A DNA stretch of 64,000 nt from an uncultured Fibrobacterota bacterium (GCA_963753345.1 CAVWBU010000048.1:1-64000); one strand, 5' to 3'; counted from the first letter of the stretch, positions 1-64,000 are shown. A program made the numbers and translations. Notes: a model not told the origin generated them from the sequence alone.

Positions 1-325
1 AACCACAAAACAAATCAACGCAATACGGCAACGCAATTATTACGATCATATCATCCGTGACGACAAATCCAATAATGTTATTTGTCAATACCTCCGGAAT
101 AATCCCGCCAATGGGGCGACCGATTCCGAGCACCACTTGAAAAATGAAATTGAGACGCGGCAGCAGACCCAACCACAAGGAGCATTTCTTCTTGCTTTTT
201 GTCCGCAAATGTCGTTATTTTATGCACAGCTTGTCCGCGAACAGGATGGGCGAAACTGTTGAAAGGTCGGGAATTTCGTCAACTGCCAGGGAAAAATCCT
301 TGCCGTATTTTCCACTTTCAAAAAA

Positions 326-1747
326 TTGAAATACCTACCCATTGTGGACAAAAAGCGCCTCTATCTGATCAATCCCTATAACCCGCTCGTGAGCGTTGTT
401 AAAAGTAAGTTGAATCGGTGGAATCAATATACCGTTTGGAAGCCTCTGGGCCTTTTGATCGTTGCCGGGTTGACGCCGCGTGAATGGGAAACGGTTATTA
501 TTGACGAAAACATACAACCGCCCGATTACACAACTATGCCTGCTCCCGATCTGGTCGGCATTACGGCGTTTACATCGCAGGCCGATCGGGCCTGCGACCT
601 GGCGAAGGAGTTCCGAAGCCGGGGAATTCCCGTGGTGATGGGGGGTATTCATGCGACCATGCGCCCGTCCGAAGCGGCCGGGTGGGTCGATTCCGTCGTC
701 ACCGGTGAGGCCGAAAGCGTATGGCAAACGGTCATCGATGATTTTGGGAAAGGAGTGCTTAAGCCGGTCTACAACGGCACGCAAATCAATCTGAACGCGG
801 CGCCGATCGCACGACACGATTTATTGCCTTCCGGGTATAAGTTCGGCTCGATCCAGACCACTCGCGGATGTCCTCTCTCCTGTAATTTTTGCAGCGTTAC
901 CGTGTTTAACGGGAGGCACTACCGGCACCGCCCGATATCCCATGTCGTTCAGGAATACCGGTCGATCCGTGAAAAATTGGTTCTTATCGTCGATGACAAC
1001 TTCATCGGCACACGAACAGACCACATCTCACGCGCCAAGGAACTTTTGCATGCGATAATCGATTCGGGGGTCCGCAAAAAGTGGATAGCGCAGGTCACCA
1101 TCAATTTCGGCGACGATGAGGAACTCCTGACCCTTGCATCCAAGGCCGGTTGTGTCGGCGTTTTCATCGGATTCGAATCGATATCGGCGGAAGGACTCAA
1201 GGAAATCCACAAGCCGTTCAATATCCGCAAGCTCCATGAAATAAAAGCCGGGATCCGGCGCATTCACCGCCACGGCATCGCCGTAGTCGGATCGTTCATT
1301 ATCGGTCTCGATATTGACAAAAAACACATCGGCAAAGAGATCGCCGCAACCGCGAAGCATTACGGTCTGGATGCGCTCAATGTCATGTTTCTTACTCCGC
1401 TCCCGGGCACTCGACTCTGGGATGAAATGGAAGCAGCGGGCCGTATCACTCTCAAGAGTTTTCCCCATGATTGGAGATACTATACCCTTACCTTTCCCGT
1501 CGCCCGCTATAACCACCTTACGTGGAGCGAAATGTTGGCCGAAAAAGAGGCGTGTTACCGCTCCTTCTATACCTATGCCGGGATTCTGCGCCGTGTTTAC
1601 GGCAGCATTTGTCAGATGCGCAATCCTTTTATTACCCTGTTGAGCAATTTATGGTATCGGAATAACACGCTCCGTCTGGATTGCGCGGCGTATGAAGGGT
1701 TCTCGCTGGCGCCCGGCGCCGTGCCCATGGAAGAAATCGTGACCTAA
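326..1747 (+). CDS. B12-binding domain radical SAM protein
   Basis: N-terminal cobalamin-binding-like domain (PLGLLIVAGLTP, VVMGGIHAT, VVTGEAE) followed by CxxxCxxC (RGCPLSCNFC), DDNF, GFES and TPLPGT. Start codon uncertain (TTG 326 or GTG 344). Confidence 0.9.
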   Translation: MKYLPIVDKKRLYLINPYNPLVSVVKSKLNRWNQYTVWKPLGLLIVAGLTPREWETVIIDENIQPPDYTTMPAPDLVGITAFTSQADRACDLAKEFRSRGIPVVMGGIHATMRPSEAAGWVDSVVTGEAESVWQTVIDDFGKGVLKPVYNGTQINLNAAPIARHDLLPSGYKFGSIQTTRGCPLSCNFCSVTVFNGRHYRHRPISHVVQEYRSIREKLVLIVDDNFIGTRTDHISRAKELLHAIIDSGVRKKWIAQVTINFGDDEELLTLASKAGCVGVFIGFESISAEGLKEIHKPFNIRKLHEIKAGIRRIHRHGIAVVGSFIIGLDIDKKHIGKEIAATAKHYGLDALNVMFLTPLPGTRLWDEMEAAGRITLKSFPHDWRYYTLTFPVARYNHLTWSEMLAEKEACYRSFYTYAGILRRVYGSICQMRNPFITLLSNLWYRNNTLRLDCAAYEGFSLAPGAVPMEEIVT

Positions 1748-1986
1748 AATGCGGGCGTCCAGATAATCCCCGGTCGTTCCCTCACGGGTGCAAAACCATG
1801 GTGACGGCGGTGCACCGGGCATGGATTCCGCAAGGGATTTCCCGGAATACGCTTTTCAGAGTGTTGAACCTTCCAATTCCCGACGTACTATCCCTTGTTG
1901 ACTACCTGCGCAAACGGTCGAAATAATTCTCTTTCGACCTTCGGCTTCGATCGCCATCACCGGCCCCACATATATTGATATGAAGG

Positions 1987-2412
1987 ATGGAATTCATGAA
2001 TGTGGGGAGTCCCTGCGTATCTGTTGATCCCGAAGCTTGTGTTATTTTCCCCGCAAGCGACTTGCCTTTTGATAATTTGGTGAAGGCCTGGCTGTCCGAC
2101 AACCCCACGTACCACGCGGTATCAAAAGACGAAGCGTATCGATTGGCAACATTTCGAAACTTCGGCGTCACCGGCACGGGCACCAGTCCGAACCTTGAAC
2201 TGCTGGCGGCCCTCGCCTCCAGACAATTGAAATGCCCGAAATGCGGGCGTTCGGTCAGCGCAACGGAAAACTACAAGGCACGATTTACTGATAGTCCACA
2301 GCCTGCAGGACAACCAATCAGACAGTTTGTCGGCGATGAGGTAACATTGGTTTGTTACAAATGCGGTTCCGAGAACAGAGTCGGCAATTGGAGAGACCAT
2401 CTCAAGGGATAG
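1987..2412 (+). CDS. Hypothetical protein with C-terminal zinc-ribbon-like CxxC pairs
   Basis: 141-aa ORF with CPKC...CYKC; no other recognisable family. Confidence 0.55.
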   Translation: MEFMNVGSPCVSVDPEACVIFPASDLPFDNLVKAWLSDNPTYHAVSKDEAYRLATFRNFGVTGTGTSPNLELLAALASRQLKCPKCGRSVSATENYKARFTDSPQPAGQPIRQFVGDEVTLVCYKCGSENRVGNWRDHLKG

Positions 2413-2523
2413 GCACCTCCATTCCACTTGATATTTATCAGGGGTGCTTTCTCGAAATGCAAAAAAACTTTTTTATTGTCTGATTGCCTCACGGCCGCCC
2501 CCATCACGGCAAGATCGGATACG

Positions 2524-3384
2524 ATGAAGAAATCCCAGGTCCTTCCGGAAGAAAATTCCCTCGCCCTTTATTTCAAAGAAATCGGCAAGAACAAAACCCT
2601 TCCCGCCGAAGAGGAAGCCCAGACGGCCCGGCGCATCCACAAGGGAGACAGGAACGCGCTCGAAAAACTGGTGAAGGCAAATCTCAGGTTTGCCGTTTCG
2701 GTGGCCCGCAATTATCAGAACCAGGGCCTGCCCCTTTCCGATCTTATCCACGAGGGAAACCTCGGCCTCATCCGGGCTGCCCAGCGGTTCGACGAAACAA
2801 AGAATTTTAAGTTCATTTCCTATGCGGTGTGGTGGATACGCCAGGGAATTCTGCAGGCGCTGGCCCAGCAGTCGCGTATTGTCAAGCTTCCCCTCAATCG
2901 GGTGGGCACCATCTACAAGATCGGCAAGGCTCAGCGCAAGCTCGAACAACAATATCGCCGGATACCCACCATGGAGGAAATCGCGCGCGAGCTTGAAATT
3001 GACACAGAAGAAGTTTGGGAAACCACGAGGATCGGCAACACCCACGTATCGCTCGACGCTCCGCTCCTGCAGGGTGAAGACAACAATCGCCTCGACTTGC
3101 TTCAGTACGAAAACCAGGAGCTTCCCGACAACTGCATGATGGAGATTTCGCTCCATTTGGAGATCAACCGGATCCTCGACACCCTCGCCTGCCGCGAGAA
3201 AGAGGTCATCAAGCTCTATTTCGGCATCGGCGAGGAAATAGCGCTCACCCTTGACCAAATCGGCCTGCGGTTCAACCTCACCCGCGAACGAATTCGCCAG
3301 ATCAAACAAAAAGCCCTCCGCAGGCTCAGGCATTCCTCCCGTTCCCAGCGGCTTACCATGGACAGGGTGGATCTGCCACAATAA
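2524..3384 (+). CDS. RNA polymerase sigma-70 factor, RpoD/SigA-like, lacking region 1.1
   Basis: Region 1.2 (LALYFKEIGK), region 2 (LVKANLRFAVSVA, DLIHEGNLGLIRA, KFISYAVWWIRQ) and region 4 (TLDQIG..FNLTRERIRQI). ATG at 2524 preferred to the TTG at 2428. Confidence 0.93.
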   Translation: MKKSQVLPEENSLALYFKEIGKNKTLPAEEEAQTARRIHKGDRNALEKLVKANLRFAVSVARNYQNQGLPLSDLIHEGNLGLIRAAQRFDETKNFKFISYAVWWIRQGILQALAQQSRIVKLPLNRVGTIYKIGKAQRKLEQQYRRIPTMEEIARELEIDTEEVWETTRIGNTHVSLDAPLLQGEDNNRLDLLQYENQELPDNCMMEISLHLEINRILDTLACREKEVIKLYFGIGEEIALTLDQIGLRFNLTRERIRQIKQKALRRLRHSSRSQRLTMDRVDLPQ

Positions 3385-3402
3385 GGCTCGTTTAAATAAA
3401 TG

Positions 3403-3570
3403 TCTTCTTGGTGGGGGAGGTGTCCCCCTGGCCCCCGGCTTCCGTCGCCGTACAACCCCATCGTCAAAATGCAGCGTCGACGGCGATCCGGGGGCACACC
3501 CCCTCCTGGGTGGCCGCCTTGACAAAGCAGCCGCAAAACCATGCATTGCTGTGGCGGCACCCACGAAGAG
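3403..3570 (-). repeat. Structured dispersed repeat, family B copy 1
   Basis: Shares TTGGTGGGGGARGTGTCCCCCT, GGCTTCCG..CGCC, CCCCCTC(C/G)TGGGT and GGCACC blocks with 15411-15588 and partly with 21023-21157. Strand assigned from the GA-rich strand and similarity to family A. Confidence 0.8.
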
Positions 3571-3586
3571 TAGTTGAGACACAAAG

Positions 3587-5452
3587 CTATCGTACCACAA
3601 TAACTCTTTGAAACGCGGTGACGCCGATCTCTTTCAGAAGATATACCCCGGGTTGGAAGAGAGTATTGACATCCATGCGTCTGCCTGACAAATCGTAAAC
3701 CGCTGCATTGCCATTGTTGCGCAAGAACCTGCTTAATTGTGCCACCTTGACCGGATTCGGCAGCATCGCCCATGCGAAATGGCGTCTGTTGGCGCCTGGA
3801 GTGAATGCACCCTTTATTCCCGCTGCAGTGTACTGATACGCGCCCACGTCCCAGTTCCCCTGGCCTGCCGCCGGGCGGGCCTTTCCGTTAATGTCAACGC
3901 CCATGCCCGGCAGCGCGTAGCCCGCGTCAAACATGTTCTGGCCGTGGCCGACAAGCCAGGAACCGCTCACCGGCACCCCGTTGGCATCCACAATGGTGAG
4001 GGGGCCGGGGTCTGCCATGGAATTCGCATCGCAGTTGCAGGCTGATTTCCATGTTGTAAAGTTGCTCACATCCACCCCGAACCCCCAGAAGGCGTTGTAG
4101 GAATTGGTGTAATACCCGTAGAACTCGTGGTCGGGCAAGTGGGTCCAGGTGTCCGACGCAGACCCTCCGATAAGCGTGTTCTCGCCGCTGGAAAGATTGT
4201 TGCGGATGTCCAGCCCAGACGAGTTGACTTGCGGGAGCCCCGAGACGCCGCCCAGCCCCGCGCCGCCGAACCAGAACACGCTCGCGCCCGCCTCGGGGTC
4301 GTTGCCGATCATGGTGTTGTTGAAGATAACGGCCGGGCCCGTCACCCCGAACAGAATGTGCGTGCGCGGCGGGTTGTCGGTGCACCGGAACAGATTGCCG
4401 TAGATAAACGCGTTGGGAGTGGAAAAGAGTTGCGTCCAGGGCGTGCGGCCGGTGTTGTCATACCCTCCCTCCAGAAAGATGTGCTCGTTGAAGTTCCCGC
4501 CGCAATCCCCGTCGAAACGATTGTTGTAAACGTAAAGGCCGGTAAACGATCCCCACTTCGTCCCTCCGCTGAGCAGCGCGGAATTCCAGGAGTGGATGCC
4601 GTCGTGATGGAACATGTTGTTCTGTGTGTCCCAGTTGGAGTAATCGTGGACGTAATTGTCGTGGAAGTAATCGTTTTTCGCCGTGCCCGTGGTGGCGCTC
4701 GCAAGAGTAAAGCCGTGGTCGATGTTGTAGAACTCGTTGTGGTCGATTTCGTTGTTCGTGTCGCCCGCGTTGTAGCCGTGCGACAGCGCCCAGCGGATGT
4801 CGTGGAACACGTTGTGGTCCACCCGCCAGTTGCTCCCGCTTACCACCAGCCCGTTGTTGCCGTCCATGTCGTTCTCATCGCTGGTTGACGTATGGACATA
4901 CACGTTGCGGATGATCAGGTTCTTTACTTCACAATTGTCGCAGTTGTACATGGCCAGGCCCAGGCTCCACTGATGGTTGTTGAGCGTGGTCCCGTTGTCG
5001 GTGTTCTCGATGATGCCGCTGGGGCTCCCCTGCGCCGTGGTACCGCCGTCGATCACCAGCCATGAATTGCCGCTAGAAAAGATGGCCCCGCCCGCAAACC
5101 CCGGGTCGTTGTTGAACGCCGGCGATTGGAAAACAGCGCCGGGCTCAAACCGGATTGTAATGGGACTTCCCGCAGTGCCGCTTCCATGCACGACCAGGCC
5201 CGAGCCGTTGAGAGCAATTGCGAACGTCCCGCACAGGTGCACGGTATCACCGGGTCCAATCTTTCCCGCGCCGCTCCCCCAGTTCGCCGCGGCATTGATC
5301 CAGGCAAGATCATGCGGATTGGCCGCGCTGCTGCCGTCGCCGGTGCCCTGGCTGGTCTGGGCGACGTAGATATTTTCGGCGGATGAGATGTTGACAATGA
5401 GGATTCCGGCCAGGAATGAGGTGATGAACAGGAGAGGAAGCGTTTGTTTCAT
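3587..5452 (-). CDS. Secreted right-handed beta-helix protein with choice-of-anchor-Q-like motif and T9SS-like C-terminal domain
   Basis: Signal peptide (MKQTLPLLFITSFLAG), Asn-rich repeats (DHNVFH, DHNEFY, HDNYVH, YNNRF), DINGKARP..WDVGAYQY, and C-terminal VYDLSGR..PGVYLL. RBS GGAGG precedes the ATG at 5452. Confidence 0.75.
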   Translation of the reverse strand: MKQTLPLLFITSFLAGILIVNISSAENIYVAQTSQGTGDGSSAANPHDLAWINAAANWGSGAGKIGPGDTVHLCGTFAIALNGSGLVVHGSGTAGSPITIRFEPGAVFQSPAFNNDPGFAGGAIFSSGNSWLVIDGGTTAQGSPSGIIENTDNGTTLNNHQWSLGLAMYNCDNCEVKNLIIRNVYVHTSTSDENDMDGNNGLVVSGSNWRVDHNVFHDIRWALSHGYNAGDTNNEIDHNEFYNIDHGFTLASATTGTAKNDYFHDNYVHDYSNWDTQNNMFHHDGIHSWNSALLSGGTKWGSFTGLYVYNNRFDGDCGGNFNEHIFLEGGYDNTGRTPWTQLFSTPNAFIYGNLFRCTDNPPRTHILFGVTGPAVIFNNTMIGNDPEAGASVFWFGGAGLGGVSGLPQVNSSGLDIRNNLSSGENTLIGGSASDTWTHLPDHEFYGYYTNSYNAFWGFGVDVSNFTTWKSACNCDANSMADPGPLTIVDANGVPVSGSWLVGHGQNMFDAGYALPGMGVDINGKARPAAGQGNWDVGAYQYTAAGIKGAFTPGANRRHFAWAMLPNPVKVAQLSRFLRNNGNAAVYDLSGRRMDVNTLFQPGVYLLKEIGVTAFQRVIVVR

Positions 5453-5491
5453 TTGATCCTCCATTATGAATTGGCATAGCAAGAAAAGACT

Positions 5492-5513
5492 TTGGGCGCC
5501 CCGCTGCTTCGCA
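5492..5513 (-). repeat. Truncated 3' end of a family A repeat
   Basis: Reverse complement TGCGAAGCAGCGGGGCGCCCAA is identical to the 3' end of the copy ending at 28213. Confidence 0.7.
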
Positions 5514-5574
5514 ATTGATATGGTATTTGCCTGACAATTGACTTCCACAATTAATATAAAGAATTAAATGCCTT

Positions 5575-5656
5575 TGGGAGCTTCGCGGGGTGCGGCGTGG
5601 TTGGGCCGGTGGCAAGACCGGAGCACCCGTTGCGCGCACCCTTGGAGCGGCAGTTG
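5575..5656. repeat. Degenerate partial family B-like repeat
   Basis: GGGTGCG...CGCACCC stem with flanks resembling the second domain of family B; orientation ambiguous. Confidence 0.4.
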
Positions 5657-5923
5657 TGAAGCAAGGATATTGTATCCATTCAAGCCTGCATCTGCATTAC
5701 GCCAGGCTGGTCGATCCCCTTCCTCAATCCCTTCCAATTTCACCTTCAAAGTATACCATCCATTTGCTCGACTTTGCATCTCATCCGTCAAAAGCCTCCC
5801 CGGTGGGGGAGGTTGAATCATATATGCGGCCTTGCTATCCAAAGACCAAGAGCTGGACGACCTTCGAGAGGTTAATACTATTTTAGGATTGTACCCTGTG
5901 GTTTCCAGAAAGCCGATTCATCC

Positions 5924-8900
5924 ATGCTTCTTCTCCACTTCGCCCCGTCTCTGGACAATCTTGTCCCGGTGCTCCTTTCGGACCTGCGGCAGGTGTGGAA
6001 AGACCCTTTTGCCCCGCCTGACGTGATCGTGCCCAGCCCGGCACTCGGTAAATGGCTCCGCATGCGTCTTGCCGATGGCAGAGTGCCTTCCGGCGAAAAC
6101 AGTGATGGGCCTTCCCCGCTCGGATGCGTAGCAAACCTCGAAATGCAGACGCTTGAGCGCTTTCTGTGGAGCGCGCTCTCGCCCGATGCGGACATGGAAC
6201 TGCTCGACGTGGAGCGTCTCGGACATGTGGTGTTCGGCCTTCTTGACAAACAGCTTCTCCAGGAGGAAATCTACGGGCCTTTGCGCAACTATCTCGAGGC
6301 GCAGGACGATAATGACCCGGACCCGCTCAAGCGCGTGCAGCTTTCTTCCAGGATCGCCCGCCAGTTCCTCGAATACGAGTTCAACAGGCCGAGCGTCTGG
6401 GACGAGGCAAAACACACGTGGCGGTCCCGCGGCATTGACGCGTGCTGGCTGTCCGGAACGAATTATGCCAAAGACAGCAGTAATCACGAACAATGGCAGA
6501 AAGACCTTTACCGCAGGGCCGATAAATTTATTTCATTGTCAGCGCAGGACGGCGCTCACCTTCTGTCCCTGCCGCGCCTCTACCGGTTGCGCAGGGAAAA
6601 AGGCCTGCCAAACGGGCCGTGGGCTGTTTCGCCAAGGAACATTTTTTTGTTCGGCGTCACCAAGGTAAGCCACTTCCACCGCAACGTGCTTGTCGAAATC
6701 TCCCAGATGGACAAGGTCACGCTCGATGTCTTTCTCACCAACCCGTGCGCCGAGTTCTGGGAAGACGTCGACACGCGGCGCAGCCGCAGCGTGCGGCGTT
6801 CGTGGAAATCCGATTCCGCAAAGAAGGACGCGGCCATTGCCACGCGTGGGCCGGACGATTACAAACAGGAGAACCTTGACTTTGCGAACCTGCCGGACGA
6901 CCACCCGCTCCTTGAGCTGTGGGGCGAGGCGGGAAAGGAAAACATATTCTTGTGGTGCCCGCAGGCGCAGTGGAACTTCGAGTATCACAGCCCGGGCTGG
7001 GCGGATTCCGGAGAAACGCCGGCCACGCTGCTTAAAGCCGCGCAGTACTCGCTTCTGCGCGGCCAGAGCGATTTACCTAAATGTAAACACGGATGGACAT
7101 CCGACGGCTCGCTGCTCATGCTCGCCTGCCCGGACCGCGGCCGTGAAATCGAGGAACTGCGTGAACAGATTCTCGATATGGTAAGCGCGGGGAAAATCGA
7201 CACGCTCAACGAGGCGGTGGTCTACCTTCCCAACCCAGCCGAATACGCGGCGCACATCCAGCGCGTGTTCGGCGCATTCCGTCCCGGCGAGCCAGGCCAC
7301 ATCCCTTTTAGTATTCTCGCCGCGCCCGGCAGCGACAGCGTTTTTTCCCAGGGAATGCGCGTTTTTCTCGAACTCGCGGCCGGACCGTTCGACCGGCCCC
7401 GGGTTTTCTCGTTTCTGGACAACCCGATCGTTCGAGCCAGCCTGGAAATTTCCGAGGAAGACATCAACGCCTGGGAACGCTGGGCAGAGGCGCTGGGCAT
7501 CTTTCGCGGTTTCGACCGCGCCCACCGCGAACAGATGGGCGATGTCGGCGAGGCGGCGAGCGACGCCCATACCTTTGAGCTCGGCATGGCACGCATGCTT
7601 GTCGGCGACCTGGCGGCCGGGCCCGTGGAGCTTGACTACCTGCTTCTTGACAACAAGGACGATGGTCCGGCCCGTATTCCTCCCTATCGCGACTTCGACA
7701 CCGCGGAACGCGGCAGACTGGAGAAGTTTTGCTTTGCCGTTGAGCAGCTTCACCGCGACTGCGCCGGCCTTAAAACCGCCGCGGAGGCCGGAGACGGCGC
7801 CCCTGTCGCTGTGCTCACGGAGATTACCCGGCGCTGGTTCGGCACCATCCCCGACAGCGGTGCTGTGGACGCGGGCGCTGCAGACGCGGGCGCTGTAGAC
7901 GCCCGCGCCGAGGCGAGGGTGCTTCGGGAATTTCTCGATTCCCTTCAGTCAATTTTGCCGTTTCAGCGCGCTTCGCTCTCCTCCGGCAACGGCATGTTCC
8001 GGGAGGTTCTCGCCCTTGCCGCATCCTGCCTGCCCGGCGAGCTTGCCGGCGGATCGGCCGCGTGGACCGGAGGCATAACGTTTGCGCCTTTGCGGCCGGC
8101 CATGATCGTGCCGCACAGAGTGGTCTTTGCCGCAGGGCTCGGCGCAACGGCATTCCCCGGCACGGCGGACAGGCCCAGCTGGGACTTGCTCGCGCACCGG
8201 CGCATCATGGGCGATTCGGACCCGGTGCGCGACAACCGTTTCGCGTTTCTGGAACTCCTTCACGCTGCGCGTGAACGGCTCGTGCTGTCGTTTGTGTCGC
8301 GCGACATGCAGAAGGAGCAGGATTTGCAGCCGTCAAGCGTGGTGCTTGAGCTCGAGGCGTATCTTGCGCACCAGACACCGGCGGTGAACAGCCGCAGGGA
8401 CATTCCCTGGATCGTCCACGAATCGCTCGACGACATTTGCAGGAGCGGCCGGCCGCACGGAACCTGGGACCCGGTCGGACTTTCGCTGGCGCGGCTTGCC
8501 GCAGAGCCGGGCCGCACGCTGCACCGCCACGATCTTCCGCGTGTGCAGGCGGCCTCCGGAATTCCGCCGGTTTCTTCCGCTGCCGCACTTCGGACAAACA
8601 TTTTCAACCTGCGGAAGTTCTTCGCCAATCCGCTTGAATATCATCTGTCAAGAACGCTCGGCATCGAGATCGACGAGGAGCCTGCCACGGCCGACGCATC
8701 GGACGAGCCGCTGGAATCGGGCGCTTTGGGAGTCTCGTCGCTTGAGAAGGACATCTGGAAGGAGCTTCTCCAAAGAGTGTTCCCGCCCGAGAAAAAGGAC
8801 GAGGTTTGCGGTCTTGAGCAATTGACGGAGCACGCGCAGGCGATTGCAGCGCGAGAGTACGCCGACCATGTGGCGTCAGGCAATTCTCCCGAAGCGCAAT

Positions 8901-9628
8901 TTCTGAGCATGGAGCGGCAGAAGCTTCTGCAATGGGCCGTCCTTTGCGCCGAAGCAACGTTTCGGCTCAGGAAACAATTTCCCGATCATGTTCTCGCGGT
9001 CAATACCGACCTGTCGCTGGGACGTGCGGGCGCATCCGGCGAACTTCGCCTAACCTTGCGGAGCGGCGCGGCATGCCTCATCGAGTGCAGGCACGGTCTG
9101 GCGCTTGTTCCGAGAAAACCGGAAAAAGCCTGCGGCTGCGTTGCCCTTGTCGACTTCAAAAAGGATGGCAATGCCGCGGACAACCCTGGCCTGTGGCTGA
9201 GCGGCGTTTTGCAATGGATTACCGGAAAGGACAACAGCGACGGCCTCAACATCTCGCTTGTCCAGCTCAACCGGGGTGAGGGGAAAAGCAGGATGCCCGG
9301 AGTTGATTGCGCAGACATGAAGGAGAACTGCGAAGGCGACCACGACATAAAGGCATGGCTTACGGCCCTGCTGCAAACCATGCTGGTTGACAGATGCAGC
9401 GACCACCTGCCTTTTGCATCGGTCCAGGTGCTTTACAAAGACGACTGGAATAACGTGACCGCAGATGCGCTTTCGGAAGAGCTCGAAAGTAGGCATACAA
9501 AGTATCGTTGCTACCAAGAGGCATTTTCGCTTGTTGACGCGCGCGTACCCCAGGCGGACGATCCGGAACTGCGCGGTCTTGCAAAAGCCCGCTTCGGCCC
9601 CATGCTTGAGAGGTGGGTCCATGAATGA
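5924..9628 (+). CDS. recC: Exodeoxyribonuclease V gamma subunit
   Basis: 1234 aa; DPFAPPDVIVPSPALGKWL, NPCAEFW, HPLLELWG, REIEELR, QPSSVV and FFANP motifs; first gene of a recC-recB-recD cluster. Confidence 0.92.
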   Translation: MLLLHFAPSLDNLVPVLLSDLRQVWKDPFAPPDVIVPSPALGKWLRMRLADGRVPSGENSDGPSPLGCVANLEMQTLERFLWSALSPDADMELLDVERLGHVVFGLLDKQLLQEEIYGPLRNYLEAQDDNDPDPLKRVQLSSRIARQFLEYEFNRPSVWDEAKHTWRSRGIDACWLSGTNYAKDSSNHEQWQKDLYRRADKFISLSAQDGAHLLSLPRLYRLRREKGLPNGPWAVSPRNIFLFGVTKVSHFHRNVLVEISQMDKVTLDVFLTNPCAEFWEDVDTRRSRSVRRSWKSDSAKKDAAIATRGPDDYKQENLDFANLPDDHPLLELWGEAGKENIFLWCPQAQWNFEYHSPGWADSGETPATLLKAAQYSLLRGQSDLPKCKHGWTSDGSLLMLACPDRGREIEELREQILDMVSAGKIDTLNEAVVYLPNPAEYAAHIQRVFGAFRPGEPGHIPFSILAAPGSDSVFSQGMRVFLELAAGPFDRPRVFSFLDNPIVRASLEISEEDINAWERWAEALGIFRGFDRAHREQMGDVGEAASDAHTFELGMARMLVGDLAAGPVELDYLLLDNKDDGPARIPPYRDFDTAERGRLEKFCFAVEQLHRDCAGLKTAAEAGDGAPVAVLTEITRRWFGTIPDSGAVDAGAADAGAVDARAEARVLREFLDSLQSILPFQRASLSSGNGMFREVLALAASCLPGELAGGSAAWTGGITFAPLRPAMIVPHRVVFAAGLGATAFPGTADRPSWDLLAHRRIMGDSDPVRDNRFAFLELLHAARERLVLSFVSRDMQKEQDLQPSSVVLELEAYLAHQTPAVNSRRDIPWIVHESLDDICRSGRPHGTWDPVGLSLARLAAEPGRTLHRHDLPRVQAASGIPPVSSAAALRTNIFNLRKFFANPLEYHLSRTLGIEIDEEPATADASDEPLESGALGVSSLEKDIWKELLQRVFPPEKKDEVCGLEQLTEHAQAIAAREYADHVASGNSPEAQFLSMERQKLLQWAVLCAEATFRLRKQFPDHVLAVNTDLSLGRAGASGELRLTLRSGAACLIECRHGLALVPRKPEKACGCVALVDFKKDGNAADNPGLWLSGVLQWITGKDNSDGLNISLVQLNRGEGKSRMPGVDCADMKENCEGDHDIKAWLTALLQTMLVDRCSDHLPFASVQVLYKDDWNNVTADALSEELESRHTKYRCYQEAFSLVDARVPQADDPELRGLAKARFGPMLERWVHE

Positions 9629-12600
9629 CATAACCGTTCTCAAAAGTCCCGGCGACATAGACCTTTCACGCCACGGCGTCATCGAAGCGCACGCGGGAAC
9701 GGGTAAGACCTACACCATCGTGGCAATGGCGCTGAGAATTCTGGAGCTGAAGGATCCGGCCGCACACGACAGGGAGCGGTACATTCACATTCGGGAAATC
9801 CTTCTTGTCACCTACACCGAGAAAGCCGCGGGCGAACTCAAGCGACGGATTCGTGAAGGGATTGAAAAGCGTTTGGGCGAACTCGGCAAAACCGCGCCGC
9901 CCCAACCCGAGCTTGTGCGTCACCTGGAAGACTGCCGTAGCAACCTGCACGAAGCGCTCATCGGCACCATTCACGGCGTGTGCCTGCGGCTCCTGCAGAC
10001 GTGGCCGTTCGAGACCGGCGTGCATTTTTCCACCGAGATGGCCGATGACGGCGAGGGCCTCGAACATGCGCTGCGCGAGTCGATGCGCACCGACTGGCAA
10101 AACGAGGCCGCCTGCATTCCCTGGGCCCTGTCGCTGCTTGCGCAGCAGGGGGAAGCGCTGGAGGAAAAGCACTTCGGGCTTATTCGTGACACTGCAGAAA
10201 AGCTGCTCGACGATGACCATGCAGTGCTTGACAGAAGCATCATTGCAGGAGAATCGCTTGGAGACTTGCGCAGAAGATATGAACGTGATGTTGAGGGAAC
10301 GCTTGAGAGCTTCGTCGACGCGCTGCGGGAATTGGAAAAAGCCATCGACACCTTCAAGCCTTCTGCAGGTTTCCACGAAAACGCAGTACAATCGCTGGAA
10401 TCGACACGGCGCAGGGCGCGGCAGGTCGCCAACGGCGGCGGCATCATTGATCCCGTCTGGGTTGCCGCCATTTCCAAATTCAAGAAACCCGACAAAAACG
10501 GCACACTGCGAAGCACGAACATCTGTGATGCGGCTCTCAAGAAGACCCCTTCCGGCAAGAGGCTCGGCGAGGCGTTTGACGTCGTACAGAATCACGGCTG
10601 CGTGATTTCCTTGCAGGAAATTCTGGGGAAAATTATTCTTGCCCTTGTCTGCGACGCCGCGGAAATTCTGGCAAAGCGGTGGAACCGCGTCAAGCGCGGG
10701 CAGGGACTTCTCTCGTTCGGCGACATGCTGCGCCTGATGCGCCGCGCCGTGGCCCGCAGCCCGGAATTCGTGCGGTCGCTTCGCGACAGGCTGCGCTACG
10801 GCATCATCGACGAGTTCCAGGACACCAGCATTCTGCAGTGGGAGATATTCCGGAGCATCTTCCTTGACGACTGCGCAAAAGACGGCCCCCGCATTTTTAT
10901 CGTCGGCGACCCGAAGCAGTCCATCTACTCGTTCCAGGGCGCAGACGTTCAAAGCTATCTGCAGGCAAAAAAGGTGATTGTCGAACACCGCGGCATCGCC
11001 TATTCGCTCGAGACCAATTACCGTTCGCTTCCGGAAATGATTGACGGATACAATTCGATCCTTGGCCGCAGGGATTCCGGGGGCGCCCTGGGAGAGGATT
11101 GGTTCGGATTCGATTGCGGCGCCGATACCATTTCGTATCCGTCAACAGGAAAGGGCGGAGGCCTTGCCACAGCCGCCGGGCGTGAAAAACCCGCGCATCC
11201 GCTCACCAGACCGCCCGTGCAGGTGATGGCGCTCGAAGGAAATGCATCTCAACGCATTTGGCAGATGGCGGAAAATACGGCTGCGGTCATACGGGCACTC
11301 AAAGGCAGCGCCGTTTCCGTCCCGAACGGCGAAACATGGACGGAGGTGAAGCTTGACTATAAGGATTTCGCCGTGATCGTTGAGGCGCATCATCTCGCCG
11401 AACCGTTCCTGGAGCGTTTTCAGGACGAAGGCATCCCGGCAGTCAAGTACAAGATGGAAGGTGTGTTCCAGTCGGCCATGGCGCGCGACTTGCACGCGCT
11501 TCTGCGCGCGATTGCACACCCTTCGGGCGACGCCGCGCCACGGCTTGCCGCCCTGCTCACCCATTTCTTCAACAAAAGACCGCAGGACATCGATCCAGAC
11601 AAAGACCTTGAGCCCTGTGCCCGGGGTGACGGCTGCGCAAACGAGAACCTGTGCATCGCGCACGCGTTGCAGGAGTGGTCGCACCTTGCGGCATCCCTCC
11701 GATGGTCCCGGCTTTTCAGGAGCATTTTCGAGCGCACCGGCGTGCGGGAGCGCCTCATCAGGCTTTCGGGCGGCCAGCGACACCTTGCCGACCTTACGCA
11801 GGTTGCCGACTACTGCTGCGAGCGGCTCTACCGGGGAAACCTTAGCCTTGTGCAGCTCGTGGAGCACCTTGGCAGGCTTCTTGACGGAAAGGAAAGCGCC
11901 GGACAGGACGCAAACCTCCATGTTCTTGCCACCGAAAAATCCAGCGTAAAAGTGCTCACCATGCACGCCGCCAAGGGACTGGAGTTTCCCGTGGTATTTG
12001 CGGTCACCGGAGGGTCGCGGGGCGCGCCGGGGGCCGGTGCCATTTCCTGGACCGCGGCCGACGGAACAAGGCACGTGATGCCGGTGCTCAACAACAACAG
12101 CGCCGCCCGCGCCGCAAGCCCTGAACTCAGCGCAGCCAGCGCAGAGGTCGAACGACAGGCAAGGCAGGAGCGCCGGCGCCTGCTGTACGTGGCGCTCACC
12201 AGGGCGCAGGCCATGCTGTTTTTGCCCATGCATTTCGGCAGCATAACCAGGGACGACAAAGGCGACATATCATTCACCGACTGCCCTCTGCCGTCAAAAG
12301 CCGCGGACAACGACCTCACCGAACGCCTGCGCGGCCCGCTTGACCGAAAAGAAGAGCAGATGCAGATTTTCCTGGAGAACCAATGGAAGCCTGCAAAAGC
12401 GGTTGCAGCCGCAAAGGCTTCTGCAGCGCCCCCTGCTCCTTTGCTCGAGGCGCCGGACATGGCGTCCCTCGGGCTGCCCCAGCGCGTCTGCATCCAAACC
12501 AGCTACACCCAGTTGAGCAGCAGGGCGACGCGCGGCCGTGATATTGACAGAAGCGAGGAAGAGGAACAGGAACCCCCGGCTGCACAGGCGCTTCCCGGCG

Positions 12601-13346
12601 GCAGGGAGACCGGTGACGCCCTGCATCTTGCGATTGAGGAACTGTTGAGATTGGATGATCCGGGATCGCTCGTCGGTAACAACGATGCCTTGAGCGATCT
12701 GGCTCGGAAATACCTGGAACGCAACGGCATTCTTGAGAATATTGCGGACAACGCCAACGCCGAGGGCTCAAGCGACGCAGACCTGCAGTCACGTCAGGGC
12801 GAGGCAATTGCCAGTGCCGTGCGATACATCCGCGGCGCCTCGACCTCCTCGCTTCCTCTTCCTGGCGGCGGGGAAGCAACCGTAGCCGGCCTGGCAAAAG
12901 GCGACCGCTCACCGGAAATGGAGTTTATGCTCGGCGTGGCGCCGCACTGGGTCCACGGGTACATGGACCTCGTGTTCCGCATCGCAAACAAGGACGCGAA
13001 GCACCCCTGGCGCTACTTTGTGCTCGACTGGAAAAGCGACACGCTTGACGCCTACAACAACGAGACCATTGGAAACCGCATTGTCGAAATGCACTACGAT
13101 CTTCAGGCAAGGGTCTACTGCCATGCGCTTGACAGATACCTTGCAGGGTTGCTCAGAAGCGCCTACGACCCCGCGCGGAACCTCGGCGGCGCCGTGTATG
13201 TTTTCCTGAGAAGTTTCGGCGGGCCCGTGTCGGCGGACCTGCGCCACACCTGGACGCATGATCCGGCCCCGCACATTGACGCGGAATTTACAAGGCAGAA
13301 AGTGCATGGCCTTATCGGAAAGGGTTTGGAACATGGAACTGCGTGA
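9621..13346 (+). CDS. recB: Exodeoxyribonuclease V beta subunit (UvrD-type helicase plus nuclease)
   Basis: IEAHAGTGKT, VTYTEKAA, IDEFQDT, VGDPKQSIYSF, LETNYRS, TMHAAKGLEF, LYVALTRA and nuclease GYMDL..VLDWKS; ATG 9621 overlaps the recC stop. Confidence 0.95.
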   Translation: MNDITVLKSPGDIDLSRHGVIEAHAGTGKTYTIVAMALRILELKDPAAHDRERYIHIREILLVTYTEKAAGELKRRIREGIEKRLGELGKTAPPQPELVRHLEDCRSNLHEALIGTIHGVCLRLLQTWPFETGVHFSTEMADDGEGLEHALRESMRTDWQNEAACIPWALSLLAQQGEALEEKHFGLIRDTAEKLLDDDHAVLDRSIIAGESLGDLRRRYERDVEGTLESFVDALRELEKAIDTFKPSAGFHENAVQSLESTRRRARQVANGGGIIDPVWVAAISKFKKPDKNGTLRSTNICDAALKKTPSGKRLGEAFDVVQNHGCVISLQEILGKIILALVCDAAEILAKRWNRVKRGQGLLSFGDMLRLMRRAVARSPEFVRSLRDRLRYGIIDEFQDTSILQWEIFRSIFLDDCAKDGPRIFIVGDPKQSIYSFQGADVQSYLQAKKVIVEHRGIAYSLETNYRSLPEMIDGYNSILGRRDSGGALGEDWFGFDCGADTISYPSTGKGGGLATAAGREKPAHPLTRPPVQVMALEGNASQRIWQMAENTAAVIRALKGSAVSVPNGETWTEVKLDYKDFAVIVEAHHLAEPFLERFQDEGIPAVKYKMEGVFQSAMARDLHALLRAIAHPSGDAAPRLAALLTHFFNKRPQDIDPDKDLEPCARGDGCANENLCIAHALQEWSHLAASLRWSRLFRSIFERTGVRERLIRLSGGQRHLADLTQVADYCCERLYRGNLSLVQLVEHLGRLLDGKESAGQDANLHVLATEKSSVKVLTMHAAKGLEFPVVFAVTGGSRGAPGAGAISWTAADGTRHVMPVLNNNSAARAASPELSAASAEVERQARQERRRLLYVALTRAQAMLFLPMHFGSITRDDKGDISFTDCPLPSKAADNDLTERLRGPLDRKEEQMQIFLENQWKPAKAVAAAKASAAPPAPLLEAPDMASLGLPQRVCIQTSYTQLSSRATRGRDIDRSEEEEQEPPAAQALPGGRETGDALHLAIEELLRLDDPGSLVGNNDALSDLARKYLERNGILENIADNANAEGSSDADLQSRQGEAIASAVRYIRGASTSSLPLPGGGEATVAGLAKGDRSPEMEFMLGVAPHWVHGYMDLVFRIANKDAKHPWRYFVLDWKSDTLDAYNNETIGNRIVEMHYDLQARVYCHALDRYLAGLLRSAYDPARNLGGAVYVFLRSFGGPVSADLRHTWTHDPAPHIDAEFTRQKVHGLIGKGLEHGTA

Positions 13347-15400
13347 GGCCCTGGAGGCCTATCTTATTGACACACGGCAAATCGACGCGCTTGCGGGGCG
13401 GCAGGCGGAGCTGTTCAGCCGCCGTCTGGTTGCCGACCGAAATCTTGCGGATGAGGCGCGGATTGTTCTGCTGCTCAACCTTGCCGCGCTTTCCCGCGGC
13501 GCCACGCGGCCGCCGAGGGAATTTCTGCTCAGGCCATTGGATAGGGCGACCGTTGATCAGTACATTGACACATACAAACTAGAGAACCCGAACAAGGTTC
13601 TCGCCTGGAGAACCATACTCACAAATCCATCAACGGCCAAGCGGACCGACAGGATTCTTGATGAGGCAATTAAAACACCAAACAAGTTCCATCCCTTGAC
13701 AGGCAGGGAGCCTTCGGATGAGACGGAAAACTGGCCGCTCCTGATCACCGACGCCGGCAATGGCGGCCGCACAGGATTTTCCCGGTACTGGCGCGCGGCA
13801 AGCAGGCTTGAAACCAGGCTGCGCAAAATTCTGGAAGAACGATCGTCGTCCGAAGTTCGGGACGATAAGGCGGCCAACATTATAAAAGAAGTATTTGAAA
13901 CCGACTCAATCCTCGAACCGGGCAAACGATTTCACTTCCGTCAAGTTGTTGCCGCAGCGCTTGCGCTCAAGCAGCGCTTTCTCGTCGTGTCCGGCGGCCC
14001 GGGCACCGGAAAGACCGGCGTCGTGCTCCAGATCCTCCGCTGCCTTATGCGGGCATTCGACACGCTGGAGCCGGACCGCATCGTGCTGTGCGCTCCCACG
14101 GGCCGGGCAAAGGCCCGCCTGGGCGAGAGCATCGACCGGGGAGTCGAATACCTTGAGAAAAGTGCCCCCGACGCCATGCCGCGAGCGCGATATGGCGCTC
14201 AAAAACCTTTCTCGCAAAACCGTGCACGGTCTGCTTTCGGTCAGGCCGGACGGCGGCACCAGGTACGACAGCGCCAATCCGCTTCCCTGCCGGGTGATTG
14301 TGGTCGACGAAGCGAGCATGGTCGACGTGCACCTCTTTTCGCTGCTTGTCGAAGCAACGGCGCCGGATTGCCGGATCATCCTGCTCGGCGACATGCACCA
14401 ACTCCCGTCGGTCGAGGCAGGCGCGGTGCTCGGAGACCTCACCGAGCGTTTTTCCCCGCTTGCCGATTTCCCCACGCTCTCGCAGGAAACCGCAGGATGG
14501 GTGAAGAAAGTGACGGGGGGAGTCGCGGTTGATAAGACGACGGGAGACGAGGCCGCTGTTGTTCTATCCGGCAAGGAAGCGCTCGAGAAAGCAGGCCTGC
14601 TCGCTGATCATACCATCATCTTGACCAAGACCTACCGTTTCTCTTCAGAACTCATGGCACTGAGTTCGTTTGTCAACCTCGGCGACGCCGACGGCGCGAC
14701 CCGACTTCTGAGCGAGGCGGGCGCATCCGGCGCAGCGGAACTTGACACAAGCAAAGGCTTGAACGCCATCAGACAATGGCTGGAGAAAAGCTATTCGCCG
14801 GAAAAGGTCGCCTGCCTCAAGGCGCTTGGCGCCATCGACTTTGGCGCGGCGCAAAGTCCCGATTTCAGCGAGGCGCTTGGCAAGGCCTTTAGCGTGCTTG
14901 ACGAGTCGCGCATTCTCGTCCTCGCCCATGAGGGCGACCGCGGCCGCATCGCAATCAACCGGCTCGCGGAGAAAATGCTTCGGAAGCAACTTGACGATTC
15001 GGGCGCAAAGGGGTTTTTTCACGGACAGCCGGTGATTCTGAACGACAATTTTCACGGCCTTAACTTGTACAACGGCGACATCGGCGTGGTGGTGCGGGCG
15101 AAAAACGACGCAGCAAAAGTCGTCTTCAGGCGTGGAGGCAGGTATCAGGTGCACAGCCTCGACCGCGTAAGCGGCCTTGAGCCAGCCTATGCCATGACCG
15201 TGCACAAGGCCCAGGGATCGGAGTTCGATGCAGTCCTTCTTGTCCTTCCGGAATATAAAAGTCCCCTGCTTTCAAGACAGATTGTCTACACGGCAATCAC
15301 CAGGGCCAGAAGGAAGGTTGTCATTCTCGGCTCTGAAGAAATGCTGCGTTTAGCAATTAAGACGAGGGAAGAGAGGCCGGGAGGGATCAAACTCGGTTAG
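13333..15400 (+). CDS. recD: Exodeoxyribonuclease V alpha subunit, frameshifted near 14165-14185
   Basis: SGGPGTGKT and CAPTGRA in one frame; TVHGLL, VDEASM, LGDMHQLPSVEAG, LYNGDIG, AMTVHKAQGSEF and YTAITRAR in another frame. Confidence 0.9.
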
Positions 15401-15410
15401 AATTAACAAA

Positions 15411-15588
15411 AATTCTTTGGTGGGGGAAGTGTCCCCCTAGGGTGCGGCTTCCGGCGCCTCCTTAACAAATCCACACACCATCAAACCCGGGGGCGCCGGC
15501 GATCCGCACCCATACCCCCTCGTGGGTAGCCCCCAAGGAAGTTGGTTTGCAAGGAAGAAACTGCGCTGCGGGGGCACCGAGAAGAATT
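15411..15588 (-). repeat. Structured dispersed repeat, family B copy 2
   Basis: Closing stem AATTCTTTGGTG...CACCGAGAAGAATT and conserved B blocks; starts about 10 bp after the recD stop. Confidence 0.8.
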
Positions 15589-15618
15589 GTGGATTGCGGA
15601 ATGCGGATGTCGGATTGA
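15589..15618. repeat. Short degenerate heptamer tandem repeat (GCGGATT-like)
   Basis: gtggatt gcggaat gcggatg tcggatt. Confidence 0.6.
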
Positions 15619-15681
15619 AATAAACCAAGAATAGCATTGCGAGCGGATCTCCCGCAGCTGCACTTGAAATATTTTGCTTTT

Positions 15682-15730
15682 CAGCCACGTAGTGGCGCAA
15701 TATTTTAGCCCGGGGCAACGCCCCGGGAAA
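15682..15730. repeat. REP-like palindromes (GCCAC-GTA-GTGGC; CCCGGGGC-AAC-GCCCCGGG)
   Basis: Two short perfect hairpins, resembling AGCCCxGGGCAACGCCCxGGG-type REPs known from other bacteria. Confidence 0.6.
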
Positions 15731-15752
15731 GCAAAGACAGCAACGCACATTT

Positions 15753-15802
15753 CCCCTCTCCACTTGTGGAGAGGGGTGGCCGCCATGGCGGCCGGGGTGA
15801 GG
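15753..15802. repeat. REP-like element CCCCTCTCCAC-TT-GTGGAGAGGGG...GGGGTGAGG
   Basis: Hairpin followed by GGCCGCCATGGCGGCC and GGGGTGAGG; resembles a widespread extragenic palindrome class. Confidence 0.6.
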
Positions 15803-15823
15803 CGACAGTCTTGAGAAATCATC

Positions 15824-16019
15824 TTGGCGCAAGGCAAAAGATTGACTGATAAGAATTCCGTCGCCGCGCGTTAGGTGGACCGGAGGGTCCCGCCATAGCG
15901 GGATTGCCGGTCGACCCGGCCGATAGGCATAGGGCGATCCGGCAACGAGGCCGCACGGCCGAGCCCGCAGGGAGACCGACCCGAGCCTGAGCGCATGTGA
16001 AGGCGAGGGGAACGCCCAA
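15824..16019 (+). repeat. Structured dispersed repeat, family A copy 1 (GCGTT/AACGC subtype, with 5' extension)
   Basis: GCGCGTTAGGTGGACCGGAGG...GGGGAACGCCCAA, colinear with seven other copies. Confidence 0.9.
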
Positions 16020-16049
16020 TTCTTCCTTGATTACTACTGTATTTGCAAA

Positions 16050-17111
16050 CTATTTATCTTTTATCAACTTCTCCACATATCCCATCAGCACTTCCACTAA
16101 TTTTTCCTCCGGCACCTTCTCCACTATCTTGCCTTTTACGAATATCTGTCCCTCATGTTTTCCTCCCGCAATCCCCACGTCGGCGTCGGCGGCCTCGCCT
16201 GGGCCGTTCACGATGCAACCCATGACCGCAATTTTTATGTTCGCGGTGAGAGGCGACACCATAGCCTCGACCTTTTCCGCAAGCGCTTCGACGTTTATCT
16301 GCGTCCTTCCGCACGTTGGGCACGCGACCACCGTGGGTCCCTGCGCCAGCCCGAGCGACTTGAGGATCTCGACCGCGACGCGCACCTCGTTGACAGGATC
16401 GGAACAGAGTGACACTCGCAGGGTATCGCCGATGCCTTCGCTAAGCAGCGCGCCGATGCCGACGCTCGATCGAATGGTGCCTGTTTTAAGGGTGCCGGAC
16501 TCCGTGATGCCAATGTGCTGGGGAACGTTTGTCGCCTGCGACAGCAGCCGGCAGGCCTCGACCGTGGTGAGCACGTCGCTTGCCTTTATGGAAAGCACGA
16601 TATCGCGAAAATCAAACGAGTCCATCATTTTGATAAATTCGATGGCGCTTTCGACCAGCGCCTGCGGCGAGGGGCCGCCGTGCTTTGCAAGGAGTTGTTT
16701 TTCAAGGGAGCCGGAATTAACTCCTATACGGATGGGAATGTGCGCCGCTTTTGCTGCGTCCACCACCTTCTTTACCTTGTCGGAAGAACCGATGTTACCG
16801 GGGTTGATGCGCACCTTGTCCGCGCCTGCTTCGATTGCGGCAATGGCGAGCTCGTGCTGGAAATGGATGTCCGCCACGAGCGGGACCTTCGTCTGCTTCC
16901 TGATGTTCGCGAATGCCCGGGCCGCGATTGTGTTGGGGACCGCGATGCGCACGATGTTGCATCCCGCGCCGGAGAGTTTCCTGATCTGGGAAAGCGTGGC
17001 CTCGACGTCCTCGGTCGGCGTATTGGTCATTGACTGAACGGAAATCGGCGCTCCGCCGCCTATGGGAACGCCGCGGACGAGGACCTGCCGAGTGTTTTTT
17101 CGTTGTATCAT
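16050..17111 (-). CDS. ispG: (E)-4-hydroxy-3-methylbut-2-enyl-diphosphate synthase
   Basis: ISVQSMTNT, PLVADIHF, RINPGNIG, RIGVNSGSL, GIGDTLRVSL, ACPTCGR and MGCIVNGPGE. Confidence 0.97.
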   Translation of the reverse strand: MIQRKNTRQVLVRGVPIGGGAPISVQSMTNTPTEDVEATLSQIRKLSGAGCNIVRIAVPNTIAARAFANIRKQTKVPLVADIHFQHELAIAAIEAGADKVRINPGNIGSSDKVKKVVDAAKAAHIPIRIGVNSGSLEKQLLAKHGGPSPQALVESAIEFIKMMDSFDFRDIVLSIKASDVLTTVEACRLLSQATNVPQHIGITESGTLKTGTIRSSVGIGALLSEGIGDTLRVSLCSDPVNEVRVAVEILKSLGLAQGPTVVACPTCGRTQINVEALAEKVEAMVSPLTANIKIAVMGCIVNGPGEAADADVGIAGGKHEGQIFVKGKIVEKVPEEKLVEVLMGYVEKLIKDK

Positions 17112-17174
17112 TATGCGTGTCTCACTTAAAAGTAATTACAAAGCTGTTCGTTAGTATGATCACATGGATTTGAT

Positions 17175-17222
17175 GTCACCCTTAGTCTTGTGCTGAGCTT
17201 GTCGAAGCATTGTCGAAGGGTC
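17175..17222. repeat. Nested CTGAGCTTGTCGAAG-type REP-like palindromes
   Basis: Inner GCTGAGCTTGTCGAAGCA lies inside outer GTCACCCTTAGTC...CGAAGGG and is flanked by TTGT at 17188-17191 and 17210-17213. Confidence 0.55.
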
Positions 17223-17327
17223 TTCGGACTCCAAAACAAGCTTGCCAACATTTTTCCATTATATAACAAAGGGGTTCGCTCTTGCAAACCCCTTCTTTCT
17301 TTTCGGAAATCAACAAACATCTTGATG

Positions 17328-18473
17328 TTACATCGCCTGAATCTGCAGCGCCACGCGCAGCCCGGTAAGGCCCGAGACCGCGATGCTGCCCGCCCCTGAT
17401 TTCAGCTTGAACCCGTCGATGCGCGTGCAGAAGCCGTTGGCGTTGCCCTTGTACTGTATGTCAACCACAAGGAGTTTGCTCTGCATGTCCCAGTTGCGCT
17501 CATGCACCCCGCTCACGTTGGGCACCCACTGCAGGGTCTGGATAAGATCGTTTTTCAGGCGGAACGTGCTCACGCCGGAAATGGTAAGCGAGAGCATGAC
17601 GCCGTTGTTCTGCTGGTTCTGCCATTCCTTTATTATCTTGTCAAGAAGGTCCTTGATCGCTTTCTGCGAGGCCTTGGCGATCGCCTGCGTGCCTGCCGTG
17701 GCCGCGCTGATGTGGACCGCCGCCGCGTGCGCCGACGACGCGCCGATGATCCTCGCGGTGGTGCAGTTGACGGCCCGGAGCGTCACGTCGGCCTGCGCCG
17801 AAACCATGCCGCCGAGGTTCTGGCTCATCTGCGTTGCTTCCCTGCCCGTGGCGGTGCCCGTGATGATCACCTCTGCGCCGTTCTGCGAGCCGAGCTGCGC
17901 GGCGGCCGCGGCGTCTCCCGCAATCGTCGCCATTTTCTCCTGCGAGGCGCGGATGGCCGCGCTTGCTTTGGGATCGATAAGCTCGAATTCGTAGGGGTCC
18001 TTGAGGAACTGGAGAATTGCCGTTTCGGCGGCCGAGTTATTGGGCTCGGCCGTGCCCAGGTTGCTTTCCTCTATCACCACCATGGTACGGGGCTTGTTCA
18101 TCGACTCGATGAGGATCTGGAACGCGGCCAGGTCCTCGCGCATGGCGCTTTTTGAAATCACGGCCTTGATCTTCATTTCATAGTAACCTTCGGGCGTCTT
18201 TCCCTCGGAGATTTTCTCATAGCTTCTCACCGCGCCGATGGTCTTGGTAATCACCTGATCTCGCTTCACCTGGAAATTCTCGATCTCGGTCTGGGAAAGC
18301 AGGATCGTGCCTATTCCCTTTTCAATGGCGTTTCTCTTTGCCGAAAGAAGCGCTTCCTCGGGATTGGCGCCCTGACCGTCTCCCTCCGCGGTAATGATGT
18401 CGTCGTCCGCGGCGTACAAAGCGGTCCCGAAAAACAGCGCAATTCCGGCGATTGCAATGGCCAGTTTCCTCAT
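17328..18473 (-). CDS. Exported protein with FlgT-N/LPP20-like N-terminal domain and CsgG/LpoB-like middle domain
   Basis: Signal peptide; EGDGQGANPEEALLSAKRNAIEKGIG; AAAAQLGSQNGAEVIITGT; RBS GGAGG. Confidence 0.6.
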   Translation of the reverse strand: MRKLAIAIAGIALFFGTALYAADDDIITAEGDGQGANPEEALLSAKRNAIEKGIGTILLSQTEIENFQVKRDQVITKTIGAVRSYEKISEGKTPEGYYEMKIKAVISKSAMREDLAAFQILIESMNKPRTMVVIEESNLGTAEPNNSAAETAILQFLKDPYEFELIDPKASAAIRASQEKMATIAGDAAAAAQLGSQNGAEVIITGTATGREATQMSQNLGGMVSAQADVTLRAVNCTTARIIGASSAHAAAVHISAATAGTQAIAKASQKAIKDLLDKIIKEWQNQQNNGVMLSLTISGVSTFRLKNDLIQTLQWVPNVSGVHERNWDMQSKLLVVDIQYKGNANGFCTRIDGFKLKSGAGSIAVSGLTGLRVALQIQAM

Positions 18474-18582
18474 GGCGGTTCCTCCTCCTGTGGTCTCATT
18501 CGAACCGACGGATAGGAATATATATTATCTCAAATATCTTACTTTGAGAGAAATTGAGGAGCAGAAACAGGTCTTAATGGAG

Positions 18583-18735
18583 TTGGGCGCCCCGCGGCTT
18601 CGCCGCGGCGGCCCTCCTTCCGGTCTCGGCCCCTGGCCTCGGGCTGCCACGGCCCTATGGCCCACAGGGCCGGGTCCGGGCAGCATCCCGCTCTAGCGGG
18701 ACCTCCAGTCCGGCCTGGCGCTTGGCAGAGGGGGC
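18583..18735 (-). repeat. Family A copy 2 (GCGCC/GGCGC subtype)
   Basis: Reverse complement reads GCGCCAGGCCGGACTGGAGG...GCCGCGGGGCGCCCAA. Confidence 0.9.
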
Positions 18736-18798
18736 CTTTCACAATCATAACATTCCTGACTAACAAGAATCCGCTCGCTGCATCCTTAAAGATTCCAC

Positions 18799-19009
18799 TT
18801 GGCGTAAGACAGAAGATTGACCGATAAGAATTCCGTTACCGCGCGTTAGGTGGACTGGAGGGTGAGCAAGAGCGAATTGCCGGCCGACCCCGGCCGAAGG
18901 CCATCGGGGCGGTCCGGCAACGAGGCGAACAGCCGAGCCCGGAAGGAGACCGACCCGTCACCGTAGAGACGTAGCGCACTACGTCTCTACGGTGACGGGG
19001 AACGCCCAA
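18799..19009 (+). repeat. Family A copy 3, with a GTAG-type REP in its last hairpin
   Basis: Colinear with copy 1; GTAGAGACGTAG-CGCA-CTACGTCTCTAC at 18963-18990. Confidence 0.9.
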
Positions 19010-19052
19010 ATCTTCCTTATTTAATATATGGAAGAGGTATTTTTCCTCGCCT

Positions 19053-20978
<1,926 letters not shown>

Positions 20979-21022
20979 GAGTGCGGTGATGGCGCGTAAT
21001 ATTTTCATGAATCATTTTTAAA

Positions 21023-21157
21023 GGGGGGGGAAGCTTCCCCCTCGCTGCGGCCTCCTCGGCCTTCGGCCTGCGGTGTCCTCCGCTACCCCCTCCTGGGTGG
21101 CCCCCTTGAGAATGCAGTGGCAAGAGTCAGCTTTGGTTGGGGGGCACCCGCGGAGAG
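21023..21157 (-). repeat. Structured dispersed repeat, family B copy 3
   Basis: GGGGGAAGCTTCCCCC hairpin and CCCCCTCCTGGGTGGCCCCC...GGGGGCACCC stem. Confidence 0.75.
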
Positions 21158-21188
21158 TTGTTGGTTGCGGGCCGGCAAGAGAAGCCGA

Positions 21189-21385
21189 TTGGCGCAAAAA
21201 AGCCGCAGTTGACAGAATAGATTTCCGATGCCGCGCGTTAGGTGGACCGGAGGGTGAGCAAGAGCGCGTTGCCGGCCGACCCTCGCCATAGGCGACTAGG
21301 GCGGACCGGCAACGAGGCCGAACGGCCGAGCCCGCAGGGAGACCGACCCGAGCCAGAGCGCACGCGAGGGCGAGGGGAACGCCCA
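21189..21385 (+). repeat. Family A copy 4
   Basis: GCGCGTTAGGTGGACCGGAGG...GGGGAACGCCCA, with the TTGGCGC..TTGAC 5' extension. Confidence 0.9.
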
Positions 21386-21415
21386 TCTCTTACTTTTAAA
21401 AAAGGACTAGTGACA

Positions 21416-22630
21416 ATGGCTAAATTCAGAGGCAAAGCCCTTCTCCCCGGCCGGTTCGTGTCCCGGTACATCATGCCGCCGCTGCTCACGTTTTCGGACC
21501 TCAACTACTGGCACATGCTGCCGCACCAGGTGCGCAAGTACCTGATCCCCCACGTGTGGCACAAGGACATTCCGGTGGGGCAGATTTCCCTCCGCGTCAA
21601 CGAAGTGTGCAACCTGCGGTGCCGCTCGTGCGGCCAGTGGGGCGAGAACGGCCACCTCACGGCCAAGCTTGCGCGAGGGGAAAAGCTCCAGCAGCTCGAT
21701 TTCGAGGTCGTCAAGCGCGTGGTGTTCGAGACGCGGCGCGACAAGCCGTTCTACTACATCTGGGGCGGCGAACCCACCATGTGGAAGCCGCTTCTGCCGC
21801 TCTTCCAGGAAATGGCCAAATACAAGCTGCTCGGCTCGATCGTCACCAACGCGCAGGCGCTCGACCCGATCATCGAGGACCTCATCGCCACCAAGTCGCT
21901 GTCGGTATTGTTTTTGAGCCTTGACGGATGGGACGCGAAATCGCAAAACCTCATGCGCTCGCCCGCGAGCGGCAAGCTGTCGGAAAACTTCGAGAAGACC
22001 ATGGCCGTGATCGACAAGGTGGACGCCCTCAAGCGGAAAAAGCACCTGCGGTTCCCGCTTGTCATTCCCATCACGGTTATCTCCAACGACAACCACACCC
22101 ACCTCGCCGACATCCACCGGCTCGTACTTGACAAAACGCAATTGCACCCGTTCTACTTCGGCTGGTTCATCACCGAGGAGCGCGCCGCGCTGCATGAAAA
22201 AGTTTTCGAGGAGCGGTTCGGTTGCAGGCCCAAGAACCACCGCGGCTACCTCAAGTCGTGCTTCAACGACGTTGACCCGGCAGTCACCGCGGCGCAGATC
22301 GCGGAGGTCACAAAGATCTCCAAGGGCAGGCCGTCGGTGCCGCAGTTTTTGCCCGACATCACCTCGGAAAAGGACATCCGGCGCTACTACACCGACCACA
22401 CGTGGCACTGCGGGTATCCGAGCTGCGAGAGCATCTACTTTATCGCCGAAATCTCGCCCGACGGCCGCGTGACGCCCTGCCGCGACTACCAGGACTACTC
22501 CTGCGGCAACATCAATACGACGCCCTTCTACGACATCTGGAACGGCGAGAAGTTCAAGCTTTTCAGGCGGGAAATGCAGAAGGGCCTGATGCCGGTGTGC
22601 ACGAGGTGCTGCGGGTTGCAGGGATTCTAA
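21416..22630 (+). CDS. Radical SAM protein with SPASM/twitch domain
   Basis: CNLRCRSC, WGGEP, LSLDG; C-terminal CESIY..PDGRVTPC..GNI..IWNG..CTRCC. The longer ORF from 21242 only runs through the upstream repeat. Confidence 0.88.
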   Translation: MAKFRGKALLPGRFVSRYIMPPLLTFSDLNYWHMLPHQVRKYLIPHVWHKDIPVGQISLRVNEVCNLRCRSCGQWGENGHLTAKLARGEKLQQLDFEVVKRVVFETRRDKPFYYIWGGEPTMWKPLLPLFQEMAKYKLLGSIVTNAQALDPIIEDLIATKSLSVLFLSLDGWDAKSQNLMRSPASGKLSENFEKTMAVIDKVDALKRKKHLRFPLVIPITVISNDNHTHLADIHRLVLDKTQLHPFYFGWFITEERAALHEKVFEERFGCRPKNHRGYLKSCFNDVDPAVTAAQIAEVTKISKGRPSVPQFLPDITSEKDIRRYYTDHTWHCGYPSCESIYFIAEISPDGRVTPCRDYQDYSCGNINTTPFYDIWNGEKFKLFRREMQKGLMPVCTRCCGLQGF

Positions 22631-22713
22631 TTCTAATTCCAATTTCAATTGTGAACTAGTCAAAGCACGTCGGGGGAGAAGTTCTGCCTGTCTCAAAACT
22701 CAGTTAAAGAGCC

Positions 22714-22845
22714 GGGCGCCTGCCTTCGGCACCGGTTCTCCTTCCGGTCTCGGCTAAGGCCTCGGGCTGCCACGGCCCTATGGCCCAGAGGGTCCGGGTC
22801 CGGGCAGCATCCCGCTCTAGCGGGACCTCCAGTCGCCCCTGGCGC
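22714..22845 (-). repeat. Family A copy 5
   Basis: Core nearly identical to 18583-18735 (GACTGGAGGTCCCGCTAGAGCGGGATGCTGCCCGGACCCGG on the minus strand). Confidence 0.9.
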
Positions 22846-22946
22846 AAATACCACTATTCGGGTATCACGTACTCTCACTATGCCGGTTGCGCAAAACCAT
22901 ATCTTTTGTAAGTTGTAAATGGTACGATTTCGTCGGGCTCAAATCG

Positions 22947-23528
22947 CTATCTACAATTCTTCTTGCTGTATCGCCTCAATTTATTGTAGATGTACTCGAA
23001 GTTTCCGTATGTGTACGATTCCTTGCTCAGGGAATCGGAGTTGACCCACTTCAGATATTTCTGAATTTCCTTGTTCTCATAGACGCAATCAACGTAGTAA
23101 CTAAACCCCTCGTTCACATAATCCAAGTCGACAATTCCTCTCCTATAATATTCCCCCAAATCATCAAAAAGATTTAAGATGTACGTGTCCATTTCATAAA
23201 CTGTAAATATTCTCTTGCTGGAAATGACCTTGAGAGGGTTTAGAAACTTGGTCTTTACCGTGTCTACCTCGAAGTAGCCGAATTCAAGGCTGTCACTCGA
23301 ATCTGTTGCTGTCTTGAACTGAATAAAGCCTTCGTCAATCAGCATGATGAGGTATGTCGTCTGGTCGGTGAAGAAATCTGTCTTGAACTTATGAGCGAAG
23401 TCGGCGTTTCGAGTAGCGTTTGAACTGTTCAATTGGAATATGGCGATAAGCAGCCCGATCATAGCTACGAACGGGGTTGCTTTTCGCGCCCCGAACCACG
23501 TTTTAGATAATAGAGTCGTGATTTTCAT
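22947..23528 (-). CDS. AT-rich hypothetical membrane-anchored protein (DUF4760-like)
   Basis: N-terminal hydrophobic helix and ILNLFDDLGEYYRRGIVD segment; composition visibly AT-richer than neighbours. Confidence 0.6.
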   Translation of the reverse strand: MKITTLLSKTWFGARKATPFVAMIGLLIAIFQLNSSNATRNADFAHKFKTDFFTDQTTYLIMLIDEGFIQFKTATDSSDSLEFGYFEVDTVKTKFLNPLKVISSKRIFTVYEMDTYILNLFDDLGEYYRRGIVDLDYVNEGFSYYVDCVYENKEIQKYLKWVNSDSLSKESYTYGNFEYIYNKLRRYSKKNCR

Positions 23529-23765
23529 TGTTTATTAGTGGAAATTCCACTTTCGTCATTCTGCCTAATTGACATCGGTGAACTCAGGCCCGTCGCTGTT
23601 TATTATACCCTTCTTCTTCCCCCTTGTCGACGAAATCGATTTCGTCGGTCCCAATACGGCTTTCTTGCGCAATGAAACGGCAGGTTGCACCTACAAAGAA
23701 ATCAATTTCTGCGCAGTGCCCAAAGCAAGGAGAATGGGCCGCGCGCAAAAGAAGGAATCGGCGTT

Positions 23766-23914
23766 GCCCCTTTCGCCGGCGCCAGGCCGGAACGGAGGCC
23801 GCGCTAGAGCGCGGTGCCGCCCGGACCCGCCGCTATCGCGGCATAGGGCCGTGGCGGCCGGAGGCCGAAGGCCGAGACCGGAGCGAGGGCCGCCGCCGAA
23901 GGCGGGGCGCCCAA
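23766..23914 (+). repeat. Family A copy 6
   Basis: GCGCCAGGCCGGAACGGAGG...GCCGAAGGCGGGGCGCCCAA. Confidence 0.9.
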
Positions 23915-24034
23915 TTCTCTTTTCCACTTCTTATTATATATTCACGCCATTGGAAACTATAGAAACGGCATAAAAAAGATTCCCATGAAAATCAATGATT
24001 TAGCTGTACTTTATAAAGATTATGAATAAAGTTA

Positions 24035-24063
24035 TTGACATTATTAATCTTTTATGGTATATT
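24035..24063 (+). promoter_or_regulatory. Sigma70-type promoter
   Basis: TTGACA-17 bp-TATATT with an extended -10 TG; RBS AGGAGG before ATG 24093. Confidence 0.8.
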
Positions 24064-24092
24064 AGATTAAGAAAATCAATCAGGAGGTCGAA

Positions 24093-24455
24093 ATGCCTAA
24101 TCCCTGGTACGAACTTACTACCCTGACAGGTTCAAAAGAATTCGTCGTGACCTCGGTCAAGCTCAAGGACACCGGCATTTCCATACAAGGGGAGTTCGAC
24201 CTTCCTTCGCTTGCCCGACTTTCCGACGAAGATCAGGTTTTTGTGGCGCACTTCATCCGCACGCACGGTTCAATAAAAGAAATGGAGCAGGCATTCGGCG
24301 TGAGCTATCCCACGATCAAGGCGCGGCTCAACAAGATATGCGGCCAGCTCAAATTCGTTGAGGTGGTTCCAGCGTCCAGGCGCGAGGAAATCCTTGCAAA
24401 ACTTGAAAACGGAGAGATCACCGCGAAACAAGCGGCCGAAGAACTGAGGAGTTGA
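24093..24455 (+). CDS. DUF2089-family HTH protein
   Basis: LSDEDQVFV..FIRTHGSIKEMEQAFGVSYPTIKARL and SHOCT-like tail ILAKLENGEITAKQA. Confidence 0.85.
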   Translation: MPNPWYELTTLTGSKEFVVTSVKLKDTGISIQGEFDLPSLARLSDEDQVFVAHFIRTHGSIKEMEQAFGVSYPTIKARLNKICGQLKFVEVVPASRREEILAKLENGEITAKQAAEELRS

Positions 24456-24456
24456 T

Positions 24457-24739
24457 ATGATACCCAGCATTATGAATTTGAAAATCCATTCCGGCGAGCG
24501 GTTCAAACTCAGGCTGTGGCTTCCATTGTTCATTGTATGGCCGTTCGCGTTTGTCTTTCTTCTCCTGCTGCTGCCGTTCCTTGTTCTCGCGGAAATCGTT
24601 TTGCGGCTGGCAAACGCAAGAATTTATCTGTTCGCCATGATCGGCGCCCTGTTTTCCCTGATTTCAGCCATGCAGGGCCTCACCGTGAAGGGTGAACAAC
24701 GAAAAACACAATTCACTTGTTGACGTAACAATCCGGTAA
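24457..24739 (+). CDS. Small membrane protein, apparent frameshift near 24690
   Basis: LRLWLPLFIVWP hydrophobic stretch; removing one G from the GGG run gives ...VKVNNEKHNSLVDVTIR-stop at 24739. Confidence 0.6.
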
Positions 24740-24754
24740 CTTTGGAGGTGTATT

Positions 24755-25182
24755 ATGAATGAAGAGAGACAACGGATTCTCAAGATGCTCGGCGAGGGGA
24801 AGATCACTGCCGCCGAGGCGGAAGACCTGCTTGACGCTCTGGGAAAAAATACCGGCCAGCAGGCGGCCGAGGCACCGCGGTCGAACCAAAAGTCCTAAAG
24901 AACATCAAGTACATGTACGTGAAGGTCCTGAGCTCGCAGCAGGACAACGTGGACGTGCGCGTGCCGCTCGGGCTCATCCGCGCGGGCATGAGGTTCACCT
25001 CGCTCATCCCGCCGCAGGCCATGGACCAGATCAACAGCTCTCTCAAGGAAAAGGGCATGAATTTCGATCTGGGCAACATCAAGCCCGAGGACATCGAGGA
25101 GCTGATAAAAAACCTTGCGGACATGGAAGTGAACGTGAAATCGAAGAACGGGGACATTGTGAAGGTGTATTGCGGGGAATAG
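24755..25182 (+). CDS. SHOCT-like domain protein, frameshifted near 24880
   Basis: RBS GGAGG; MNEERQRILKMLGEGKITAAEAEDLLDAL, continuing in another frame as YMYVKV..VDVRVPLGLI. Confidence 0.75.
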
Positions 25183-25192
25183 AAAAAGAGAG

Positions 25193-25220
25193 TTGACAGT
25201 TGACGGTTGACAGTTGACAG
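25193..25220. repeat. Heptamer tandem repeat (TTGACAG x4, one variant)
   Basis: ttgacag ttgacgg ttgacag ttgacag. Confidence 0.8.
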
Positions 25221-25265
25221 ACCAGGAATAGGCACGTTTGCTGATTCAATAAGAAAGGAGCGGCC

Positions 25266-25430
25266 ATGGGTCCGGCGGAAATAATGCGGGAGCATATAGA
25301 GTTCTGGACAAGCGATGAATGCACGACGTTGTCGAAGGAGGATGTTGAACTTGTCAGAAAACTTGCTGAAGTTTCGGGGGTGGCGCTGCCGAAATGCTGG
25401 GGGAAGGAAGCAAGAGAGGAGGCGGCATAG
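25266..25430 (+). CDS. Putative 54-aa small protein
   Basis: AAGGAG 5 nt before the ATG; MGPAEIMREHIEFWTSDECTTLSKEDVELVRKLAEVSGVALPKCWGKEAREEAA; below the ORF-track cutoff. Confidence 0.45.
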   Translation: MGPAEIMREHIEFWTSDECTTLSKEDVELVRKLAEVSGVALPKCWGKEAREEAA

Positions 25431-25509
25431 GAAATCTTCTGTCAACTACAATACCAATGTCCTCTCAATGGTCAATTATGAATGCCAATTTTAAGAAGGG
25501 AAGCATTCC

Positions 25510-26259
25510 ATGACCGATAACAACCTCCCGGACAACCACCCTGTTCTTCGCAGCACCGTCTTGTCGCTTGCGCCCGGCATTCTCATGCTGCTGTTTTTTA
25601 TCCTGTTTGCCCCGCTTGCGGTCCGGCATGGTCTTCCGTCAATGCTTGTCATCTTTATTGCCATCCCACTGGTCCTTATTCCTTTCGAAATGGGATGGCT
25701 TTTCCTTCAAGGCAGGAAGCTGAATGGCCGTCCGTCATTAAAAGGGATTGTGCTCTTCAAGGAAAAGATTCCTGTCTGGCAATTCTTCATATTAATTCCA
25801 CTTCTTTTGTTCTGGGCCGTCTTTTGCTTTGGTGTCATTGCAAACAAAGTGGACCCGTTTTTTATTAATACCTTCTTTGGATGGCTGCCGCATTGGTTCT
25901 TCATCAGCTCATTTACGGAGAATATCGGCCAATACCCAAAGGTCATTGCATGGATCACAATTTCTGTGGGTCTGATTTTTAACGGCTTTGTCGGACCTGT
26001 TGTTGAAGAATTGTATTTTAGGGGTTATTTATTGCCACGACTGCGTCAGACGGGCGGATGGGCCCCGCTGTTAAATGTCTTGCTCTTTTCCCTGTATCAC
26101 TTTTTTTCTCCATGGCAGAATGTAACCAGAATACTGGCGCTACTGCCCCTGGTTTATGCTGTTTGGTGGAAACGCAATATCTACATCAGCGTGATCACTC
26201 ACTGCACGCTCAATACAATGGGAATGATTGGAACAATTTTCTTGTTATTCAAAACATAA
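25510..26259 (+). CDS. CPBP (CAAX/Abi) family intramembrane metalloprotease
   Basis: Multiple transmembrane helices; EELYFRG, FSLYH and HCTLN motifs. Confidence 0.9.
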   Translation: MTDNNLPDNHPVLRSTVLSLAPGILMLLFFILFAPLAVRHGLPSMLVIFIAIPLVLIPFEMGWLFLQGRKLNGRPSLKGIVLFKEKIPVWQFFILIPLLLFWAVFCFGVIANKVDPFFINTFFGWLPHWFFISSFTENIGQYPKVIAWITISVGLIFNGFVGPVVEELYFRGYLLPRLRQTGGWAPLLNVLLFSLYHFFSPWQNVTRILALLPLVYAVWWKRNIYISVITHCTLNTMGMIGTIFLLFKT

Positions 26260-26293
26260 TTAGAAAATCAATCAATATTATCGCATACAGCTT

Positions 26294-27163
26294 TTATTTA
26301 TACGCAACCACACCAAAAGCCTTTGCCAGCGATATTACCTTCTTGAACCCTGCATCATGCAGACGTTTCACCACGCCTCTGGTAACCTTTGCCCCCGCAG
26401 CGCTATTCGGATCGCCGATGTAATGGAACATCCGTCCGCGCTGATTTAAAACCCGGAAAGCCTGCCTGTAGAATTCTCCCGAATAAAGGTCTCCGGCAAG
26501 GGCCATGGTCGGAGGATCATGAATGATTGCGGCAAAAGTGTTATCCGCGAATTTTCCGATTTCCCGAAGGCTGTCTCCGATGATCTGCGAGATATTCGGG
26601 TTGTTAAAAAGGGATTGGGACCATGGGTTCATCCGCGCCATCTCCTGCACAACGGGGCACAGCTCGATGGTGGTGACGGCCGATGCCGTTTTCGAAGCAA
26701 TAATGGCCGTATACCCGAGCCCGGTTGCGGTGTCGAGCACTTTTCCGTGAATCGGCATGACCGGTTCAACCATGGCGAGCGCGGCTTTGAGCGGCGTGAT
26801 GTTCTTAAAACGGTGCATGGGAAACCCGGCCGCGACCAGGACCGGGGCCTCGGATGTGGGCATAAGGCTGTAGGCGCGGCCGAGAACATCCGAGAAACCG
26901 CGAATGGGACTGGCCGCATTGTCCTTTACAAAAAAGCACGCGTTTTCATTGGAGTCTATCTTTTCAACAGACTGCCAGTTGAGAACCGATGAATCCGGAA
27001 AAATGATGTGATCGGAAGTCAAGGTGACTTCTATGGTGGTGATCCCAAGGTCGATGGAGGTGGTGGATGAGGTCTGTCCCTGTTTGCGTGCCGCAAGTAA
27101 GGGAGAGGTTTGAAAGTGGGAGAGGACAGGGAGCATGGGTGAAGGGCCGGTGGGAATTGTCAT
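26294..27163 (-). CDS. SAM-dependent methyltransferase (COG2521-like)
   Basis: VLDTATGLGYTA, NPWS, IIHDPP and GDLYSGEFY motifs. Confidence 0.8.
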   Translation of the reverse strand: MTIPTGPSPMLPVLSHFQTSPLLAARKQGQTSSTTSIDLGITTIEVTLTSDHIIFPDSSVLNWQSVEKIDSNENACFFVKDNAASPIRGFSDVLGRAYSLMPTSEAPVLVAAGFPMHRFKNITPLKAALAMVEPVMPIHGKVLDTATGLGYTAIIASKTASAVTTIELCPVVQEMARMNPWSQSLFNNPNISQIIGDSLREIGKFADNTFAAIIHDPPTMALAGDLYSGEFYRQAFRVLNQRGRMFHYIGDPNSAAGAKVTRGVVKRLHDAGFKKVISLAKAFGVVAYK

Positions 27164-27235
27164 GGTGTGCTTGAGGCTATTATTTCCTTTTCAAAAACAG
27201 TGTTTGGTCATGAAGGTTGTCTTTCCGTTGATTTG

Positions 27236-27919
27236 TTAAGACTTGCTTTTGCAGGTTATCAATAAATGCCTTAGATTTGTTAATTCCTCTATTTTCAAGA
27301 TACCTCTTAAATGACGGATGATGGTTGATGTTGCAATACTTGGGTCAATATCAGAATCATCGTTATTTTCTTTTAGTCCTAGTACCTTTTTGAAGGTACT
27401 GTACATGTTCTTAACTGCTCCATTATCATTTGCACCGCCTGGGTCAACCTTATAATATTGCGCTTCAGCACCGATACCTCGCAATGCCTTTTCGAAAGGT
27501 TCGAGGTTCCGGTCGATTTCATTTGTTAACCAAGTCGCATGCTTAATTCTAATCTGTAATAGCCTGTCAGCAAGTGAAAGGGCTGTTGGGGATGGACCTT
27601 CGCGAAATAATGTTGCAACTGAAGATTGCATTTCTTTCATATATTCTTCACAAAATGACACATGTTCGTTGAAAACAACGTCAGCCATATGAGTAGTTGC
27701 ACCTAAATCAAAGGATTGCTGATCATGCTGAAGGGAAAGGTTCTTCTGATATTGTGTCTCGTCAAGAAAAAGACGATACAAAACACCAAGCAGCGCAAGG
27801 ACACCAGGGGAGCCATAAAAGTATTTGAAAATGTTTTCGGCAGGTAAAAGTAGAGCTGATACAAACGACAACGCGACAACGCCAAACAATATTGCATAGA
27901 TTTTCCACGACAGTTTCAT
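27236..27919 (-). CDS. AT-rich hypothetical protein with two N-terminal transmembrane helices
   Basis: 227-aa ORF, RBS AAGGA, strongly AT-rich relative to flanks. Confidence 0.65.
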   Translation of the reverse strand: MKLSWKIYAILFGVVALSFVSALLLPAENIFKYFYGSPGVLALLGVLYRLFLDETQYQKNLSLQHDQQSFDLGATTHMADVVFNEHVSFCEEYMKEMQSSVATLFREGPSPTALSLADRLLQIRIKHATWLTNEIDRNLEPFEKALRGIGAEAQYYKVDPGGANDNGAVKNMYSTFKKVLGLKENNDDSDIDPSIATSTIIRHLRGILKIEELTNLRHLLITCKSKS

Positions 27920-28050
27920 TTCAAAGTCCTTCTTGTAATATTGAAATCAGCCTATAGTATTATAGTCTTTAAAGAAATGTGCATGTTTAGATTCGTTATA
28001 CTTTTCCTCAAAATGTTCATCATCGTGGGCACTGCCCATAACTATACAAA

Positions 28051-28213
28051 TGCGCCATCCCCTTCTGCCGCGCGCCAGGCAGGACTGGAGGCCGCGCCAA
28101 AGCGCGGTGCCGCTCGGACCCGGCCGCGTACTCGCGGCATAGGGCCGTGGCGGCCCGAGGGCGCGCCCGAGACCGGAAGGACGGCCGCCGCTGCGAAGCA
28201 GCGGGGCGCCCAA
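28051..28213 (+). repeat. Family A copy 7
   Basis: GCGCGCCAGGCAGGACTGGAGG...GCGAAGCAGCGGGGCGCCCAA. Confidence 0.9.
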
Positions 28214-28260
28214 TTTCTTATCTTGCTTTGCCACAAAATCTATCTACTACGCTCCCCTCC

Positions 28261-29376
28261 TCAATTCTCAATCACCGAATTCACAATCTCCTTCTTCGTA
28301 TCGTCAAACATCGATATCCCCGGCAGCGTGTACCACGACCCGCCGATGTTGTTCCTGATCACCGAGTTTTCAATGACAACATTTCCGGTGTGATCGTCGG
28401 TGACGAAGAAGATGGCCGACCCGAAGGCGTTCACCTGGTTGGAGTCGATGAGGCAGCCGCACAAAGAAAGCGTCATGGTGTTGCCGTCGTTGTAGATTGC
28501 GCCGCCGCTGCCGCCGCCGGGAGTGCCGGTCTGCGCCGGGTTGCCGCCGTTGCCGATTGCCCTGTTGTAGGAGAACAGGCAGTTGATGAGCGTCCACGAC
28601 ACGCCGATGCTGCTGATCCCTCCGCCGTTCGCGCCCACGTTTCCGTAGCCGGGCGCGCCGCCGAACGTGGTGTTGACAACATAAACCGGCAGGTTGTTGT
28701 ACTGGGAAAAGACCCGTATGGCCGCGCCGCCCACGTCCGGCCCGCTGTCCGCGCAGACATTATTGAAGAACCGGCAGTTGACCACCTTGAACCTGCCGCC
28801 CCTCACCCATATCGCGCCGCCGCCGTCATACACCGTTTCGTTCCTGGAATTCCCGTTTATAAACGTGAGGTTCTGTACCGTGAGGTGCGGGCTGTCCTGG
28901 TTCTGGCAATGCGACGTTGTCCAGTGCTGGTTGGAATCGCAGGTGTTCATGTAGAGAATGCGCGTGGTGTTGCCGCCGCTCAGGGTGACCAGCCCTCCTC
29001 CGTCGATCACGATGTCCTGTATCGAATCGTTGAAGACTTTTGCAGGCTGATTGAGCGTGATGGTGAACGGTGCCGATCCGCCGTTGAACACGATCTTCCC
29101 GCCCGAAGCCACCGCGGCGATGAACGCATCCGGCGTGCAGCTTTCCGGCGTGCCGGTGCCGATCACATGGTCAGGAGTGGTAACGTCCTCAGGCCCGGCC
29201 TCGCTGGGAATCGGACACGTTCCTCCCGGATTTCCTGCCGGCGGGCCGGAAAGTGGATTGGCCAGCGGGTTGGTGACGGTGACGTAGGTGATGGGGGTGC
29301 TGGGGGATTGACAGGATGAGAGGAGGCAGGCGACAAATACTGCGAAGAGGATTTGGGTGATTTGACGTGCATGCAT
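28261..29376 (-). CDS. Secreted lipoprotein with Gly/Asn-rich beta-helix-like repeats
   Basis: Lipobox LLSSC; GTGTPESCT; GGGAI/GGAAI/GGAIY and FxNN repeats. Confidence 0.75.
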   Translation of the reverse strand: MHARQITQILFAVFVACLLSSCQSPSTPITYVTVTNPLANPLSGPPAGNPGGTCPIPSEAGPEDVTTPDHVIGTGTPESCTPDAFIAAVASGGKIVFNGGSAPFTITLNQPAKVFNDSIQDIVIDGGGLVTLSGGNTTRILYMNTCDSNQHWTTSHCQNQDSPHLTVQNLTFINGNSRNETVYDGGGAIWVRGGRFKVVNCRFFNNVCADSGPDVGGAAIRVFSQYNNLPVYVVNTTFGGAPGYGNVGANGGGISSIGVSWTLINCLFSYNRAIGNGGNPAQTGTPGGGSGGAIYNDGNTMTLSLCGCLIDSNQVNAFGSAIFFVTDDHTGNVVIENSVIRNNIGGSWYTLPGISMFDDTKKEIVNSVIEN

Positions 29377-29639
29377 CGTGTGTTGCTCCTTGAAGAGTGC
29401 GACGACCCTGTTGTTTGCTCATGTCCCCCATGATAATGCTCTTTGCTATTGACCAAAAACTAAATCATTTCCCTCATGAAAAGTCAACTTCCCTGTCTCA
29501 AATCAATGGCATTGGGGTGGTGATGGAACACGATCAGGGATGATCGTGGCACACGGAAGTTTTTTAAGCTCAGGAGTATCAATTGACAAACTAACGGCGG
29601 AAGAAACAATCGAGACGTTTGATTACCAGACTTTTCAAC

Positions 29640-29853
29640 TGCGCCCTGCCCCTCTGCCGCGCGTTAGGCAGGACCGGAGGGTGCGCCAGAGCGCATTGCC
29701 GACCGACGACCCTTGGAAGCACCCGACGGGGTGCCCTGCCGCTAGGCATAGGGGCGGTCCGGCAACGAGGCGAATAGCCGAGCCCGGAGGGAGGGCCGAC
29801 CGCTGCGAAGCAGGGCGCACTATGAGGCGCCCTGCATTCAGGGGAACGCCCAA
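29640..29853 (+). repeat. Family A copy 8, with extra inserted hairpins
   Basis: GCGCGTTAGGCAGGACCGGAGG...GGGGAACGCCCAA; inserts GCACCC-GACG-GGGTGC and GCAGGGCGC-N8-GCGCCCTGC. Confidence 0.88.
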
Positions 29854-29886
29854 CTTTCTTATTTCTTCAAAGTAAATTTTTTACTC

Positions 29887-31017
29887 TTACCCCGCCACCC
29901 GCTCATAAAACGTCCTCAAATCCGTCACCACATGCTCCATCGACTGATACCGCTCCCGGATGCTGCCCATGCACTTCACGATGATCTCGCTCAGCTCCTC
30001 AAATCCCCTGGGCGGCGTTCTCAGCGTGGGTTTCTCCCGAGCGAGCCTTGACAGCACGTTCGTCGTGCTTTTGCCGATGCTTTTCGGGTGCATGCCGTAC
30101 AAAAGCTCGTAGCACACCACGCCGAACGAGTAGATGTCGGTGCGCTGGTCGAGGTTTTCCGGATTGTAAATCTGCTCGGGCGACATGTAGTACTGCGACC
30201 CGATGATGACGCCGTCGAATTTCGAGCCGTACGATTTTACCCACCGCACCGTGCCGAAGTCCGCCAGCTTCACCTCGATCTTCCTCTCCCTTCCCCTGCG
30301 CCATGCGTCCGCGTCGCCGGGACGGGGCGGGACAAAACTTTTGGGGAACAGAATGTTTTCCGGCTTAATGTCGCGGTGAAAGATGCCTTCGGTGTGCACA
30401 TTGCTGATCATCTCGGCGATGGTGAGCATGAGCCTCGTCTTAAACAGGAGAAGGTCTGGCGAATCGGCCATGTATTTCTTGTCGCTCAAAAATCCGCGGA
30501 GCGTGGAGCCCATGCGCTCCATAAGGATGAACCGGAAGCTGTTTTTGTGATCGAATTCCCCGAAGTCAAACACCTTCACCACGCTGCGGGAGACCGTGTC
30601 CGACAGGCTTTTCGAAAGGTCCCACTGCACGTAGGACTCGTTGGTGAACCGCTTCTTCATGTCTTTGACGCGCATTTCCTCTTCATTGGGGCCGCTGCCG
30701 GGGTCCCTGCGCACCACGAGAAGGTCGCTGCGGAGGATCTTGATTGCGAAATCGGACAAGCCGTCGTAACTCGACACCGCCTTGAACACGTCGGCAAAGC
30801 CGCCGCTCCCCATATGGTCGCCGATGACGATCGAGGGGGTGTGCTTTTTAAACACGGCGCGGATCCGGTCGAAATGCCGCTGGAGCACCTTTGCGTCGGA
30901 AGGGCGGGAAAACACCTTCATGGTGAGACGGAACGGAATGCGGCCGATACGTTCGACAAGGGAGTCCATGGGGGCATGCTCCTTCTCTGCCGTCGAATTT
31001 TCTATGGAGTGCGGCAA
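29887..31017 (-). CDS. Cytoplasmic Hanks-type Ser/Thr protein kinase
   Basis: GSGGFADV, AIK, HRDIKPEN, DFG, YMSPEQ and DIYSFG; no transmembrane segment. Confidence 0.92.
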   Translation of the reverse strand: MPHSIENSTAEKEHAPMDSLVERIGRIPFRLTMKVFSRPSDAKVLQRHFDRIRAVFKKHTPSIVIGDHMGSGGFADVFKAVSSYDGLSDFAIKILRSDLLVVRRDPGSGPNEEEMRVKDMKKRFTNESYVQWDLSKSLSDTVSRSVVKVFDFGEFDHKNSFRFILMERMGSTLRGFLSDKKYMADSPDLLLFKTRLMLTIAEMISNVHTEGIFHRDIKPENILFPKSFVPPRPGDADAWRRGRERKIEVKLADFGTVRWVKSYGSKFDGVIIGSQYYMSPEQIYNPENLDQRTDIYSFGVVCYELLYGMHPKSIGKSTTNVLSRLAREKPTLRTPPRGFEELSEIIVKCMGSIRERYQSMEHVVTDLRTFYERVAG

Positions 31018-31127
31018 TGCCGCTGGAAGATTCGCGCTCGACGCCCAGTCCTGGTGAAGAAACGCCGAGAATCTGCTAGAGAAATAGTTATTGCATTGCG
31101 ATAAAGCAACAGCGGTCCGGGCGCGGC

Positions 31128-32429
31128 CTACAATTCGGCAACAAGCTGCTTGAGCTTGGTCTCGGCGGCTTTGAGATTGTATTCTATGTTGATGAGGCGC
31201 GTGCGCGAATCCTCGTAACTTTCCTGGGCCTGGCGAAGTTCGAGCGACGTGGATTGCCCCAGACGCAGCCGTTCCATGGATATGTCGAGATTCTCCTTGG
31301 CAAGGGCGTCGTTGGCCTTTTCGATGGCGAGAAGCTCGCGCTGGTTTTCGAATTCGTCAAGAGCATTCTGGAGCTGGCTTGCCACGCTCAGCTTGGTGCT
31401 TTTCAAATCGTATTCCGTTGATGAAAGCTGCAGTTTCGCCGCGGCGATCTGGCGGTAGACGTTTCCCGCCTGGTACAGCGGGATGGTAATGACCCCGCCG
31501 ACTTGGGGACCATAGGCGCGGTTCAGATAGAATGTGCTCTGGGGGTTATCTATCTGTGAGGCGGCATATCCCCCGCTTACCGTTATTTTGGGCAGGGCAA
31601 GCGTTCTTGCTTCCTGCAAAGTACGTCGGGCCACCTCCACTTGTTTCTGAAATGACAGAATGTCCACATTGCTTGCGAGAAGCTTCTGGACCATTTGAGT
31701 TTTGTCAGGCACGTAGGCAAGCGGTATGGAATCCGAAACATTAAAATCCTCGTTCGAGTCCCTGCACAAGAGCACGTTGAGGGCCCTTTTTGCCATCGTG
31801 ATGACGACTTCCTGCGCAAGCGCATTTTCCTTGAACACGTTGAGGTCTATCTGCGCCTGCAGCAGCGTTGTCTTGGGCGAAAGCCCCGCGCCAAAGCTTG
31901 TTTTTAGTATGGTCACCTGTTCTTGATTATAGGTAATCACTTCCCGGACGGATGCCAACTGCTGCTTCTGCCGGACAACGTCGTAATACGCGGCGGTCAC
32001 GTCATAGGCGGTCTGGAGCACCTTGGTCTTGAATTGCAACATGCCAAGCGATTCCAACTCGCCAAGCTTCTTCTTGGTGACAAACATCTTGCCGCCGTCG
32101 AAAAGCGTCCAGTTGAGAACCGCTTCTGCGGCAAAGGTGCTGGCTCCAATTTTGTCGTAACTTGGATTAGCTGCGGGCTTATCGTAGCCGCTGTTGAGCG
32201 AATAATTGTCCGACCCGGTCACGGCCACCGTCGGCAGCATCCCCGCATTGCCCGGCGTATTGTTTGCTTTCGCGATTTCCGCGTCGTTGTGCGCCACCAG
32301 AATGTCGTAGTTGTTCTTGAGCGCGACGCTCACCGCCTCGTCGGCGGTGAGCAGGGGTTGCGCGCCTGCGATTGTGCACCATGCGGCCAGGAGAAACGGG
32401 GCGCCGAAGTTGTTTTTCATCGTCAGCAT
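31128..32429 (-). CDS. TolC-family outer membrane efflux protein
   Basis: Signal peptide, ALKNN, WTLFDGG, helical repeats; downstream of the RND gene. Confidence 0.88.
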   Translation of the reverse strand: MLTMKNNFGAPFLLAAWCTIAGAQPLLTADEAVSVALKNNYDILVAHNDAEIAKANNTPGNAGMLPTVAVTGSDNYSLNSGYDKPAANPSYDKIGASTFAAEAVLNWTLFDGGKMFVTKKKLGELESLGMLQFKTKVLQTAYDVTAAYYDVVRQKQQLASVREVITYNQEQVTILKTSFGAGLSPKTTLLQAQIDLNVFKENALAQEVVITMAKRALNVLLCRDSNEDFNVSDSIPLAYVPDKTQMVQKLLASNVDILSFQKQVEVARRTLQEARTLALPKITVSGGYAASQIDNPQSTFYLNRAYGPQVGGVITIPLYQAGNVYRQIAAAKLQLSSTEYDLKSTKLSVASQLQNALDEFENQRELLAIEKANDALAKENLDISMERLRLGQSTSLELRQAQESYEDSRTRLINIEYNLKAAETKLKQLVAEL

Positions 32430-35400
32430 CTATGCGGGCCGTTTCGGTTGAGGGGCGGCTCCAGGAACGTCTTTCCGGTCTTTCGACATCATCGTATACA
32501 TAACGGGAATAACGAACAGCGTAAGGATGAGCGCGAACAGCAATCCTCCGTCAACCACCACGCCGAGCGGCTTGCGGCTTTCCGCGCCCGCCCCGAGCCC
32601 GAGCGTTATGGGCAACGCGCCGAACACGGTCGCCAGCGACGTCATAAGGATGGGCCGCAGCCGCGCGGCAGCGGCCTCCATGGTCGCTTCGATCTTGGCC
32701 AAACCCGCTTTGCGTTTCTGATTTGCAAACTCAACGATAAGGATGCCGTTCTTGGTGACGAGGCCGATAAGCATGATCATGCCGATTTCAGAAAAAATAT
32801 TCATGGTCATACCGAACAGTCCGAGCGACAGCATGGCGCCTGCAATGGCGAGCGGCACGGTGAGCATGATGATGAACGGCTCGCGAAAACTCTCGAACTG
32901 GAACGCCAGGATGAGATAGATGAACAGGAGCGCGAGAACGAGCGCGAACGACGTATTGGAGCTGCTCTCGGCAAAGTCCCGCGAAGGGCCTGAAAGCTCG
33001 GTGTGGAACGTTCCGTCAAGAACCTTTTTGGCGATCTTCCGCATTTCCGCGATCCCCTCGCCCAGCGCCTTTCCCTGCGCGAGCGTCGCCGACACGGTCG
33101 CCGACTTGTACCGGTTGTAATGGTACAGCGTAGGCGGGCTGCTGTTTTCGGTCATGGTGACAAGGTTGTCAAGCTGGATAAGATTGCCTGCGTTGTTCCG
33201 GACATACAGCGAGGTGATGTCCGCCGGCTTGTTCCGCTCCGACCTGTCAACCTGGCCGATCACCATGTATTGTTTCCCGCTGCGCAAGTAGTACTCGTAC
33301 AGGCGTCCGCTCAGGGCATAGTCGAGCGTGGTGGAAACGTCGACCACGTTGACGCCAAGGTCGGTCGCCTTAAGCCTGTTGACGGTGAGATCAACTTCCG
33401 GCTTGTTGAACTTAAGGTCAACGTCAATGCTGCCGAACACCGGATCGCCGCGTGCCTCGTCGAGGAATTTGGGAAGGGCTTCCTGCAGCTTGCTAAAGTC
33501 AAGGTTCTGAATCACAAATTGCACCGGCAATTGGCGGCCCGCGGAGAGCGACGTGGATATGGTCTGTTCCTGAATCGGCACCACGCGCGCGGCAGGAAAG
33601 CGCCTGTACATTTTAGAAAGCCTGTCGTACACCTGCTGCTGGGTAGCTTTGCGCTCGTTGGGTTCAAGTAGAAATGTCTGGACCGCGCCGGAATTCGTCG
33701 CGCCGCCGCCCAAGCCTGCGCCGGCAAAAAGCAACCGCGCCTCGGATATGCTGTCCATTTCCAGCTGCGCAATACGGTCCACCAGGTTCTGCGTGTAATC
33801 GAAGCCCGTGCCTTCGGGAAGCGTGATGTTCGCACGGATGAGGCTGTGGTCTTCCAGCGGCGCAAGTTCGGACTTGAGCGTCTTGCCGAAGAAGACGATG
33901 GCCGCGAGGCAGACCCCGAGAATCACGAACGAAAGCCATTTCCTTCGCATGAATCCGGCAAGAATTCTCCGGTAGTTTGCCTCAAGACCTGCAAAGAACG
34001 GCTCGGTTGCCCTGTAGAAACGCGAATGCTGCGTGTTGATCCTTCCGAGCTTGAGATTGAGCACCGGCGTGAGGGTGAGCGCCACGAACGCGGACACGAG
34101 CACCGCGCCCGCCAGCACGATGCCGAATTCGCGAAACAACCTGCCCGTAAATCCCTGCAGGAAAATAACCGGAATAAAAACAACCGCAAGGGTCATCGAG
34201 GTGGCGATGACCACAAAGAACACTTCGCGCGTCCCCAGTATGCACGCGTCCCAGATCCCCATACCCCGCTCGATTTTCTTATAAATGTTTTCGGTGACCA
34301 CGATGCCGTCGTCGACCACGAGGCCGGTGGCAAGCACAATGGCAAGGAGCGTGAGCACGTTGATTGAAAACCCGAAGACATACATGATGAAGAACGCGCT
34401 GATAAGGGACACGGGAATGTCGAGGAGCGGCCGCAGAGCCAGTATCCAGTTCCTGAAGAACAGGAACACGATCAGGATCACCAGAAAGAGCGCGATGCCG
34501 ATCGTCATTCTCACGTCGCCCACCGAAGCCCTCACGAACTTCGACTTATCATATCCGATATCAAGTTTGAGCCCCGGGGGAAGGTTCTTTTGTATTTCGT
34601 CAAACCGCTTGTAGAATTCGTTGGCGATTTCGATTGTGTTGGCACCCGGCAGGGGCAGAAGAGCCACGAAAATTCCATCAGCGCCGTTGAACTTGATGCC
34701 GGTCTCGGGATTTTCCGGGCCGAGCACTGCCTCGCCGATGTCGCTGAATTTGACCACTTGGTCGTTTGTCTGCCGGATGATGAGGTTGTTGAAGTCCTCT
34801 TCAGTCACGAGCAGGCCGAAGGTCTTGACTATCAGCTCAGTGGATTTGCCGGAAAGTTTTCCGCTGGGAAGCTCGACATTCTCCTTTGCCAATACCGCAT
34901 TGACATCCTGGGGAGTGATGTTGTACGCAGCCATCTTGTCGGGGTTGAGCCACAATCGCATGGCCGGCCGCTTCTGGCCGAAGAGCTGAACGGAACTCAG
35001 GCCTGGGATGGTCTGCAGCTTTTCCTGCAGGATGTTTTCCGCGTAATCGCTGAGCTCGAGCGCGTTCATGGTGGTGCTCTGCACCGAAACAACGATGATA
35101 GGGTCGCTATTGGCGTCGGCCTTGGTGACCACGGGCGGCGCGTCGATATCAACCGGAAGATTGCGTGCCGCCTGGGAAACCTTGTCACGCACGTCGTTCG
35201 CCGCTTTTTCCAAGTCCGCGCCGACATTGAACTCAACCGTGATATTGCTGCTGCCTGTTGCCGACGATGACGAAATCGACTTGATCCCCTCGATGCCATT
35301 GATCGCCTTTTCGAGCGGCTCGGTTATTCGCGATTCGATGATATCGGCGTTCGCACCCGTGTAATTCGTGCGCACATTGATTACCGGAGGATCGATGGCG

Positions 35401-35513
35401 GGATACAACCGCACGCCCAGAAAATTGAAGCCCACGGCGCCGAGCAGCACGATCACCAGGCTCATGACGATCGAGGCGACAGGGCGATGGAGTGAAAATT
35501 CGGAAAGGGTCAT
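32430..35513 (-). CDS. RND efflux transporter permease (AcrB family)
   Basis: 1027 aa; GLVVDDGIVVTEN, GLVTKNGILIVEFA and RLRPILMT. Confidence 0.95.
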   Translation of the reverse strand: MTLSEFSLHRPVASIVMSLVIVLLGAVGFNFLGVRLYPAIDPPVINVRTNYTGANADIIESRITEPLEKAINGIEGIKSISSSSATGSSNITVEFNVGADLEKAANDVRDKVSQAARNLPVDIDAPPVVTKADANSDPIIVVSVQSTTMNALELSDYAENILQEKLQTIPGLSSVQLFGQKRPAMRLWLNPDKMAAYNITPQDVNAVLAKENVELPSGKLSGKSTELIVKTFGLLVTEEDFNNLIIRQTNDQVVKFSDIGEAVLGPENPETGIKFNGADGIFVALLPLPGANTIEIANEFYKRFDEIQKNLPPGLKLDIGYDKSKFVRASVGDVRMTIGIALFLVILIVFLFFRNWILALRPLLDIPVSLISAFFIMYVFGFSINVLTLLAIVLATGLVVDDGIVVTENIYKKIERGMGIWDACILGTREVFFVVIATSMTLAVVFIPVIFLQGFTGRLFREFGIVLAGAVLVSAFVALTLTPVLNLKLGRINTQHSRFYRATEPFFAGLEANYRRILAGFMRRKWLSFVILGVCLAAIVFFGKTLKSELAPLEDHSLIRANITLPEGTGFDYTQNLVDRIAQLEMDSISEARLLFAGAGLGGGATNSGAVQTFLLEPNERKATQQQVYDRLSKMYRRFPAARVVPIQEQTISTSLSAGRQLPVQFVIQNLDFSKLQEALPKFLDEARGDPVFGSIDVDLKFNKPEVDLTVNRLKATDLGVNVVDVSTTLDYALSGRLYEYYLRSGKQYMVIGQVDRSERNKPADITSLYVRNNAGNLIQLDNLVTMTENSSPPTLYHYNRYKSATVSATLAQGKALGEGIAEMRKIAKKVLDGTFHTELSGPSRDFAESSSNTSFALVLALLFIYLILAFQFESFREPFIIMLTVPLAIAGAMLSLGLFGMTMNIFSEIGMIMLIGLVTKNGILIVEFANQKRKAGLAKIEATMEAAAARLRPILMTSLATVFGALPITLGLGAGAESRKPLGVVVDGGLLFALILTLFVIPVMYTMMSKDRKDVPGAAPQPKRPA

Positions 35514-35519
35514 ACCGGA

Positions 35520-36587
35520 TTACTGCACCACTCTAGAGAATTTCAGGTCTGCGCCCGGCTTCAGGAAAAGCACTCCGGTGGTCACCACGGTGTCCCCCGC
35601 CTCAATGCCGTCGAGCACTTCGACGGTCGAAGCCTGGCGCACGCCCGTTGTCACGCTGACAAACTTCGCTTTGCCGTTTTTCGCGATAATCAATTGTTTG
35701 GTCCGTTCCTGCGGGATAATCGCCTGCGTGGGGACCATTAGCGCATTCTTGTTTTCTCCCAACTCCAGTTCGACATTTGCAAACGCACCCGGTTTTAACT
35801 CCGCATCTTTGTTCCTTACAATGGCACGTGCCTTAAGGTTACGGGTGGTGACGTCGATCCCCTCTTCGGTCGCCATGACCGTGGCTTCATGTTTTGCATC
35901 GTCGCCCTGCACCGTAAAACTCACCTTCATTCCCGCTTTGACTATTCCGCTGTACTTTTCCGGAACGCTGAAGTCCAGCTTGAGCTGAGTAACGGAGCGG
36001 ATCGTGGCAAGCGCGGTCCCGGGAGTCACCTCTGCGCCCACGCTCACGTTCCGCAACCCGATCACCCCGTCAAAAGGGGCGCGCACCTCGGTCTTGCGTA
36101 GTTGCGCCTTGAGAATGTCGATATCCGCCTTGATCGAGCTTACCTGCAGGACCGCCTGGTCGTAATCCGACTGGCTGATGCCGTTGATCTTTATCAGCTC
36201 GCTCTGCCTCTTCTGCGTTTGTTCCGCAATGTCAAGTTGTGTCTGCGACTTCTTCAGGCTTGCCTGCAGATCCTCGTCGAACAGTTTGACCACCAATGTT
36301 CCCTGTCTTACAAGCTTTCCTTCCGGCAGGTTGATCGCCACCACCCTGCCCGCCACATCGGGCATAAGCACGGTTTCTTCAAAGGGCATGAGCGTGCCGG
36401 AAATCGAAATGGCCTGTATCACCACGCTCTGTTTCACCACAAACCCCTCCACGACCGGCGTTGCGTTGAATTTGTTGACCGCGGCATTTGCCGGCGCCTT
36501 TGAATGGCATGCGCAGAGCGCACAAAGCGCGCAGAGCGCGCAAACAAGCAGGTGCGAGCAGCGTGGGACGACAGGCTTTTTTATCAT
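35520..36587 (-). CDS. RND efflux membrane fusion (periplasmic adaptor) protein
   Basis: VRAPFDGVIG, LKPGAFA and VLDGIEAGDTVV; start uncertain. Confidence 0.9.
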   Translation of the reverse strand: MIKKPVVPRCSHLLVCALCALCALCACHSKAPANAAVNKFNATPVVEGFVVKQSVVIQAISISGTLMPFEETVLMPDVAGRVVAINLPEGKLVRQGTLVVKLFDEDLQASLKKSQTQLDIAEQTQKRQSELIKINGISQSDYDQAVLQVSSIKADIDILKAQLRKTEVRAPFDGVIGLRNVSVGAEVTPGTALATIRSVTQLKLDFSVPEKYSGIVKAGMKVSFTVQGDDAKHEATVMATEEGIDVTTRNLKARAIVRNKDAELKPGAFANVELELGENKNALMVPTQAIIPQERTKQLIIAKNGKAKFVSVTTGVRQASTVEVLDGIEAGDTVVTTGVLFLKPGADLKFSRVVQ

Positions 36588-36795
36588 AGTGGATGATGAC
36601 CCGGTAAAGGTTTTTTCTGCGCGCGCTGCGCGCGAAGCGCGCGGGGACCGGCGATTGAACCGATTTTTGTCCAAGAAGCGTTCTCTGAAATTAATTCGTG
36701 TTTGTTAGCCATAGGTTAGTTCTCAACAATGTTGTTTGACTACGCGTAAACACACCTTGTTACGGAAACCGCACCCTCTCTTCGTGCCCCGCTCG

Positions 36796-38199
36796 CTATC
36801 GGGCTCCGTCATCTGCCCATTTCGCAAAATCGAACCCGGTCGCCTGCATCAGGGCAAAGCGGCTCAGCGTGTACCGGAATTCGCTCTGCACGCGGGCAAA
36901 TTTGGCCTGGGTATATTTCTCCTCTGCGTCGAGCAGGTCGAGGTTTTGAATCGCACCCGCTTCGTACTGCAACGTCGCTATGCGCCTGGATTCGCCGGCG
37001 AGCCGGATGTTTTCGGCCGCCTCCGAGAGGTTTTCGTACGCGCTCTTAACATCTGCAATTGCCTTGAGCACGTCGGTGCGAACGCGGCGCAAAAGATCGT
37101 CATGCATGGTGCGCAGACTGTCGAGGTGAGCCTGAAGCTCTTTGATATGAAAGTGGGTTTTGCGACCGTCGAATATCGGCGCGTTTATCTGCGCGGCGGC
37201 GACAGTGTTGAATTGCAACTGATCGAGGTTGGGAAAATATCCGTTCTTCTCTCCGGCCGAAACGTGCGCCGTGAGCGCAGGGGCCATTTCGAGGCGTGCG
37301 AGGGAAAGTTGGAGTTGCACTATTTTCGTTGCAGTGTCAAAAAGAGCGATTTCTGTCCGCTGCTTGAGGGCCGCATCGATAAGCGAATCCTTGGGAGGCT
37401 CCTTGAAGCTGGAATCGAAAGCGCCCGTGCAGTTTGCAGGCGCCGATTCACCGAGCCCGAGGAGCAGACGGAAGTCGATCTGCTGTTTGGCACGGTCGTT
37501 GTCGAGATTCGTGAGTTCGGTTTGCGAATTGGTGAGATCGACTTCGGATCGTAAAACATCGAATTCCGTCGCGCTTCCCGTTGCCAGCCTCTTCTTGACA
37601 AAATCGAGGTGCTCCTTGAGATTGCCGATGTTCTCCTGTTTGGCGGCAATCAGTTGAGCGCTGGCGAGCAGAGATTCGAACGCGATGATCGTCTGGTAGC
37701 TCACTGCCTTGGCTGCCAGATCGGTACCGGTCTGGAGCGCCCGCTCGCCGAGGGAGGCAAGCCTAACTGCATTCTGTCGTTTCCCGAAATCGAAGAGCAG
37801 GTAATCTGCGCCGATATGAAGGTCCCAATTGTTGGCGGGGTATAATTGAAAAGGTACATTCATTGGAGTTACTTCGTAGTAACCGGTGTTTGGGTCCCTG
37901 TAAGCCGGGATCGGAAGCCCCAAGTTCATTTTTTCAAGCGGGTATAAATTCGTATACGACCCAGTTCCGCTCACCGTCGGCCACCATCCGCTCTTTGCCT
38001 GGCTCGTTCTCGCTTGTGCCGCGGCAAGCCCCTGCTTCGCGGCGTTGAGCGCCGCGCTGTTCTTTACGGCCAGCGAAATGGCGTTTGTCAGCGAGAGTGA
38101 ATCTGCGGTCTCGCAGAGCGCGCCGGACGCGGCAAAAACACAAAGGCACAGAGCGAACACCGGTTTCCCGGCACTTGTTTTCATCCTGATCATTCTCAT
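36796..38199 (-). CDS. TolC-family outer membrane efflux protein
   Basis: Signal peptide, LLFDFG, PIFDG and YEAGAIQNLDLLDAE. Confidence 0.88.
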   Translation of the reverse strand: MRMIRMKTSAGKPVFALCLCVFAASGALCETADSLSLTNAISLAVKNSAALNAAKQGLAAAQARTSQAKSGWWPTVSGTGSYTNLYPLEKMNLGLPIPAYRDPNTGYYEVTPMNVPFQLYPANNWDLHIGADYLLFDFGKRQNAVRLASLGERALQTGTDLAAKAVSYQTIIAFESLLASAQLIAAKQENIGNLKEHLDFVKKRLATGSATEFDVLRSEVDLTNSQTELTNLDNDRAKQQIDFRLLLGLGESAPANCTGAFDSSFKEPPKDSLIDAALKQRTEIALFDTATKIVQLQLSLARLEMAPALTAHVSAGEKNGYFPNLDQLQFNTVAAAQINAPIFDGRKTHFHIKELQAHLDSLRTMHDDLLRRVRTDVLKAIADVKSAYENLSEAAENIRLAGESRRIATLQYEAGAIQNLDLLDAEEKYTQAKFARVQSEFRYTLSRFALMQATGFDFAKWADDGAR

Positions 38200-38242
38200 T
38201 GCACCCCGTTCAAAAAATTGTCGAATCGTATAAGGTCCCGCG

Positions 38243-39838
38243 TCACGGCCTCATCGCCGGCGCGGCCAGAGCCTTCTTTCGCGTTTTCAATATCAGAATG
38301 GGAATGGCGCATGCCGCAGTGCACAGCGCGGAAATAAGGAAATCGTCGTTGATGCCCCAGACGAACATCTGCTGGGAGAAATGTGACATTATAACCATCG
38401 AACTTTGCGCAGCTGCGTTCTGGATCGTCGATCCGGCGTCGTGCACGGCATGCGCCTGAATCATCTGGAGGCTGTGGGAAAAAACCGGCGACGAACGGTT
38501 GAGCAGGGCCCCGGAAACGGCCGTATGGAAAACGACGCGCTGCGTCAGGAGCGTCTGAAGTACAGCCACGCCGAAGCTGCCGCCCACCTGGCGAATAACG
38601 TTCATTAATCCGGAAGCCTGCGCCATTTCGGTCCTTGAGATTTCGGTGAGTGCAAGCGCGGACAGCGGCGAGAAAAGCATGCCCATGGCGAAGCCGCGCA
38701 AATACATGGGAAACATGATCTGGTCATGCTGGGAAAAAATGGAAAGCCTGGAATTGAGATAGAAGCTGAGCGTAAACAGGGTGATCCCGGTGACAATGGG
38801 AATCTTCGGATTTATCTTGTCGGAAGAGAACCCGGCAATGGGCCCGGTGACCGCCTGGATGATGCCGATGGGCAGCAGCACCATGCCCGATTGCAATGCG
38901 GTGTAGCCGAGGATGTTCTGCAGGTACACGGGAATCAGGAACACGCTGCCGAACATGCCCACGCCGAACATGAACATCACGATATTGGTGAGCCCGAAGT
39001 TGTATTTGACAAGAAGCCGCAGTTGGACCAACGGGTTCTCAACGTTGAGTTCGGTCACGATGAACACCACGAACCCCGCTGCCGCCAGGGCAAAGCACAG
39101 CATCATGACGTCGGACGTCCACCCGCCCGTGTTCCACTGGGCGTTGCCGCTTGCAAGGGCAAAGAGCAGAAACCCCAGAAATACGGAGAGCGACAGGAAG
39201 CCGGTCATGTCGAACGACCGCGCGCGCTGCGTCTTGTATTCGCGCTGGATCACCCACGTGGCGAAGAAGCAGATGATTCCTATCGGGACATTGATATTGA
39301 AAATCAGATGCCAGTCGAAATTATCGGCTATGTATCCGCCGAACATCGGCCCCAGCGATACCGAGGCGGCGGCGGAAATGGACCAGAACCCCATGGCAAG
39401 CCCCCGCTTTTCGGGCGGAAATTCCCGCATGATGATCGCCATGCCGAGGGGCTGCAGGAGGCCGCCGCCCATGCCTTGACCGACGCGCATGACGATAAGC
39501 GAGTGCTCGTTCCACGATATGCCGCAGAGAAACGAAAACAGGGTGAAAATTGCCAGGCCCACGGCGTAGGTACGCTTGTAGCCGAAGCGATCGGCAATCC
39601 AGCCCGAGCAGGGCAGCATGACGGCGAACGCGAGCATGTAGCCGGTAAGGATCCACTGCGCAACGTCGACGGAGATGCCGAACGACGCCATGATCTTGGG
39701 CAGCGCCGTATTCACGACGGTTGAATCGAGCACCACCATGAACCCGCTGATCATGATGTTGGCAAGCACCCACCATTTGTACGAGTCGTGCTCGTGGTGA
39801 AGCGACGGGACGTTGTTGACAAATCGCTGGCGGAGCAT
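38243..39838 (-). CDS. DHA2/EmrB-family MFS efflux permease
   Basis: LDSTVVNTALP, IFNINVPIG and RQVGGSFG; many transmembrane helices. Confidence 0.93.
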   Translation of the reverse strand: MLRQRFVNNVPSLHHEHDSYKWWVLANIMISGFMVVLDSTVVNTALPKIMASFGISVDVAQWILTGYMLAFAVMLPCSGWIADRFGYKRTYAVGLAIFTLFSFLCGISWNEHSLIVMRVGQGMGGGLLQPLGMAIIMREFPPEKRGLAMGFWSISAAASVSLGPMFGGYIADNFDWHLIFNINVPIGIICFFATWVIQREYKTQRARSFDMTGFLSLSVFLGFLLFALASGNAQWNTGGWTSDVMMLCFALAAAGFVVFIVTELNVENPLVQLRLLVKYNFGLTNIVMFMFGVGMFGSVFLIPVYLQNILGYTALQSGMVLLPIGIIQAVTGPIAGFSSDKINPKIPIVTGITLFTLSFYLNSRLSIFSQHDQIMFPMYLRGFAMGMLFSPLSALALTEISRTEMAQASGLMNVIRQVGGSFGVAVLQTLLTQRVVFHTAVSGALLNRSSPVFSHSLQMIQAHAVHDAGSTIQNAAAQSSMVIMSHFSQQMFVWGINDDFLISALCTAACAIPILILKTRKKALAAPAMRP

Positions 39839-39844
39839 GGGAGC

Positions 39845-40840
39845 CTATTTTGAAAAAATTCGCGTGTAGGCAGACAGGCCGGGCAGCAGCGACACCGCTG
39901 CCGGGCTCGACTCGATGGCGATCTTAACCGGCACGCGCTGGGTCACCTTGGTGAAATTGCCCGACGCGTTGCTTGCCGGAATCAGAGAGAACTCCGAACC
40001 CGTGGACCGGCCTATGCTTTCCACTTTGCCGGAAATCCGCTGCCCGGGGAACGCGTCTATGGTGATCTGCACACGCATGCCCGGCCGAATCGACCGTAGT
40101 TTGGTTTCCTCGTAGTTCGCCGTCACCCATACATGCTTGTTGTCGAACATGGAATAAATGGCCTGTCCCGGAGACAGCACGTCGCCCGAGAGCACCCACC
40201 GCCTCGCGATGATGCCGGCAAAGGGCGCGGTAATAACCGTATTGGCAAGCTGCGTATTGACAATTGCAAGATCGGCCTTGGCTCCCGCGACCTGCGCCTC
40301 GTCCCTGTCGATCTGCGCCTCGGCGAGCTTGCGGGCGTTTTCCGCGTGGTTGTACTGCTCCTGCGATACGATCTGGCTCTTGAACTGTTTCTCGATGCGT
40401 TCATAGTCGTCGAGCGCCTTGGCCTTGTTGACCGACGATATCTCCACGCTGCGGGTGATGATCCGCAGCGACGCCTGGGCCTTTGCAAGCTGCGCGCGCA
40501 GGTCCGCGTCGTCGAGCTTCACCATGGTGTCACCGGCGCTCACCGTATCGCCCTCGTCATACTTGAGCATCGTGATCCGCCCGGGAATTTTGGAGGCTAT
40601 CGTGGCGCGGTACGCTTCAACGAACGCATCATCGGTGGCTATGGAGCTGAAGCGGGCGACGTACCAGATGCATACCGCTACGGTAAGACCGACCACAAGA
40701 AGAAACAGAGGAATGATGACGCGCTTCCGCTTGAACATCGGCACCTCGTCGATCGGCTCGTCGCCGTTGCCCGGGGCGGCGCCCGCGTTCTGGGGCTGTT
40801 GTGGCCAATCGGATTTGGGCGGTTGGGATGATGCGTTCAT
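39845..40840 (-). CDS. EmrA/HlyD-family membrane fusion protein
   Basis: TDDAFV, WVTANYEET and NASGNFTKVTQRVPV. Confidence 0.93.
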   Translation of the reverse strand: MNASSQPPKSDWPQQPQNAGAAPGNGDEPIDEVPMFKRKRVIIPLFLLVVGLTVAVCIWYVARFSSIATDDAFVEAYRATIASKIPGRITMLKYDEGDTVSAGDTMVKLDDADLRAQLAKAQASLRIITRSVEISSVNKAKALDDYERIEKQFKSQIVSQEQYNHAENARKLAEAQIDRDEAQVAGAKADLAIVNTQLANTVITAPFAGIIARRWVLSGDVLSPGQAIYSMFDNKHVWVTANYEETKLRSIRPGMRVQITIDAFPGQRISGKVESIGRSTGSEFSLIPASNASGNFTKVTQRVPVKIAIESSPAAVSLLPGLSAYTRIFSK

Positions 40841-41460
40841 GTTTCTTTTACTCCGCTGTGTTGACGTGAAATTCCCTTAAGCAGGATGTCGAGAAAGCGC
40901 AGCACTTCGCTGCGATAGGACCGGATATCCGATTCTTTCGGTTCCTGTTGGTGCATGGTCGTGATGAACCGCATGCGCAGCCCCTGAAGAACGTGCTGGA
41001 CCAGCAGCGCAATTTTTTCCGGAAAATCAATGGCAAATTCGCGCCTTTTTTTCCCCTCGCGCATGATGGCCTTCAGAAACCGCGTCTCGGTGCTGGTGAA
41101 TTCGTGGAACAGATCGCGCATGATGGGCTTGACCAGGTACGCTGCGCGCACCTCGATGATCCTGAGATCGAGCAGGGAGCCAAGCAGTCTCAGGTGCTCC
41201 GCGAAATACCCGGAAAGCTTGTCGGAGACGGTCGCGCGTCCCTTGACGATCGCTTCCATGCGGTCGGCAAAATCCCGCTGCTCAACCGCCACCACGTGCC
41301 GGTAAAGGTCTTCTTTGGTCGGAAAATAATAGTACAGTGCTGCCTTGCTCATGCCGAGATCAGCCGCGATTTCGTCCATGGTGACCTTGGTAAGGCCATG
41401 CCGTCCAAAGCGCTCCCGCGCCGCGTTAAGGATGGCTGTGTGCCTGTCGTGGTTCTGCAT
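40837..41460 (-). CDS. TetR/AcrR-family transcriptional regulator
   Basis: VTMDEIAADLGMSKAALYYYFPTKEDL. Confidence 0.93.
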   Translation of the reverse strand: MQNHDRHTAILNAARERFGRHGLTKVTMDEIAADLGMSKAALYYYFPTKEDLYRHVVAVEQRDFADRMEAIVKGRATVSDKLSGYFAEHLRLLGSLLDLRIIEVRAAYLVKPIMRDLFHEFTSTETRFLKAIMREGKKRREFAIDFPEKIALLVQHVLQGLRMRFITTMHQQEPKESDIRSYRSEVLRFLDILLKGISRQHSGVKET

Positions 41461-41483
41461 GATGATTATACGGACAAGGGTTA

Positions 41484-41519
41484 CTGACTATTTTACCAAA
41501 AAAGTCAGGCGGTAAAATA
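41484..41519. promoter_or_regulatory. Putative TetR operator (two interleaved inverted repeats)
   Basis: CTGACT(41484-41489)/AGTCAG(41503-41508) and TATTTTACC(41489-41497)/GGTAAAATA(41511-41519), just upstream of tetR. Confidence 0.5.
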
Positions 41520-41569
41520 CTCGGTGGCGGCGGGAAAGGCAACTTATTCGCAAAGACATCACTATAACA

Positions 41570-42928
41570 CTAGGCGCTTTTTAGGGGTTGTCCGGCCTTC
41601 TTTATCGCGGAAAGGAATTCTGCGTCCAGAATGCGCGTGATGAACCCGGTAAACATGAACAAAAACCACAGGCCCAGCCTCCTCATGCCTGCGGCGGCCC
41701 CATAGATCCGCATGATGGTGAATGACTTTCTAAATGAGTAAAAGCGACTGAGCGCGCTGTAGAATTCGTTCTGAAGCTCCATCGCGCTCATCTTTTTGGG
41801 AAGGAAGGTGACGTGCATGAGGTCGAAATACTGCCAATCCTTTATCACCATCCGCCCCTCCTCTTCATACTGTTTGAAAATCGGCGTGCCGGGAAAAGGT
41901 GTGAGCACCGCGGGCTGAAGCGTGAACGCGTTGATGTCCTGGCAGAACCGTATCGCCTTGCGAATGTCTTCTTTTCCGTCGGTGTCAAGACCGAGGACAA
42001 TGCTGGCCAGAAGCTTTATCTTGTATTTGCCGAGGTTGGAAACGCTGCCCAGAATAGGCTCGAGCTTGATTTTTTTGCCGATGTATTCCAGCGACGCGGG
42101 ATTGAGGCTTTCAAAACCGATCAGCACGCTCCGCAGATGGGCCCGGGAAAGAAGCGACAACAGCTCCTCGTCGAGCACCATGTCGGCGCGGCCGAAAAAG
42201 AAGACGTCCTTGAAAATAAGGTTTTTCTCGATCATTTTCGCCAGGAGCGCCTTGGCCCGCTGCCTGTTTCCTGTGAAATTGTCGTCCTGGAAGTTGACAT
42301 AGTGGAATCCCTGTTTTTTGTAGTGGTCCAGCTCGGCGATGACATTGTCCACGCTCCGCTCCCGGTACGGGGAGAACATGCGCGAGGTGCTGCAGTAGCT
42401 GCATGAGTAATGGCACCCGCGCGTAGTCATGATGTTGGCTTCCTTGCAGGAGGTCTTGAGCAGGGAATAGTTGGGAAAGTCGGTGGTGTCGAGGTTCTCC
42501 GGATGGCCTGCCTCCACCACGCGGCCGCTGAGCCGGCCTTCCATAACATCGATGATAACGCTTTCGGCCTCGCCCGTCACCACCGTGTCGCAATGCGCAA
42601 GCGTCTCCTTCGGCGCCACGGTGGCATGCATGCCGCCGATCACCACGCGCTTCCCCTTGCTCCTGAAGAAATCCGCGATTTCAAAGGCACGCGGAGCCGT
42701 GGAAGTCATGGTGGATACGCCGATGACGTCCGCATCGAGGAATTTTTCTAATGCCACGTTCGCGTAGAGCTCCTCATAGACCGCGACGCTGTGGCCGCGG
42801 TTGCGCAGCATGGTCGCCAAAATCAGGGGACCCGAGATGCTGTTCGGCCTCGTATAGATGCCGTAACCGAGCCGGAATGGGAGTGTTTTCCGGCTGCTGG
42901 CGGCCGGCGTGATAAAGACGATGTTCAT
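41570..42928 (-). CDS. B12-binding domain radical SAM protein
   Basis: Starts MNIVFITP; GGMHAT, VTGEAE, RGCHYSCSYC, DDNF, GFES and TPFPGT. The ORF-track extension to 43618 is out of frame with the upstream gene. Confidence 0.9.
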   Translation of the reverse strand: MNIVFITPAASSRKTLPFRLGYGIYTRPNSISGPLILATMLRNRGHSVAVYEELYANVALEKFLDADVIGVSTMTSTAPRAFEIADFFRSKGKRVVIGGMHATVAPKETLAHCDTVVTGEAESVIIDVMEGRLSGRVVEAGHPENLDTTDFPNYSLLKTSCKEANIMTTRGCHYSCSYCSTSRMFSPYRERSVDNVIAELDHYKKQGFHYVNFQDDNFTGNRQRAKALLAKMIEKNLIFKDVFFFGRADMVLDEELLSLLSRAHLRSVLIGFESLNPASLEYIGKKIKLEPILGSVSNLGKYKIKLLASIVLGLDTDGKEDIRKAIRFCQDINAFTLQPAVLTPFPGTPIFKQYEEEGRMVIKDWQYFDLMHVTFLPKKMSAMELQNEFYSALSRFYSFRKSFTIMRIYGAAAGMRRLGLWFLFMFTGFITRILDAEFLSAIKKAGQPLKSA

Positions 42929-42945
42929 GGGGTGATTCTCCTGTC

Positions 42946-44220
42946 TCAGGTGTATTGCTTCGAGGCCATCACGAGCATCTGCAGGCGGTTTTCGAGGTTG
43001 GCCATGCTCACGTCGTAATCGTAGTCGAGGGCGAGTATGTTGATATGCGGGAACCGCTCCTTGAGCGGCTTCATGATGCCGCGGCCCGTGATCTGGTTCG
43101 GGAGACAGCCGAACGGCTGGATGATGACGAACGAGGTGACGCCCTTTTTCGCATAGTGCATGATTTCGGCAGGGATGAGCCAGCCCTCCCCGGCCACGAT
43201 TGCCGTGTCGATGAACCCGGCGACGCAGGCGGCGAGCTCCGCAACCGTGGGCCGCGGTTCGTAGAAACGGAACCGCCGGTACAACGATTCCACTCTGGCA
43301 ACCACATGCCGGTACACGGCGTCGAACGCCGCCGCCGCCACGCTTGTTGCCGCGGGCCGCCGCGCGAGGCCCCGCCGCGCCATGTCCCTGTCGACGATCA
43401 CCTGGCGCCAGAAAAACGAAACGATGTCGGGCAGCAGCACTTCCATGCCGTTCTTCTCGAGATATCTCACGATCTGGCGGTTGGCGGTCTCGTGGTAGTT
43501 CATCAGGATCTCGCCGATCACCAGCACGCGCGGCCGCTTGGGAGAGCGGTCGGCCGGCACGTCGTTGAATGCCTTGACGGTACGCGAAAACGCCGCGCAG
43601 GCCCTTCTCACGCCGCACTCCAGCGCTGTTGTTATTTTGTCAAGATGCTCCTCGTACAAACGGTCCACGCTGCCCGGAGAAACCTCGTAGGGCCGCACGG
43701 CGCGCACCATGGCGTCGAGCGCGTCGGTAAGGACGATGCCCCACAGCATTTTGATTTTAAACCGCAGGCCCGCGGTGAATCCCGGATGCACGCGCTTTGC
43801 GTCGGCGCCGGTGGTGAGCAGGGCGACGTCCGCATACCCCGCGTCGTCGAGCGCCTTGCGGGCGAGAGCGACATACTGTCCCGCGCGGCAGTCCTCGCAG
43901 TTTTTGGCGAGCACCAGCGCCACCTCGCCGGGCGCCGCCGCGCCCGCGGCAAGGTACCGCAGGCATTCACCCACGTTGATCTGCGCGGGAAAGCACGCGT
44001 CGTTGTGCACGAAACGCTTGCCCAGGTGCTGGGCCTCGTGGTCGGCGAGCGGGAGCGCCAAGGAACGGTAGCCCAGGCTCCTGAACACGGCGCTTGACAT
44101 TATGGAAAACGAGCGCGACATGTTGGGGACCATCACGACGCGGCGCCGCTTGTCGGCGCGGGAAAAAACGGGGGGATACGGCCAGGGCAGCGCGGCCGCG
44201 ACGCGCGCGGTCGACCTCAT
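42946..44220 (-). CDS. 2-hydroxyacyl-CoA dehydratase/reductase-like subunit (PlsR-like)
   Basis: HNDACFPA, CEDCRAGQY, GEILM, GEGWLIPAE, QPFGCLPN and NLENRL. Confidence 0.8.
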   Translation of the reverse strand: MRSTARVAAALPWPYPPVFSRADKRRRVVMVPNMSRSFSIMSSAVFRSLGYRSLALPLADHEAQHLGKRFVHNDACFPAQINVGECLRYLAAGAAAPGEVALVLAKNCEDCRAGQYVALARKALDDAGYADVALLTTGADAKRVHPGFTAGLRFKIKMLWGIVLTDALDAMVRAVRPYEVSPGSVDRLYEEHLDKITTALECGVRRACAAFSRTVKAFNDVPADRSPKRPRVLVIGEILMNYHETANRQIVRYLEKNGMEVLLPDIVSFFWRQVIVDRDMARRGLARRPAATSVAAAAFDAVYRHVVARVESLYRRFRFYEPRPTVAELAACVAGFIDTAIVAGEGWLIPAEIMHYAKKGVTSFVIIQPFGCLPNQITGRGIMKPLKERFPHINILALDYDYDVSMANLENRLQMLVMASKQYT

Positions 44221-47200
44221 GGGCGCCGCCCGCGAACGGTCTCGACGAACGAGCGGATGCGGATCCCCAGCGCCCCGAGCGCCTCTCCTTCGTCAATCTT
44301 AAGCACGAGCGGCTGCTTGCCCGACGTGGCGTTCATGATGCGCGCGAGTTCGTCGGCAATGATGGCGTCGTGGCCGCAGCCGAAGCTCACCAGCTGCACC
44401 ACCTCGAGGCGGGGGTGCGCCGCCGCATACAGGCCGGCGGCGTAAATCTCGGCGTGGAACGGGTTGTACAGTTCCGGCCTCACGTTGCGCAGGTCGAGCT
44501 CGGCCATGTCGGGAAGGGAATCCATGGTGAGGAGCGGAATGCCGAGCGAGGTGAATATCTCGGGAACTCCGTGGTTGATGTACGGATCGTAGTGATAGGG
44601 CCTGCCCGCCAGGATAACGCCCATGCCGTTGCCCGATTCAATCGACGCAAGCACGCGGCCGCCTTCGTCCCGCATGCTTTCCCTGAATGCCCTGAGGGCA
44701 CCTTCGGCCTGTACTATCGCTTTGTCAACTTCCCTGCGATCGAGACGGTATTCCTCGACGAAGAACCGCGCCACCTGGCGGTCCCGCATCCCTTCGTCGT
44801 GCCAGTTGAACACCGGACTATCCACCACGGTCGCGCCGCGGGCGTGCGGCTTGTTCATGGCCGACAGCACGATGGGATATCCCTGCACCACGGGGCACAT
44901 GTGCACCGCGCCGGGATCCGACAGCGTGGACGGCACGCTTATCATGATGGGCGCGAAGATGCGGTCCACCTTTTTCTCGACAAGATACTCGATGTGGCCG
45001 TGCGCGATCTTCGCCGGAAAGCAGATGTTGTCGGATGCGACATACCGCATGCCTTTTTCGTGCAGGCTGTGGTTGCTCCGGGGCGACAGCACCACGGTGT
45101 ACCCGAGCGACGAGAACAGCGTTTTCCAGAAAGGAAGGCTGTTGTAGAACTCCAGCACACGCGGAATGCCTATCGCCGTCTCGCGGCGGTCGGAAAGCGC
45201 CGGCGTCCCGCGGTCCTTGAGCATGGCGGTTTCGCGGTACCGCACCATCGACGCGGCCTGAGCAACGGCGGAAGGCGCGGAAGACTGCAATGCCGGGCGT
45301 GACTCGACGTTCCCCTTTTCGCAACGGTTGCCGGCGCAGTAGACCGCCCCGTTGTTGAACCGGACCACGGTCCGCTTGCAGTTGTTGGTGCAGCCTTCGC
45401 ATTTGTCGTGCGTGACGCCCGAACATCCGAACCCGCGCAGCGCCTCGAAGCCGATAAACGACGAAGTGCCGCCGCGCATCGCGTCCCTGGTGAGCAGCGC
45501 GATGCCGAGCGCGCCCATCTCGCCCGCGTGTCGCGGCCGCACCACGTCGGCGTTGGTGTGCTGTTCGAACGCGCGGAGCACCGCATCATTCTTGAACGTT
45601 CCTCCCTGCACCACGATCCTGTTGCCGAGGTACGAAACGTTGCGGTCGCGGATCACCTTCATGAACAGGTTGTCGATCACCGAGCGGCACAGCCCCGCAA
45701 TGATGTCTTCTATGGATTTCCCGTTCTTCTGCTCGGTGGTGATCGACGAATTCATGAACACCGTGCAGCGCGATCCGAGCTTTGAGGGGCTGCGGGCGGA
45801 GAACGCGAGCTCCGCCACTTTTTCTATGGGAATATTGAGCGATCCGGACAGCGTCTCGATAAACGACCCGCACCCGGCCGAACACGCCTCGTTGAGGTAC
45901 AAGTCGCAGATGACGCCGCTGTTGATCCGCATGGCCTTCATGTCCTGGCCGCCGAGATCGAGCACGAACGTCGCATCGGGCACCTCGTGCAGCGCGGCGT
46001 GCGCGTGCGCAATGGTTTCCACGGTGTGGAAATCGGCGCCGAACGCCTTTGCCACCAGCGCCTCGCCGTAGCCGGTCGCACCCATGCCCCTCACCCTGAG
46101 CCGGACGTTTCGGGCGCAATAGGAGTCGTGGATGTCAAGCAGCGCCTTCTTCACTACGCCGAGCGGGTCGCCGGAATTCGACGCGTAGAACTTGTTGATG
46201 ATGCCGCCATCCTCGTCGACGAGAACGAATTTGATGGTGGTCGAGCCGGCGTCGATGCCGATGTACACGTCTTGTTCGCTGCCCGGAGCCAGGGGCCTGG
46301 GGACAAACGCGGGAACGGCATGACGCGCGAGAAACGCCTGGCGCTCGCCGGGCGACTGGAAAAACGGCGCCGCCGGGGCCGCATCCGCGGCAACGATGCG
46401 GTTCGCGCCCCACAGCGACGGAAGCGATTTCCTGCCGAGGTAGCCGGCATGCGATTCGGCGGGCAAAACGCCGAGGGCGAGCGCCGCGCCGATGGCGACC
46501 GTCACCTGCGGAATGGGCGGGATGAGGATTTCCTCTTTGGCAAGGCCCAGGTGCTTGGCGAACACGGTCACGAGGCTGCGGTTGAACGTGAACGGCCCGC
46601 CCAGAAACACCACGGGCGCGGCAAGCTGCATGCCGTGTCCCAGCCCGGTGATGGTCTGCCGTGCGACCGCGTGAAACACCGAAAGAACGATGTCCTCCCT
46701 TCGCACGCCCATGTTGAGCAGCGGCTGCAGGTCGGTCTTGGCAAACACGCCGCAGCGGCCCGAAATATCGAAAACGTTCCCGCCGTTTTTTGCCGCTTCG
46801 TCAAACCGTTCTATGGGTAGATCGAGCAGGCCCGCAATCTGGTCTATGAAAGCGCCCGTGCCGCCCGCGCAGCATCCGTTCATGCGCATGTCGGAGAGCT
46901 TTGGCCTTCGCGTGGTTTCATCTTCGCGGAAGAACAGGATCTTGGCGTCCTGGCCGCCAAGCTCGATGCAGGTCTTTGCAAAGGGGAACAGTTCCGAAAC
47001 GACGATGCTGTTGGCGATCACCTCCTGCACGAAGCTGCCGCCGATGATTGCGGCCAGCGGCTCGGCCCCGCTGCCGCAGATGCACGGCTTGAACTGTGCC
47101 AGGGGAAATGCATCGTGGGCTTCGGCAAGGAGCGCCGCAACGGTCTCGGCCTGCCTGGAGAAATGCCGACGGTACTTCCAGAACAGAAGCTTCTTTTCGC

Positions 47201-47432
47201 GCGGCTCCAACACCGCGATCTTGGCCGTGGTAGACCCCACGTCGATGCCGACCCACAGCACAGCGGTTATTTCGCTTGAGGTCCGCGCGGTTGCCTGCAG
47301 CCCTTCCGTGAGAAGTGCATTTTCCTGCTCGTCGTAGAAAAGCGTCGAGGCGGAATACAGGCGTTGCGCGTTGGACGGCCGGACTTCGGCCGGCGTTCGC
47401 GCCTGGGATGCGGACGTCTTTTCTTCACTCAT
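44217..47432 (-). CDS. Double activase (BadF/BadG/BcrA/BcrD ASKHA ATPase) plus dehydratase/reductase domain protein (PlsA/Ger-like)
   Basis: Two activator domains (GIDVGSTT..MNGCCAGGTG..CGVFA; GIDAGSTT..NEACSAGCG..CTVFM), CEGCTNNC, ICFPAK, LAGRPYH and SFGCGHD. Confidence 0.85.
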   Translation of the reverse strand: MSEEKTSASQARTPAEVRPSNAQRLYSASTLFYDEQENALLTEGLQATARTSSEITAVLWVGIDVGSTTAKIAVLEPREKKLLFWKYRRHFSRQAETVAALLAEAHDAFPLAQFKPCICGSGAEPLAAIIGGSFVQEVIANSIVVSELFPFAKTCIELGGQDAKILFFREDETTRRPKLSDMRMNGCCAGGTGAFIDQIAGLLDLPIERFDEAAKNGGNVFDISGRCGVFAKTDLQPLLNMGVRREDIVLSVFHAVARQTITGLGHGMQLAAPVVFLGGPFTFNRSLVTVFAKHLGLAKEEILIPPIPQVTVAIGAALALGVLPAESHAGYLGRKSLPSLWGANRIVAADAAPAAPFFQSPGERQAFLARHAVPAFVPRPLAPGSEQDVYIGIDAGSTTIKFVLVDEDGGIINKFYASNSGDPLGVVKKALLDIHDSYCARNVRLRVRGMGATGYGEALVAKAFGADFHTVETIAHAHAALHEVPDATFVLDLGGQDMKAMRINSGVICDLYLNEACSAGCGSFIETLSGSLNIPIEKVAELAFSARSPSKLGSRCTVFMNSSITTEQKNGKSIEDIIAGLCRSVIDNLFMKVIRDRNVSYLGNRIVVQGGTFKNDAVLRAFEQHTNADVVRPRHAGEMGALGIALLTRDAMRGGTSSFIGFEALRGFGCSGVTHDKCEGCTNNCKRTVVRFNNGAVYCAGNRCEKGNVESRPALQSSAPSAVAQAASMVRYRETAMLKDRGTPALSDRRETAIGIPRVLEFYNSLPFWKTLFSSLGYTVVLSPRSNHSLHEKGMRYVASDNICFPAKIAHGHIEYLVEKKVDRIFAPIMISVPSTLSDPGAVHMCPVVQGYPIVLSAMNKPHARGATVVDSPVFNWHDEGMRDRQVARFFVEEYRLDRREVDKAIVQAEGALRAFRESMRDEGGRVLASIESGNGMGVILAGRPYHYDPYINHGVPEIFTSLGIPLLTMDSLPDMAELDLRNVRPELYNPFHAEIYAAGLYAAAHPRLEVVQLVSFGCGHDAIIADELARIMNATSGKQPLVLKIDEGEALGALGIRIRSFVETVRGRRP

Positions 47433-47539
47433 AGGAATAACTCTGGCTCTTTACTTCCGGGGCCATAGGGGTTTACCGGGGGTGAGGCGCCGGAAACCAA
47501 AAAATGCAAGGTGGAAGCATACAAAAGCAATTTTTTTGA

Positions 47540-48790
47540 CTACCCGGGCTCAAGAAGGACCATGACTTCGAGGTTGGGGGTTCCGGGAAACATGTCGAGC
47601 GGAACAACGTGGACCGTGCGAAAACCGGCGCGTTTCCACTGAAGAAGCCCTTCCGGAATAATGTCGACATTGCAGAAAATGTGAAGGACCCGCGCCGGTT
47701 CCCGGGCGGCAATCGCGCCGATGACGCCCGCTGCCGTTCCCCTGCGGGGAGGATCGAGCACAAACAGCTCGGTCCGGTCGCCAGCGGTCGGCAGGACTTC
47801 CTCGAGCGCCCGGTCCGTTATCTGGCCGGCCGCAAACCGAATCCTTGACGTCGCGGGAATATCGCCGCAATGCGCGACAGACTCCCTGGCGCGCCGGATG
47901 GAGGCCGCCTCGCAGTCCATGCCCCAGGATTCGGCGAAATGCCTCCCCAGATGCAGGGTGAACAGCCCGTAGCCGCAGTACAGATCGACAAGGCGCGCTC
48001 CGGCGCACGCGGGGTTCGCAGCGTCGAAGAGGACGGCCGCCTTCTTGAGCATGAGGGGCACCATGGACTGGTTGATCTGCGAGAACGACAGCGCGTCGTA
48101 CAGGTAGGTGCGGCCGGCGGCCTCGAACCGCAGCGTGTCGGGCCCGAACAGTTTCTTAACCGCAAACCGGTCCTCCGTCTCTCTCTTGTCAATGTAATAC
48201 CTTGAACGCGCCGGGTCGAGCACCACGAAGGACGAGATCACGTTCACCCCGACGGCCGTAAGCTGCTGCGCCAGCGCCCTGAGCCTGCGCACCGTAGGGC
48301 CGTCGAGCTTGTGCATGTTGAAGATGACGCAGAATTCCTTGTACGAGCCGCGGACGATCAGATAATTGCACCGCCGCGCCACGACGGAGAACAGAGGCTC
48401 GTTGAGTTTCCCAAGCAGAAACTCGTACAGCGCCGTGTGCTGCCGGGGTTCGAGCCGCGCCTCGTCGCGCGTCTCGCCGGGCCGGTCGCGCGATCCCTCC
48501 CCCAAGGCAAGCATGAATTTCCCGAATGCAAAAACCACCCTGCGCTTGGTGGTGGTTCTATACAGACGGGAAAACGGCGACGGGGTTAGCGGCTCCCAGT
48601 CGCCCTCCACCCGCGCCTTCCGGAAGAACTCGGTGATGGTTTTCTGCTTGAGCGCCATTTCGTCGCCGTAGGGCAGCGACACGAGCGGCGCCGCGCCGGC
48701 AATGGAAAGCGCCGTACCCGCAATTGACTGCATGGTCTGGACATAGGGTGAAAGCGGGGGTTGGCGAAAGTGGGGTTTGGAAAAGGGCAT
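47540..48790 (-). CDS. RlmD/TrmA-family m5U RNA methyltransferase
   Basis: SFSQIN, DLYCGYG, LDPPR, IFCN and DMFPGTPNLE; no TRAM domain evident; start uncertain. Confidence 0.85.
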   Translation of the reverse strand: MPFSKPHFRQPPLSPYVQTMQSIAGTALSIAGAAPLVSLPYGDEMALKQKTITEFFRKARVEGDWEPLTPSPFSRLYRTTTKRRVVFAFGKFMLALGEGSRDRPGETRDEARLEPRQHTALYEFLLGKLNEPLFSVVARRCNYLIVRGSYKEFCVIFNMHKLDGPTVRRLRALAQQLTAVGVNVISSFVVLDPARSRYYIDKRETEDRFAVKKLFGPDTLRFEAAGRTYLYDALSFSQINQSMVPLMLKKAAVLFDAANPACAGARLVDLYCGYGLFTLHLGRHFAESWGMDCEAASIRRARESVAHCGDIPATSRIRFAAGQITDRALEEVLPTAGDRTELFVLDPPRRGTAAGVIGAIAAREPARVLHIFCNVDIIPEGLLQWKRAGFRTVHVVPLDMFPGTPNLEVMVLLEPG

Positions 48791-49044
48791 CGGGTATCCT
48801 AGATGGTACGGATGATTTCTTTCTTGAATAAGGAAAGCGATTATTCGCGTTGCGTTCGACGCTCTCTGAACAAAATAGATTGTTGTGCGACGCTCGTTGC
48901 CTCTATTCCCTAACATCATTCTCTTAATTCCCCTTCCCAAAACTTGTTCAAGATAGTAGAATATCAAGGTCATACCACAGTCCCCCTCGATAACAATAAG
49001 CAGCGTTCCAGATGCAGACCGTAGGCATGCACGGTTATTGAACC

Positions 49045-51036
49045 ATGAATAAGGAAAAGACCTCCATACTCCGCGCCGAAGACACGAAGGCGCTGGAGCT
49101 TCCGGGTTCGGTGATGCTGCCCGACGGGCAGAAACCGGTAAAGCTCGGGTCCGGCGTCATTTCGTCGCTCATCAGCGCCGGCGGCGCGGCGATCGTCTAC
49201 GAGGTCTGGAACGCGGAGCTCGAGGTGAAGCGTGCGGTGAAGCTCCTCAAGCCCGACCATTCGCTCGAAACCGAGGAACGCTTCCGCACCGAGATGAAAA
49301 TCACGGCAAAGCTGCACCATCCGAACATCGTCGAAATTTACACGGTGGGAACCTGGAACAACCTTCCCTATATCGAGATGGAGCTCATCGACGGCATCAC
49401 GCTCGAAAAGCTTATCGAGGAATCGGGCGGACTTCCGCCGGAGGTGTGCACCTCCATCGGCATCATGGTGGGCCGGGCGCTCAACTATGCTCACAGCCAG
49501 AGCTACGTTCTGTCCGGCAAGCGGTACGTGGGCGTCATCCACAGGGACCTCAAGCCAGGCAACATCATGGTGGCAAAGGACGGCATCGCCAAACTCATGG
49601 ACTTCGGCATTGCCAAGCCGCTCACCGCCACCAGCCGCACCTTGGAGGGCATGGTGATGGGCACCATGCAATACCTTGCGCCGGAGCAGCTTGACGGAAA
49701 AGAAATCGACGTGCGCTCGGACATTTACTCGCTGGGCACGGTGCTCTACGAGATGGTGACGGGGGTCCGCGCCTTTCCCGAGCAAAAGCTCGGCAAACTC
49801 GTGACCGACAAGCTGAGCAACAACTATGCGCCGCTTTCGGAATTCTCCTCTCCGGTGCCTGCATCTCTGGTCGGCCTCATTCACCACTGCATCAGAACCG
49901 AGAAGGAAAAGCGCATCCAGAATTCGCTGGAATTTTTGCGGGCCATCTGCAAGATCCATAAAACGCTCACCCTCAAGGCGCCCGAACAGGTGCTCGAACA
50001 GTTTCTGGCAAACAGAACCAGAGGGAAACGGGCGGTGAGCGTCAGAAAGAAGCGGGTGCCGACCCCCGTGCTCGTCTGTACCGCCGTGGTTCTCGCGTGT
50101 GCGGCGCTTGGAACGTTCGCGGTACTGTACTTGGGCAACGCGGCTTCGCAAAGCAAGGAAGGTGCGGGCCGGCTTCTTGCGAAACTCCACCCGGACGAAG
50201 GAATCGAGGCCGCGCTCGGCCCGGGCGAAATGGCCCGCATCGATTCGATCCTTGCGCTGCAGCGGTCGATGCAACACGACGCGTCCGGCGCGCAGCAGCG
50301 ACTGCTCGACAGTCTGGCCGAAGACAGCCTTTTCGACATTCACGACAGGGCTGCCACGGTGACGGCGGAGGTTCCGCTCCGCAAAGCGCGACGCGTGGAG
50401 ACGCGGATGCCGCCTGCCGGCGCCCAGAAACCGGCCGCCCGCGTTCCGGTTCCGGCCCCGGAGACGGCACAGGCCGTTTCCCCGCAGGAGCTCGTGGAAC
50501 GGCTGAAACAGCAGCTGCACACGTCGGACCTGATGGCCATTTTCTCCTCGGAGATCGAGGCCGGCAATTTTGTGAACGGTCTCATGCTGTACGGCATGCT
50601 TGCGCCCGCGCAGGCCCATTCGAAAAAAGCACTTTTGTACCGGCTTCGCGCACTGCGCGCCACGGGAGACAGGGACGGCGCCAAATCACTCCTGTTCGGC
50701 AACGACATCAAAGACGGCGAATTCTACCTCGAAAAAGCACGCTTTTACTATATTGCAAAGGATTACCGCTCTGCATCGCAGTTTGTCCAGCATGCCGCGG
50801 TATCTCCGGCGCAGTTCATGGATTCGCGGACGTTCCGTGAAACGCTCCTGTATTCCAAGGCTTTGTGCGCAAGCGCGTTCTATGACGCAGCGCAGACTCC
50901 CGCCACCAGGAAAGAAGCCTTGGAGGCGTGGTACGACGTTAAATCCCTTTTTAAAATGTCTCCCGAACACAAGTATTTTGTAAAGGCCGATGCGGAACTG
51001 CGGAGGATCAGTTCGGGATTGCTTACCAAGAAATAG
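49045..51036 (+). CDS. Membrane-anchored Ser/Thr protein kinase with helical C-terminal domain
   Basis: AVK, HPNIV, HRDLKPGN, DFG and YLAPEQ; transmembrane segment around VLVCTAVVLACAALGTFAVLYL. Confidence 0.92.
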   Translation: MNKEKTSILRAEDTKALELPGSVMLPDGQKPVKLGSGVISSLISAGGAAIVYEVWNAELEVKRAVKLLKPDHSLETEERFRTEMKITAKLHHPNIVEIYTVGTWNNLPYIEMELIDGITLEKLIEESGGLPPEVCTSIGIMVGRALNYAHSQSYVLSGKRYVGVIHRDLKPGNIMVAKDGIAKLMDFGIAKPLTATSRTLEGMVMGTMQYLAPEQLDGKEIDVRSDIYSLGTVLYEMVTGVRAFPEQKLGKLVTDKLSNNYAPLSEFSSPVPASLVGLIHHCIRTEKEKRIQNSLEFLRAICKIHKTLTLKAPEQVLEQFLANRTRGKRAVSVRKKRVPTPVLVCTAVVLACAALGTFAVLYLGNAASQSKEGAGRLLAKLHPDEGIEAALGPGEMARIDSILALQRSMQHDASGAQQRLLDSLAEDSLFDIHDRAATVTAEVPLRKARRVETRMPPAGAQKPAARVPVPAPETAQAVSPQELVERLKQQLHTSDLMAIFSSEIEAGNFVNGLMLYGMLAPAQAHSKKALLYRLRALRATGDRDGAKSLLFGNDIKDGEFYLEKARFYYIAKDYRSASQFVQHAAVSPAQFMDSRTFRETLLYSKALCASAFYDAAQTPATRKEALEAWYDVKSLFKMSPEHKYFVKADAELRRISSGLLTKK

Positions 51037-51073
51037 GGGCTGTTTTGGCGCGGGCTTTTCGCGCATTACCATT

Positions 51074-51958
51074 ATGAAACACGCCGTACTCACCATCATT
51101 CTCGCCGCGGCCTGCGCCTGCTTTTCCCAGACCGCGCAGCCCGCGCCGCAGGCCGCCACGCACGACTCGGCCGCGTTCGACACCATTGCAGGAGATCTTC
51201 CCCTTGTTCTCACGCCGAAGAAACATCCCTATTTCGTGGCGGGCGATATTTATGTTCCCCAGGGGAAAACCGTGGTGATTGCCGCGGGCACGGTGCTGTG
51301 CTTCAAGAACTTCACCGGCCTGCATATCCAGGGCACGCTCATCGCAAAGGGCATCAAGAACAGCCCGGTCGTATTCACGTCGGAGCACGACAAGGACTAC
51401 AACAAGCACAGCACGGTCGACGCCGCGCCCTACGACTGGAACGGCATTTACATTCACGAAGACGCAATCGGCACCCAGCTCTCCTATTGCGCGGTGCTCT
51501 ATTCGGTGGACGGCATCAATTCCCTCACCAGGTTCTTCAAGCTTGCTCCGTGCGTGTTCCTCCACAACGGCAGGGCAAGCCTTACGATCCAGGGTGCGCA
51601 ATACCAGGTGACCGAAGAACCGTACGAATACTCGCTGACGCAGAAAGAAGCGGCGGCGCCGGTCGTCAACCAGCTCAAGGACCCGCTCGCGCCCACGCGC
51701 AATACCCTGCGCTACAGCGGAGCGGGGTTCGCCGCAATCGGGTTTTTCGCCGCGGTGGTCACGGCCACGCAGCTTGTTTCGTCGCAGAGGGACTTTTCCG
51801 CCATTTCCAGCACGAGCAAGGACAATCTTGCGCAGGGCACCGGCGCGCAGTGGGAGGCAGCGAGAAACAAGCGCAACCACGACGAGGCCAATCTGGTCAC
51901 GAGCTGCGCGGTGACCGTCATCGGTGCGGTGGGGATCTTCTGGTCGCTGAGGTTCTGA
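51074..51958 (+). CDS. Exported beta-helix-like protein with C-terminal hydrophobic segments
   Basis: Signal peptide; PYFVAGDIYV, GTLIAKG..PVVFTS, WNGIY. Confidence 0.65.
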   Translation: MKHAVLTIILAAACACFSQTAQPAPQAATHDSAAFDTIAGDLPLVLTPKKHPYFVAGDIYVPQGKTVVIAAGTVLCFKNFTGLHIQGTLIAKGIKNSPVVFTSEHDKDYNKHSTVDAAPYDWNGIYIHEDAIGTQLSYCAVLYSVDGINSLTRFFKLAPCVFLHNGRASLTIQGAQYQVTEEPYEYSLTQKEAAAPVVNQLKDPLAPTRNTLRYSGAGFAAIGFFAAVVTATQLVSSQRDFSAISSTSKDNLAQGTGAQWEAARNKRNHDEANLVTSCAVTVIGAVGIFWSLRF

Positions 51959-52058
51959 GAAGGTATCATTCGCTGAAGTTGACTTTTGGAAAGGAATGTT
52001 TTTACGGATGCAGGAATCGAAACATGGCGAATAAGAAAACGGAAGCATGCGGTCAGCC

Positions 52059-54780
52059 ATGAAACACATCATCAGAACATCCCTTTATCCTCCTTTCATT
52101 ACTGACGGCATTCGGTATTCTGTTCCCGCGAACACAACCCCTTTTCCGATTACTCGAACGCGGGCCTGTATTTCGTCCATCAGAGTCTTCACAACGGCGA
52201 CACGCTGCAGATTTTCTCGACCGAGAGCCTTCAGGTGCGCGTGACCGTCAAGGAGCTCGTGGAGCGGTTCTCCGTTTCCGCAAGCGCGAACCGCCTGTGG
52301 CCGAGCCCGGAGACGACCGTCGTCGCTTCGCAGTTTCCGCAGGAGCCGTTCACGTTCCTGGTGTCGTACTACGACACCGGCTGGCAGTCACTGGTTACCA
52401 CGGTAAACACCACCAACGGACGCTCCGTTTCCGATACGATGCGCGTGTTCCTGAAGTCGCCGCTGCATCAGGACAGCATTTCGGCGTTTGCGAACGACAC
52501 TATCACCCTGCGCACGCCCCGGGTGCGCGACCGCGACGTCACCTACTACTGGACGCTGGGCGCGGGCGTGACCTATGCATCGCCCGTGTGCAGCACCGCG
52601 GCCGCACTGTCGCCTGCGTTCTATTTCGGGAAGGGCTGCCTGTGGGTGTGGGACGGCAGGCACGTTTCGCCGCCCGACAGTTTCACCTTTTTCCTGCGCG
52701 ACACGGTGAAGCCCGTGATAACGTTCGTCAACAGCGAACTTATCCGCAACGACACCATTTTCACGGGCGATTCGCTGTTTTCGCTCAGGGTCCGCATCAC
52801 CGACAACGTGGCCCTTGTCGTTGATTCCGCATCCGTCAACGGACTCGCCTTTGACGGAGAGGCAGGCAACGTTTACTACAAGATGTTCGACAAGGTCTAT
52901 CTGCATTCCGCGTCCAATCCCCTTGCCCTCACCGTATTCGCGCTCGACCATTTCCAGAACGGCAATGTCGCGCGCAAAACCTTCTGGCTCGCGTTCTCGT
53001 CCTCGATTGCGCATGCGAAAAAGGCGTCCCTTGTGGTCGTGACCCCCGGCGCCGACACGTCCGTGGTGAGCGCGCAGCCGTATCTGGTGTCGGGCCGCGT
53101 GATCAACAATGGCCTTGATTCGCTCAATCTGTCGATATACCTTTTTGTGAACGGCACCGTCAATCCGCAGGTGCGGCACGTCACCGATTCGTCCTTGTCA
53201 TGGGAGTGGACCGTCACCCTAACGCAGGGCGAGAACCCGCTGCGGATCATCGCGACAGACAACACCACGGGGTCCACCCTCGACGAGCACGACCTTCTTC
53301 TGTTCTACACGCCCAACGCGCCCGATTCCCTGCCCCCGCGCATCCTCAACGTGCTTGCAAACGGCAAGCCCGCGCAGGGATCGTATACCGACCAGCCCGC
53401 GGCGGCGCTTGCCATCGAGGCCATCGACGACGGAACGGGCATCGACACGCTGTATGTCAACGGAAAGCCGGTGCCGGCAAGCGGCTTCTGGTATTACGAC
53501 ACGGTGCCGCTTATCCATACGCCGTCGGGCAACGGCATAGCGATAAGCGCAATTGACAAAAAGAAAAACTCCGTCCAGCAATCCGTCGTGATTTTCAGAA
53601 ACAGCCTCCCCGTGGTGCAGCACCGGCCGGCGTCCGCCTATGTCCAGGCGACCAAAGCCTATACCGACACCATCCGCGCGTTTGATCCGGACAACGACAC
53701 GCTCACCTACCAGGCCACCGCCGGCCCCGCTGGCCTTGCGGTTGACAACAACGGAATTATCTCGTGGACACCGGGCATCGCGGACACCGGCATGCATTCG
53801 GTTACGATCCGCATTTTCGACGGGTATCAGCCCGAATTCGTCACCTACAATGTGTACGTGACCGCGCCCGGCGTGCCGCCTCCCAAGCCGGTGTTGTTTG
53901 CGACCCGGCCCGAGGATTTTCCGTTCTCCCTTGTCGCAGGCAGGGATTCCCTGCGGACGGTTCTCAGGGTGAGCCCGGGCACCGGCATCCGCCCGTTCCT
54001 TTTCTCGGCGCGGATTGTCGGCATCGACGCTCCGCTTCTCGACAACTCGACCGACAGCGTGCTGTTCTGGGTGCCCGCCGTTGCCGACTCGGGCTACAAA
54101 CAGATAATTGCAATTGTAAAGGACTTGTTCCCCAGCACCGACACCCTGTATGCCCGCATTCTCGTGGTGCCGCCCGACCGGCCGTGCTCGATCTCGGTGT
54201 CGTATTCGGCCGACACCATGGCAAACGGCGCGCTCAATCTCGACACAATGCGGCAGCCCTTCTCCCTCATGTTCCGCGTGCACGATCCCGACAACCCGCT
54301 TGTTGACCGCCACCGCGTCACGCTGTACGACTCCCGCACCAAGTCCTTCAGCAGTTTCGATTCGGCATTCGTCGACACGTTCGCTTACACCGTCGACCCC
54401 GCACTCTATACCGGCTACGACACCATCGTCGCAACCGCGGGCAACCTGTCGGGCACCGATACCATAAAGGTTCGGCTGTATTTCGGATCACCCCCGGACA
54501 CGCCCGTTGCCATCGCCCCGCTCGACACAGGGCTTGTCGCTTCGTCAAGTCTGGCACTCGCATTTTCAGGGCATGATCCGGACGGCGATTCGCTCACCTA
54601 CGACGTCTACTTCGGCACCGACCCGGCCGCCCTTTCCCTGCTTGCGACCACCGCGGTTTCGGGAGCGGTCTGCAGGGCCTCGTCTCCAACCAGACCTACT
54701 ACTGGCGCGTGGTCGCGCGCGACTGGAAGTCGCAAACGTCAAGCCAGCTCTGGAAATTTACGACCGGGACCGTTCACTGA
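52059..54780 (+). CDS. Large surface protein with Ig-like/cadherin-like and FN3-like domains; frameshifts near 52080-52135 and about 54670
   Basis: DTVKPVI, LTQGENPLRI, AFDPDNDTLTY..GIISWTP, DPDGDSLTYDVYFG; tail TYYWRVVARD..WKFTT in another frame ends at TGA 54780. Confidence 0.7.
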
Positions 54781-54810
54781 CCTGCTTTTATGCACGGGGA
54801 ACCCGATCTG

Positions 54811-55707
54811 ATGCACAGTATTCTCCTTGTCGACGACGACCCATCGATCTGCAGCATGCTGCTCGACTATTTCGACGGCAGGTACGACACGGCAACGGCC
54901 GCGAACGCCGGCGAGGCGCTTGCGTTGTGCGAAAAGCAATCATTTGACATGGTGATTTCGGACATCAACATGCCGGGCATGAAGGGACCGCAGCTCCTTG
55001 CGGAAATCAAGCGGCTCCACCCGGCGGCCCGCACGGTCCTCATCACGGCCTGTAACATCGACGACTACGTGCGCATTGCGCGGACGAGCGGCGTCTCCAC
55101 CATCATCCCCAAGACGCTGCCGTTCAACTTCGACGAGCTTGACGCGGTGATAGACGGCCTTCTCACCGGCGACATCTTTGGCCTTTCGCGCTACATGCTT
55201 CCCTCGCACACGCGCCTCGGCGGCTTCGAAATCCGCTCGTCGCGCGAGGCGACGGATGTCCGTGAGGCGGCGGTGGCGCTGTTCACCGAGAAGCTCGGCG
55301 CCGCGGGCGACATGCGCCTCACCCTCGACGAAATCGTCACCAACGCGGTGTACCATGCCCCCGCCTTTCCCGACGGCACGCAGAAATACGAGGCATATTC
55401 CGAGGTTACGCTTGCTCCCGGCGAATTCGTTCATCTCGAATGCGCCTGCGATGCGGAAAAATACGGCATATCCGTGGTCGACGATGCCGGCAGGCTCACA
55501 CGCGAAACCGTACTTTACAAGATCGAGCGCCAGTTGTCGGGCGAAGGTGCGCTTGACGTTTCGGGCAGGGGGCTGCACATGAGCAGGCTGTTCTCCGACC
55601 GGATGATCGTCAACATCGCCCCGAAAAAAAGGACCGAAGTTATCCTCATCAATTATTTTTCCCACAAGTACCGCGGGTACAAGCCGCTGTACATCAACGA
55701 ACTGTAA
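54811..55707 (+). CDS. Response regulator receiver fused to an RsbW/SpoIIAB-like HATPase domain
   Basis: ILLVDDD, SDINMPGMKG; DEIVTNAVYH, VVDDAG and SGRGLHM. Confidence 0.85.
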   Translation: MHSILLVDDDPSICSMLLDYFDGRYDTATAANAGEALALCEKQSFDMVISDINMPGMKGPQLLAEIKRLHPAARTVLITACNIDDYVRIARTSGVSTIIPKTLPFNFDELDAVIDGLLTGDIFGLSRYMLPSHTRLGGFEIRSSREATDVREAAVALFTEKLGAAGDMRLTLDEIVTNAVYHAPAFPDGTQKYEAYSEVTLAPGEFVHLECACDAEKYGISVVDDAGRLTRETVLYKIERQLSGEGALDVSGRGLHMSRLFSDRMIVNIAPKKRTEVILINYFSHKYRGYKPLYINEL

Positions 55708-55715
55708 GAAAAGCC

Positions 55716-55800
55716 TCACCACAGAGGCGCAGAGAACACCGAGATAAAACCAATAGTAATTCTTCCTTTCCTCTCTGTGACCTCTGTGCCACCGTGGTGA
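55716..55800. repeat. Inverted CACAGAG/CTCTGTG-type repeat
   Basis: TCACCACAGAGGCGCAGAGAACACCGAG ... CTCTGTGACCTCTGTGCCACCGTGGTGA. Confidence 0.7.
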
Positions 55801-55827
55801 TTTCTGCTTGTAAAGGGGGTTGACTCG

Positions 55828-56610
55828 ATGATCAACCGATGCCGCGGCAGGAAGATCAAGCTGCAGGGCTTCAACAGCCTCACCAAGTCGCTCAGCTTCA
55901 ACATCTACGATATATGCTACGCCCGCTCCAAGGCCTCCCAGTACGACTACCTCGACTACATCGACGAGGTGTACAATTCCAAGAAGATCCGCAGCATTCT
56001 TGAGGAAGTGACCAGGATCATCGAAGCCAACATCATCAACATGTCGAGCCAGGATTACGAGCCGCGCGGCGCGTCGGTGACCGTGCTCATCAACGAAGGG
56101 CACCTGTCGGTGCCGCAGGGAACCGTCGCGCATCTTGACAAAAGCCATATTTCGGCGCACACGTACCCCGAGACCAATCCCGTCACCGGCATCAGCACGT
56201 TCCGCGTGGACATCGACGTCACCACCTGCGGCACGATCTCGCCGCTCAACGCCCTCGATTTCCTCATCAACAGCTTCGACTCCGACATCGTGCTCATGGA
56301 CTACAAGGTGCGGGGATTCACGCGTGACGTCCACGGCCGCAAGGTCTACATGGACCACGACATCACCTCGATCCAGGACTACATCTCCGACGAAATCCTC
56401 GACATCTACACCGCCTACGACATCAACATCGTCTCGGACAACATCTTCCACACCAAGATGATGCTGGGCAAGTTCAAGCTCGACAACTACCTGTTCGGCC
56501 CGGAAAACCAGTCGCTCACCCCTTCGGCCCGGTCGAAGATATCCACCCTTCTCCGCAACGAGATGCTCGAGATTTACCAGTGCAAGAACATCTACCCGTA
56601 CGACGTGTGA
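55828..56610 (+). CDS. speD: S-adenosylmethionine decarboxylase proenzyme (E. coli-like long type)
   Basis: GFNSLTKSLSFNIYD, QDYEPRGAS, HLDKSHISAHTYPE (self-cleavage motif), TCGTISPL and RGFTRD. Confidence 0.95.
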   Translation: MINRCRGRKIKLQGFNSLTKSLSFNIYDICYARSKASQYDYLDYIDEVYNSKKIRSILEEVTRIIEANIINMSSQDYEPRGASVTVLINEGHLSVPQGTVAHLDKSHISAHTYPETNPVTGISTFRVDIDVTTCGTISPLNALDFLINSFDSDIVLMDYKVRGFTRDVHGRKVYMDHDITSIQDYISDEILDIYTAYDINIVSDNIFHTKMMLGKFKLDNYLFGPENQSLTPSARSKISTLLRNEMLEIYQCKNIYPYDV

Positions 56611-56611
56611 C

Positions 56612-57553
56612 ATGAACACCGGCTTTTTCCACCGTTCCCGCCGCGCCACCCAGCACACCGAGTGGCTCAACAACAACATGGGGTTCTTCTACGCCATCAA
56701 GCGACGCTTGCGGTTCGGGGCGACCAAGTACCAGACCCTCGAGCTTGTTGACACAAGCGAATTCGGCCGCGTGCTCATCCTCGACGGCATCACCCAGGCG
56801 GCCCAGAAGGGCGAATGCTACTACCACGAACCCATGGTGCATCCCGCCATGTGCACGCACCCGCGCCCCGAGCGCGTCCTCGTGATCGGCGCGGGCGACG
56901 GCGGCATCATCCGCGAGGTGCTCAAGTATCCGTGCGTGAAATCGCTTGACCTCGCGGAGCTCGACGAAGGCGTTATCGCGTTTTCCCGAAAATACCTGCC
57001 CTCGGTTCACCAGGGCGCCTTCGACGACCCCCGCGTCCGCATCCACATTTCCGACGGCCGCGATTTCGTGGAAAAGCACCCGAAGAGCTTCGACATGGTG
57101 ATCATGGACATGACCGACCCTTTCGGCCCCGCGCGGTTTCTGTACACCCGCGATTTTTTCCTCTCCGTAAAGCGGTCGTTTGTGGACCGGCGCGGCGTGT
57201 TCGTGATGCACACCGAATCGCCCGTGACCAGGCCGCGCACGTTCGCCTGCATCCAGCGAACGCTCCGTTCCGTGTTTCCGCATGTGTGCCCGCTGTACTG
57301 CTACATCCACATGTACGCGACGCTGTGGTCGGTAACCGTTTCGTCGGACCGTTCGGACATGACGGCGGTGTCCCGTATCCAGGTTGACAAAAAACTCTCC
57401 CGCTACGGCATCAAGGGCCTCCGGTACTACACCGGGCGCATCCACGAGGCCGCGCAGGCATCGTGGCCGGTACTGGAACAACTACTTGACAAACGCGCAC
57501 GCATCCTCACCGACCGCCGCCCGGACATTCCCGACGAAATCGCCCACGAGTGA
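56612..57553 (+). CDS. speE: Polyamine aminopropyltransferase 1
   Basis: LILDGITQ, YHEPMVH, VIGAGDGG and MDMTDP. Confidence 0.9.
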   Translation: MNTGFFHRSRRATQHTEWLNNNMGFFYAIKRRLRFGATKYQTLELVDTSEFGRVLILDGITQAAQKGECYYHEPMVHPAMCTHPRPERVLVIGAGDGGIIREVLKYPCVKSLDLAELDEGVIAFSRKYLPSVHQGAFDDPRVRIHISDGRDFVEKHPKSFDMVIMDMTDPFGPARFLYTRDFFLSVKRSFVDRRGVFVMHTESPVTRPRTFACIQRTLRSVFPHVCPLYCYIHMYATLWSVTVSSDRSDMTAVSRIQVDKKLSRYGIKGLRYYTGRIHEAAQASWPVLEQLLDKRARILTDRRPDIPDEIAHE

Positions 57554-57661
57554 ACGGTTGCGCTGGCAATGAATACATGTACGGCTGCTCCCACGTAACG
57601 TATATTTGATATCCTTTTTACGTCCCCTTTTTCAGAAAGGCCTCCGGCGGCAGACCGCCCT

Positions 57662-58762
57662 ATGGATTTTGCAAGACTTTCCGGCCTTGTTGCGGCGCAC
57701 GGCACGCCCGCCCTTTTCCTTTCGCAAGGCAGGCTCCGCGAGAGTTTTCGCGCCCTCGCCCTGTCCCTGCCGGGCGTGGAGCTGTTTTACGCCGTCAAGT
57801 CCAACGCCCAGACCGAAATCATCGACATCCTCAAGCAGGAGGGCAGTTCCTTCGACATCTGCACTAACGGCGAAATCGACATCGTAAGGAACTGCGGGGT
57901 CACGGCTGACAAGTGCATGCACACGCATCCCATCAAGCGGGATTCGGACATCAGCTACGCGCTCGATTTCGGCGTGTCCCTGTTTGTGGTGGACAACGAA
58001 TTCGAGCTGTCAAAATTCCTGCCCTACAAAGAGCGTGCGAAGATCCTTGTCAGAATGAGCGTCCAGAACCCGTCGTGCATGGTAAACCTGTCGCACAAAT
58101 TCGGGTGCGCGCCCACCCAGACGTTTTCGCTTATTCAGAAGGCGCACGACATGGGACTTTCGATTGCGGGCATCAGCTTTCATGCCGGCTCGCAGAACGA
58201 AAACCCGCTCAAGTACATCGAGGCGCTCGATTTCTGCCGCGACATCTGCCGCAAGGCCGCGCTAAGCGGCATTGTGCTGAGCGTCATCGACATCGGCGGC
58301 GGCTTTCCCATCAATTACCTGAATCCCGTGCTGCCCATCCAGCGATTCTGCCAGCCCATCAACGAATACCTGGAACGCTATTTCACCAATTACCGCATCA
58401 TCGCCGAGCCGGGCAGGGTGCTGTCGGGGCCGTGCATGGTGCTCGCCGCGAGGGTGATGGGCAAGTCCTTGCGCGGCGGCGTGTGGTGGTATTATCTTGA
58501 CGAAGGGGTGTACGGCTCGTTTTCGGGCAAGGTGTTCGACCATGCCGACTATCCGCTGTTCGTGCCGCGCTCGGGCGAGATGTTTAATTCGGTGATCGCG
58601 GGCCCCACGTGCGACTCGTTCGACGTGCTGTACGAAAACATCGCGCTGCCGCAGCTCGAAATAGGCGACGTGATCCTGTTTGATTCCATGGGCGCGTACA
58701 CCACGGCGAGCGCCACCACGTTCAACGGATTTCCAAAGGCGAAAATCATCGTTATTGACTAA
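57662..58762 (+). CDS. Fold-type III PLP-dependent ornithine/lysine decarboxylase
   Basis: FYAVKSN, KFG, FHAGSQ, DIGGGF, AEPGR, GPTCDSFD, MGAYT and FNGF. Confidence 0.9.
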   Translation: MDFARLSGLVAAHGTPALFLSQGRLRESFRALALSLPGVELFYAVKSNAQTEIIDILKQEGSSFDICTNGEIDIVRNCGVTADKCMHTHPIKRDSDISYALDFGVSLFVVDNEFELSKFLPYKERAKILVRMSVQNPSCMVNLSHKFGCAPTQTFSLIQKAHDMGLSIAGISFHAGSQNENPLKYIEALDFCRDICRKAALSGIVLSVIDIGGGFPINYLNPVLPIQRFCQPINEYLERYFTNYRIIAEPGRVLSGPCMVLAARVMGKSLRGGVWWYYLDEGVYGSFSGKVFDHADYPLFVPRSGEMFNSVIAGPTCDSFDVLYENIALPQLEIGDVILFDSMGAYTTASATTFNGFPKAKIIVID

Positions 58763-58773
58763 AGGATAGCACC

Positions 58774-59645
58774 ATGGAAAACACTCCCCGTTACGAAACC
58801 GGCAGCAATGCTTCCCTGTGGCTCGAAAATCTGGTAAACGGCCTTTCGGGATTCACGCTTCGCGCAAAGCATGCGCTGTACTACGGCGCGAGCCCGTTCC
58901 AGAAGATCGAGATTTTCCATACCTACGCGTTCGGAAAGGTTCTTGTGCTCGGCGACAACATCGTCCTCACCGAGCGGGACGAGTACATTTACCACGAGTC
59001 GATCACCCACCCCGCCATGAACATGCACGCAGACCCACGCCGCGTGTGCATTATCGGCGGCGGCGACGGCGGCGTACTCCGGGAGGTGCTCAAGTACAAG
59101 GACGTCGAGACCGCGCTTGTGGTCGAGATCGACAAGATGGTGCGCGAGGCCGTCGCCGCCCATTTTCCGGCCCTTGCGAAATCGTTTTCGGACAAACGGA
59201 GCCGCGCGGAGTTCGCCGAAGGGTGTTCGTACCTCAAGAAATCCAAGGAGACGTTCGACGTGATTCTCGTCGACTCGTACGATCCGGGCGGGCCGGTCCA
59301 GTCGCTGGAAACCGCCGATTTCTACCGGCTCGTCTTCGAGCGTCTTGACAAGGGCGGCATCGCCGTGTTCCAGACGGATTCTCCCACCATCCGCGGCGAG
59401 TACCTGCGGTCGACCGTAGCGACCATTTCCTCGCTGTTCAAGGCATTCCGGCTGTACACCTGCACCATGCCGTCGTTTCCCGAAGGCATGTGCAGCTTCG
59501 TGATCTGCGCCAAGGACGGGCCGGACCTTGACAAATTCAATGAGAAGCGGTTTCGTCGGTCGCCAAAAAGTGCCAGTATTACAATCCCGACATTCACCGC
59601 GGCGCGTTTCTGCTGCCCGAGTACATTAAGAAGATCGTGGCATGA
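58774..59645 (+). CDS. speE: Polyamine aminopropyltransferase 2, frameshift near 59551
   Basis: TERDEYIYHE, IGGGDGG and VDSYDP; typical tail YYNPDIHRGAFLLPEY in another frame, ending TGA 59645. Confidence 0.88.
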
Positions 59646-59700
59646 TTGGCTTATAGGTTTTCGAAACAATCCGCCGCAACGCCCGCAGGGGAAGCCGATC

Positions 59701-60295
59701 ATGCAAAATCCCGCAAAAACCGATTTCGACATTCATCCCCTTCTTGCAAACCGCTACAGTCCGCGCGCGTTTCTTGACAAGCAGATAGACCCCGTCGCTC
59801 TCAAGAGGATTTTTGAAGCGGCCCGCTGGGCGCCGTCGTGCAACAACGACCAGGAATGGTTTTACATCGCGGGAATCAGAAACCAGGGTCGCGGATTTCA
59901 GCAGGATTTGTTCCACTCTCACTCCCAACAACCAGGCGTGGGCCTCGCAGGCGGCCGTGCTGATGATCGTGTGCGGCCGCACTAGCTTTACGGGCGGCAC
60001 AAAGCCCAACAAATGGCATGCCTACGACTGCGGCCAGTCTGCCGCCCACCTTACGTTTCAGGCTGCCGCCGAAGGGGTTTCGGTCCATCAGATGGCGGGA
60101 TTCGATGCGCAGAAAGCAATCGCGGAGCTCTCCATTCCTGACGGTGTCGTCCCGCTCACGGCGATTGCAATGGGATATGCAGGCGAAGCGTCGCTTCTGC
60201 CGCCTGTTCTTGCCCAGAGGGAAGCCGCGCCAAAGGTCAGAAGACCGCAGAAGGAGTTTGTGTTCGGGGGGACATGGGGGAAGGCGCTGGAGTGA
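59701..60295 (+). CDS. Nitroreductase family protein, frameshift near 59885
   Basis: NRYSPRAF and AARWAPSCNNDQ, then YDCGQSA, HQMAGFD and AMGY in another frame. Confidence 0.85.
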
Positions 60296-60455
60296 GCAAG
60301 AAGAAGTTGTATTGTTTGCTTTGATGACGCAAAGACACCTATATTGTGTTTGTAGTGAATGCGCACAACCTTGGGATTTTAGACAGCGTGAGTAAAATCC
60401 TAAAAGACCAACCTGATTTTGATAAGAGATAACACCCTTCAGCAAAGGAGACTCT

Positions 60456-60920
60456 ATGCTTCACAGTACTCTGCTGGAGCTTGACGAGCCCAGAAGCTGG
60501 TGGTGCACAGTTGAGTCCATCCGCCACTCACTTACTAACGCCAGCAATGATGCGGTTTCACCTTTGGATCTTGAGCGGCTCTCAACCTTCAGTTTATTGC
60601 TTCGTGGTTTGGCCAAGATAGGGCCTGGCCGTTCTCCAACATGGTCAATCGGCCGACAATTGCCCGAAGGTCATCTGCTATGCCCTCCATTTCAAACTCT
60701 TCGTATGAAAACCGAAATTGAAAAGTCAGACAATTTTCGCAGTGTGTCAGAAGAAGGTAGTTTTTCAACCCGTATAAGTTTCCTATGTAAGTCTCTTGAT
60801 GAATATGTTGCTAAAAAGGGTAGCACGAGCATGGGAATGAAAGTGAGAAGTGCGTTGGCGGATATCGCAAACAGACTAAGTGAAACCGCGCAGGCCCTAT
60901 TATATGAACCCCAGGAATGA
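60456..60920 (+). CDS. Hypothetical protein, first gene of an AT-richer island
   Basis: RBS AAGGAG; overlaps the next ORF. Confidence 0.6.
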   Translation: MLHSTLLELDEPRSWWCTVESIRHSLTNASNDAVSPLDLERLSTFSLLLRGLAKIGPGRSPTWSIGRQLPEGHLLCPPFQTLRMKTEIEKSDNFRSVSEEGSFSTRISFLCKSLDEYVAKKGSTSMGMKVRSALADIANRLSETAQALLYEPQE

Positions 60921-62415
60921 ATCTGCAGCACCCGATCTTTTCAATCAATCTAATTCTGCGGCTCCGTCCCCACCGATAAACGACGCTGTTTATTCATCTT
61001 GTTATCTTGTTATCGAGCGCATTCGAGATAGACTTCTTCACCTTGACGAAGAGCAGTTTCCCACACGGGCAACCCAAGCAGCAAGAGATCTCGTGCTTGA
61101 TGCACTTGACGCTATACAAACCAGCATTAGTGTTAATAAACCTGCACCCCGGGTTGTTTATGAACGTCTTGTAAGCCTCCGAAGTCATGCGCTGACAATT
61201 GAGCGTTCAAATAGCACCTTAGTTTCATGGCCAATCGCATGCTGGTTTGAAGAAAGGTGGAAGATAAATGTCCACGATTCTTCCATGTTAGTATTCTTTG
61301 CTCAGCGCTTAGATCATAATTATAGTATCCAGGATTTTACTGACAAAGTCCTTCATTTTCTTGAACCGATAACCACTGAAGATGTTCTTAAGAGGCTCGG
61401 CCAAAAAAGAATTTTTTGCCTATCTCTTGCCTCACTTGAGGAAGACAACGTTCCACTTTACGCAAACGTCGGTCACGAGTTCGGACACATAATTTGTGGA
61501 ATTCATCAGTCTAAGCTGAATGAAATCGTGAAGCTCAAGCTGTCGCCAATATCCACTGGAATTGAGGCTACATTAGGCCAGAAAGTGAAGACCGCAGCAG
61601 AACATGCTGAATTTACCCAAACCTTCATGACAATTCTGTATGCCTTGGCGGAGGAAGCTGTTTCAGATGCTTTCGCTGCCTTCTTGATGGGGCCAAGTTA
61701 CATTCTTTCCATGAATGAGATATCGTGGGCTGCGGAGGCATTTCCTGTCTGGAGCATCACCGTTATCAAACCTGAAATTGTAGATGCTCATCCTAGTCTG
61801 GCATTTCGGCTAAACTATCTTGATTCTCTATTGTCCTTCACTACGTTTCGGGCAAACGTTGATCGTCTTGGCCAGGAGAATAAGAAGCAACGCATGTCAG
61901 AAAAGGGAACTGATGACCAGCCAGATCTCCGGACTGAAACGTATGGGCATTTTATTCGACAATATTCCCCAACATCGGAGAAGCCTCTGGTACGGGCGAG
62001 AATTACAAAAGATCAGGATCTTATCCAGTCTGTTTTGGAAATGCACTTACCATCTATTGCAAAGGCTATCTCCGCAATTGCAAAGGAGTCGTACAACTAT
62101 TTTGAACGCAACCTGCCAAGTGAGATGTTCAAGCCTGATCAGCAACGCATTTACGGGCTTCTCTTGCGGCTTGCGCATCAAATACCCCCAAACATAATTG
62201 AAGACGCTTCCCTTCTTGGTCAACCTGCAGATGTGCCAAGTATTATTCTCGCAGCATGCCTATACCGTCAAAAATTGTTTGCCGACGCAACACCAGAAAT
62301 GTATGAAGAAACCAAGAAAGCTCTTTCGAAGCTGGATCGCTTAACGGCGAAGGCAATAGAAGCCGCTTTTGTGCAACGACTATATCAAGCTCGCAAGAAG
62401 GAGGACACCCAATGA
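60904..62415 (+). CDS. Soluble M48-like/gluzincin HExxH metallopeptidase-domain protein
   Basis: VGHEFGH, then EEAVSDAFAAFLMGPSY and AHPSLAFRL, matching the HExxH..ExxxD..HPxxxxR arrangement; no signal peptide seen. Confidence 0.7.
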   Translation: MNPRNESAAPDLFNQSNSAAPSPPINDAVYSSCYLVIERIRDRLLHLDEEQFPTRATQAARDLVLDALDAIQTSISVNKPAPRVVYERLVSLRSHALTIERSNSTLVSWPIACWFEERWKINVHDSSMLVFFAQRLDHNYSIQDFTDKVLHFLEPITTEDVLKRLGQKRIFCLSLASLEEDNVPLYANVGHEFGHIICGIHQSKLNEIVKLKLSPISTGIEATLGQKVKTAAEHAEFTQTFMTILYALAEEAVSDAFAAFLMGPSYILSMNEISWAAEAFPVWSITVIKPEIVDAHPSLAFRLNYLDSLLSFTTFRANVDRLGQENKKQRMSEKGTDDQPDLRTETYGHFIRQYSPTSEKPLVRARITKDQDLIQSVLEMHLPSIAKAISAIAKESYNYFERNLPSEMFKPDQQRIYGLLLRLAHQIPPNIIEDASLLGQPADVPSIILAACLYRQKLFADATPEMYEETKKALSKLDRLTAKAIEAAFVQRLYQARKKEDTQ

Positions 62416-63035
62416 GTGTGCTCAAGAAGCTTGACATCATCAACTTTATCAATAACAAGAATTACGCAAAAAGACTAATAATCACTCCATTGCTTGAAGA
62501 ACGGCAGATAAGCGCAGGTTCTGTAGATGTCCGTTTAGGAACTTCAATCATTGTGCCTAAGAAAACATACGTGGACAGCCAGGATGTTACAAAGAAGGAA
62601 AAAGTGCGGCAGATTGAGAATAGAAGTTATGACAAAGTTCGCTTGCGCCCAGGAATCAAGTTTGTGCTCCATCCCCATCAACTAATATTGGGCGTTACCT
62701 TTGAATACATTTCGCTTCCTCCTGATCTTTTCGCAACAATTGCCAGCAGATCTTCTTGGGGGAGGTTGGGATTGGTAGTTGCTACAGCGAGTGTAATACA
62801 GCCAGGCTTCAAAGGTTGCATCACGCTGGAGTTGTGTAACCTGGGGGAAAGCCCTATCGCACTTTATCCCGGGTTGCTTGTTGGCCAGCTTGTCCTCTAT
62901 AAAGTTGAGGGCACTGGGGGACCTGATAAGTATGAAGGTCGGTATGATTGTCCTACGGAAGCAGGACTACCAAGTTTCCTGGCCAAGCACCATCACGATG
63001 ACATGGAGGTATGGTCGGAGTCTCTGTCAACATGA
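62412..63035 (+). CDS. dcd: dCTP deaminase (trimeric dUTPase superfamily)
   Basis: SVDVRLG, FVLHP, EYISLP, RSSWGRLGL, PGFKGCITLELCN and LYPG; ATGA overlap with the upstream gene plus AAGGAGG RBS. Confidence 0.9.
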   Translation: MSVLKKLDIINFINNKNYAKRLIITPLLEERQISAGSVDVRLGTSIIVPKKTYVDSQDVTKKEKVRQIENRSYDKVRLRPGIKFVLHPHQLILGVTFEYISLPPDLFATIASRSSWGRLGLVVATASVIQPGFKGCITLELCNLGESPIALYPGLLVGQLVLYKVEGTGGPDKYEGRYDCPTEAGLPSFLAKHHHDDMEVWSESLST

Positions 63036-63295
63036 TACTTTCCAAAGCGTTTGAAGTGCCCGGCAAATCTTTTTATTATTTCCTATACAAACGCAACGGC
63101 ACATGATATATTAAACGTCTGCGAATGCAGAACCCGTTCACCTCGTCTTAACAATAGGGAACGGTAAACCAGACTCGCACTCCGATGATTTCCGGCAAAG
63201 GTTTTTTCGAGATACCGCTTCTCTCCTCCTAACCTCCTGCTCGTCTCCATCAGAAATAGCGTGTCACCACATCATATTCCCCACAAAGGAAGGTT

Positions 63296-64000
63296 ATGAG
63301 TTTTTCAGCTATCGGTCTATCCGATACAATGCTGCGGAGCGTCTCTGCGGCCGGGTACTCTTCGCCCACCGAAATCCAGAAGAAAGCGATCCCCCTCGCG
63401 CTTGACGGAAGGGACATCATCGGATGTGCGCCCACAGGCACAGGCAAGACAGCGGCATTCGTGCTTCCCATTCTCCAGCGGCTTGTCCAGCCACACTGTT
63501 CAGGACGCACGGGCCATTTTCCAAGGGCGCTTATTTTGACGCCCACACGCGAGCTCTGCCAGCAGATTGAGGATTCAATCCGCACCTATGGCAGGTTCTC
63601 GAACCTTTTTCCGGTCTCCATCTACGGCGGCGTCGACATCGAGCGCCAGTTTAGGGGCCTGCGCCAGGGCGCGGACATTGTTGTAGCGACGCCCGGCCGC
63701 CTGCTTGACCATTGCGAACGCCGGACCATCGACCTCACCCATATCGAAATCCTTGTGCTTGACGAAGCGGACAGGATGTACGACATGGGGTTTATCCAGG
63801 CGGTGCGGAGCATTATCGCCAAGGTGCCGCGCCAGCGGCAGACACTGCTCTTTTCCGCGACAATGTCCCACGATATCCGGCGGCTCGTTTCGGAGATCCT
63901 TGTCAATCCGCACTACGTCGAGGTCGGAGATCCCTGCACGCCCGTTGATACCGTGGAACAGCTTTTCTATTCGGTGCCACAGCCGACAAAAATGGATCTT
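63296..64000 (+). CDS. DEAD-box RNA helicase (RhlE-like), truncated by the window end
   Basis: My translation: MSFSAIGL..PTEIQ..APTGTGKTAAF..PTREL..ATPGRL..LDEADRMYDMGF..LFSAT; absent from the ORF track because it has no stop. Confidence 0.93.
   Translation, partial: MSFSAIGLSDTMLRSVSAAGYSSPTEIQKKAIPLALDGRDIIGCAPTGTGKTAAFVLPILQRLVQPHCSGRTGHFPRALILTPTRELCQQIEDSIRTYGRFSNLFPVSIYGGVDIERQFRGLRQGADIVVATPGRLLDHCERRTIDLTHIEILVLDEADRMYDMGFIQAVRSIIAKVPRQRQTLLFSATMSHDIRRLVSEILVNPHYVEVGDPCTPVDTVEQLFYSVPQPTKMDL

Follow-up and report, generated by a model that had tools for sequence, protein, structure and literature searches.

Family A is an uncatalogued structured element, about 155 nt long, of Chitinivibrionales-like Fibrobacterota. 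Its nested fold is supported by covariation, within one genome as well as across genera, and its behaviour fits that of a selfish shuffling cassette rather than that of a gene switch. What sets the family above chance is its copy number together with this covariation, and not its folding energy.

Copies in the window and in the genome

The window is a stretch of 64,000 nucleotides from an uncultured Fibrobacterota bacterium (GCA_963753345.1 CAVWBU010000048.1:1-64000), in which a sequence-only reading had described eight full copies of a multi-hairpin repeat. We placed these copies with the covariance model R1 (cmsearch). All eight were recovered, with E-values from 7e-41 to 1e-28, where they had been described or a few bases away, and an nhmmer search of the window's contig returned the same eight and no others. 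Once aligned, they share 51 invariant columns, with a mean column identity of 55%. For the three copies formerly started at 15824, 18799 and 21189, the leading 36-40 bases turned out to be a conserved upstream linker lying outside the fold. The 14 kb that hold the copies had been taken for intergenic DNA; judging from the Pfam matches of the neighbours, this region is coding, with ispG/GcpE, an ABC-F ATPase gene, a radical-SAM/SPASM gene, a DUF2089 gene, a protein kinase gene and others, and the copies occupy the spacers between them.

The first copy (15851..16024, plus strand, GCGTT/AACGC type, 124.7 bits with R1 and also found by nhmmer) stands between the convergent helicase and ispG genes, its 3' end about 30 nt from the ispG stop codon. 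The next two, both placed by R1, form a head-to-head doublet. Its left arm (18578..18738, minus) is of the GCGCC/GGCGC type and is missing at the equivalent place in the sister genome G001, while its right arm (18826..19014, plus), upstream of the ABC-F gene, has at the same place in G001 a counterpart with the interior of another subfamily. The copy at 21218..21391 (plus; R1) lies between the ABC-F and radical-SAM genes and is preceded by a module that we call B. It is followed by the shortest copy of the window (22707..22858, minus; R1 and nhmmer), between the radical-SAM gene and a 193-aa ORF, and by a copy upstream of the DUF2089 gene (23762..23919, plus; R1, Pfam of the neighbours). The copy at 28055..28218 (plus; R1) is antisense to both flanking ORFs in our home-made gene calls, and the last one (29644..29858, plus; R1 and alignment), which has an enlarged P4 arm and P7 hairpin, ends 34 nt from the stop codon of the kinase gene. 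The 3' fragment reported near 5492-5513 (minus) is real as well: it is the 3' end of a copy with its tail, at 5472..5513 (minus), and forms with 28192-28233, to which it is 90% complementary, the 42-nt inverted repeat I6.

The local cluster that the sequence-only reading described is nothing special, the family being genome-wide and phylum-wide with hundreds of copies. An HMM of the eight window copies, run with nhmmer over the 4.5-Mb genome, gave 410 matches on nearly all contigs, 350 of them full length, a copy number slightly inflated by redundant strain-variant contigs; elsewhere, as many as 7 copies fall within 20 kb. The matches total 61,161 nt, or 1.35% of the genome, and together with module B they make up about 2.3% of it. 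Dropping pairs at 97% identity or more left 324 of the full-length copies. The unit, with a median length of 155 nt (range 129-231), contains seven helices, long-range ones included; the median identity is 71.5% between pairs and 92% between nearest neighbours. As side observations, the copies break metagenome assemblies of the lineage and generate spurious ORFs.

In line with the sequence-only reading, no Rfam family matches the copies, neither at E <= 10 (positions 15000-30500) nor at the gathering score (Rfam 15); the sole Rfam 15 match in the window, Acido-Lenti-1 at 15683-15727 (minus), lies outside them. Family A is also neither a tRNA, nor a riboswitch-like leader, nor a classic short REP.

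Fold and covariation

In the fold, helices P1, P2 and P2b close a three-way junction made of the hairpin P3, the long arm P4 and the tandem-G.A hairpin P5. P1 (GCGYY/RRCGC) closes both ends of the element and is extended by P2 and P2b, and a variable hairpin, P7, is added between P2 and the 3' strand of P1. P2b is newly recognised: CYGG of GGACYGGAGG pairs with CC..RG of CCGGARGG. The CC-GGAA/GCA-GG hairpin that had been proposed is unsupported and is rather the 3' strand of this long-range helix, with GGACYGG as its partner. An unbiased mutual-information scan, run on the 324 non-redundant copies, singled out columns 27 and 116, which belong to P2b (T-A in 163, C-G in 135, 97% canonical), and both bases are jointly absent from distant homologues.

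Among 129 copies of the genome, pairing is kept in 90.6% of cells, versus 80.3% in shuffled alignments and 28-50% with the partners slid, and both sides have changed in 452 cells versus 158 in the shuffles. None of 500 shuffles attained these values; as a few subfamilies carry much of the covariation, the independent within-genome events are far fewer than the cell counts. The same holds across several genera (23 copies from 15 genomes), where 90% of cells are paired versus 72% after shuffling, both sides change in 17 of 23 pairs, a level attained in none of 500 shuffles, and P1 alone shows five pair types. Family A is thus a genuine repeat family whose pairing is preserved by compensatory change. 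That such changes imply selection on the fold, as the earlier reading had it, stands for the lineages in which the element multiplies; it is not proof that each copy is functional. For one copy, the folding energy did not distinguish it from shuffles (z = -1.45 sense, -0.95 antisense).

The two strands are not equivalent, with 121 G.T versus 60 A.C cells, 37 of the latter in the misaligned P4b. Unpaired junction bases and tandem G.A motifs are kept across the phylum. Four nearly invariant GGA motifs (GGAC, GGAGG, GGAA, GGAG) lie in or beside the junction, several of them paired in the supported fold.

Composite units and turnover

Directly upstream of P1, the alignment shows a type-1 linker (TTGGCG..TTGAC..GATAAGAAT; 18799..18834, plus, with further examples at 15824-15859 and 21189-21228), which is a candidate promoter or recognition site. 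Of 328 anchored copies, 187 have TTGAC upstream, and in 150 of these its distance to P1 is exactly 26 nt; a GGCGCRA motif lies 17 nt further upstream. On the other side, a T-rich tail begins about 5 nt past P1, with T at 50-80% of positions +2 to +17 (346 copies). A simple sigma-70 scan found no promoter in type-1 linkers and one promoter-like site, before copy 29644; with TTGAC as a -35 box at the usual distance, transcription would begin within P1. Between 15300 and 30000, no terminator, taken as a G+C-rich hairpin with a T run 0-2 nt behind it, was found at any family A 3' end, and the 17 terminator-like sites present equal the shuffled expectation.

Most copies pair with module B and not with another A. 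The module stands in register before family A in 216 of 334 copies; its own HMM (nhmmer) matches 277 times in the genome, with family A following in 189. In the window, this HMM places it before copy 15851 (15416..15592, plus, also seen as repeat D18, its own sense likely being the minus strand), before copy 21218 (21023..21163, plus, repeat D7) and once with no family A copy after it (3408..3578, plus). Head-to-head A-A doublets number 29. They are inverted over their whole arms, which usually belong to different subfamilies, as in the window's doublet, and their spacer of about 106 nt falls within 99-115 nt in 22 of the 29. All composite units start with TTGG and end with CCAA, and the ends of single B-A units share only this TTGG...CCAA. 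An 8-nt GTTGAAAA tandem repeat occurs in the consensus of the unit and in a sample of flanks and is absent from the window's copies.

The content of a spacer changes between close relatives. In G001, with flanks 83-94% identical, the same spacers are occupied as in the genome of the window (G000), with the element interior exchanged for another subfamily or one arm replaced by module B. Between strain-variant contigs with flanks 97-99% identical, cassettes of 479 versus 62 nt and of 555 versus 352 nt have been swapped. Neither a target-site duplication nor a clean empty site was seen in the four comparisons, two between species and two between strains, and the differences are replacements. Family A has a match in 12 of 31 relatives. 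Four of the five other genomes of the genus score at least at the top level counted for the family, and one congener, 99% complete, has zero matches. In the phylum, 21 of 151 genomes match, the multi-copy matches outside the genus being weaker; a 2.3-Mb genome from another family contains 21 matches. The sequence-only reading had spoken of a non-coding or mobile system. The mobile-element-like behaviour is there, as turnover between strains and species, although no copy adjoins the mobilising genes that it listed, and the case for mobility rests on turnover and patchy distribution because no mobiliser, target-site duplication or empty site was found.

Interpretation of family A

We propose, with a slight preference over all else, that family A is a selfish mosaic repeat akin to REP/BIME, to pneumococcal BOX and to TwoAYGGAY of Pseudomonas, interspersed in hundreds of spacers, and that its unit is probably a putative small-RNA cassette. 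Its copies are assembled head to head, A with A or B with A, and entire cassettes are exchanged between strains. Going by sequence features, the linker could serve as promoter, the RNA could start just before P1 and the T-rich stretch would be its tail. The sense-strand fold would be selected because whatever copies or binds the RNA needs it. Spread and shuffling could result from recombination or gene conversion among copies, together with a further putative mobilising activity.

Pneumococcal BOX and Neisseria Correia elements are modular or mosaic repeats of about 100-200 bp with stable folds that lie beside genes, as family A does; they can carry promoter-like sequences and be co-transcribed. 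BOX has no dedicated transposase that is known, and a junction fold conserved phylum-wide is known for neither. Their sequences and hosts differ from those of family A, in which neither the long terminal inverted repeats nor the TA duplications of Correia elements were seen. Non-autonomous IS200/IS605 derivatives (PATEs) and orphan omega-RNA scaffolds have strand-specific folded ends, no target duplication and a structured region of about 150 nt. Family A resembles them in all three; it differs in that its genome has no TnpA(Y1) or TnpB gene, and it has no variable guide-like single-stranded segment, since its variable parts are self-paired hairpins.

TwoAYGGAY (RF01731) is closer in kind, though not in family. 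For these RNAs, a preprint suggests an expansion like that of mobile elements, by a mechanism that is not known, proposes a role as CsrA/RsmA sponge, and gives a median doublet spacer of 249 bp and 48 copies in the described strain (bioRxiv 10.64898/2026.09.22.753630). Both are multi-copy structured non-coding intergenic elements, very variable in copy number between related genomes, with enriched divergent doublets, short tandem repeats upstream and other repeat types associated. Family A differs by its nearly fixed spacer, its roughly 400 copies per genome, its host phylum and its closed multi-helix junction; there is no sequence or structure match (Rfam, E <= 10), and CsrA does not co-occur with it. 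REP, BIME and REPIN elements with their RAYT (TnpA-REP) transposase are the subject of four papers (PMC3116915, PMC3337134, PMC8266576, PMC3733652). Family A shares with these elements hundreds of intergenic copies, inverted doublets, mosaics that combine several repeat types, enrichment close to the ends of genes and in convergent spacers, and pairing kept by compensatory change. REP is a single 20-40 bp palindrome, unlike this multi-helix junction with long-range helices, and also unlike REP/RAYT no Y1/RAYT gene was found and doublet arms are usually of different subfamilies.

A bolder reading, which we hold tentatively and consider rather unlikely, is that family A represents a new class of small RNA with a complex fold, and that this RNA is itself what proliferates: about 160-190 nt, promoter-bearing, closed by P1, present in hundreds of copies and conserved over Fibrobacterota. 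The junction (GGAC.GGAGG, CCGAGG..CCGAG, CCCGGA.GGAG) would then be a docking or catalytic site for a putative partner. This partner might be a protein that binds RNA or a domesticated recombinase, in either case from none of the Y1, TnpB, IS110 and reverse-transcriptase families; alternatively, the RNA could act by itself. Module B and a third family, C, could be sister classes, the same machinery reading their shared ...CCC(A)CCAA end.

That family A is a non-autonomous transposon like a MITE, REPIN or PATE seems unlikely to us. In that case it would fold as single-stranded DNA and be moved in trans by a transposase (an HUH enzyme, for example), with RNA uninvolved. High copy number, patchiness among congeners and strain turnover agree with this reading, as do the REPIN-like head-to-head doublets and the common TTGG and CCAA ends. 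The excess of G.T over A.C also fits a single-stranded DNA intermediate, and the orientation of the copies is weakly biased with local GC skew (110/83 versus 31/55, odds ratio 2.35, p = 0.002, elements unmasked). The genome has one IS91-type Y2 HUH gene, and among the relatives Y2 is present in 8 of 12 that carry family A versus 6 of 19 that do not. However, Y2 was not found in the A-rich G005 (96% complete) and G018, and nothing A-like was detected, with filters off, within 26 kb around five Y2 copies (one in G000, four in G002); an IS91-type derivative was rejected on both counts. In G000, which is 94% complete, the Y1 HUH transposase (PF01797, with positive controls matched in 6 of 14 genomes) and TnpB (PF07282) gave 0 matches each, which led us to reject an IS200/IS605 derivative or omega-RNA, and a reverse transcriptase was not found. 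A copy beside an HUH/RAYT, TnpB, IS110 or reverse-transcriptase gene had been thought worth seeking; there is none, the single IS110 gene being about 3.4 kb from the nearest copy. No consistent association with the copies was seen for the DDE_Tnp_1 (7 matches), rve (1) and IS110 (1) loci. No transposase lies in or beside the 20 listed (-,+) copy pairs with a gap of 300-3000 nt, none tracks the family and, duplicated contigs aside, the genome has no high-identity multi-copy transposase family. A MITE of a DDE insertion sequence was also rejected, for want of a target-site duplication and of a related autonomous element, and so was a REPIN or REP-RAYT system, given the seven-helix unit of 129-231 nt in place of a 20-40 bp palindrome and the lack of a Y1 gene. 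The replacements seen between alleles are not clean insertions, and the unpaired junction bases and tandem G.A motifs kept across the phylum are more typical of RNA than of transposon ends.

Passive structures serving the host in REP-like roles, as 3'-end stabilisers, read-through barriers or insulators that work in either orientation and have no transcription of their own, seem to us quite improbable. With gene calls from a crude home-made predictor, 336 copies could be classed: 104 between convergent genes, 106 co-directional sense, 69 co-directional antisense and 57 divergent. Convergent spacers are enriched (104 of 336 copies versus 465 of 3,058 spacers), they are the commonest position of A-A doublets (13 of 29), the median distance from the 3' end of the element to the stop codon of the facing gene is 26-34 nt, and both strands fold strongly, all of which speaks for such roles. 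A hairpin indifferent to orientation nevertheless leaves unexplained the strand asymmetry, the conserved unpaired bases and the fixed upstream linker, and no canonical terminator is present. Moreover, one congener is without family A and strains differ in the cassette of a spacer, so that no single copy is needed.

A cis-regulatory leader, that is, a riboswitch-like aptamer controlling the downstream gene, is very improbable. The complex conserved junction would suit it, and in the window copies lie in sense orientation upstream of a 381-aa ORF and of the ABC-F, radical-SAM and DUF2089 genes. It is already contradicted by the orientation of the copies, only 163 of 336 facing a gene start and 173 a gene end; the downstream genes are unrelated housekeeping genes, there are some 400 copies per genome, and in sister strains and species the copy of a given spacer is replaced or missing. 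Finally, a multi-copy sponge RNA for CsrA/RsmA, with the four GGA motifs as binding sites and the published TwoAYGGAY analogy in its favour (bioRxiv 10.64898/2026.09.22.753630), is hardly credible, as CsrA (PF02599) was not found in the high-copy G000, G001, G002 and G005 and occurs in two of the six genomes of the genus, G004 and G003, the latter with no family A copy, and as several of these motifs are paired.

Annotation based on Rfam would overlook family A. REP, BIME, BOX and TwoAYGGAY repeats are common, and for few of them are spread and function settled. Family A unites a covarying junction fold found across a phylum, an extreme copy number, a head-to-head pairing of fixed geometry and an exchange of cassettes between strains, and the usual mobilising genes are absent despite this visible exchange. 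Altogether, with these combined features it offers a clean case for studying the multiplication of such repeats and whatever reads their fold.

Copies and fold of family A

Family A, a folded intergenic repeat of about 155 nt, is a real, uncatalogued and covarying structured family with about 400 copies per genome. Its eight full copies in the window, between 15824 and 29858, align with 51 invariant columns and a mean column identity of 55%, and a repeat finder groups them into direct as well as inverted repeat families. The covariance model R1, built from these eight copies and 20 diverse copies elsewhere in the genome, scores all eight at 103-144 bits and found no further copy in the window. 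The 3' fragment was also confirmed, at 5472-5513 (inverted-repeat pair I6). The find made in the sequence-only reading was thus sound, but its scale was too small and its structure partly drawn wrong. The copy limits proposed there hold, except that the first 36-40 bases of three copies are upstream linker, outside the fold. The 14 kb carrying the copies had been described as intergenic DNA, whereas this stretch codes for proteins, namely a RecD-like helicase, IspG, an ABC-F ATPase, a radical-SAM/SPASM protein, a DUF2089 protein and a protein kinase (Pfam), together with several ORFs without a Pfam family. As for known RNAs, no Rfam 15 family matches the copies, and searching 15000-30500 at E <= 10 adds nothing.

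At the scale of the genome (55 contigs, 4.52 Mb, 94% complete, 4.8% contamination), an HMM of the eight copies gave 410 matches at E < 1e-3, 350 of which cover the full model and measure 129-231 nt (median 155). They total 61,161 nt, or 1.35% of the genome, and lie on nearly every contig. Median identity is 71.5% between pairs and 92% between nearest neighbours; family A is an old and diverse population and not the product of a single recent burst. Removal of pairs at least 97% identical left 324 of the 350 full copies. Numerous small contigs duplicate parts of larger ones at 90-99.9% identity (C4/C5/C16, C10/C39/C43, C44/C45/C46, C50/C51/C8, C53/C30/C48 and others); C53 repeats the end of the window's contig, C48 (54138-64635). 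Strain variants are therefore mixed in the assembly; they slightly inflate the repeat counts and provide a source of strain-level comparisons.

For 28 copies, the RNAalifold prediction comprised P1, P3, the base of P4, P5 and a small hairpin, and 11 of 23 pairs showed compensatory change. A mutual-information scan of 324 copies, run on an HMM alignment fitted to no structure, recovered P1, P2, P3, P4 and P7 as well as an unexpected pair between the Y of GGACYGGAGG and the fourth base of the GGAR "loop" (T-A in 163 copies, C-G in 135, 97% canonical). The simplest nested reading of this pair is a helix P2b, C-Y-G-G with C-C...R-G and GGA bulged, stacked on P2 and closing a three-way junction formed by P3, P4 and P5. 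Distant homologues lack the Y and the R together. The CC-GGAA-GG hairpin drawn in the sequence-only reading is not supported: it is the worst helix in a 23-copy alignment, with 71.7% pairing and no change on both sides.

The covariation first noticed among the paralogues is borne out by 129 copies from the same genome, in which both-side changes affect 452 cells, compared with 158 in shuffles, much of this within-genome signal separating a few subfamilies. Paired cells amounted to 90.6% in these copies; shuffling gave 80.3% and sliding the partners 28-50%, and none of 500 shuffles reached the observed pairing and both-side change. We also aligned 23 copies from 15 genomes of several genera and scored them with the original structure of R1; like the 129-copy alignment, this one was fitted to a model. 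Pairing was 90% against 72% in shuffles, and both-side changes affected 17 of 23 pairs, a result reached by 0 of 500 shuffles. Across these genera, the inner pairs of P1 occur as U-A, C-G, G-C and A-U, and its third pair shows one G-C to C-G change. P2 is less well supported than the other helices and rests on inspection of the alignment: only 68.5% of its cells are paired in the 129 copies, as subfamilies are offset by one column in the alignment, and regular-expression patterns for its pairing left 249 of the 350 copies outside, so that these counts were not used.

G.T pairs exceed A.C mismatches (121 against 60, with 37 A.C cells in a misaligned helix), and tandem G.A occurs as mismatches in P3 of one subfamily and is conserved in P5. 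These observations point to a single folded strand, the one taken as sense from the start. The folding energy of a single copy is unremarkable (z = -1.45 for sense and -0.95 for antisense).

Genomic setting and companion modules

Gene calls came from a crude home-made predictor covering 78% of the genome. On this basis, 336 of the 350 full copies could be placed: 104 between convergent genes, 57 between divergent genes, and 106 in sense and 69 in antisense between co-directional genes, the genome offering 465 convergent, 2,128 co-directional and 465 divergent spacers by the same crude calls. Since copies occupy spacers in every gene orientation and are not tied to gene starts, a role as a leader was rejected, and a riboswitch-like leader is nearly excluded. 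The 3' end of a copy lies at a median of 26-34 nt from a facing stop codon and 81-132 nt from a facing start. On the 5' side are about 280-375 nt of non-coding DNA, which reflects the frequent presence upstream of a second repeat, module B, found in register 75-275 nt upstream of 216 of 334 copies. In 26 of the 350 full copies, the repeat overlaps a called gene by more than 60 nt, and many ORF frames overlap GC-rich repeats, which probably seed false ORFs in automatic annotation. The direct repeats 19140-19198/20112-20170 and 19594-19641/20443-20490 are the two ATP-binding cassettes of the ABC-F gene.

Module B has 277 matches in the genome (42 kb), 189 followed by a family A copy and 88 without one; profile matches in the window lie at 3408-3578, 15416-15592 and 21023-21163. 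It is GC-rich, with TTGGTGGGGG at its start and a long hairpin, GGGTGGCCCCC...GGGGGCACCC, inside. We rejected a small ORF, as open frames are not maintained and lengths do not follow multiples of three, in a test whose start motif caught only 54 of 216 copies. Its start resembles the reverse complement of the end, ...CCCCACCAA, of another repeat, family C. For this reason, module B would probably be an element of the opposite strand, and B-A a head-to-head pair. Two family A copies also form head-to-head doublets, 29 in number, with spacers of 99-115 nt in 22 of them. These doublets occur in all spacer types, with convergent genes as their commonest setting (13 of 29); the one in the window joins 18578-18738(-) and 18826-19014(+).

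Family C is a third structured repeat, starting with GCGTTGCGAAGG and ending with ...CCCCACCA(A/G)AT. It was found in two congeners, at L113 (G004:C35, about 10990-11170) and L115 (G005:C47), in the ABC-F/radical-SAM spacer that holds family A in the present genome and in the congener G002. The present genome has 34 partial blastn matches to it, none on the window's contig.

The conserved linker directly upstream of P1 carries TTGAC in 187 of 328 anchored copies, in 150 exactly 26 nt before P1, with GGCGCRA 17 nt further up. Downstream follows a T-rich tail (50-80% T at positions +2 to +17). In copies from distant genomes, P1 is also preceded by an A/T-rich box and a pyrimidine run and followed by CCCARAT. 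A simple sigma-70 scan called no promoters in the linkers, and a terminator scan called none at the tails. The sole Rfam match in the window, outside the family A copies, is Acido-Lenti-1 (RF01687) at 15683-15727 on the minus strand (41.9 bits), also the only RF01687 match in the genome. It is embedded in non-coding DNA, with module B on one side and a family A copy on the other. As a near-identical stretch occupies a different spacer in the sister genome G001, upstream of the ABC-F gene, it looks like another movable module.

Distribution and exchange between genomes and strains

Among named IspG genes, the nearest (71% and 65% identity) come from Chitinivibrionales MAGs of the phylum Fibrobacterota. 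Family A is patchy through this phylum. R1 matched 12 of 31 relatives, with at least 93 matches in each of four of the five other genomes of the genus and none in the fifth, G003, which is 99% complete. In an even sample of the phylum with stricter filters, 21 of 151 genomes matched at E <= 1e-5, some of them lying beyond the order; at E <= 1e-3, a 2.3-Mb genome belonging to another family carries 21 matches. A 22-nt degenerate motif of family A gave no match in viral contigs, and blastn with one copy gave none in plasmid and phage collections.

Family A stands in head-to-head pairs with other modules and is exchanged between strains. In G001, where coding flanks are 83-94% identical, elements fill the same two spacers. 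Upstream of the ABC-F gene, the element has the interior of another subfamily, with the linker and last 20 or so bases nearly identical; module B replaces the minus-strand arm of the window's doublet; and the helicase/ispG spacer holds both B and A, of other types. Strain-variant contigs whose flanks are 97-99% identical differ by whole cassettes: 479 nt with a family A copy face 62 unrelated nt in one case, and an A-A doublet faces a different cassette in a second. The ABC-F/radical-SAM spacer contains family A alone in G002, module B and family C in G004, family C in G005 and nothing in G003. No target-site duplication was seen in any of these comparisons, whether with G001, between strain variants or among congeners. 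Contigs from four DNA metagenome runs pile up and break at copies, with cross-copy joints only and no clean empty allele. The window copies have their best matches elsewhere than in the copies that occupy the same spacers in G002 and G005, so orthology cannot be used for per-copy conservation.

Search for a partner and nature of the element

None of the usual mobilising genes is present. A search for a copy beside such a gene had been proposed; TnpB (PF07282), Y1 transposase/RAYT (PF01797) and reverse transcriptase (PF00078) have no match in the genome, and the one IS110 gene lies about 3.4 kb from the nearest copy. The genome also has one IS91-type Y2, seven DDE_Tnp_1 matches, one rve and eight tyrosine recombinases. 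The Y2 HUH transposase gene (C26:283266-286341, a 489-aa frame adjoining a 524-aa DDE_Tnp_1 gene) is of a type found six times in G002. We rejected it as mobiliser on its distribution (8 of 12 relatives bearing family A against 6 of 19 free of it, and not found in the A-rich G005) and on the absence of A-like sequence within 26 kb around five Y2 copies. A small IS5-like element, present at least three times, is suggested by three DDE_Tnp_1 matches with identical scores and 164-aa open frames (C18:84641-85048, C32:215672-216079 and C49:51509-51916); the distance to a family A copy is about 500 nt for one match, and the remaining two have no copy nearby. High-identity protein families are accounted for by duplicated contigs, and genes enclosed by the 20 listed (-,+) copy pairs with gaps of 300-3000 nt are ordinary, including DinB, trigger factor, a short-chain dehydrogenase and glycosyltransferases. 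A PD-(D/E)XK transposase was dropped as a lead, being a weak below-cut-off Pfam match beside one of two copies in the distant genome G137; PF12784 and PF04754 match in none of the six genomes of the genus.

We lean, with some reserve, towards family A being a selfish mosaic repeat comparable to REP, BIME, BOX or TwoAYGGAY elements. Its unit would be a small-RNA cassette, with linker, folded RNA and T-rich tail as its parts, shuffled mainly through recombination between copies. The main rivals are a purely DNA-level non-autonomous transposon, which we judge unlikely, and a passive hairpin block serving the host, to which we give slightly less credence. Finally, a sponge for CsrA was rejected and is nearly excluded: four carriers gave no CsrA match, and G003, which lacks the family, has the gene.

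In behaviour, the closest published parallel is the architecture of TwoAYGGAY loci, described in a 2026 preprint as multi-copy RNAs that form divergent doublets, have short repeats upstream and expand by a mechanism not known (bioRxiv 10.64898/2026.09.22.753630). Membership of that Rfam family is excluded, as no Rfam match was obtained at E <= 10. An 18-nt palindrome published for Caldithrix is unrelated. No description of the family came up in the literature on Chitinivibrionales repeats, covarying structured intergenic repeats, Fibrobacter RNA motifs and REPIN/RAYT, supplements aside. Family A belongs to a known kind of element, as a new variant. It is unusual in its phylum-wide junction fold, its fixed doublet geometry and its strain-level exchange of cassettes with no known mobiliser, features that warrant transcript mapping and a search for its partner.
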